32,000 nt of DNA from Pirellula staleyi DSM 6068 (GCA_000025185.1 CP001848.1:5760001-5792000); one strand, 5' to 3'; counted from the first letter of the stretch, positions 1 to 32,000 are shown. Notes: generated from the letters alone by a model not told the origin. Translations and numbers: made by a program.

Positions 1-327
1 CTTGTGGCAGCGTGCGAAGTCGATGCTTCGCGAGTCCTCAAGACGTACGACGAGCCGGTGCACTGCTAGCGAGTTTGCACCCAACAGCGGTCGAGCGAAC
101 TTCCGAGGTGAAACGTGGGTCGATCCATAAGGAGAGCCTGCCGCAGCGACACGGATGGTCGACTGGCGGGCAAAATGGGTGAAATAGGCCGGGAAATCGT
201 AGGTAGGGAGTCCCGAGAATTCAAGCCATCCGGCTAACTTCTTCGGCCCGGCGGAGTCCCGAAGTTGAGAGGAACTCCGCAAGGTAGCAAGGACGCTTGC
301 TAGCAGAAGTCGACTAGCAGCCAGCGT

Positions 328-1038
328 TTAACGAGCTGCTTCGAGGCAGCCCTGCAGTGTGACGGTCCCTTCGTAGAGTGCTCGACCGACAATCGTGCCA
401 TCGAGCCCGGCGGCTGCTAGCTGACGGATATCGTCGACGGTGGTCACTCCGCCCGATGCAATCACGGGGGTGGTGATCGCCCGTTTCATATCGGTCATGG
501 CGGGGAGATTCACACCTTGCAGCATGCCATCGCGCGCGATGTCGGTATAGATCACCGCCGCGATCGGTTCCGCCTGAAAATCACGCGCAAGATCGATCGC
601 GGAGACACCACTAGTTTCGAGCCAACCATCGGTTGCCACCAGTCCATTGCGGGCGTCGATACCAGCGGCCAGTTGGTGCGGATATTTGCGGCACATCTCG
701 CGGAACCAGGCAGGATCTTTGATCGCCTTGGTTCCCACGATCAAGCGATAGACGCCGATGGCGAGCATGCGTTCGATGGAGTGCTCGTCGCGAATACCAC
801 CACCCAATTGGCAAGGGACCTTCGTGGCTTCGACAATCGACTTCACCGCTGCGAGATTCGCGTTGCTGCCATCACGCGCACCATCGAGATCGACCAGATG
901 CAAACAGGTGGCCCCTTCAGAAACCCACTTCTGGGCCATTTCGACAGGCTCGCCATAAATGGTCTCTTGCTGATAGTCGCCTTGGCGCAGTCGCACGCAC
1001 TTACCACCACGCAAATCAATCGCAGGCCAGATTTCCAT
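328..1038 (-). CDS. hisA: HisA, 1-(5-phosphoribosyl)-5-[(5-phosphoribosylamino)methylideneamino]imidazole-4-carboxamide isomerase
   Basis: 236-aa ORF. The N-terminus MEIWPAIDLRGGKCVRLRQGDY, the DLDGA motif and the C-terminal ASGGV...GxIVGRALY are the classic HisA/HisF barrel signatures. It sits directly downstream of hisH on the same strand. The ATG at 1036-1038 was checked in the sequence. Confidence 0.9.
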   Translation of the reverse strand: MEIWPAIDLRGGKCVRLRQGDYQQETIYGEPVEMAQKWVSEGATCLHLVDLDGARDGSNANLAAVKSIVEATKVPCQLGGGIRDEHSIERMLAIGVYRLIVGTKAIKDPAWFREMCRKYPHQLAAGIDARNGLVATDGWLETSGVSAIDLARDFQAEPIAAVIYTDIARDGMLQGVNLPAMTDMKRAITTPVIASGGVTTVDDIRQLAAAGLDGTIVGRALYEGTVTLQGCLEAAR

Positions 1039-1134
1039 AGCAAATCAAAGTCTTCAGTGTGTCGAGCTGGTAAGTAAAGAGGTTAATCGATCTCGGCGCG
1101 AGGATCGCTTAACACGAACGATGCGAAGCGTGCG

Positions 1135-1767
1135 CTAGGCTGAGCCTTGCAGCACTGGAATCTCGGCGAAATTCTGAAGCAACTTCAGCCCCGTTGCCTG
1201 ACTCTTTTCGGGGTGGAACTGCGTCGCGAAGAGTTGCCCCTTGGCGATCATGGCGCAGAACGGATGCCCATAGTCAGCCTGGACCGCGATGACATTAGCA
1301 TCGGTCGGCACAACGTAGTAGGAGTGGACGTAGTAGAAGTAGCTGTTGTCGGCGATGTCGCTCAGCAGCGCGTTGGGGCGAACAATATGCGATCGATTCC
1401 ATCCCATGTGCGGCACTTTGAACTCGGCTGGCAAATGGAACCGGACACATTTGCCAGCGAGAATGCCGAGCCCTTCGAACTCCCCACCTTCGTAGCCCAC
1501 GTCGAACAGCATTTGCAATCCCAGGCAGATGCCGAGCATCGGAGTGCCACGAGCCACGATATCGCGAATGACCGAAACAAGATCGCGGCGGCGAAGTTCG
1601 GTAATCGCATCGCCAAATGCACCGACGCCCGGAAGCACCACGCGCGAAGCTTGTGCGATCTCAGCGGGATCGCTCGTCACCACCGCATGATGGCCGACGC
1701 GCTCGAACCCCTTTTGCACGCTGCGGAGGTTTCCCATCTGGTAGTCGATGATTGCGATTTCGGCCAT
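1135..1767 (-). CDS. hisH: HisH, imidazole glycerol phosphate synthase glutamine amidotransferase subunit
   Basis: 210-aa ORF. IAIIDYQMGNLRSV, LPGVGAFG, GICLGLQML (nucleophile Cys elbow) and HSYY...QFHPEKS are the class-I GATase/HisH motifs. It is adjacent to hisA. Confidence 0.9.
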   Translation of the reverse strand: MAEIAIIDYQMGNLRSVQKGFERVGHHAVVTSDPAEIAQASRVVLPGVGAFGDAITELRRRDLVSVIRDIVARGTPMLGICLGLQMLFDVGYEGGEFEGLGILAGKCVRFHLPAEFKVPHMGWNRSHIVRPNALLSDIADNSYFYYVHSYYVVPTDANVIAVQADYGHPFCAMIAKGQLFATQFHPEKSQATGLKLLQNFAEIPVLQGSA

Positions 1768-1864
1768 GGAGCAGTCTTTGCGGGTGGAGCGGCTGTCGAG
1801 ATGGTCGTCAGCTGTGTGTCGTTGAGCGGAAGTTCAAGCTGATGATTATAACTAGAAACTCCTG

Positions 1865-1921
1865 CGGCGTGAGGCGTCGAAATCACGCCGTTTTAGCAGC
1901 CCCGGGCGTTTTGGCCGGGGC
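1865..1921. terminator. Two adjacent GC-rich hairpins between the esterase stop and the hisH start
   Basis: Seen in sequence: cggcgtga (1865-1872) pairs with tcacgccg (1883-1890) and is followed by tttt. gccccgg (1899-1905) pairs with ccggggc (1915-1921). The position fits transcript insulation between two co-directional minus-strand genes. The U-tract is on the plus strand, so the function is uncertain. Confidence 0.3.
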
Positions 1922-1994
1922 CATGGACTGGACAATCAGAGCCGCTGAAAGTTCGCGCGAAAGGCAGCTTACTTTAGCGAGGAAGTGAGCCGCA

Positions 1995-2966
1995 CTATTT
2001 GCTTGCGGGCTTCAGTAGCTTGAGCATCGCATGCCCCATCCCATCGCCAATCAGGTAGTAGGTCTCGGCGTTGCTGTTCCAGTGATACCCCTGCCCCGAT
2101 GGCGACTCTTCTTTGGGTCGATAGAAGTCGCGTGTGCCAACAAAAGCGACGTTGCCTCGAAACTCCTCATACTCGGCAACAGCGGCTTGAGCTTTCATGA
2201 GCGAGAGCGCACGAGGATGCGTTTCGGTGGGGCCAGTCATGCCAGTCTCGGCGACCACAAATTTCATGTTCGGCGCGCTGAGGTCTTTGCGAAGATCGCG
2301 GACCAGGTTGGCAAGGTTCTTTTCATACTCGTCGTTGAAAGCCTGATTGATGCGATCGTTCCACCCTTGATGCCAGCCGAAACCAACGAGCTCTGCTTGA
2401 TGTGAGGCATATTCGGGAAACAGCTTGGGAAGATCTTTCAGCACCGTTTTGGTTTGAGTGATGATCTCTTGGTAGTAAGGACCGACAGTTCCACCCGAGG
2501 ATGGCGGCCGAAAGTCTTGTCCCAAACTCTTGCCACCCCAGGCCAACTTCACAAGCAAGACGGGCTCGTCGATGGCATTGCCGACGACATGTCCAAAGCC
2601 GAGTTCAGGTCCCATCATTTCTTCCGAGGCACCATAACCAGCTGTGAGTTTTCCTTGGCGACCGAGATACCAAATTTGGACATCATCGCGCGAGACCCAG
2701 TCGCCTGAGTCGGTCACCAAATGCTTGAAATCTGCCTTTTTAGGAGACTCTTTCACCAGCCACTCGAGCGAACCTTGGCCGCCGTTGGCCTTCGGATCGG
2801 CTTTCACCTTTCCATGTCCCTGCATGTTCGATTGGCCGGCGAGCACAAAGACTTTGAGTGTCTCGGCGGCAGTAAGTGAGTCGGCTGAGAGCCCCGCAAT
2901 TAGCAGCGCGGCGATCAACAACTTCGATCCCCAATTCAACGAGGTGCATGTCATCGAAAGAACCAT
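1995..2966 (-). CDS. Exported carbohydrate esterase, sialate O-acetylesterase-like (SASA/DUF303, SGNH-type)
   Basis: The motifs VFVLAGQSNMQGHG and GFGWHQGWND match the SASA family (GQSNM...WxQGE). There is a hydrophobic signal-like segment, KLLIAALLIAGLSADS. The ORF track starts at a TTG at 3044; I prefer the ATG at 2966 (or 2954), just upstream of the signal peptide. The exact start is uncertain. Confidence 0.7.
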   Translation of the reverse strand: MVLSMTCTSLNWGSKLLIAALLIAGLSADSLTAAETLKVFVLAGQSNMQGHGKVKADPKANGGQGSLEWLVKESPKKADFKHLVTDSGDWVSRDDVQIWYLGRQGKLTAGYGASEEMMGPELGFGHVVGNAIDEPVLLVKLAWGGKSLGQDFRPPSSGGTVGPYYQEIITQTKTVLKDLPKLFPEYASHQAELVGFGWHQGWNDRINQAFNDEYEKNLANLVRDLRKDLSAPNMKFVVAETGMTGPTETHPRALSLMKAQAAVAEYEEFRGNVAFVGTRDFYRPKEESPSGQGYHWNSNAETYYLIGDGMGHAMLKLLKPASK

Positions 2967-3299
2967 CCAGGAGAGTGAGGTGGGAGAGGCGGAAGGAACA
3001 TAGCGAAGGTTGAATATAGCGGGCTGTACAGTTCCTCCAAACAAAGTTTTTTCTTGAATCTGGAATCGGCGAAATCGATTTGCTAGGTTTCATCCGTCGC
3101 TCTACCGACCAGCCACACCGGGGATAAATACCACCCTGACATTTGTGGGCATCGCTTTGGCTTATCGACCTGCTTCTGCTGCGTTTGGTGTGGTCGGTCA
3201 GAAGTACTTGCGTGAACCGGCGACGTGTGTGGTTTGTCGCTCCTTGGGGGCGCTGCTGCGACTCTACAACCTGGATGAACTTGAGCGAATGGGCTCCGC

Positions 3300-6200
3300 A
3301 TGAGCATTTCTGAATCGATACTGGATGAAAAGCTTCTCGAGCTCAACCGCTTGATGGATCGTGGTCTGTACTTGCAGATGTACGCCCACACGCGCGAACT
3401 TGGTCCGCTGCAAACGTGGACCGGCCCACGTGCTGGCGTCTTAGCCTCGCGACTTGCCAATCATCTGGGAGCCCATTCTCTTTCGCGCTGGATCATCCGG
3501 CGTTTGCTACGGGAATTCCCGAGCGATTCGGAAGTCCGTTACTACTCGACCTATCTTGAAATTGGTCGATTGGGTCCCTATCGCACCTGGCGAAATCTGC
3601 AAGCAAACCTCGAACTGGAGAGCGATGCCAGTGACGAAACGCGTTCGAGTTGGTATGCCCTGATTGGTCAGGTAGCTGCCACCTTCCGCGACTTCGAGAC
3701 GTCAGAAAAGTGGCTGCGCCGCGCGAGCGACGTCGCGCCAGAGAATCCTTGGATCTCCGTTTGCTGGTCTTATGTACTAGAGATGCAAGATCGCTACGAC
3801 GAAGCACTCGCGCAAGCGCAGCGCAGTCTCGAGATCCGTCCGATGTATCGCGCGGGAGTGCAAGCGGCCGGGCATTTGCTTTCTCTGGCGAATCGCGACA
3901 CCGAGGCGATCGAACTCTACGACGCAGCGCTCGAAGTGATCGAAAGTTCGGCTGTCGCCGCGCATCTGTTTGCGATTCATCTCGAACTCCGCGATTGGTC
4001 GCGGGCCAAGCAGGCGCTCGATCGATTCGAACAGTTCTGTCCCTTAGCGCAGCGCAGTACGCGGCGCTGGATCGCTGCCAATCGCAGTGAAATCGCCTAT
4101 CAAATGGGAGACATCGAAACCGCCATCGCCGAAGCGGAACTAGCACGCACACCTTATTTGAAGCAAATTGTCGAGAACCTACGCGCGACCGAGTCGAGTG
4201 GCGGGAGCAAAGTGTTTCTCGATGTCCCCTTCGTGCGGCAACATCATGTCACGTGCGCGCCGGCAACTCTCGCTGCTATCAGCCGCTATTGGTCGAAGCC
4301 AGCCGAGCACGTGCAAGTGGCTAGCGAGATTTGCTACAACGGCACCACGACCCATGCCGAGCGGACTTGGGCCGAGGCGAGTGGCTGGGTCGTGAAAGAA
4401 TTCTCGGTCACGGCCGAGAGTGCCCAGCAGTTGCTCGACCGAGGGATTCCGTTCACGCTGGTGACGATTGAGCCAGGAAATGCTCACTTGCAGGCGATCA
4501 TTGGCTACGATCAGCGGCGCAAAACGCTGACGATTCGCGACCCGTATTATCGCAACTTGGGAGAGACGCTGTGCGAGAAGTTTCTCGATCGCTATCGCGC
4601 GTTTGGTCCGCGCGGCATGGCACTCGTACCGCAAGAAATGGCCGAGAAAATCAGCGATTTAACGCTCCCCGACGAAGCGCTCTGGAACGGTCTGTTTGAA
4701 CTCGACGGCGCGCTCATCAAGCACGATCGTGCGCAGGCCGAGGTGGTGTATCAAGCGATGTGCACAAGCGCGCCGGATGATCGCCTGACACTCGAAGCGC
4801 GGCGGCGTCTTGCCATTTACGATGCAAACCCAGCCGAGCAACTGGCGGCTGTCGAGAAAGTGTTCGAACAGTTCCCCACCAGCGAACGGATCGCCTGGGA
4901 GCGACTCGCGCTTTTGCGCTATCAAACTTCCCGCGAGCAGCGCTTGCAGCAGCTCGAGGCGATGGCCCAGCGTGAAGATGCCAGCCCCATCTTCTCGCGC
5001 ATGCTTGCCGATGAACTGCTGCAAGATGCTCGTCGTCATGCCGACGCCACGACGCTGCTGCGAAAGTCGATACGACGCTGGCCCACCGATCCTTCGAGCT
5101 ATCACTCGCTCGGCAACTTACTGTGGGACGCTCGTAAGAATGAAGAAGCGCTCGAGCTCTTTCGATTTGCCTCGTGCCTCGGAGACAAGGACGAGCACTT
5201 CGCAAGGTCCTACTTCCAAGCCTCCACTTGGATGCGACGAACCGACGAGCTCGTCACGCTGCTGCGCGATCGCGTAGAGCGTTATGGCCGCAAGTCGACC
5301 GATCCAGCGAAGACCTTGGCGTCGGCCTTGTTTCAGCTGAATCGGCATGCCGAGGGGCTCACCGTGCTCGAGCAAGCTATCGAAAAACACCCCGCTGATG
5401 GTGCGCTTCGTTTGTACGCGGCCAACGCCCACCTGACTGCCAGTAACGATTTTTTACCTCGCGCCATTGCGCTTGTTGAAGAAGCGAAAGCAATCTCGCC
5501 GCGCGACGAGTTCTTGCGCAGTTCGGCCATGCTCGCCAGTGCTACCGGCGATTCGCAGCGCGCCCTCGCTCTGTGGCAAGAGCTGGCTGTCATGCAACCT
5601 TACTCGATCGATGCGCATCACGCCGTCGCGCGTCTGCTGGCCATCATCGAGGGCCCCACCGCGCCCCTGGTGTACCTCGAGCAGATTTGCGCAAAGCTCC
5701 CGCACTACTATCCGGTTCACGAACTCCGGATTCAGTGGCTGCGTGATGAACCTTCCGAAGTACGCGAGCCAGTCCTTGCCCATGTACTCACCATCTCGCC
5801 CGACGATGCCTGGGTCCGCCGCGAAATGGCTGCCGTTTTGGGTAGTCTCAAGCGATTCGAGGAAGCGCATGCGCAGCTCGATATCGCCGAGAAAATCGAG
5901 CCGTTCAGCCCCTCGTACTGGATGGTTCGGGGGATTTTGCTCCGTACGGAAGGACGCCTCGACGAAGCCAAAACTGCCTTTCGACGTTCGATTGAACTGG
6001 CGGTCGACTCCGACTTTGCCATCGAATCGCTGATGGGGATGTGCACGACACTGGCCGAGCGCCGCGAAGTGCTGCGATTCGTGCGCGAGCAACTCGTGAG
6101 TCAGGTGACGCAGGGAGTGGGGCTCTCGGCGTTTGCCCATGCTGCGCAAGGAATTTTGGAGCCTGAGGAGTTGCTCGCCGAACTTCAGGCGGCACGTGTC

Positions 6201-8984
6201 GCGCGACCCGACCTCGCCGAAGCATGGTCGAGCGTCACCGAGCAACTCGCGCAGCTCGAGCGTTTCGACGACGCACTCGCCAATGCCCAGCAAGCCTGCG
6301 AACGCTTTCCACTTTCGATTCTTCTGTGGACTGATCTCGCGCGCGTCCATCGCCTGCGACTCGACTTCGATTCCGAGTCCGAAGCACTTGCCAACGCGCT
6401 GCGACTCGATCCCGGTCATAGCACAGCGCTCGAAATGATGTGCGAAGCACTTGCGCGGAAACGCGATTTGCAAGCGGCCTGCGATTTAGCCAAGCGAGCG
6501 ACAGCCCACGCCTCGCTCGACTATCTGAATCACACGATTCTGGCCGAGCAGTGGTGGCAACTTAAAGAACACGACCGGGCAATCGAAGCGCTCCGTCAAG
6601 CGATTCGCATCGAACCGGGAGCCGATCGCGCGTGGGGCAATTTACAGCAGTGGGCCAAGGATCTTGGCCAGCCCGAGATTGCCATCGACATTGCCCGCAC
6701 ACTCACGCAGTCGCGGCCCGGCGAAGCCCGCTCGTGGCATGTGCTGGCGCGCATCCTCGATGGTCCCCAGCACTCCGACGAAAGTCTCGCCGCTATCGAG
6801 CGAGCCATCGAACTCAATCCACTCGGCATCGATCTACACGATCTGCACGCCGACATTCTCGCCGAGCAAGGTCGGCTACGCGAAGCGAGCCTCGCCTGTC
6901 AGCCAGCCGTGTTTGGCGACCTTCAACCTTCGAAGCTGGCGATTCGCCAATCGATCATCGATGCCACGCGAGGCGATTTGCTCGCCGCTATTGCGCGCGT
7001 CCGGACCGTGCTCGTCGAAGAGCCGCACAACTATCGCGCGTGGATGCTGCTAGGGGACTGGACGAAAGCGATCAACGATTTTGATGGCTTCCTCGAAGTC
7101 GCCGAGAATCTCGCGCGACTGAGTCCCAACTACGAGTATTCGCTCTACACGCTCGGCGATGCGCGCCTGCTGAAAGGTGATCGCCAAGGAGCCAAAGAAG
7201 CTTTCGCGCGAGCCTTTGAACTTGTTCCCTATCACGAGCATTTGGGGAACAACCTGTTCGATCTGCACTTCGAGGATGACGAGTTTGAAACAGCAGCTGC
7301 AGTGATTGCGGTGCTGCGCGAGCATTCCAGCTCGTGCTTTGTCGTCACGCGCGAACTGCAAGTCGCTTTCCAGCAAGACCGTAGCGACCGCGCTCGAGAA
7401 TTACTCGCAGAACTTTGCACCGCTAAGTACGAGAGTGATTGGCCGATCACGACTGCCGGACAGTTGTTTATTGAAGCGGGGATGATCGACGACGCCATTG
7501 GTGTGCTCCGCCAAGCGATCGAACTTCCGAGCGCCCATGCCCAGGTTGCGGCGTGGTGGGCACGGCTTGAGTTCTGGAAAGCGAATCTCGACCACTGGAC
7601 TCCCGTGCAATCGCGACTCGAAGTGCTCGACCGCATTCCTTCGACCAAAGAGTTCCTGCAAGCTTGGTACGAAGCGGCGGCTGAACTCGAGTGGCGTGGC
7701 GATATCGAAGGCTTCTCGCGCGCCGCTGAAGTGCTCGAAACACTCGACAGCGACAACGCTCTGGCACGCTACTTCAGTGGTTCTGCCGCTGCGTTTCGCG
7801 AAGAAAATGACCGCGCTATCGAGGCTTTGCGCCTCGCCCTGGCGATCGATCCGAAGCATGCTCCTTCGAAGAGCAAACTGCTCGACATTTATCTGGCTCA
7901 GGGAGACACCGCGCAAGCCAAAGAGTTGCTCGACAGCTTCGATGGCGAAAATCCCTCGGCCGATATCGTAGCTCGTAAAGTAGAGTGGTCCGCGCTCTCC
8001 GGTGATAGCGCAGCCGCGCAGGAGTTGCTGCAAAGCATCTGCCAATTGCACTCCGACAATCAGCATGCGACAGGACATGCCATCCGCGCGCTTGAACGCA
8101 ACAAGATGAGCACGATCGCGGAAACCGTGCTGCTGGAAATGCTCGATTCACCGCGCGTCGAGCAGTTTCACGTCGATGAATTCTCGAGGCTGGTGCTTGC
8201 GCGCGATTCCAGCGCCCTCTTGCCGATCCTCGAGACACGCCTTGCACAACCGGTAGTCGGAGACCGCATGCTTCGTCACTGGATCGTTGAACTTATCTGT
8301 ACCGGCCGAGGGGCCGAGCTTCGCGATTTCGCCCACCGCTACCACTCTACCATCGTCAGTAACTACCGTCTTTGGGCGCGTGTTTGCTGGGGATCACTTG
8401 AAGATCGAAATTTTGACTTTACCGCTGAAGTGGCACTCGATTGGCGGAATTATCCGCAAGCAGAAGCATGGATGCTACTTCCTGCGGCGGAAGTGCTTCG
8501 CCATCTTGGCAGGCACAGCGAGGCCATGCAGGTACACGAAACTGCCATGAGACTCGGCAGTTCGAATGGCAGGAACGCGCACCACGTTTGGGTCGGCATC
8601 GACGACGCCATCAACGGGCGTTATGCCGAGGCGAAACAGCATGCGCTGCACCTCCATCCCAACGATGGACTCGACCACTCCGAGCGTTTCATCAAAACAC
8701 TCTTGCTCTCGATCCTCGAAATGGCAGATGCGCCACCTGACAAACGGATCCAGGTTTTCCGTGAGGTGGAGCAGCGGATTCAGCGAGACATTCTCGATTG
8801 CTCCTATACGACAACGCACTACCTGCATGAAAACGAGCGCAAAAGACTCTTCGAGGCTGCCACGCGACGCATCGCTCAACTGGCAGGAAACCACAATTCC
8901 GTCGGCTGGCGCATCAGCCTGTTTGTGAATCGGATCCTGCGGTTCATCAGCCGACTCTTGAAGAAGGGATATGCTCGCTTTTAA
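3300..8984 (+). CDS. Giant TPR-repeat protein (1,894 aa) with an embedded C39-like (papain-fold) cysteine peptidase domain
   Basis: One uninterrupted 5.7-kb ORF. It is helical and repeat-rich along its whole length, with recurrent TPR-like strings such as A..Y..AL...P....A...LA. Residues ~304-445 (nt ~4209-4634) read VPFVRQHHVTCAPATLAAISRYW ... GNAHLQAIIGYDQRRKTLTIRDPYY. This gives the Q-C-H-(x17)-DP order typical of C39-type peptidases: Q314, C319 (tgc at 4254-4256), H396, D414. Confidence 0.8.
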   Translation: MSISESILDEKLLELNRLMDRGLYLQMYAHTRELGPLQTWTGPRAGVLASRLANHLGAHSLSRWIIRRLLREFPSDSEVRYYSTYLEIGRLGPYRTWRNLQANLELESDASDETRSSWYALIGQVAATFRDFETSEKWLRRASDVAPENPWISVCWSYVLEMQDRYDEALAQAQRSLEIRPMYRAGVQAAGHLLSLANRDTEAIELYDAALEVIESSAVAAHLFAIHLELRDWSRAKQALDRFEQFCPLAQRSTRRWIAANRSEIAYQMGDIETAIAEAELARTPYLKQIVENLRATESSGGSKVFLDVPFVRQHHVTCAPATLAAISRYWSKPAEHVQVASEICYNGTTTHAERTWAEASGWVVKEFSVTAESAQQLLDRGIPFTLVTIEPGNAHLQAIIGYDQRRKTLTIRDPYYRNLGETLCEKFLDRYRAFGPRGMALVPQEMAEKISDLTLPDEALWNGLFELDGALIKHDRAQAEVVYQAMCTSAPDDRLTLEARRRLAIYDANPAEQLAAVEKVFEQFPTSERIAWERLALLRYQTSREQRLQQLEAMAQREDASPIFSRMLADELLQDARRHADATTLLRKSIRRWPTDPSSYHSLGNLLWDARKNEEALELFRFASCLGDKDEHFARSYFQASTWMRRTDELVTLLRDRVERYGRKSTDPAKTLASALFQLNRHAEGLTVLEQAIEKHPADGALRLYAANAHLTASNDFLPRAIALVEEAKAISPRDEFLRSSAMLASATGDSQRALALWQELAVMQPYSIDAHHAVARLLAIIEGPTAPLVYLEQICAKLPHYYPVHELRIQWLRDEPSEVREPVLAHVLTISPDDAWVRREMAAVLGSLKRFEEAHAQLDIAEKIEPFSPSYWMVRGILLRTEGRLDEAKTAFRRSIELAVDSDFAIESLMGMCTTLAERREVLRFVREQLVSQVTQGVGLSAFAHAAQGILEPEELLAELQAARVARPDLAEAWSSVTEQLAQLERFDDALANAQQACERFPLSILLWTDLARVHRLRLDFDSESEALANALRLDPGHSTALEMMCEALARKRDLQAACDLAKRATAHASLDYLNHTILAEQWWQLKEHDRAIEALRQAIRIEPGADRAWGNLQQWAKDLGQPEIAIDIARTLTQSRPGEARSWHVLARILDGPQHSDESLAAIERAIELNPLGIDLHDLHADILAEQGRLREASLACQPAVFGDLQPSKLAIRQSIIDATRGDLLAAIARVRTVLVEEPHNYRAWMLLGDWTKAINDFDGFLEVAENLARLSPNYEYSLYTLGDARLLKGDRQGAKEAFARAFELVPYHEHLGNNLFDLHFEDDEFETAAAVIAVLREHSSSCFVVTRELQVAFQQDRSDRARELLAELCTAKYESDWPITTAGQLFIEAGMIDDAIGVLRQAIELPSAHAQVAAWWARLEFWKANLDHWTPVQSRLEVLDRIPSTKEFLQAWYEAAAELEWRGDIEGFSRAAEVLETLDSDNALARYFSGSAAAFREENDRAIEALRLALAIDPKHAPSKSKLLDIYLAQGDTAQAKELLDSFDGENPSADIVARKVEWSALSGDSAAAQELLQSICQLHSDNQHATGHAIRALERNKMSTIAETVLLEMLDSPRVEQFHVDEFSRLVLARDSSALLPILETRLAQPVVGDRMLRHWIVELICTGRGAELRDFAHRYHSTIVSNYRLWARVCWGSLEDRNFDFTAEVALDWRNYPQAEAWMLLPAAEVLRHLGRHSEAMQVHETAMRLGSSNGRNAHHVWVGIDDAINGRYAEAKQHALHLHPNDGLDHSERFIKTLLLSILEMADAPPDKRIQVFREVEQRIQRDILDCSYTTTHYLHENERKRLFEAATRRIAQLAGNHNSVGWRISLFVNRILRFISRLLKKGYARF

Positions 8985-9018
8985 TTCCTGTTGAGCCTGC
9001 CCCGATTGAGCGCCAAAG

Positions 9019-9040
9019 CTGCGCGACAGCCATCGCGCAG
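9019..9040 (+). terminator. Candidate hairpin terminator after the TPR gene
   Basis: ctgcgcga (9019-9026) pairs with tcgcgcag (9033-9040), with a 6-nt loop, 35 nt after the stop codon. It is followed by ggccgtttcc, which is only a weak U-tract. Confidence 0.3.
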
Positions 9041-9158
9041 GGCCGTTTCCTTCCGCCGCTGCAGCACCGAGCAGCACCACTTTGGTATCTTTCTTCGAGA
9101 GACATGGAAGATCTCGCGCAACTCGGAATCTGTGCAGCTCCCAATTTTCGGATCAGGA

Positions 9159-9851
9159 ATGAGCAACAACACCTTCACCCCCGGACCGACATCCCACACG
9201 GTCCGCGCCGCCGATGGCCGATTGCTGACCGTTCCCAGCGGATGGGTGCTTCTGCCGCCCGGCGACGCTGCTTTAACTCGCCGTGTGAAAGCGGCCGGAG
9301 ATCACTGGGTGGTTGCCGAGAAAAAAGGACGCAAGGTTTTCTCGCGCGGCATTTGGACAGCCGCCACCACCATCGAAAGCATTCGCGCCGCACTTGAGGC
9401 CGAGCGATCCACGGAAGGATTCGCCAAGAGGAAAGAAGCTGATGCACGCCGCCGCGAGAAGGCTCAGGCGGAATACGTGGAAGATTTTTTCAGCGCGGTG
9501 GTAACGTTCTTGGCCTTTCACCCCAGCCACGCCGAACTTGCGCAGCGGCTGGCTTCCGCGGTCACCCAGCACGCCACCCCGGTCGGCTCGGGAACAGTCG
9601 CCAGAACCAAACGAATTCCGGTCGAACAGCGAGCCGAGGCTGCGGTTATTGCCTGGATGCGTCACCAAACGACTGGCTACGACTCGCTGGTGATCCCGCG
9701 CGAGAAAGGAAAGCGGCGGGAGGTGCGGCGCATGTTGGCCCAGCGTTCTAAGGAGTTGCTGGCTCAATATCGGCAGGCTGAAGTGGCTGGAAAGCATTGC
9801 CCACTCCAGCGCGCTTTACTGGGTAGCGCGACGGCACTCTCCGAGTTGTAA
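9159..9851 (+). CDS. DUF2293 domain protein
   Basis: The C-terminal string AEAAVIAWMRHQTTGYDSLVIP...REVRRMLAQRSKELLAQY matches the DUF2293 pattern (A..A.iRH..T.YD.LL). I chose the ATG at 9159, preceded by agga, rather than the track start at 8991. The first 56 codons of the track ORF overlap the TPR terminator region and look non-coding. Confidence 0.7.
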   Translation: MSNNTFTPGPTSHTVRAADGRLLTVPSGWVLLPPGDAALTRRVKAAGDHWVVAEKKGRKVFSRGIWTAATTIESIRAALEAERSTEGFAKRKEADARRREKAQAEYVEDFFSAVVTFLAFHPSHAELAQRLASAVTQHATPVGSGTVARTKRIPVEQRAEAAVIAWMRHQTTGYDSLVIPREKGKRREVRRMLAQRSKELLAQYRQAEVAGKHCPLQRALLGSATALSEL

Positions 9852-9864
9852 CAGATGATGCAGA

Positions 9865-9905
9865 AAATCTGAGGAGCTTCATTGTGGAACGTAAATCTGA
9901 GGAGC
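9865..9905 (+). repeat. 13-nt direct repeat aaatctgaggagc x2, containing the hydrolase RBS
   Basis: Exact copies at 9865-9877 and 9893-9905. The second copy supplies the gaggag Shine-Dalgarno sequence 5 nt upstream of the ATG at 9910. Confidence 0.6.
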
Positions 9906-9909
9906 AGCG

Positions 9910-11712
9910 ATGAGAATAATCCTCCTGATGTTCTTGGTGGTAATTGCAATCGGGTCGAGGCAGGCATCTGCCGCTGATGCTCCTGTCACGGTCAAGGAAC
10001 TCTTTGCCGACTTTGATCCTCGGAAAGCCCCACTCGATGCCAAGGTCGTGCGAGAGTGGGAGAAAGACGGCATTGTTTTCCGCTATGTCACGTACCACAT
10101 CGGCGCGTTCAAAGATAAACCGGCCCGCATGGCAGCTTTCTTCGCTTTCCCCAAGAAGGCTAAGAAGCTGCCGGGATTGCTGCATGTTCATGGTGGCGGG
10201 CAGCGAGCGTTTCTGCACGAAGTTGAGTTTTATGCCAAACGAGGCTATGCCTGCTTGTCGGTGAATTGGGGCGGGCGAGAAATGGAAGAGGCCAAAGAAG
10301 GCGATCCGAACACTGCTTGGGGAGCCGTCGATCCGACCCAGAATAATGTGCCGGGCTACTTCAACCTCAAGCCGGGCGAGAAGTATCTCGATCCGTTCGA
10401 GTCGCCACGGAACAACAACTGGTATTTGCTTACGCTTGGCTGCCGTCGAGGGCTGACCTTTCTGGAACAACAGCCCGAAGTCGATCCTGACAAGCTCGGC
10501 GTGTACGGGCATTCGATGGGCGGGAATCTCACCGTGTACGTTGCCGGAACCGATGGTCGAGTCAAGGCAGCAGCGCCGTCCGTGGGTGGATCCGGTTTTC
10601 GTACTCAACCTTGGCCGTTGCTTCCCCAGCACAAGCCACAGATGCCAAATGGCGACGTGAAGCTGTTTGACGCCACTCTCGGCTTCGAGGCTTATGCGCC
10701 GCACATCACCGCTCCGCTTCTCTGGCTTGGTGCGACGAACGACTTCCACGGGATCATGGACGACACCTACCGCACCGGCGAGTTGATCCCGCACAAGAAC
10801 GTGCGGTACTCCTTCACCCCGCACATGAATCACAGGTTCACGCCAGAGTTTGCCGTCACGAGGCCGCTCTGGTTCGATCAGCATCTCAAGGGGAGCTTTA
10901 CCTTCCCGAAGACGCCGGAATCACACTTGAGCTTTGAGGCAAAGGATCACGTCCCGATGCTGGAGGTCATGCCGGATTCCACGCAGGACGTAATCGAAGT
11001 TCACATCTTCTATTCGCTCGATCCCGATCCACGAGCAAGATTCTGGCGATCAGCGGAAGTACAAGGGTCCGGCGATACATGGACCGGCAAGCTGCCGATC
11101 TTGAGCGTGGACCAACCACTCTTCGCCTTCGCCAACGTCGTGTACAGGTTGAAGCAGTCTGAGTCAGAGCCACATGCTCGACCCACCGAGCGATTTGCCC
11201 TCAGTTCGACGCTGCATACGTTTGCTCCCAAGGATGTCGCCGCCAACGGTGCGAGCGCCACCGACAAGGTTGACCCGTTGATTGACGACTTCACGCATAG
11301 CTGGCGGGATTGGTACACACTGTCCCCCGATAACCCGCACCATTGGGAGTTCTCGACCAGGAAGCTGACCGATCCAAAGTGGCGAGGACATGATGGTCAG
11401 CGGCTCACGGTCGAGGTCCAGACTGAGAAGCCAAATGAACTCGTCATCGTGCTGACGGAAAACTTCTTCCGGCAGTACCGGGGGAAGCAAAGGGAATTCT
11501 TGGCGGTCGTGAATCTCGACGGGGGAAAAGAAACGCAAAGGGTGATGTTGGAGCCAAAGGACTTCAAGACCAGTGATGGCGAAGTGCTGTCGTCGTGGAG
11601 TAACGTCGATCTGCTCTCGTTTCGAGCGTATGACGACAAGGGCGAGAAACTGGTTGGCAGCAAATGTTGGGCAGGCCCGCAGCCGGTGTTTAAGAAGCTG
11701 TGGTGGCAGTGA
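9910..11712 (+). CDS. Exported alpha/beta hydrolase (acetyl-xylan-esterase / dienelactone-hydrolase-like) with a C-terminal extension
   Basis: Signal peptide [32 protein letters not shown] oxyanion-type motif. Nucleophile elbow GVYGHSMGG. Later GATNDFHG and a conserved His region. gaggag RBS. About 270 aa C-terminal to the hydrolase fold are unassigned. Confidence 0.8.
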
Positions 11713-11816
11713 CACCGAACCTCCCCCTGCCCCTCCCGTGTCTGCTGCACACCCCCAATTCCAGAAAGGACGGTGCGCCATACAGAACCACGACCACGAA
11801 GACTGCTTTTCAGCCA

Positions 11817-11984
11817 ATGCGTAAATGCCGCCGAGGCTATCCCTCCGAAACGAAGGTGAAGCGAGGCTTTCGCACCGTCAACGGCGATAAGTTGCTAGAG
11901 AAGAAACTCGGTCGCAACGACCTCTGCCCGTGCGGCAGCGGAAAGGTATTCAAGCGATTCTGCCTCACGTCAGGCCGGTTTTGA
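11817..11984 (+). CDS. Small SEC-C motif (CPCGSGK-type zinc-binding) protein, 55 aa
   Basis: The C-terminal [14 protein letters not shown] is the SecA C-terminal-type metal-binding motif. I trimmed the ORF to the internal ATG at 11817. The upstream part of the track ORF overlaps the hydrolase stop. Confidence 0.5.
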
Positions 11985-12145
11985 CGGGGCGAACAGAGAC
12001 GAATACTTTTTGGCATGAATGATTAAGCGGAATCTTTCTCACCCATTCGCACTCGCTATAATGGGCGCGGCTGGGCTATTGTCGAGGTTCCTTCTAAACT
12101 GGAAACTACTTCGGCAGCTTCCCCAGCCTTTTTCGTTGACTTGTT

Positions 12146-14242
12146 ATGACCGCTGCCTCAATCTATCTTCGCAAATCTGGCAAGTTCATCTTGCCCATTG
12201 GTACTGGCAAACCGTCTTGGCAAGGTGTCGGTACAATCGCCAAGAATCTCCAGTCGCTCGGCTTTGGATTGTGTCCCGCTTTGCTAGATCGTCTCGCTCG
12301 ATTACAGAACGATTTCATTGCGGAGTGGTACAAGCAAATTCTGCCAACGCTAAAAGAAATGATGGGATCACATCGCTCGTTTTCCCCGATGTATCCTAAC
12401 TTTCCGAAGCAAGTCATGGACGCCACGGAGGCCGAACTCTTCTTCAATGCAATGACGCACTATTATGGGTTCATATTGTCCGATCTGCTGGGCGATCCGA
12501 ATTTGGTGATGTTGCCGCATTATGAAAAAGAAGCACGTCCGAGCTTGGATGAATTCCATCATCTGCGCTGGCTTGATTTAGGTTCCGAGGAAGACTTCAA
12601 CGCAATCTTCACTCGGCTCGTCGCCTCCAATGGTTCACTGTCGGATTCAGACAAAGACATTCTGCGATGGTTTGTCGACAATCGAGATGTTATCGCTTTG
12701 ATTCCTGAGCAAATCCCGCAGAAGGAGACGCTGGCCTTACTGGTTGCCGTTCTGCCAAACCCAGAGCGTCTGATTTCACAGATTAAAACGGCAACCGATG
12801 TCCTGCGAGTGGCGGTAGCGATGTCCAAGGGCGATGTGTCACTCGCCGAGCCAACGAAATTCAGAAATTTCGCTAAGCGAGAGCGACGGTTTTTGCTCGG
12901 CTGTCTTGAGCAGTGTGGTTCTTCCATGACCGAAGAAATGTTGCGATGGAAAGACCGCTGGATTCGCTTGGGCGAGCGTTTGCACCCTGGTGATTTCAAG
13001 AACAAGTTTCCCAAGTCACTAGATGCCTTTGATGTTCTGCGTCACAACCTGCCGTATTCGAAGTTTAATACGGGCGTGGAAGTAGCCATTCGCAGTGGCA
13101 TCGCAACTGAGGCAGTTCACTTATTGCGGCAACGTCCAGGTGATTTTGCCCGCCGTTTAGATCATGTTCTGCGCACAACCGATGATCCTGAGGTGGTCGC
13201 AAGGGAGTTCCTTGCTTGTGCCGAAAAGGTTTCAATACCTGTCCTGTTGCAGATGTGGCGTCACTTTTCCACACGCAACCAAGTCGGTCTTCGAGCTTTC
13301 TTTCCGAAGGGGAATGCAGCCAAGGTGCAAGTAAAAGAGGGTGGATTACCTTGCCTATCAGGCGAATTGACCCAACTGGTGGCTACCGGAATACGGCAGT
13401 CACTCGTGAAGCGATTCGGTTCACGCATGGCGTTGGGAAAAGTCTATATCGGCCAGGGACTCAAGGATCAGATCGTTCCTTTTTCTCAGCGATCCGCCAG
13501 TCGGTCGCTGCGAACGGTTTCCCGTGGTTCTAAGTTCGATCTTTCCGCTGGCGACACAGTGCGATTCTTCTGCTGGTGGAAGAATATCGGCGGCGATGAT
13601 AACGGACGTGTGGACATTGATCTCTCGGCATCCTTATTTGATTCCGACTGGAACTATCAGACCGATGTCGCCTACTACAAATTGCGAGAAGGAAATTGCT
13701 ATCACAGTGGCGATATAACATCGGCTCCCAATGGAGCGTGCGAATTCATCGACATGAATTTGCCTTCGGTATTGGAAATGAAGGCACGCTACATCGTGAT
13801 GAGCATTATGTGCTTCACTGGACAGAGTTTTATCGAGATGCCCGAATGTTTTGGTGGCTGGATGATGCGTCAGAACCCCAATTCGGGAGAGATATTCGAG
13901 GCTCGCACAGTGCGTGACAAAGTGGACATTACGTCAACCGTACGGCTTTGCGTTCCGATTATTATTGATGTGGAAGAACGCAAGGTCTATTGGGCCGACT
14001 TGGGTCTAAAAGGGCGGGGACAAATCAACAACGCAGCCCGCAATTCGGTTGGCATGAGCCAAATCGGACGTGCCATTGTTGAGTTAAATAAACCCAATCT
14101 GTTCGATTTGTTTCTGATGCATGCCGAGGCACGAGGCGTGATTGTTGACGTTAAAGAGGATGCCGAAACCGTGTTCGACGTTTTTGAAGGCGCAGTAACG
14201 GCATTTGATTCAGATAAGATTCTCAGCGAGTATTTGTCATAA
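12146..14242 (+). CDS. 698-aa protein: unassigned helical N-terminal region plus a C-terminal TerD-like beta-sandwich domain
   Basis: Residues ~455-622 (nt ~13508-14011) read VSRGSKFDLSAGDTVRFFCWW...GRVDIDLSASLFDS...YHSGDITSAP.GACEFIDMNLPSV...ARYIVMSIMCF...VYWADLG. This follows the TerD order (KG..v.L ... GLgW ... vDLDlSa ... h.sGDn.tG...E.i.v.L..v ... ivf.v..y ... W.f...G). I could not assign the N-terminal ~450 aa from memory. Confidence 0.75.
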   Translation: MTAASIYLRKSGKFILPIGTGKPSWQGVGTIAKNLQSLGFGLCPALLDRLARLQNDFIAEWYKQILPTLKEMMGSHRSFSPMYPNFPKQVMDATEAELFFNAMTHYYGFILSDLLGDPNLVMLPHYEKEARPSLDEFHHLRWLDLGSEEDFNAIFTRLVASNGSLSDSDKDILRWFVDNRDVIALIPEQIPQKETLALLVAVLPNPERLISQIKTATDVLRVAVAMSKGDVSLAEPTKFRNFAKRERRFLLGCLEQCGSSMTEEMLRWKDRWIRLGERLHPGDFKNKFPKSLDAFDVLRHNLPYSKFNTGVEVAIRSGIATEAVHLLRQRPGDFARRLDHVLRTTDDPEVVAREFLACAEKVSIPVLLQMWRHFSTRNQVGLRAFFPKGNAAKVQVKEGGLPCLSGELTQLVATGIRQSLVKRFGSRMALGKVYIGQGLKDQIVPFSQRSASRSLRTVSRGSKFDLSAGDTVRFFCWWKNIGGDDNGRVDIDLSASLFDSDWNYQTDVAYYKLREGNCYHSGDITSAPNGACEFIDMNLPSVLEMKARYIVMSIMCFTGQSFIEMPECFGGWMMRQNPNSGEIFEARTVRDKVDITSTVRLCVPIIIDVEERKVYWADLGLKGRGQINNAARNSVGMSQIGRAIVELNKPNLFDLFLMHAEARGVIVDVKEDAETVFDVFEGAVTAFDSDKILSEYLS

Positions 14243-14341
14243 GGCGTTCCCAGATTTCGCCTCAATTACCTATGCCGAATGTGAGGAGAATAAAGGGAAG
14301 CAAAAAGATTGGGAGTTGAAATCAACCGCACGGAAGCGAAT

Positions 14342-14805
14342 ATGACCTCCTTCTCACCCTGCCCAACGCCCAATACCGTCCGCACCGAAGACGGCAAAGT
14401 CCTAGCGTACCCACTGGCTGGGTTCTTCCTACTGGTAACGCCGCCCTGCCCCTCAGAGTGAAGGCGACTGGCGACCATTGGGTCGTGGCTGAATAGAAAG
14501 GCCGCAAGCTTTTCTCACGAGGGCTTGGGCCGCTGCCACGACAATCGAGAAGATTCGCACCAGCCTTGACGCCAAGCGATCTACGGAAGGCTTTACCAAG
14601 TAGAAGCAAAGCCGCCGACGCCAATCGACGTGAGAAGGCCCAGGCTGAATACGTCGAAGACATCCTGGCGGTGGGGAGAATTGCCCGTTGAAGATAGCGT
14701 TGGAGGGTTGGAATTGTTGACAGACACCACGGCAACATTCTGCAAAAGGACAGCAAGCCCTTGGAATACCGTCCGAAGTTGCTTGCCTATATTGCTGAAA
14801 CATGC
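14342..14805 (+). pseudogene. Decayed paralog of the DUF2293 gene (frameshifts, in-frame stops, internal deletion)
   Basis: My own three-frame translation gives these segments: MTSFSPCPTPNTVRTEDGKVLAYP / TGWVLPTGNAALPLRVKATGDHWVVAE*KGRKLFSRG / WAAATTIEKIRTSLDAKRSTEGFTK* / REKAQAEYVEDILAV ... RPKLLAYIAET. They are colinear with MSNNTFTPGPTSHTVRAADGRLLTVPSGWVLLPPGDAALTRRVKAAGDHWVVAEKKGRKVFSRGIWTAATTIESIRAALEAERSTEGFAKRKEADARRREKAQAEYVEDF...RSKELLAQYRQAE of the gene at 9159-9851. The copy has at least 3 frame changes and 2 TAG stops. Confidence 0.6.
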
Positions 14806-14842
14806 CGGGGAGGGTTTCAGCGTGGTAACGGGAGACTTCAAA

Positions 14843-15580
14843 ATGGGGCCGAAAGTTGCCATGAGGAACTGTGCCATTCTTTCACTCATAGTCGCAGTGT
14901 TTGCGCACATGGCTGGGTGCGGGCCACAGAAGGAGAACGCCGTGACGGAGATAACGAACAACAAGCAAGCCAGCCAACACGAACCGCCCAAGCACGGCGG
15001 CCACAAACATGCCTTCACGGACCCTGCGGATCGTGCGAAAAAGTGGAACGACCCAGAACGTGACAAGTGGCAGCGTCCAGATGAGATTGTTGCAGCACTC
15101 GCTTTGACGCCCGGTGCGACGGTCGCTGACATCGGTGCGGGGACGGGCTACATGGTGGCGCATCTAAGCAAGGCAGCAGGCAAAGATGGAACGGTTATCG
15201 CCATCGACGCCTCGACTCAGATGATCGAGTATCTGACGAAACGCAGTGCCGACCTAGGACCAGCCAAGATCGTGCCACGCATGGTCCGCCCGGACGATCC
15301 TGAAATCCAGCCTGACAGTGTGGATGGTGTATTGACGCTGGACACTTGGCATCACGTCAATTCGCAAGAGGCATATGCCAAGAAGGTGTACGAGGGGCTG
15401 AAGCAGGGCGGGCGTTTCGTGGTGGTGGAGTACGAAGTCGAATCGGAGATTGGCCCGCCGAAAGAGATGCGGCTCGAATCTGCGCAAGTGACGAAGCAAC
15501 TTGAATCGGCAGGCTTTCGAGTCGAGATCGTGCGGGAGTCGATGCCACGGCACTACATGGTCGTCGGACACAAGGATTAG
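14843..15580 (+). CDS. Class I SAM-dependent methyltransferase with a lipoprotein-type signal peptide
   Basis: VADIGAGTGYMVAHL (motif I, GxGxG), VIAIDAS (motif II acidic), DGVLTLDTWHH and GGRFVVVEY (motifs III/IV region). The N-terminus MGPKVAMRNCAILSLIVAVFAHMAGC ends in a lipobox-like MAGC. ggag lies 8 nt upstream of the ATG at 14843. The upstream part of the track ORF (14630-14842) is DUF2293 pseudogene debris. Confidence 0.8.
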   Translation: MGPKVAMRNCAILSLIVAVFAHMAGCGPQKENAVTEITNNKQASQHEPPKHGGHKHAFTDPADRAKKWNDPERDKWQRPDEIVAALALTPGATVADIGAGTGYMVAHLSKAAGKDGTVIAIDASTQMIEYLTKRSADLGPAKIVPRMVRPDDPEIQPDSVDGVLTLDTWHHVNSQEAYAKKVYEGLKQGGRFVVVEYEVESEIGPPKEMRLESAQVTKQLESAGFRVEIVRESMPRHYMVVGHKD

Positions 15581-16428
15581 GGCCTAGAAGGCCGACCGAC
15601 AAGTTGGCCGGGCGTGCAGCCGAACGCACGCTGGATATGGGAGTGCAAATGGCTCTGGCTGGAAAAACCGACTTCCGCTGCCACTTCAACAATCGCACGC
15701 CCAGCACACAAAAGTTCCCTCGCACGTTCGACCCGGCGACGAATAACGTACTGGCGTGGAGTCTCTCCGGTGGACGCCTTGAACAGCCGGGAGAAATGAA
15801 ATCGGCTTCTTCCCACAACGGACGCCAAGTCTTCCAGCGTGAGTGGCGTGTCGAGGTTCCGAACGATGTGCTGATCCAAACGGGCCAACTCTTCATCCGA
15901 GAGCCGGGCCGCAGTTTTGTACGACTCGGAGCCGTTGGTGTACTCACGGCTCAAATGAACGCAGAGGGCGGTTCCGAGTGAAGAGGCGAAGAGTTCTCTC
16001 CCAGCCTTCCTCTCACGACCAACTTCATCTGCGAGCGAAGTCACGACCCGCTGGATGAACGAGTCCTTCCGCATGATCGCCGGGGCGGTGTTATTAAGGG
16101 TCACGCCCCCGACCAGTCGGCCCAAGAGAGTCGGTGACAGGCATAACAAGATGCTCTCAAAAGCCTTCTCGCAGCGAACTGCCGTGGTCACGTTAGCGGG
16201 ACAGAAGAACACGTCGCCTGCTGCCGGTCGGATGGAGCGACACTTCCCGTCGCCATAAGACCATATTGAAGAACCGGGGCTGGACAGCAACACGGTGATC
16301 GAGTGGAAATCGTGGGTGTGACGCCCAAAGCCTTCACCCGCAGGCCGAATTCCTCGCTGCACAGCTACACCTTCGGCAAGCCGTGCGGCAGAAGTCGGAG
16401 TCGAAAGTCTCTCGCTATTCATATCCAT
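15577..16428 (-). CDS. AraC/XylS family transcriptional regulator (cupin N-domain plus HTH_18)
   Basis: C-terminal double HTH: LTLEDLASVVGRSRFHFSRLFKASTGETPRQYVIRRRVERARELL...IVEVAAEVGFSSQSHLHSHIQRAFGCTPGQ. Its stop codon overlaps the methyltransferase stop by a few nt (convergent genes). Confidence 0.9.
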   Translation of the reverse strand: MDMNSERLSTPTSAARLAEGVAVQRGIRPAGEGFGRHTHDFHSITVLLSSPGSSIWSYGDGKCRSIRPAAGDVFFCPANVTTAVRCEKAFESILLCLSPTLLGRLVGGVTLNNTAPAIMRKDSFIQRVVTSLADEVGRERKAGRELFASSLGTALCVHLSREYTNGSESYKTAARLSDEELARLDQHIVRNLDTPLTLEDLASVVGRSRFHFSRLFKASTGETPRQYVIRRRVERARELLCAGRAIVEVAAEVGFSSQSHLHSHIQRAFGCTPGQLVGRPSRP

Positions 16429-16513
16429 TGCCGCTCCACTCGCAGGCGCAGGCCTGATTGCACGTCGCCAAATCCATTCTATCGGGGGCGAGTCTCAAAG
16501 AAACGGGAAGCCC

Positions 16514-17254
16514 GTGGTTCTCCTAACGTTCTTCGCAGAGACGTGGGCAGATGTTCTAGTTGGCAAACTCACTGCTCAGGTGTTGTTCTGGTCTTGCTGC
16601 CGGAAGCTGGAAGTCGCCAGCCTTACCTGGGAATCTCTTCGTTTGATTCGCCAAGAAGTTCACTTTGAAATCGTTGGCAAACATGGCGTTAAGCGCTACC
16701 TTCGGATTCCAGAACGACTTTTCGAGCAACACATGTCGGCTCGGTCGTCGGCCAGCCAGTTCGTGTTTGCCGCCTACTGTGAGCAAGCACGGCAGGCGCA
16801 TACCTACAACTCAGGCTGTCAAAAAAAGATTCGAGCCGAGTTCGCCCCTAAGAACTTCGGGAGTTGGTTCTATGCACGGATCAAGGAATGGTCGGCCAGC
16901 CAGCCCAACGGTAACGCCAACGTCGATGTGCTTAGGAAGACGAGCTTACAACTTGCCTTCGATGGCGATGAAGTGGTAACCAGTCGCAAGGTTGCCGATG
17001 ACGCCGAAGTTAGTGAGTCCGTTCTACTCTGCCACTACGTCAACCTGGACCTGTGGCGGAAAAGCAATCGCACCTATTACCGGATTCTCGCTGCCCTGTC
17101 CGCTGACTTGGCCGCTCAGGTCGGGTACGTCGAGAGTGCCAGTGACCGACTGAGCAGAGAACTTGAGGCTGCTAAGGATCGAGGCGACTGGTCCCGTGTG
17201 GCAAAGCTCGCCGCTGAACTGGAGAAGCTGAACCGAGAGCGGAAGAGCGGCTGA
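16514..17254 (+). pseudogene. Tyrosine recombinase (phage integrase family), 5'-truncated: catalytic domain only
   Basis: The catalytic-domain landmarks appear in order: Arg-I context LFWSCCRKLEVASLTWESL, a GKHGVKRYLRIP beta-hairpin Lys, box II-like VDVLRKTSLQLA, and the nucleophile context SVLLCHYVN. There is no N-terminal core-binding/SAM-like domain. The reading frame stays open upstream into the AraC start region with no ATG, and the track start is a GTG. Confidence 0.65.
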
Positions 17255-17267
17255 AACCGTCCCTTTT

Positions 17268-17287
17268 TGTGAAATCCTGTGAAATCC
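17268..17287 (+). repeat. Perfect tandem repeat tgtgaaatcc x2
   Basis: Exact 10-nt units at 17268-17277 and 17278-17287, between the recombinase stop and the tRNA fragment. Confidence 0.7.
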
Positions 17288-17315
17288 GATTGCCGTCACA
17301 TAGGTCAAGAAACGA

Positions 17316-17348
17316 AAATAGCCGCAAGTCAAAGACTAGCGGCTATTT
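17316..17348. terminator. Perfect 10-bp inverted repeat (bidirectional terminator-like hairpin)
   Basis: aaatagccgc (17316-17325) pairs perfectly with gcggctattt (17339-17348), with a 13-nt loop. The GC core is flanked by an A-run on one side and a T-run on the other, so it could terminate transcription in both directions. Confidence 0.45.
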
Positions 17349-17354
17349 AGCAAG

Positions 17355-17396
17355 CGAGGCCGACGGGGCTCGAACCCGCAACCACCGGATCGACAG
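17355..17396 (-). other. 3' fragment (~42 nt) of a tRNA-Asp(GUC) gene, a candidate att repeat and not an intact tRNA
   Basis: The minus strand reads CTGTCGA-TCCGG-TGGTT-GCGGG-TTCGAGC-CCCGT-CGGCCTC-G. That is: anticodon loop with GTC, 3' anticodon stem, variable loop, full T-arm, 3' acceptor strand, discriminator G. The 5' side fails. GGAGA cannot pair with TCCGG. GCGGGGC cannot pair with CGGCCTC. No D-arm is present. Confidence 0.6.
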
Positions 17397-17688
17397 TCTC
17401 CTTGTCGCGATTCCGAAACCCCTGCCCCGCAAGAACTTGCGACCGAAGCATCGCTCAGTTTGCCCAAAATTGACTCAAATCCTTCGCAGCCCACTTCGGT
17501 AGCTGAAGCAATTCAGGCGCTCGCTCGCTTGCAGCCCGAGCTTCTCAGCGCCCTGCAAGCGCTGGCAAAGGTGGCAGTCGGGAGCGGCCCCAATGTGAGT
17601 GCCACTCCAAACTCAACCAACTCGCACAGCCTAGCTGCGCCAAATGCTGAGCCTGCTCCCCCCTCCCCTTTGCGGTCGGAGCGTCGCG

Positions 17689-18516
17689 ATGCCTAACAAG
17701 AAACGTCCAAGACGCCTTTCATCCGCCGCTCAAACCACAGCTCCCCCCCAAAAAATATCAGAACCAGATCGACTGGGAAATGAACTGGCGGACGCTGCCC
17801 TGAGAATCGTGCGTGAGCAAGCTGAAGTCGCCTGCGACGAGATTCGCGGACCGCAGATACGGATCCTTGCCGACACTAACGCCCGTTTCTGGCCAGTTAG
17901 TTCCGACCGCGTGAAAGATTGGATCACTCAACAACTTCTGGAGCGATTCAGAATCTGCGTCACGCAAAAACAACTTGCATTTGTCGTGCGAATCGTACGT
18001 GCAACGGCTTGGTCGTGCGAGAAGGCACCTTCGCAAAACGATCGTTCCATCTGGGACGCGATCGAAAATGAGCCTACCGGCCTAGCACTGCTGCAATACC
18101 TCGACGAGCGAGGCGGCTATGAGGGGCGAACACGAGATCTGTTCAAGGAGGTTGGGCGGGAAAATTTTCAAAAGAAGCTTCGACCTGCGTTCGGGAGAAA
18201 AAACTTTCCAGTGAACGTGCAGGTTTTCGCCCGGCGTGCAGCATCGCTGAGCCCACTGCTCTACGCCGTTGGAATCACACTTTCCTTCGCTCACAAAGCA
18301 GATGGCAGTTATTGCACCCTCAAACAAACCAACACCTCAACGGATCAATTGCCTCACTTTGACGAAGTTTCGTCAGTGAATGCGTCAGCTGTAAATCAAC
18401 TCCCTGAAATCATTTGCGGAACCGATGACGCAACTGACGGACAAACCTTGACATCGAAAAACCCATTAACAATTTTAGACCAGATTGAAGCCCTCAGAAT
18501 TAGGAATATCCAATGA
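17689..18516 (+). CDS. Hypothetical protein (275 aa from the ATG at 17689), translationally coupled to the downstream AAA+ gene
   Basis: Long ORF with a basic N-terminus, MPNKKRPRRLSS. Its stop overlaps the next start (ATGA at 18513-18516). I recognised no family motif. The track start at 17644 is an alternative. Confidence 0.55.
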   Translation: MPNKKRPRRLSSAAQTTAPPQKISEPDRLGNELADAALRIVREQAEVACDEIRGPQIRILADTNARFWPVSSDRVKDWITQQLLERFRICVTQKQLAFVVRIVRATAWSCEKAPSQNDRSIWDAIENEPTGLALLQYLDERGGYEGRTRDLFKEVGRENFQKKLRPAFGRKNFPVNVQVFARRAASLSPLLYAVGITLSFAHKADGSYCTLKQTNTSTDQLPHFDEVSSVNASAVNQLPEIICGTDDATDGQTLTSKNPLTILDQIEALRIRNIQ

Positions 18517-19331
18517 ACAAGCTCACTGCAGGCCAAATAGAATCGTCCTCTTACAGTAATTGGGATGAAATCGTCGGCAACAAACGACTTAAGCAAACGC
18601 TTCGCTCAATAGGCGAACGCATGGTCGGACCGACAAAAGCACTTGGATGTAACCTGCTAGTCACAGGCCAGTCACGCTCCGGAAAGACCTCGACAGTAGA
18701 ACTCTTCACATCAGCCGTTATGTGCAATAAATCGACCCCTGAAAACTTCCAGCCCTGCGGCGATTGCTACCCATGCTCGCAACAAGTCGGTCGACATAGC
18801 TTGCACGAAATTGACCACATTCTCGCTGGCGGCTTGGACCACGACATCTGCTTCTTGCCGCTCGATGGAAACCGATGTACCCAAGCAGAGTTAGACACCG
18901 CCATCGAGCAAATGAGTAGCGGCCCGAACTACCGCTGGATTTGCTACCTCGACGAAATCCAAGGGCTCGTTCGTCGTCATCTCGACCACCACCTGCTTCG
19001 CACTGTCGAACAATCAACACGTGTCAACTGGATCATGACAACCGCATCCACAAAAGGTCTCGACAAAATGTTCCGAAACCGATTCACAGAACTTTCTACT
19101 GAATTGCCGTCAGTAGAAGAGTTGGCGATATTTCTCGCAAAAAGATGCCTTACGCCGAGCATCAATATCGCCTGGGACGATAACAGCACCCTTGTGCGAC
19201 TGGCTCAACGGTGTGAGCAGGTGCCCGGAAAGGCTTTGAAATGCCTCGCCTTTGCAAGCTCGACAGGCGGAACACTCACGAGAGAACTAGTTGAAGATTT
19301 TATATTCGCTCCAGAAGACAACGACGAATAA
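18513..19331 (+). CDS. AAA+ ATPase of the clamp-loader type (DnaX/HolB/RFC-like) with a Cys-rich zinc module
   Basis: Colinear with the DnaX N-terminal domains: WDEIVGN (F.D..GQ), Walker A GQSRSGKTS, PCGDCYPC (PCGxCxxC zinc module), Walker B ICYLDEIQGL, LLRTVEQ...NWIMTT (LLKTLEEPP...F.LATT), NRF in place of the SRC motif, and PGKALKCL (GS.RDAL). Confidence 0.75.
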   Translation: MNKLTAGQIESSSYSNWDEIVGNKRLKQTLRSIGERMVGPTKALGCNLLVTGQSRSGKTSTVELFTSAVMCNKSTPENFQPCGDCYPCSQQVGRHSLHEIDHILAGGLDHDICFLPLDGNRCTQAELDTAIEQMSSGPNYRWICYLDEIQGLVRRHLDHHLLRTVEQSTRVNWIMTTASTKGLDKMFRNRFTELSTELPSVEELAIFLAKRCLTPSINIAWDDNSTLVRLAQRCEQVPGKALKCLAFASSTGGTLTRELVEDFIFAPEDNDE

Positions 19332-19417
19332 CACAAACAATGTGTTTATGAGTTACTACTGATCGCTCTCCTAACAACAATGTAGCCCCAAAGGAGCTTG
19401 GGGTGTACTCCAAGCTC

Positions 19418-20401
19418 TCACGCTGGGGTGGTTAGACTGCAAACCAGAAAACCGCTCCAGTGTGTACATATGCATACGCGTGTTCCGCTACACTTAAACA
19501 AGTAACAGATCACCATAGATTGGAAACTGCCCTGCTGAACTCTTGGAGTGTGAATTGTTGTGATGCTAACGTCGCAGGGCGTAAGCGAGTACCCGAAGGG
19601 CTGCTTCACAGAATAGGCATGCCGTTTTTTCGTGCCTGCAGAATACTTCCCCTCGTTCGTTTCAAACCACTCATATAAGCCTCCACTTTCCATCGCACGG
19701 TAAAGCTTTGAGACTTCAGATACTCGGGGGTCATTTGTGATCGATAGTGACCATTCTAGCCAGCGTCGGCTCGATGAACTGCTGATGTTATGATGCTTTT
19801 AGTAGTCCACAGCTCATTGCAAAAGCGAAGCACCCATTCGGCATCATAACCAGCGATCGCATGGACCAACGGAGGCTTTCTCATAGGGGCACTCTTCATC
19901 AATAGTTCCAAAGCATCGGCTTTTCGTTGGTCGGCCCCCACCTAAACACAGCATCGACTGGAAGCAAGCTGCCGCAGAGAACCGCCACAGAAATCTTGAC
20001 ATAGCGATGTCGATGGCGTTGCGAACGAGCCTGAAAATGAATGCTGGCCGCTGTCGCCTATAACCCCGTGAAGTCGATCGCTACTGGTTAGCCTGACTGC
20101 GAGAACTCTTTCGCCACGTCGGCCAAAATGGCATCGACAATCTCCAGCACATTGGATCGATCTGCGAAATGCTTGAGGGTTGTGTGGTGAGGCAATCGCT
20201 GAAGCCTGAGCCTCTCTTGCAAGGGAGGCGAAGCCTCCAGAAACTCAACACCCCTCGACAGGTGGTTTTGAGACAAGCCCTTAATATTGAATAGGCCATC
20301 AGCCGGGGCTGTGTTAACTTAAGCGGACTTTCAACGCACGAGTAGGGCTGCATATACTTTACTGACAGCCTAAGCCCAACCTGGCAGCCCTGAGAATTCA
20401 T
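19418..20401 (-). pseudogene. DDE transposase remnant (IS4/IS5-superfamily-like), multiply frameshifted
   Basis: My translations of different minus-strand frames give colinear pieces: TQPRLMAYSILRACLKTT.RGV / VEFLEASPPLQERLRLQRLPHHTTLKHFADR (N-terminal DNA-binding region); IGDSGQHSFSGSF (first D region); GPDQRKADALELL...LVHAIAGYDAEWVLRFCNE (second D, A-GYD); FTVRWKVEAYMSGLKRTRGSILQARK (Y.QRW.VE...S.LKR..GS.L.AR, the E region). Stops and frame changes lie between the pieces. Confidence 0.6.
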
Positions 20402-20898
20402 CTATTGTAAGTCGTCATCGCCTCGTTTTTGGGTTATCAATTACAGTCGTCAATATAACTTCAGCAGGGCAAAGGCCTATCTACACTGAATACCCCGAAG
20501 GAAACTGATACCTAAAGAGCCAGAAGTGGGTAAAGAATGCGCCGCTCCTGCTGCGCGATCAACAAATCGACCACTTTACATCCTCCCCGTGCCTAAACGG
20601 ACGTGGCTTTTTTGCACATGGCAATACCACTTGCAGCCGAATGCGGCTGTAGGATTATGCGGTAGAAGTCCTCCAGACATGTCACCCTATACTTCCAGGC
20701 GGCATGGACCTTAAAGAGCGAGACCCAAGACGCTCATCCTTTGCCCCCCTTTTCTGTGCACAGTTCCGAATCACTTCCCAGAGACACTTTGAACTGCGAA
20801 GTATGAAATTTGGCAAATGCAATATCGCGATATTACGATTTGAAACTATTGTTTATTCATAATGTTTACGACGACTGTGTGACTAAGGAGCTTCTAGG

Positions 20899-21282
20899 AT
20901 GACCATTGACGACACATGCCCTGTTTACAAAGCCGACGACCAAGAGCACAACGGGGCTTCATTTCAAATCAGTAGACTCGTACATAGCCGGTTAGACGCA
21001 AGTCGCCTGCTCGCTCCAATTCGCTACTGGGCCTATTTAACTGAGATGGAATCCAAAGGAGAAGAGCTAGAGCAGATTCTTTCAAATTGGGATAGCCCTA
21101 GTTTCGTGGAGTTGGCAAAGCGAGCAGATACAATTTTGGACGAACTCGATAGAATTTGGACGAGTGGCGACGACGGCGTTGACATGATGGACCTAGGAGA
21201 GCTCCGCGTCCCTCTGTATGCGCTGACGACAGCAATCCATAACCGGTGCTCTCAGCTGCGGGCTGACCAAGCAAAGCAGTAG
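20899..21282 (+). CDS. Hypothetical small acidic protein (127 aa)
   Basis: A strong RBS, aaggag, lies 8 nt upstream of the ATG (20885-20890). I counted 23 Asp+Glu against 13 Lys+Arg. No recognisable motif. Confidence 0.55.
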   Translation: MTIDDTCPVYKADDQEHNGASFQISRLVHSRLDASRLLAPIRYWAYLTEMESKGEELEQILSNWDSPSFVELAKRADTILDELDRIWTSGDDGVDMMDLGELRVPLYALTTAIHNRCSQLRADQAKQ

Positions 21283-21617
21283 TCGGAGGACCTCAGCCGG
21301 ATAACGTTTACTTACACCCCCTGTACGCTTCACCAAATCACCAGCTGGAATTTGTGCGGGCAGGGAGGGGGCCATATTTGAACTCAACGATCTTCTTGAT
21401 ATGGTTGCAGCATTTGGACACAGATCGGAGAGCCAACGTGAGTCGAAAGAAGAGGATATCCGGCGAGAACTCGCCCTACCGCCGCAGCACAGTCAGCTGG
21501 CCCACAATGCCGACATAACTTGCAATTCTTGCTTTAGAACAACCTAAAATTTCACAGTACAAGAATACGAAAGTCCTCCTCAATCAATGCTCAACCAAAA
21601 TAGAACACATCGACAAC

Positions 21618-22073
21618 ATGAAAACAGAAGAAACAGTGCATATTGCACTTCAGGAACCCAACTTCAATGACCTCGCGTGGTCAACACTTGCAACTTTATT
21701 TCGCCTTCCCGACGAGTTCAATCCTGGTGAAGACGAGAAAATTTCAGACGGATTTCAGTTTCTAGTCAGCCGCCAGAGTCCAATTAGGCTTGAGAATGCC
21801 TACGCAAACCCGCTTGGGGTAATTTACTCAAGCACTTTGAACGAACGTTTTCTTAGGGTGGCTCGCCGCCTTCAAAGCAAGTGGTTTTCGCAATTCAATT
21901 CCACTTTATTTTCGGCCGGGCGTGTAAAACGCGCCGTCGATGAGATGTCGCCTATTATTCGGCAATTGACCTTTACGGGTGTCATGATCTGCAATGGCCG
22001 ACATGTGTATCCTAATCACTGGCCGGATGCAATGACAAAACAATGGCAGACCTACTCGCGCAAGCGTCGCTAG
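21618..22073 (+). CDS. Hypothetical protein (151 aa)
   Basis: Clean ATG-initiated ORF on the same strand as its neighbours, with no competing ORF. No RBS is obvious and no motif was recognised. Confidence 0.5.
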   Translation: MKTEETVHIALQEPNFNDLAWSTLATLFRLPDEFNPGEDEKISDGFQFLVSRQSPIRLENAYANPLGVIYSSTLNERFLRVARRLQSKWFSQFNSTLFSAGRVKRAVDEMSPIIRQLTFTGVMICNGRHVYPNHWPDAMTKQWQTYSRKRR

Positions 22074-22536
22074 AAAGGAAGGTGTGGTACTCCAGTTAGT
22101 GTCGACCTTCGGTTATCGCCTATTGATCAGGCGATTCACAAATACGATCTCATTATCGCACTTTAATTGTGCGCTGAGTGAGCATTTCTCAAGTTCACCA
22201 ATGAGCTTGGGCGAATCTCACAAAAATATTTTTGATGATAATGCAGCAGAAAAAGAAGAAACAGAAATACTAGAACTAACAACAACAAATACTACTGAAG
22301 ATAACATACTAAAATGACTATTAGACTATAGAGATACTACTACTACTTAATCACACTAGTGATAGCATGTAACGAGAGCATAGATGAATCGCAATCATGA
22401 CATCGATTAAAGGAGTTTACCACAAAACAAGACATGCTTAACCGAACCACCGTAGGTGGCTAGAGGAGCTTGCAAGTCTTCGTGCGGGTAACGAATTCAG
22501 GTGACGATCTGATTCGTACTTTCATGGAGACTTGTA

Positions 22537-23520
22537 ATGGCTCACAATCTGGCAACTACCAACGGCAAAGTAGCGACGATGTTCTTTGGTGAGGTTCCTT
22601 GGCATCGCCTTGGAACCCGCCTGGAGAATCCAGCTACCGCGAGCGAAGCGATCACGGCTGCTGGACTCGATTACGAAGTCGAACTCAAACAACTTTTCAC
22701 CGGTGATGGAACTTTCGTTCCGCACCGCAAAGGAGTTGTGCGATCCGACAACGGTGAAGTGCTGGGAGCCGTCGGAAACACCTATGTTCCCGTCCAGAAC
22801 CGCCAGGCGTTTGGCTTTCTCGACGCAGTGGTTGCCGATGGCAGCCTACGGTATCACACTGCCGGTGCGCTGGGCAAAGGTGAACGGATCTGGCTACTCG
22901 CTAAACTGCCATCACAAATCCGCGTAAAAAACTCCGATGACTTAGTCGACAAATTCCTACTGCTGAGCAACGCTCACGATGGCTCCTCAGCCCTTCGTGT
23001 CTACTTCACGCCGATTCGAGTCGTTTGCCAGAACACGCTAAACCTGGCTGACAATCGCTCAACTGGTCAGGGAATCTCAATCTTGCACAAAGGAAACCTG
23101 CATACCAAAATCCGCGAAGCTCAGCGAGTACTGGGGCTGGCAGAAGAATTCTACGACGAAGCCGAAGGGATCATCGACATCCTGGCTAGTCACCACCCTT
23201 CGTCCGTGCAGGTCGAAGCCTTCTTCCAGTCAGTCATCCCTGACCCCATCGGTGCCGACAATGCTCGTGCTCGCAAGGTACGTGATCGTCTCACCTGCCT
23301 GTTCGAAACCGGCATCGGCCAAGATATGCCAGAGATTAAGGGTACCTCCTGGGCAGCGTACAACGCGGTCACCGAGTTCGTCGATCACCACCGCCCAACA
23401 CGGTCAACCGATCCTCTAGAGCGTGCCAGTCGCCGCCTGGATTCATCATGGTTCGGCAGCGGTGCCCGACTGAAGGCCAAAGCCTGGAACCTCGCCTTCG
23501 ACATGGCCCTTTCCGTGTAG
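22537..23520 (+). CDS. DUF932 (DUF945/TIGR03299-type) phage/plasmid-like protein
   Basis: Family-typical strings in order: FGEVPWHRLGT, VVRSDNGEVLGAVGNTYVPVQNRQAFGFLD, GALGKGERIWLLAKL, LLLSNAHDGSSALRVYFTPIRVVCQNTL. ggag lies 9 nt upstream of the ATG. Confidence 0.85.
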   Translation: MAHNLATTNGKVATMFFGEVPWHRLGTRLENPATASEAITAAGLDYEVELKQLFTGDGTFVPHRKGVVRSDNGEVLGAVGNTYVPVQNRQAFGFLDAVVADGSLRYHTAGALGKGERIWLLAKLPSQIRVKNSDDLVDKFLLLSNAHDGSSALRVYFTPIRVVCQNTLNLADNRSTGQGISILHKGNLHTKIREAQRVLGLAEEFYDEAEGIIDILASHHPSSVQVEAFFQSVIPDPIGADNARARKVRDRLTCLFETGIGQDMPEIKGTSWAAYNAVTEFVDHHRPTRSTDPLERASRRLDSSWFGSGARLKAKAWNLAFDMALSV

Positions 23521-24038
23521 GCGGTCTTCTGAGCATTTCAAACAATGACTCATCACATAGCACACTGGTCGGTGAAAGAGCAGGCTCGGAACGTATTTAC
23601 ACTCACCGGAGGTTCAGAGCCAAGACGACTGGACGGCTATTTAAACTTTTCTGGCCAGGGTCGGAGTTGGGACGCAGGACTGCGACGCACCTAACCCACT
23701 ACAAATCCCAACAGTATTCCATCAGCTACCGGTGCGGAGATCACAGAGGGTCCGGAGAGAAAAACCACATCTGACTAGTCCATGTCGAAATCGATTGACG
23801 CCACTACCCAAAGTTTAGAGACCATTTCCCCAATCTTGTGACTTTCTGCTCCGTCGAAAACCTGGCCCAAGAGTTCTATGGAATTCCCTACGAACGCTAC
23901 GCTCCAGCCCGAAGACAACTCCTCAACATCTGACGAGCCGTAAATCAGGCTCGGCGAGCCGCAGAATTCTCCAGAATTCCCGTCGAAGTCATCCCATTAG
24001 GACGCCGTATTGTGCGACCGTATTACAACGCGAGAATA

Positions 24039-25112
24039 TCACGGCAGTACCCCCGCTTCTTTGCAGGCTTTCAGAAAGGGTCGCTTGAGAAAGTTTACTT
24101 CGGCCCACGGATTCGAATTGGCGTTTTGTTCGATCTTGTCGATGATCTCCTGGGGCGTCATTCTGCCATTTGCACATTCATCAACAGCCTGAACGAGCCA
24201 GTATTTTCCGTCGTTTTTAGCACAAATCTTAGCCTTGTAACGCTCTTCGATTCCGAACACATCCATCCATGACTCAAGTTCCTCATCTCGGCCGGGCGAA
24301 CTGACAGTCAGCGTAATGTCGGACGGTATCAGTTTGTCGACTTCAGCTGACGCAATTGTCATGTTGATAGTGATACTAGGAGCAACGTTCGCAAAGCTGA
24401 AAAACGCCTTCCGGCGCCTTCCTCCTGTGGCCTTGTGAATTGGATCGATATGCCGCAGCGGATTCTTTTGCAGCTTGAAGCTGGAGTTGCATTCGTGGCA
24501 CATAGGTGCCAGATTTTTGAAATTCACCGAGTTGAACGGGTATGTGCCCTTGGGGAGAAAGTGATCGTAGGCTTCTCTCTTGTTGTGATGCTGTCCCTTG
24601 ATGTCGTTGTAGCCGCAATAGGGACATTTGCCTTCGTCGTTTGCTGTCACAAAGGCTTTGTAGTGAGCGTCGATCTCAGCTGTTCTGCTTGTGACAGCCT
24701 TTAGGTGAATGATGTCCTGGAACAGGCTCTTGCAGAATTTCTTTAACTCACTTTCCAGATTGTTGTTGAGCGACTTTATCTCGGCATACGTTCCTGGCAT
24801 TTTCTGAGGTTCGTTTCCGCAGAGGGCTTCGATATCGTTGTTGTGGTCATACCACTGGCTCACTTGGTCTCGCTGATCCGAATCCAGTTGATCCTGAAAA
24901 ATCGCGTCAATAATCTTGATTGGGCCGTCAAGGTGATCCTTAGTCAAGCTGTCATCGTTCGCGATCTCTTCGACTACAGCTTTCAAATCTGGGTGAAGCA
25001 GGCTGAGCGAGTACTCTCCGCCATTACGGCACCAGACTTTTTTGACGAGGTGGTCCAACCAGACCTGGAACTTCTCAATGTCGTGATTCACATAGCGATA
25101 ATTGAAGAGCAT
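24039..25112 (-). CDS. HNH nuclease-domain protein (357 aa), last gene of the R-M operon
   Basis: C163-P-Y-C166 ... Y-D183-H184-FLPK ... N200-L ... C205-H-E-C208-N-S-S-F-K. This is a CxxC/CxxC zinc-finger HNH core. It is flanked by an unassigned ~160-aa N-terminal region and a ~137-aa C-terminal region. The start lies 4 nt after the ATPase stop. Confidence 0.8.
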   Translation of the reverse strand: MLFNYRYVNHDIEKFQVWLDHLVKKVWCRNGGEYSLSLLHPDLKAVVEEIANDDSLTKDHLDGPIKIIDAIFQDQLDSDQRDQVSQWYDHNNDIEALCGNEPQKMPGTYAEIKSLNNNLESELKKFCKSLFQDIIHLKAVTSRTAEIDAHYKAFVTANDEGKCPYCGYNDIKGQHHNKREAYDHFLPKGTYPFNSVNFKNLAPMCHECNSSFKLQKNPLRHIDPIHKATGGRRRKAFFSFANVAPSITINMTIASAEVDKLIPSDITLTVSSPGRDEELESWMDVFGIEERYKAKICAKNDGKYWLVQAVDECANGRMTPQEIIDKIEQNANSNPWAEVNFLKRPFLKACKEAGVLP

Positions 25113-25116
25113 GACG

Positions 25117-26883
25117 CTATTTTCCCTCCTTCTTCTTAATCGCCTGATTCACAAAAAGGACCTTCTCAACAGAGTCGCCGAGTTCCTTGCCTGCCTCTTT
25201 AATAAGCACGTCGGGGTCTTCGCCTTCTTCAAGACGCTTGCGTAAGGCATTAAGTGTTGACATCGCATAATCGCCGATGGTTTCGATTTGACCGAAGACC
25301 TTCATTGTAATTGCGTTTGCCGAAGCGCCAAACGTCTCAAAATCCGGCCTTTGCCAAGTTACAGCCTGGGTTTCGGGATTCGTGGCGAAGACGAGAACGT
25401 TCTCCTTGCGGCAATCCGAAATGATGAACGGAGAATGAGATGTCAGAAGAACTTCCCGCATCACGTTCTTCGTGGCGGCGTCGGCTTCCAAGGCGGCTCG
25501 CAGGGTTGAGATGTACGATGCTCGCCAATCGGGGTTGAGGTGGGTTTCTGGCTCGTCGAGCAGGAAGAGTGCGGATTCATGGCGATAGAGCAGACACAGT
25601 CCGATGGTATGCAGGAACTGGTGTTCGCCATCGGAAAGGGATTTGATGTAGAGTGGTCCCGTGACACCATCCTTGATCAGTTCACCTTCTTTGAAGCGGG
25701 TTATTCGTTCATGCGATGCCGGCGTGGAAATTGTCTCGTTTACGTAGAGGCTAGATGACTGGTACAGTTCGTCCTTGGTCTCTTCGGCAACCAAATAGTT
25801 ATTGAGTGTAAGTAGTATCTGAAACGATTGAAATAGGTTGAGTGCGGACTTAGCTTTGTCGACTTCTGGCGATTCCCCGGATGCTTCTCCGAAGTGAACC
25901 TGAAAGGCGCGCTTTGTGGCATCGTTGACCCAGTAGTCTAAATACAGGTCGTACCCTTCGCCATCCTCATAGGAGGAATAGTCCTCGAAATAGGCGGTTG
26001 AGCATTGGGTAAGTTTGTCGATTAAGGCAGACAGCTTTGAGGTTAGCTCCACCGATTGTCCGGCAGAGGGTTCCTCTTGTGTTTCTGAATGCGTCTTCAA
26101 GTACTCTTCTATCAATGGATACCGGTGGTGTCGCCGGATGATGATACGGAACCTTTGAATTCCCCGTAGGCCGACTTTCTCCTCGAATACTCGAATTACG
26201 GGAGCGCTAGGAAACAAAAAGTGGCATATGAGAATCGCCTGGCTGAACTGCTCATCCAAGTAAACCATTCGACCTTCCGGACGTGAGTAATGATCGTCCA
26301 TTACAACTTTGGCACGGTATTCGTCGAAGTGAATGAACCGCATCTTGAAAAACGGCAAGCTCAGAATCTCATTGCGTCCCGACGAATATCCTAGGATAAA
26401 CCGAGGGAGTACAGACTTCACTTCGTTCCGCACTAGGCTCTTGTAGTCATCGTTCTTAAACTCCTTTTCGTTTAGCCACAGTACTTCGGGCTTGGTGTTC
26501 GCCTTTTTAACAATACGGATTCGGCAAGGCCTCTCATTCCCTTGGCTGTTCGGAGCAATCTGACTGAGAAACGAGATGGGAATGAAGTATTCCAGTTCAA
26601 ATGCATCTGGTGTACAGGATTCCGCCCGGAAGGCATCGGGGTTAGTTTCTTTGTCGTATTCAAATCCCTCGGGACGATATTCGAGATGGATGCATTCGAT
26701 GTGGTAAAAGATGGCAACCAAGGCTTCGAGGACATTAGATTTGCCGCTGCCATTACGACCGGCGAAACAGTACGGGTGGAATTCGAAGCAGCGGTCAAAG
26801 TCCCAATCGCGCAGGAAGTCGATCTCGAAGCCTGCGGGGAGGCTGCGAAAGGGGACATCTAGCTTGAGTCGAATTAGTTTCAT
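25117..26883 (-). CDS. ABC/SMC-type (AAA_15/21-like) ATPase, restriction-system-associated
   Basis: Walker A GRNGSGKS (aa 42-49), signature-like LSDGEHQ (416-422), Walker B LFLLDEPETHLNP (439-451), H-loop TSHSPF (481-486). A ~365-aa insert separates Walker A from the signature motif. The ATG overlaps the hsdS stop (ATGA at 26880-26883). Confidence 0.85.
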   Translation of the reverse strand: MKLIRLKLDVPFRSLPAGFEIDFLRDWDFDRCFEFHPYCFAGRNGSGKSNVLEALVAIFYHIECIHLEYRPEGFEYDKETNPDAFRAESCTPDAFELEYFIPISFLSQIAPNSQGNERPCRIRIVKKANTKPEVLWLNEKEFKNDDYKSLVRNEVKSVLPRFILGYSSGRNEILSLPFFKMRFIHFDEYRAKVVMDDHYSRPEGRMVYLDEQFSQAILICHFLFPSAPVIRVFEEKVGLRGIQRFRIIIRRHHRYPLIEEYLKTHSETQEEPSAGQSVELTSKLSALIDKLTQCSTAYFEDYSSYEDGEGYDLYLDYWVNDATKRAFQVHFGEASGESPEVDKAKSALNLFQSFQILLTLNNYLVAEETKDELYQSSSLYVNETISTPASHERITRFKEGELIKDGVTGPLYIKSLSDGEHQFLHTIGLCLLYRHESALFLLDEPETHLNPDWRASYISTLRAALEADAATKNVMREVLLTSHSPFIISDCRKENVLVFATNPETQAVTWQRPDFETFGASANAITMKVFGQIETIGDYAMSTLNALRKRLEEGEDPDVLIKEAGKELGDSVEKVLFVNQAIKKKEGK

Positions 26884-28433
26884 GTCCCGGGCCTCAACAC
26901 AATTTCCCGTTGTTCTTCGCTGAACTCCTGCTTGAGGACGCCTGCAGCCACATACTCGAAGACCTTGTTCTTGACGGTCTCATAATCTGGCTCGGCGAAA
27001 TCCTGCTCCACGATGGACCAGATCTTTGCGAAGCTGAATGGGGGCTGGAGAATCTGGCTCAGCGTGCGGTACTTGAAGAAGTCTTCGGACCAAGGGAGCG
27101 GCTCAGCCTGTTCTCCCTCCAGCTTCTTTTCCATCGCCAGCAACTGCTTTTCGATATCCGCCGGGGCGATGAAGCTGCCGGGCCGCGTGTAGCGTCCTTC
27201 TGCGACGGTTGGTTGCGGCGCTGGTGAAACGATCGGTGATTCCGCTGCGGGGCCGAGTTGGAGTCGACTCAGATCCAGTTCACCGCGAAAGGCTCGCTGT
27301 TGGAGGGATGAAAACAACTTGTCCAGCAGCTTCCCGTTCTCTGTCTTGTCGAGCGTCAACTGACGCAAGTCTCGTGCAATGCGAGAAAACTCCTGCTGGA
27401 GGTCCAATTCTGGGGCCAGCGCGGGAAGCGGACGCAGCCTTTCCAAATTGAGGTTTGCGCGAGCAGCGTCAGGCGCGAGTTCCTTTAGTCTGGGTTTCCA
27501 TAGACGCAGAAGGAACTCAAGGAACTCCGATGTCGCCTTGGTCGGATACGGCGTAACTCCTATGATGCTATCAGGGCAATAGACGGGTGTCTCGACGATG
27601 GCGGTCTCACCAAGTGTGGCACCCACGATCGCGATGACAACAGTCCCCGGTTGAAACTCTCGGCTGACCCGAATTCCCTTCTCGTTGAGAGTCTGCGTCC
27701 AACCTGTGATTCGTCCTTTGCTGCGGGTAATGTCGCCGGTCTGAATAAAGGGGAAATCGCCACTGTAGTAGGAAGGATCGTTCCTCGGTCGCGGAGTGAA
27801 TTTCCCTCGTTCCAACTTCGCCAAGTTTTCCAAATCGTCGGTCGGCAGATTCTTGGGATTCCCAACCGGATCGCCGAACATGCTGAGGAAGACGGATTGC
27901 AGGAGCTTCTCGGTGAGTTGCAGCGATTCCTGGCGCTGGCGGCGGAGGGCATCGGCCTTGTCCAACACCGCCGCAATCCGCCGTTGCTCGTCCAGCGGCG
28001 GAACAGGGATTTCAATCTCCGCAACTGCTGCCGGTCTCGCTCGCTTGAGTGACCCACCAACTCCGGCGACCGTTTGCAGAAATGCCTTATGGAACTCATC
28101 GCCCACGAGGACTTTCGAGAGGTATCCTGCATCAACACGGTGAGTACGAAACACTATCCACTCACCTGATCCAATCATCCGATGTGTGGATAGTGTCTTA
28201 CCAACTACCCAGCAACGACGGATGTGTGGCACAATCTTCGAAAGAAGTACGTCTCCTGGCTGCAGAATCTGTTTCGATGAGCCAATTTCGCTTCCAAGCA
28301 ACTCTTCTGGAGCACCGTTGTCAAATGCAGGGATGCTGTAAAGCGAGAAGCGTTCACTCGGTGATTTGTCCGGATTGACCGTTCCCGTCTTGCGTGCCAA
28401 CAGGTCTCCGACTTTGATTCGTCTCCATTTCAT
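26880..28433 (-). CDS. hsdS: Type I restriction-modification specificity subunit HsdS, with a ~131-aa C-terminal extension
   Basis: There are two target-recognition-like halves. They are separated by the conserved coiled regions PPLDEQRRIAAVLDKADALRRQRQESLQLTEKLLQSVF and LQQEFSRIARDL...LFSSLQQRAFRGEL. The start overlaps the hsdM stop (ATGA at 28430-28433). Confidence 0.9.
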   Translation of the reverse strand: MKWRRIKVGDLLARKTGTVNPDKSPSERFSLYSIPAFDNGAPEELLGSEIGSSKQILQPGDVLLSKIVPHIRRCWVVGKTLSTHRMIGSGEWIVFRTHRVDAGYLSKVLVGDEFHKAFLQTVAGVGGSLKRARPAAVAEIEIPVPPLDEQRRIAAVLDKADALRRQRQESLQLTEKLLQSVFLSMFGDPVGNPKNLPTDDLENLAKLERGKFTPRPRNDPSYYSGDFPFIQTGDITRSKGRITGWTQTLNEKGIRVSREFQPGTVVIAIVGATLGETAIVETPVYCPDSIIGVTPYPTKATSEFLEFLLRLWKPRLKELAPDAARANLNLERLRPLPALAPELDLQQEFSRIARDLRQLTLDKTENGKLLDKLFSSLQQRAFRGELDLSRLQLGPAAESPIVSPAPQPTVAEGRYTRPGSFIAPADIEKQLLAMEKKLEGEQAEPLPWSEDFFKYRTLSQILQPPFSFAKIWSIVEQDFAEPDYETVKNKVFEYVAAGVLKQEFSEEQREIVLRPGT

Positions 28434-30094
28434 CCCAGGATCTCCTGCAACTCCGAGATCCCTTGCTGAATCTTGTCTTCCAATGCCTTTAATTGCTGGA
28501 GAAGAGACTTCGGATCTTCATGTTCCGTTTCATCATGCTCCACCTCGCCATAGCGGTTGAACGAAAGGTCGTACGTCTTCTCGCGAATCTCTTCCACCGG
28601 AACAAAGAAGCAATTCGATTTCCTGTCTCCTTTTTCCTTGGGGTTTCTAGCGTTCCATTTTTCGACAACGTCTGGCAGTTCGCTTCCGTCGACTCGCGTG
28701 CGACGATCATCGAGTGTCATCCCGTCGTTCGCCAGGTTGTAGAACCACGTGTGCTGCGTCTTGCCGCTGCGTGTGAAAACGAGAATCGCCGTGGCAACCC
28801 CGGCATAGGGTTTGAACACTCCACTGGGAAGAGATATCACGGCCTTGAGTTCCGCCTCTTCCACCAGCTTCTTGCGGGCTTCGACGAAGGCACCGGCGGC
28901 ACCGAATAGCACTCCTTGCGGCACGATGATGCCTGCCGTTCCCCCTTTCTTGAGCAACGTGAAGATGCGCTCGGTGAAGAGGAGTTCGGTCTTGGTGGTC
29001 TTCAGCGTCAGACCTTCGTTGATGTCTCCTTTGTCAATGCTACCTGTGAACGGCGGATTGGCCATCACGATGTCGTATTCCATTTCCTCAGTGAAACTCT
29101 TGCTGAGCGTGTCTTGGTAATCGACATGTGGATTGTCGATGCCGTGCATCATCAGGTTCATCAAAGCCAGCCGAACCATTGTGCTGTCGAAATCGAACCC
29201 GTAGAGGCTTTGCTCCAGAATGTCCTTCTTGTTCTGGTCAAGTTGGCCGCTGACACTGGTGCGGATGAAGCCATCTTCGTCCGGCTCGAACTTCTGCTTC
29301 TTGACTTTCTTCCGCGCAAGCTGGGTGACGATGTACTGATAGGCATCGAGCAGAAAGCCAGCCGTGCCGCAGGCGGGATCGCAAATACGATGACCAAGCT
29401 GGGGATTCACCAGCTCGCTGATCAGCTTGATGATGTGCCGAGGGGTGCGAAACTGGCCGTTCTTGCCCGCACTGCTGATTTCGTTCAGCAGCATCTCGTA
29501 GACATCGCCCTGGATGTCCTGAAAAAGGTGCCCTTGCTCCCGAGCATCGAGTTCGATCTCGACGAAGATCTCTTCGATGATCTGCACCGCCCCCTGCAGC
29601 AGGTTGGCGCTGGGGATGATGAAGACGGCGTTCGCCATGTGTTTGGCGAAATTGCTGCCGTCGCCATTGAGTTCCTTGATGAAGGGGAAAACTTTTTGCT
29701 GCACATGCGGCAACATCTCGTCGGCCTTCATCTGTCGGAAGTGACTCCAGCGGAGCGTGGCCTTGTCGATGGCGAGCCGTTTGCGTTCGCTTTTCACTTC
29801 CGCCTCCCGCGCTTTCTTCTGAGCGGCGGATTCTCCGGCTTTCGGCTTGGACATCTCCTCGATGCGAGAACGGTCATTCGGCAGGAAATAGTCGCCGGAA
29901 AATCGCGATGTGTAGGTATCGCCAGTGAATTCGGCATCCTGTTCCCGCTTGAGATCAAGCTCGTCAATCTGCTTCATGAACAGCAGGTAGGTGATCTGCT
30001 CAATCGCGGAAAGCGGATTGGAAATGCCGCCAGACCAGAATCGGTCCCACAGCTTAGCGATCAGAGCCTTGAGCTTGGCGTTGATTTGCAGCAT
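28430..30094 (-). CDS. hsdM: Type I restriction-modification DNA methyltransferase subunit HsdM (N6-adenine)
   Basis: HsdM N-domain (LWDRFWSGGISNPLSAIEQITYLLFMK), GQFRTPRHI, motif I CDPACGTAGFLL, motif IV VMANPPFTG. Confidence 0.95.
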   Translation of the reverse strand: MLQINAKLKALIAKLWDRFWSGGISNPLSAIEQITYLLFMKQIDELDLKREQDAEFTGDTYTSRFSGDYFLPNDRSRIEEMSKPKAGESAAQKKAREAEVKSERKRLAIDKATLRWSHFRQMKADEMLPHVQQKVFPFIKELNGDGSNFAKHMANAVFIIPSANLLQGAVQIIEEIFVEIELDAREQGHLFQDIQGDVYEMLLNEISSAGKNGQFRTPRHIIKLISELVNPQLGHRICDPACGTAGFLLDAYQYIVTQLARKKVKKQKFEPDEDGFIRTSVSGQLDQNKKDILEQSLYGFDFDSTMVRLALMNLMMHGIDNPHVDYQDTLSKSFTEEMEYDIVMANPPFTGSIDKGDINEGLTLKTTKTELLFTERIFTLLKKGGTAGIIVPQGVLFGAAGAFVEARKKLVEEAELKAVISLPSGVFKPYAGVATAILVFTRSGKTQHTWFYNLANDGMTLDDRRTRVDGSELPDVVEKWNARNPKEKGDRKSNCFFVPVEEIREKTYDLSFNRYGEVEHDETEHEDPKSLLQQLKALEDKIQQGISELQEILG

Positions 30095-30097
30095 GAG

Positions 30098-32000
30098 TTA
30101 GGCAACCAGACTTTCGGTAAGGGCGAGGATTTCATTGATTTCTTTGGGCGAGAAGATGCCGCGAATCCCGCTGGGATGAATGACGGTAAACGGGGCTTGG
30201 ATCAGGTCTCGCTTCTCGATGCCACCCCGTTCAATCAGAAAATCACGCAGCAACCGCAGGAACTGAAGCTGATGGCTGTTGAGTGTGGGGTGCTCGGCAA
30301 TGAACTGATCGATCGACTTGGAAACCGTATCCGGGAAGCTCTCCAGGATTTCAATTCCCAGAATATGGCGGATGAACCGAATGAACGAAGCCCGCTGATG
30401 GTGATAGACTCGGCGAAGCAACTGCAACGTGATGTGCGGGTGCTCTTCGTGCAGTTGCGTGGCCAGGTCTTCGGCCTCGTCATCGGTGACGTTCTGGCCG
30501 TCGCGAATCTTCTGCAAGATGGGATTGCTGGCGGTCAGTTCGTTGACCTTCTCTTCGACCAGCTTGCGGTACTGGGCAATGCTGAGCGACTCGTGCTCCG
30601 GGCCGAACTCCACGTACTCCTTGGCTGTCAGGACGTCGGCAAAGTTGAACTTGGCGGGGCCATCGCTGGAACCTCGCCCATCCCGGTAGTGCATCAGGGG
30701 ACCAAGTCGCTTCACGAGATCGTCGAACCCTAGATCGGTGATTGTCGCCCAATAGTGATTGGTCTGAGCTTTCTGAATCAGCCCCGCTTCCTGTGCGACG
30801 ACATTAACAGAAAGGGGCAATTCACTGACCTGTGCGGTTAGGCTTTCCGTCAGGGCGGCGTACTTCTCCTTTTCGCCCTTGAGCTGTGCGAGAGAGGCTT
30901 CGAGCACGTCTTTCTCGAATCGCATCGCTTTGAAATCGACCTGCGAAACAACACGGAACAGCGGTTGGACTGCGTGGCGAAGGAACGCGATGCCATCCGC
31001 TGTCAACGGCAGCCAGAAAGCATCGGCCTCGCATTTCGCCAGATTGGCTTTCGATTCCATGATGGAGACTGATTTGCCCGGCAAAGCTGCGATTTGGCCA
31101 CGAAGGGCGGCGATCTCTTTGTCCGCTACTGACGACTGACCAAGAACCTGAGCGGCTTCAATCTTGTCGATGCGAGCGCCAACCAGTCGAACCGGCAGCG
31201 GAACCTGAGGCTTGGGTTCTTTCCCTTTCGGGGTGAGCTGGAAGTAATCGAAGTTGTCCCAGCAATCGATGATCTGGAAGACATCCTTCTCGGGACACCA
31301 TGCCTTGATTTTGTTGGATTCCAGGAGTCGCGTGCCGCGACCAATCATCTGCCAAAACTTGGTGTACGAGAAAACCGGCTTCGCAAAGACGAGGTTGACG
31401 ATTTCACGAACGTCGATGCCGGTATCGAGCATGTCGACGCTGATCGCCACTCGGGGCATGTCGCTGCGAGTGAACTGGTCCAGCAATCCGCCCTTGCCAT
31501 AGACGCGAGGATCGTCAGAAACCATGACCTTGGCGAGTTCGCCTTTGTATTCCGGATAGAGTGAATCAAAGATGCGTTCGATGCGTCGAGCGTGGGCGAC
31601 CGACATGCAGAAGAAAATCGTCTTGCCGGGAAGAACGCCATTCGGGTCCTTGATGGATTCCTCCATGAACTCCTTCACGATGAGGGCGTTCGTGGCGTGG
31701 TTCGTGACCTTCTTTTCGAGGTCGGTCCCTTCGTAGACGATTTCCTCGATGTCCTTACCTTCGAGGATGAGCCGTTTCTGATCCTCCAGGCTGATGGTGC
31801 GTTTGCTGATGCCTTCGTCCTGGAACTTGGTTTTGATCTTCAGGACACGGAAGTCGCAGAGGTACGGTGGGACGTGATTGATGGCTTCATCGTAGGAAAA
31901 CGCGAAGCTGGGGAGACCGTCCTCGCAGTGGAATACGGCAAACGTGTTGTGGTCGATGACATCGCGAGGCGTTGCTGTCAGACCTAGTATAATTGAATGA
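30098..32000 (-). CDS. hsdR: Type I restriction endonuclease subunit HsdR, C-terminal ~634 aa (5' end beyond the window)
   Basis: My translation upstream of the track GTG stays open to the window edge and contains helicase motif III, ILGLTATP (TATP at 31967-31978). Downstream lie KTIFFC (motif IV), VDMLDTGIDV (V) and QMIGRGTR (VI), plus an EcoEI-R-type C-terminal helical tail. Only a 3-nt spacer precedes hsdM. Confidence 0.9.
   Translation of the reverse strand, partial: HSIILGLTATPRDVIDHNTFAVFHCEDGLPSFAFSYDEAINHVPPYLCDFRVLKIKTKFQDEGISKRTISLEDQKRLILEGKDIEEIVYEGTDLEKKVTNHATNALIVKEFMEESIKDPNGVLPGKTIFFCMSVAHARRIERIFDSLYPEYKGELAKVMVSDDPRVYGKGGLLDQFTRSDMPRVAISVDMLDTGIDVREIVNLVFAKPVFSYTKFWQMIGRGTRLLESNKIKAWCPEKDVFQIIDCWDNFDYFQLTPKGKEPKPQVPLPVRLVGARIDKIEAAQVLGQSSVADKEIAALRGQIAALPGKSVSIMESKANLAKCEADAFWLPLTADGIAFLRHAVQPLFRVVSQVDFKAMRFEKDVLEASLAQLKGEKEKYAALTESLTAQVSELPLSVNVVAQEAGLIQKAQTNHYWATITDLGFDDLVKRLGPLMHYRDGRGSSDGPAKFNFADVLTAKEYVEFGPEHESLSIAQYRKLVEEKVNELTASNPILQKIRDGQNVTDDEAEDLATQLHEEHPHITLQLLRRVYHHQRASFIRFIRHILGIEILESFPDTVSKSIDQFIAEHPTLNSHQLQFLRLLRDFLIERGGIEKRDLIQAPFTVIHPSGIRGIFSPKEINEILALTESLVA

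Follow-up and report, generated by a model that had tools for sequence, protein, structure and literature searches.

The analysed window is a 32,000-nt stretch from Pirellula staleyi DSM 6068 (GCA_000025185.1, CP001848.1:5760001-5792000). ORF calls and direct reading of the sequence located five minus-strand genes and the four junctions between them, at the coordinates that had been predicted:

24039-25112, minus strand: gene for the HNH protein (357 aa, putatively PtuB-like), the last of the operon (ORF call)
25113-25116, minus strand: 4 nt separating the stop codon of the ATPase gene from the HNH start (TAG-cgtc-ATG, read from the sequence)
25117-26883, minus strand: ATPase gene (588 aa; predicted PtuA-like SMC/Rad50-type ABC ATPase, TIGR04435; ORF call)
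26880-26883, minus strand: ATGA overlap of the hsdS stop and the ATPase start codon
26880-28433, minus strand: hsdS (517-aa specificity subunit; ORF call)
28430-28433, minus strand: ATGA overlap at the hsdM/hsdS junction
28430-30094, minus strand: hsdM (554-aa N6-adenine methyltransferase; ORF call)
30095-30097, minus strand: 3-nt spacer at the hsdR/hsdM junction
30098-32000, minus strand: hsdR (only its C-terminal 633 aa, the rest lying past the window end)

An AGGAGG-like site was read within the 3' end of the ATPase gene, ahead of the HNH start codon. A promoter and terminator consensus scan of positions 23400-32000 returned no sites above those of shuffled sequence, which is consistent with a single transcription unit for the operon without proving it. 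The original prediction that such junctions leave no room for internal promoters was overstated, since coding sequence can hold promoters. In this window a DUF932 gene adjoins the operon. No reverse transcriptase gene was found in the operon by ORF calls or Pfam.

The first three genes encode the components of a type I restriction-modification (R-M) system. HsdM matched Pfam N6_Mtase (212 bits) and HsdM_N as well as PADLOC MTase_I (560 bits), and its NPPF motif (residues 346-349) was invariant in 93/93 cassettes. HsdS matched Pfam Methylase_S and, across residues 3-386, PADLOC Specificity_I PDLC03069, with a profile of two variable target-recognition domains (TRDs) and two conserved regions. 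The part of HsdR present in the window matched Pfam EcoEI_R_C and Helicase_C, and PADLOC REase_I PDLC03047 at model positions 482-1091 of 1107. The HsdR N-terminus was judged on full-length relatives of about 932 aa, which carry HSDR_N, ResIII, Helicase_C and EcoEI_R_C, that is, both the nuclease and the SF2 motor of a type I enzyme; at least 97% of 79 HsdR sequences retained the PD-ExK motif (D...ExK). The HsdR proteins of these cassettes formed a tight clade of their own, with no more than 35% identity to other plasmid-borne HsdR of the EcoEI_R_C type. Judged by sequence comparison, the cassette HsdR is related to the EcoEI_R_C (type IB) family yet forms a separate clade, and the cassettes are type IB-like. 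The EcoAI/FtnUII type IB model NF046051 was rejected for HsdR at 86.9 bits against a cutoff of 550, a score obtained on the truncated C-terminal 633 aa.

Within the two downstream proteins and at the end of HsdS, the following features were delimited:

24039-24377, minus strand: residues 246-357 and stop of the HNH protein, its C-terminal domain (AF2 model: a two-strand element, then helices)
24378-24641, minus strand: zinc-ribbon HNH core (residues 158-245; C163-x2-C166, D183-H184, N200, C205-x2-C208-N209)
24642-25112, minus strand: residues 1-157 of the HNH protein, predicted to form an N-terminal helical domain (AF2 model) that is family-specific and absent from PtuB
25546-25638, minus strand: ABC signature LSDGEHQ (residues 416-422) and Walker B LFLLDEPE (439-446) of the ATPase, supported by invariance in the cassettes
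26737-26760, minus strand: Walker A GRNGSGKS of the ATPase (residues 42-49); G42, N44, G45, G47, K48 and S49 invariant in 93/93 cassettes
26883-27248, minus strand: residues 396-517 of HsdS, a C-terminal extension past the last of the 387 positions of the HsdS model

Every ATPase and HNH motif quoted in the original prediction was recovered in the translations. In the ATPase, residues 439-451 read LFLLDEPETHLNP and TSHSPF occupies residues 481-486; S417, D418, G419, E420, Q422, D443, E444 and H483 were invariant in the alignment of 93/93 cassettes. The protein matched TIGR04435 almost end to end (808 bits, E 4.7e-243, residues 1-585 on profile positions 1-567 of 568), far over the curated cutoff of 300 bits. 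This NCBIfam model, 'restriction system-associated AAA family ATPase', is a hypothetical equivalog in use by PGAP and IMG, and the ATPase agrees with it both in score and in its location beside type I R-M genes. An E. coli relative and relatives from hsdR-less cassettes scored 378-805 bits, so that all those tested pass, and RefSeq annotates TIGR04435 in 96 E. coli genomes. A literature and database search on TIGR04435 gave no function, partner list or paper. Among broader models, Pfam AAA_21 (65 bits) and AAA_15 (46 bits) and the PADLOC PtuA model PDLC00293 (182.7 bits) matched the ATPase. When its AF2 model was searched against the PDB with Foldseek, the best 36 matches were all PtuA chains (E 1e-11 to 1e-6), with TM-scores of only 0.3-0.45, and the sequence itself matched PDB PtuA at E 5e-5 across about 100 residues. 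The C-terminal end consists of three predicted helices and lacks a nuclease domain. These comparisons show a PtuA-like SMC/Rad50-type ABC ATPase, whose predicted fold is nearest to PtuA of Septu and retron I-A.

The HNH protein was found to be a putative PtuB-like zinc-ribbon HNH nuclease. A search at E<=1e-3 retrieved 1361 homologues, and among the 120 matches listed all were full length, about 350-365 aa. CPYC lies at residues 163-166, YDHFLPK at 182-188, NL at 200-201 and CHECNSSFK at 205-213, the codons of D183 and H184 being positions 24561-24566; the zinc and catalytic residues of the core were invariant in 93/93 cassettes, including those without hsdR. No curated model covers the protein, whose annotation reads 'HNH endonuclease' or 'hypothetical protein', and Pfam gave no match. 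PADLOC PDC-M62B matched it partially (63.8 bits, residues 74-293, E about 1e-17), PADLOC PtuB models matched residues 143-227 only (E 6e-9), and PDC-M01B or PDC-M62B was matched by 19/19 divergent members. Foldseek did not recover PtuB with the model of the HNH protein, in which the HNH core has a pLDDT of 40-66.

The two flanks of the HNH core, of about 160 and 137 aa, had been described as unassignable. That description held for the N-terminal one insofar as Foldseek gave no PDB match (best E 2.7), but the AF2 model predicts it confidently as a helical domain (helices 11-27, 41-51, 62-75, 78-91, 109-132 and 147-157; pLDDT 87-97 across residues 11-100), and it is kept in all aligned family members. 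The C-terminal flank ends in three predicted helices (302-314, 320-333 and 338-353), comparable with the part of PtuB that binds PtuA, and its W282 and R291 are nearly invariant in the cassette alignment. PtuB binds PtuA via three C-terminal helices (PMC12819146), and by analogy the HNH protein would bind the ATPase with its C-terminal domain.

We then compared the neighbourhoods of homologous loci, the linkage counts being taken on loci with enough flanking DNA. The order hsdM-hsdS-ATPase-HNH was invariant across the 160 loci retrieved, which represent more than 10 phyla, with the exception of a single decayed locus (L108), and none of the about 170 loci examined carried a stand-alone ATPase-HNH pair. 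The genome-scan loci had the ATPase gene in 72/72 cases, hsdS in 64/64, hsdM in 58/58 and hsdR in 55/55; when divergent members served as seeds for a further set, the corresponding figures were 50/50, 41/42, 38/38 and 23/30. The original prediction of coupling to hsdS was thereby borne out, the linkage being absolute rather than preferential. Stop and start codons overlap at the M-S, S-ATPase and ATPase-HNH junctions in most loci, the last of these by 1 nt in 97 loci and by 4 nt in 18. Pairwise identities of the ATPase, the HNH protein and HsdM correlated at 0.86-0.90, indicating co-divergence, and the pair evolved faster (mean identity 0.41 and 0.47 versus 0.65 for HsdM), in keeping with exposure to phage counter-measures. 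The same architecture is present in a sister clade of about 30-40% identity. Its Pantoea cassette keeps the five-gene order unchanged with an HsdR 40% and an HsdM about 35% identical, its ATPase and HNH proteins being alignable to the family over short stretches only. Overall, the pair is a fixed, translationally coupled part of an hsdM-hsdS-ATPase-HNH unit and is not autonomous in this lineage.

The cassettes belong to one clade carried on integrative elements: ICE genes flank one of the loci (L081), and T4SS and ArdC genes another (L168). Among 2.9 million viral contigs, one carried the cassette.

hsdR lies upstream and is mostly present, but it has been lost repeatedly with the other four genes retained. 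[quoted passage not shown] Lineages without hsdR are scattered among hsdR-containing relatives, with housekeeping genes as flanks, and in them HsdM, the ATPase and the HNH protein retain every catalytic residue. Loss of hsdR is common in type I systems generally. The hsdR-hsdM junction is loose and takes inserted genes (AlbA_2-HATPase_c_4-wHTH, RhuM-Fic, Bro-N and KilA-N), and in the loci surveyed cargo was confined to this gap and never seen inside M-S-ATPase-HNH. The pair had been regarded as an add-on to a complete R-M operon; the comparison reversed this relation, hsdR being the dispensable part. The invariant four-gene order together with the repeated loss of hsdR indicates that the functional unit consists of HsdM-HsdS and the PtuAB-like pair. 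Collectively, these results point to the pair that follows HsdM-HsdS as a putative second defence arm in a type I system.

The C-terminal extension of HsdS is a candidate docking site for the ATPase-HNH pair. It is made of a variable, gappy linker rich in Pro, Ala and Glu, followed by a conserved, near gap-free module of about 57 aa (residues 461-517), and gave no sequence match in the PDB. HsdS measured 480-650 aa in cassettes with and without hsdR alike.

The reading that we prefer, with a probability of roughly 0.45, is by analogy with PrrC and Ronin: the PtuAB-like pair would be a guard or decoy effector under the control of HsdM2S. As in PtuAB, C-terminal helices would fasten the HNH subunit to an ATPase dimer, and the pair would dock on the HsdM2-HsdS recognition complex, which would keep it silent; candidate contacts are the module tethered at the C-terminus of HsdS and the additional domain at the N-terminus of the HNH protein. 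If an anti-restriction DNA mimic (Ocr, ArdA) or another insult occupied or disabled HsdM2S, the pair would be released or switched on and could cut nucleic acid in the ways reported for PtuAB (DNA nicking, tRNA loss), with growth arrest or abortive infection as the outcome. A cassette with hsdR would then combine restriction and guard, and one lacking hsdR would be a decoy-type guard comparable to Ronin.

A rather unlikely, though competing, explanation is that the pair forms a second restriction arm, in which HsdM2S at an unmethylated site recruits the pair, the ATPase clamps or loads on DNA and the HNH protein nicks or cuts it. The pair would be the sole restriction nuclease of hsdR-less cassettes, in a new kind of R-M, and where hsdR is present it would back up or complement translocation-dependent cleavage. 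The persistence of hsdR-less four-gene cassettes with intact catalytic residues argues for this explanation, as does the translational coupling to hsdS, which suggests a fixed stoichiometry with the recognition complex. To our knowledge, however, no type I-like enzyme contains an ABC ATPase and an HNH nuclease, and wherever hsdR is present its PD-ExK motif is nearly always kept, so there is no nuclease to replace. Both stand-alone and retron-released PtuAB nick DNA in vitro (PMC12819146), but the characterised relatives are all toxic effectors under negative control and not methylation-sensitive endonucleases. A further point in favour of a second restriction arm is that HsdS specificity domains diverge strongly between otherwise similar cassettes; in the hsdR-less cassettes compared, they were 26% identical where HsdM was 68% identical. 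This divergence counts against the guard reading, as DNA recognition could still direct cutting; alternatively, it may have been inherited through separate hsdR losses from hsdR-containing ancestors that already differed. That hsdM-hsdS-ATPase-HNH is a complete R-M enzyme of a new type, with the pair replacing HsdR as the methylation-sensitive cutter or working beside it, seems slightly more doubtful again; if true, the hsdR-less cassettes, those of the 85 E. coli genomes among them, would represent this enzyme in its minimal form.

Independence of the pair appears improbable. It would then be a Septu-like system with a phage sensor of its own, sharing the operon for co-regulation and co-transfer with no interaction. 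Defence genes do cluster and are often co-transcribed, and unrelated cargo is readily accepted at the hsdR-hsdM junction of the same cassettes. Septu alone works without a partner (PMC12819146). Against independence stand the lack of any stand-alone copy in the loci examined, the order and overlapping codons kept across phyla and in the sister clade, the co-divergence of the components, the absence of cargo within the four-gene unit and the extra conserved C-terminal module of the family's HsdS. We consider a housekeeping role for the R-M system very unlikely, be it post-segregational killing that stabilises the cassette on a mobile element or restriction alleviation during establishment. The integrative and conjugative surroundings, including the DUF932 gene beside the window operon, would suit such a role, and a toxin restrained by a methylase complex would act as an addiction module; nevertheless, the sequences give no specific pointer to it, addiction would not account for a pair that evolves faster than HsdM, and the characterised homologues all act in phage defence.

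Compared with known systems, a pair of Septu-like but atypical composition, as originally predicted, agrees with these data. As in Septu, the ATPase gene precedes the HNH gene, the ATPase is an SMC/Rad50-like ABC protein with AAA_15 and AAA_21 and the zinc-ribbon HNH core partially matches the PtuB, PDC-M01B and PDC-M62B models; both proteins end in three predicted helices, comparable to the interface that PtuA forms with its C-terminal extension and PtuB with its C-terminal domain. Neither protein scored as canonical PtuA or PtuB, the sequence similarity being remote with HMM scores far under the cutoffs: the retron I-A PtuA model NF041760 gave 44.3 bits versus 500, with no adjacent reverse transcriptase, and TIGR02646 gave 22.9 bits versus 52 on the HNH protein. 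PtuB is expected to be a small HNH nuclease of about 200-250 aa; the present protein exceeds PtuB by about 130 aa and has the core in a central position, preceded by a new helical domain at the N-terminus. An autonomous two-gene Septu was rejected, as in the about 170 loci the pair is always preceded by hsdM-hsdS outside the decayed locus. The ATPase already belongs to the curated family TIGR04435. That family's name records the genomic association with restriction systems; the model names the ATPase alone, and the HNH partner is without a curated family.

Retron I-A systems (Ec78/Eco7, Ec83) resemble the present unit in that the pair is joined to a second module, a possible controller, and in retron Ec78 PtuAB is a toxin unit restrained by its partner complex (PMC12819146). 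Unlike in Septu and the retrons, the pair described here is never stand-alone and its partner is HsdM-HsdS, not a reverse transcriptase and msDNA. The MADS models were rejected (MAD3 21.5 bits versus 420, MAD2 115.7 versus 720, MAD5 18.2 versus 400). PARIS, which senses Ocr (PMC12707154), likewise combines an ABC ATPase of the broad AAA_15/AAA_21 group with a nuclease, and AriA models matched partially (60 bits), but its nuclease AriB is a Toprim protein and the system is stand-alone, often on phage satellites; here no Toprim protein was found and the partner is an HNH nuclease. PDC-M62 and PDC-M01 of PADLOC are two-gene candidates of an ATPase and an HNH protein and gave the best, though weak and partial, PADLOC matches of the HNH protein; nothing beyond counts is published on them, and the present family has no PADLOC model of its own.

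In regulation, the closest parallels would be systems in which a type I complex holds an effector. PrrC is encoded within a type IC locus and becomes active once EcoprrI is blocked (PMC12707154); like PrrC/EcoprrI and RloC, the present cassette places an ABC-type NTPase-linked nuclease within a type I locus, with proposed silencing by the R-M complex. PrrC is one polypeptide with an anticodon-nuclease domain, whereas here the two parts are distinct proteins, an ATPase lacking any nuclease domain and an HNH nuclease, so that assignment to PrrC/RloC was rejected. In Ronin, which has no HsdR, HsdMS is combined with a toxin, and ArdA and Ocr act as triggers (bioRxiv 10.1101/2023.04.06.535777). Membership in Ronin was also rejected, the resemblance being in architecture only: its effector is the 61-aa membrane peptide RonA, versus an ATPase/nuclease pair of about 590 and 360 aa (in the window, soluble proteins of 588 and 357 aa after hsdS), and most cassettes of the present family, including that of the window, keep hsdR, which Ronin usually lacks. 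What the two share is an effector tightly linked to HsdM and HsdS, and both occur in E. coli.

Reading of the window sequence reproduced exactly the operon described in the original prediction, with five minus-strand open reading frames (hsdR, hsdM, hsdS, a gene for a 588-aa ATPase at 25117-26883 and a gene for a 357-aa HNH protein at 24039-25112), their lengths and all four junctions. All motifs attributed to the ATPase (Walker A, signature, Walker B, H-loop) were present, as was the CPYC...DH...N...CxxCN motif of the HNH protein, and both proteins were 100% identical to records of Pirellula staleyi DSM 6068. The window end cuts hsdR, leaving its C-terminal 633 aa inside. The identities of the restriction-modification (R-M) genes were confirmed by HMM scans, in which HsdM matched N6_Mtase (212 bits) and PADLOC MTase_I (560 bits), HsdS matched Methylase_S and Specificity_I, and the C-terminal part of HsdR matched EcoEI_R_C, Helicase_C and REase_I. 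A consensus scan of the operon interior detected no excess of promoter-like or terminator-like sites. At its 3' end the operon converges on a DUF932 gene (22537-23520) within a stretch of lower G+C content.

This stretch (window 12000-27000) has a G+C content of 0.47-0.53, compared with 0.55-0.62 across the first 12 kb, and resembles an island acquired by horizontal transfer; the window contains no tRNA gene. Three open reading frames without a Pfam match lie in the low-G+C stretch:

12146-14242, open reading frame without Pfam match
17644-18516, open reading frame without Pfam match
21618-22073, open reading frame without Pfam match

A 1894-aa open reading frame at 3300-8984 (plus strand) encodes a protein in which a papain-like Peptidase_C39_2 domain at residues 307-416 precedes a very long TPR array.

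The full-length ATPase scores 808 bits (E 4.7e-243) with NCBIfam TIGR04435, whose cutoff is 300 and whose name, 'restriction system-associated AAA family ATPase', is widely used in PGAP and IMG; the ATPase thus belongs to a family that curators had already defined by neighbourhood. It also matches Pfam AAA_21 and AAA_15, and its strongest PADLOC match is the PtuA model PDLC00293 (182.7 bits). Sequence comparison with the PDB yielded PtuA chains as the only relatives, at a weak E of 5e-5 over about 100 residues. The AlphaFold2 model of the ATPase (pLDDT 77, pTM 0.77) returned PtuA in all of its best 36 Foldseek matches (E 1e-11 to 1e-6, probability 1.0), including PtuA of retrons I-A, Ec78, Eco7 and Ec83 and the E. 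coli Septu entries 8EEA and 8EE4, with Rad50 and SMC heads ranking next. TM-scores against PtuA reached only 0.3-0.45, as is to be expected when a protein of several lobes is modelled in a different conformation. In ATPase fold and gene order the pair agrees with Septu, whereas the autonomy of Septu was not observed. In a 587-aa protein of the representative library (P0142), a single reading frame fuses the N-terminal ~330 residues of the ATPase with residues 104-356 of the HNH protein; the fusion may stem from a natural deletion or from an assembly error and, if real, would be devoid of the signature/Walker B half of the ATPase and of the N-terminal domain of the HNH protein.

The 357-aa HNH protein had no match in Pfam, and no PDB relative was found by sequence, either with the family profile or with the HNH core, or by Foldseek. 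Its centre (residues 143-227) matches PtuB models (E 6e-9), residues 74-293 match the PADLOC candidate PDC-M62B (63.8 bits), and its score against TIGR02646 (22.9 bits) falls below the cutoff of 52. The structure model (pLDDT 77) comprises the following elements:

Residues ~10-157, N-terminal helical domain, modelled with confidence
Between the N-terminal domain and the beta element, zinc-ribbon HNH core, modelled with low confidence
After the HNH core, small beta element
C-terminal helices, the last three at 302-353

The ATPase model likewise ends in three helices (538-585). In solved PtuAB complexes, PtuB places three C-terminal helices between the C-terminal extensions of two PtuA subunits (PMC12819146); since both proteins end in three helices as at that interface, it is plausible that they share a PtuAB-type interface through their C-terminal helices. 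The HNH family is large, with 1361 matches at E<=1e-3 in a 90%-clustered collection, where the homologues were about 350-365 aa long in all 120 matches listed of the 1361, and with 2588 representatives at E<=1e-3 and 232 at E<=1e-30 in a 50%-clustered library.

When the HNH family profile was run against one genome per species, relatives turned up in 249 species, from which the best 80 loci were taken. These came from Planctomycetota, Verrucomicrobiota, Lentisphaerae, Pseudomonadota, Bacteroidota, Cyanobacteria, Chlorobi, Desulfobacterota and a Clostridium, with more than 10 phyla overall; the many carriers among Pseudomonadota include Citrobacter, Kosakonia, Shewanella, Xanthomonas and Nitrosomonas europaea. 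Wherever the contig was long enough, the same-strand order hsdR-hsdM-hsdS-ATPase-HNH was kept: among loci with sufficient contig, 72/72 had the ATPase, 64/64 hsdS, 58/58 hsdM and 55/55 hsdR. A metagenome scan seeded with a 7-sequence subset of divergent members (23-38% identical to each other) gave 50/50 for the ATPase, 41/42 for hsdS and 38/38 for hsdM, and only 23/30 for hsdR. The genomic linkage of the pair to hsdS, for which the original prediction had proposed a survey of homologue neighbourhoods, was borne out in both scans. The sole pair not preceded by hsdS belongs to a decayed cassette, L108 (Ga0210040_10003448, locus 2-5317), with hsdR broken in two, no hsdM or hsdS, a frameshifted ATPase gene and an intact HNH gene.

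As a rule, stop and start codons overlap at the junctions hsdM-hsdS (4-nt overlap in 79 loci), hsdS-ATPase (4-nt overlap in 83 loci) and ATPase-HNH (1-nt overlap in 97 loci, 4-nt in 18). The hsdR and hsdM genes are separated by 12-17 nt or more (up to 2 kb), and the larger gaps carry variable cargo of the classic 'restriction-linked ORF' kind: AlbA_2/Schlafen-HATPase_c_4-wHTH proteins of ~465 aa, RhuM-Fic, Bro-N and KilA-N proteins, and a recurrent ~125-aa open reading frame without a Pfam match. Cargo was found in the hsdR-hsdM gap of these loci:

~1.4 kb gap, L008, L024, L025, L035, L037 and L044
~0.38 kb gap, L102, L104, L113, L121 and L150
Further gaps with cargo, L158 and L160; L129, L135 and L071; L058

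Cargo was confined to the hsdR-hsdM junction, and no insertion was found within the hsdM-hsdS-ATPase-HNH core in the loci examined. In L007, a Bryobacteraceae MAG, an insertion of ~3.8 kb (locus about 1745-5515) splits hsdM in an otherwise complete five-gene cassette.

Pairwise identities were strongly correlated between the HNH protein and the ATPase (Spearman 0.90), the ATPase and HsdM (0.89) and the HNH protein and HsdM (0.86), which is to be read as inheritance as a unit and not as independent tests, because the loci are mutually related. By the same pairwise identities, the pair diverges faster than HsdM. HsdS was 28-45% identical where HsdM was at least 85% identical, a pattern that is usual where specificity domains are shuffled. 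The cassette HsdR forms a tight clade of its own, its C-terminal part being 61-97% identical across phyla; a plasmid search with HsdR gave one match at 65.6%, on a plasmid with the pair, and the next best at 35%. The latter belongs to a sister cassette of the same five-gene order on a Pantoea agglomerans plasmid (L170, NZ_CP134740, 7131-17334), about 30-40% identical overall (HsdR 40% over its full length, HsdM ~35%), with a methyltransferase enlarged to 817 aa, an HsdS of 635 aa, a PtuA-like ATPase of 668 aa, a last gene for a 365-aa protein with CxxC...DH...N...CxxCN, and junction overlaps of the same kind. For its ATPase the annotation reads just 'AAA family ATPase', and for its HNH-like protein 'hypothetical protein'. 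Since this cassette keeps the architecture, the association must be older than the TIGR04435 clade. We also considered whether the cassette is a phage or satellite system and rejected this, as phage records gave no match and 2.9 million viral contigs gave one (L169, IMGVR_UViG_2687453341_000003, 107 kb; ATPase 72% identical), which may be a prophage-flanking or mis-binned host region.

hsdR is the dispensable part of the cassette. It was absent for at least 4.9 kb upstream of hsdM in seven metagenome loci (six distinct), as well as in a Priestia plasmid and two more loci reached via divergent members; the flanks of hsdR-less loci are housekeeping genes (GluRS, glycosyltransferases, an ABC-F protein, a rhamnosidase). 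Two further apparent cases were discarded, as hsdM carries the insertion in L007 and the hsdS reading frame call was over-extended in L055. The hsdR-less loci do not form one separate clade and are scattered among hsdR-containing relatives: the ATPase of hsdR-less L106 is 77% identical to that of hsdR-containing L101, and L139 is 71% identical to L073. A deeper hsdR-less group joins L083 to L086 and L088 (ATPase 45-46% identical), the latter two being 68% identical to each other.

Within E. coli the pair was present in 96/5426 complete genomes, 11 with the five-gene form inside an ICE (L081) and 85 with the four-gene form, the commonest, adjoining yeeJ beside a T4SS/ArdC element. An example of the five-gene form is strain CFSAN064036 (NZ_CP028166 1961374-1970276). 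The four-gene form is exemplified by strain EC16 (L168, NZ_CP074120 163386-169466), with hsdM-hsdS-ATPase-HNH and no hsdR remnant within 10 kb. In a blastn search the cassette hsdR was found in only 10 genomes, other matches covering only a 126-nt helicase motif, so that the 85 genomes have no cognate hsdR anywhere. As they are nearly identical at the locus, they count as one event.

Catalytic residues were invariant in 93/93 complete cassettes, nine hsdR-less ones included, namely Walker A K48, signature S417-E420, Walker B D443/E444 and H483 in the ATPase, four Cys, D183/H184, N200 and N209 in the HNH protein, and NPPF in HsdM. The ATPases of hsdR-less cassettes pass TIGR04435. The idea that the HNH protein stands in for a nuclease-dead HsdR was rejected, because the PD-ExK motif of HsdR is kept in at least 97% of 79 sequences.

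Directly downstream of the hsdR-less cassette in L083 and L084 (L083 9202-13063) lie four genes, for a methyltransferase-HIT fusion, an HNH_4 protein, an RNA ligase and an HD/AAA_33 kinase-like protein, which look like an RNA-repair set and are of interest since PtuAB and PrrC have been linked to tRNA damage. In L086, a Wadjet-like gene (JetD_C match) following a gene of more than 1000 aa lies directly upstream of an hsdR-less cassette (locus 1-2987), and that cassette starts with a gene for a small HTH_26 regulator, which may be a controller protein.

HsdS of this family is 480-650 aa long, and the standard 387-position HsdS model stops short of its C-terminal part. In the alignment profile, the second conserved helix (to about residue 395) is followed by a variable, gappy linker rich in Pro, Ala and Glu and then by a conserved, nearly gap-free module of ~57 aa at residues 461-517. 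In the window this feature is:

26883-27248, minus strand, HsdS C-terminal extension (residues 396-517), beyond the canonical two-domain fold

Linker and module occur in cassettes with and without hsdR. The extension matched neither PDB sequences nor Pfam, and it is the obvious candidate for a tether of the pair.

The identities of the parts, the obligate and ancient linkage to hsdM-hsdS, the intact active sites and the independence from hsdR are established, as are the location of the cassette on integrative elements and its near-absence from phages. We propose that the pair would form a PtuAB-like complex docked to and controlled by the HsdM2-HsdS recognition complex (HsdM2S). The reading that we favour, at a probability of roughly 45%, is that the pair acts as a guard or decoy, kept silent by HsdM2S and fired when an anti-restriction protein such as Ocr or ArdA disables it. 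It is favoured because the characterised relatives of the pair are all toxic effectors held under negative control: in its stand-alone form, PtuAB nicks DNA and is inhibited by ATP, and retron-bound PtuAB is released upon phage attack, with loss of tRNA-Tyr (PMC11555353, PMC12819146). There are also precedents for effectors controlled by type I complexes, i.e. PrrC in EcoprrI and Ronin, which has HsdMS without HsdR, and Ocr is sensed by PARIS, which pairs an ABC ATPase with a nuclease (PMC12707154, bioRxiv 10.1101/2023.04.06.535777). Moreover, a guard or decoy would make sense of the forms both with and without hsdR, and the faster evolution of the pair relative to HsdM points in the same direction.

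The main rival, a methylation-sensitive restriction module guided by HsdM2S, seems to us rather unlikely yet deserves serious weight; that HsdS keeps diverging in hsdR-less lineages would fit it without deciding the matter. An autonomous Septu merely co-transcribed with R-M genes is improbable, as no stand-alone copy of the pair was found in the loci examined and the rigid hsdM-hsdS-ATPase-HNH core contrasts with the promiscuous hsdR-hsdM junction. An addiction or housekeeping role, for which we found no specific support, is very improbable. The cassette lends itself to experiment, as the five- and four-gene forms are natural in E. coli, K48, D443/E444 and H184 are defined, and the known triggers Ocr and ArdA are available. 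Under the guard or decoy reading, it bears on how bacteria answer anti-restriction proteins, where the known guardians of R-M systems are PrrC, PARIS and Ronin; were the pair instead a methylation-sensitive cutting module, the four-gene form would be a new kind of R-M enzyme.

Compared with known systems, the cassette was not assigned to retron I-A PtuA, PrrC/RloC, Ronin, PARIS or MADS, whose defining features it does not have. No paper on it was found in the literature searched (TIGR04435, PDC-M62, and Septu with type I or hsdS), and an ABC-ATPase survey may describe it. Of the cassette's features, the type of effector, the type of R-M system and the association in genomes are already known, while its obligate four-gene core, the recurrent hsdR losses, the HNH family with its new N-terminal domain and the HsdS extension appear to be undescribed. 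Neither the HNH partner nor the extra HsdS module has a curated family, an annotation gap that the cassette fills. To our knowledge, Septu-type ATPase-nuclease pairs have so far been stand-alone systems or effectors co-opted by retrons. The cassette would thus represent a second co-option of PtuAB, here by an R-M recognition complex, in an association that is old and widespread.
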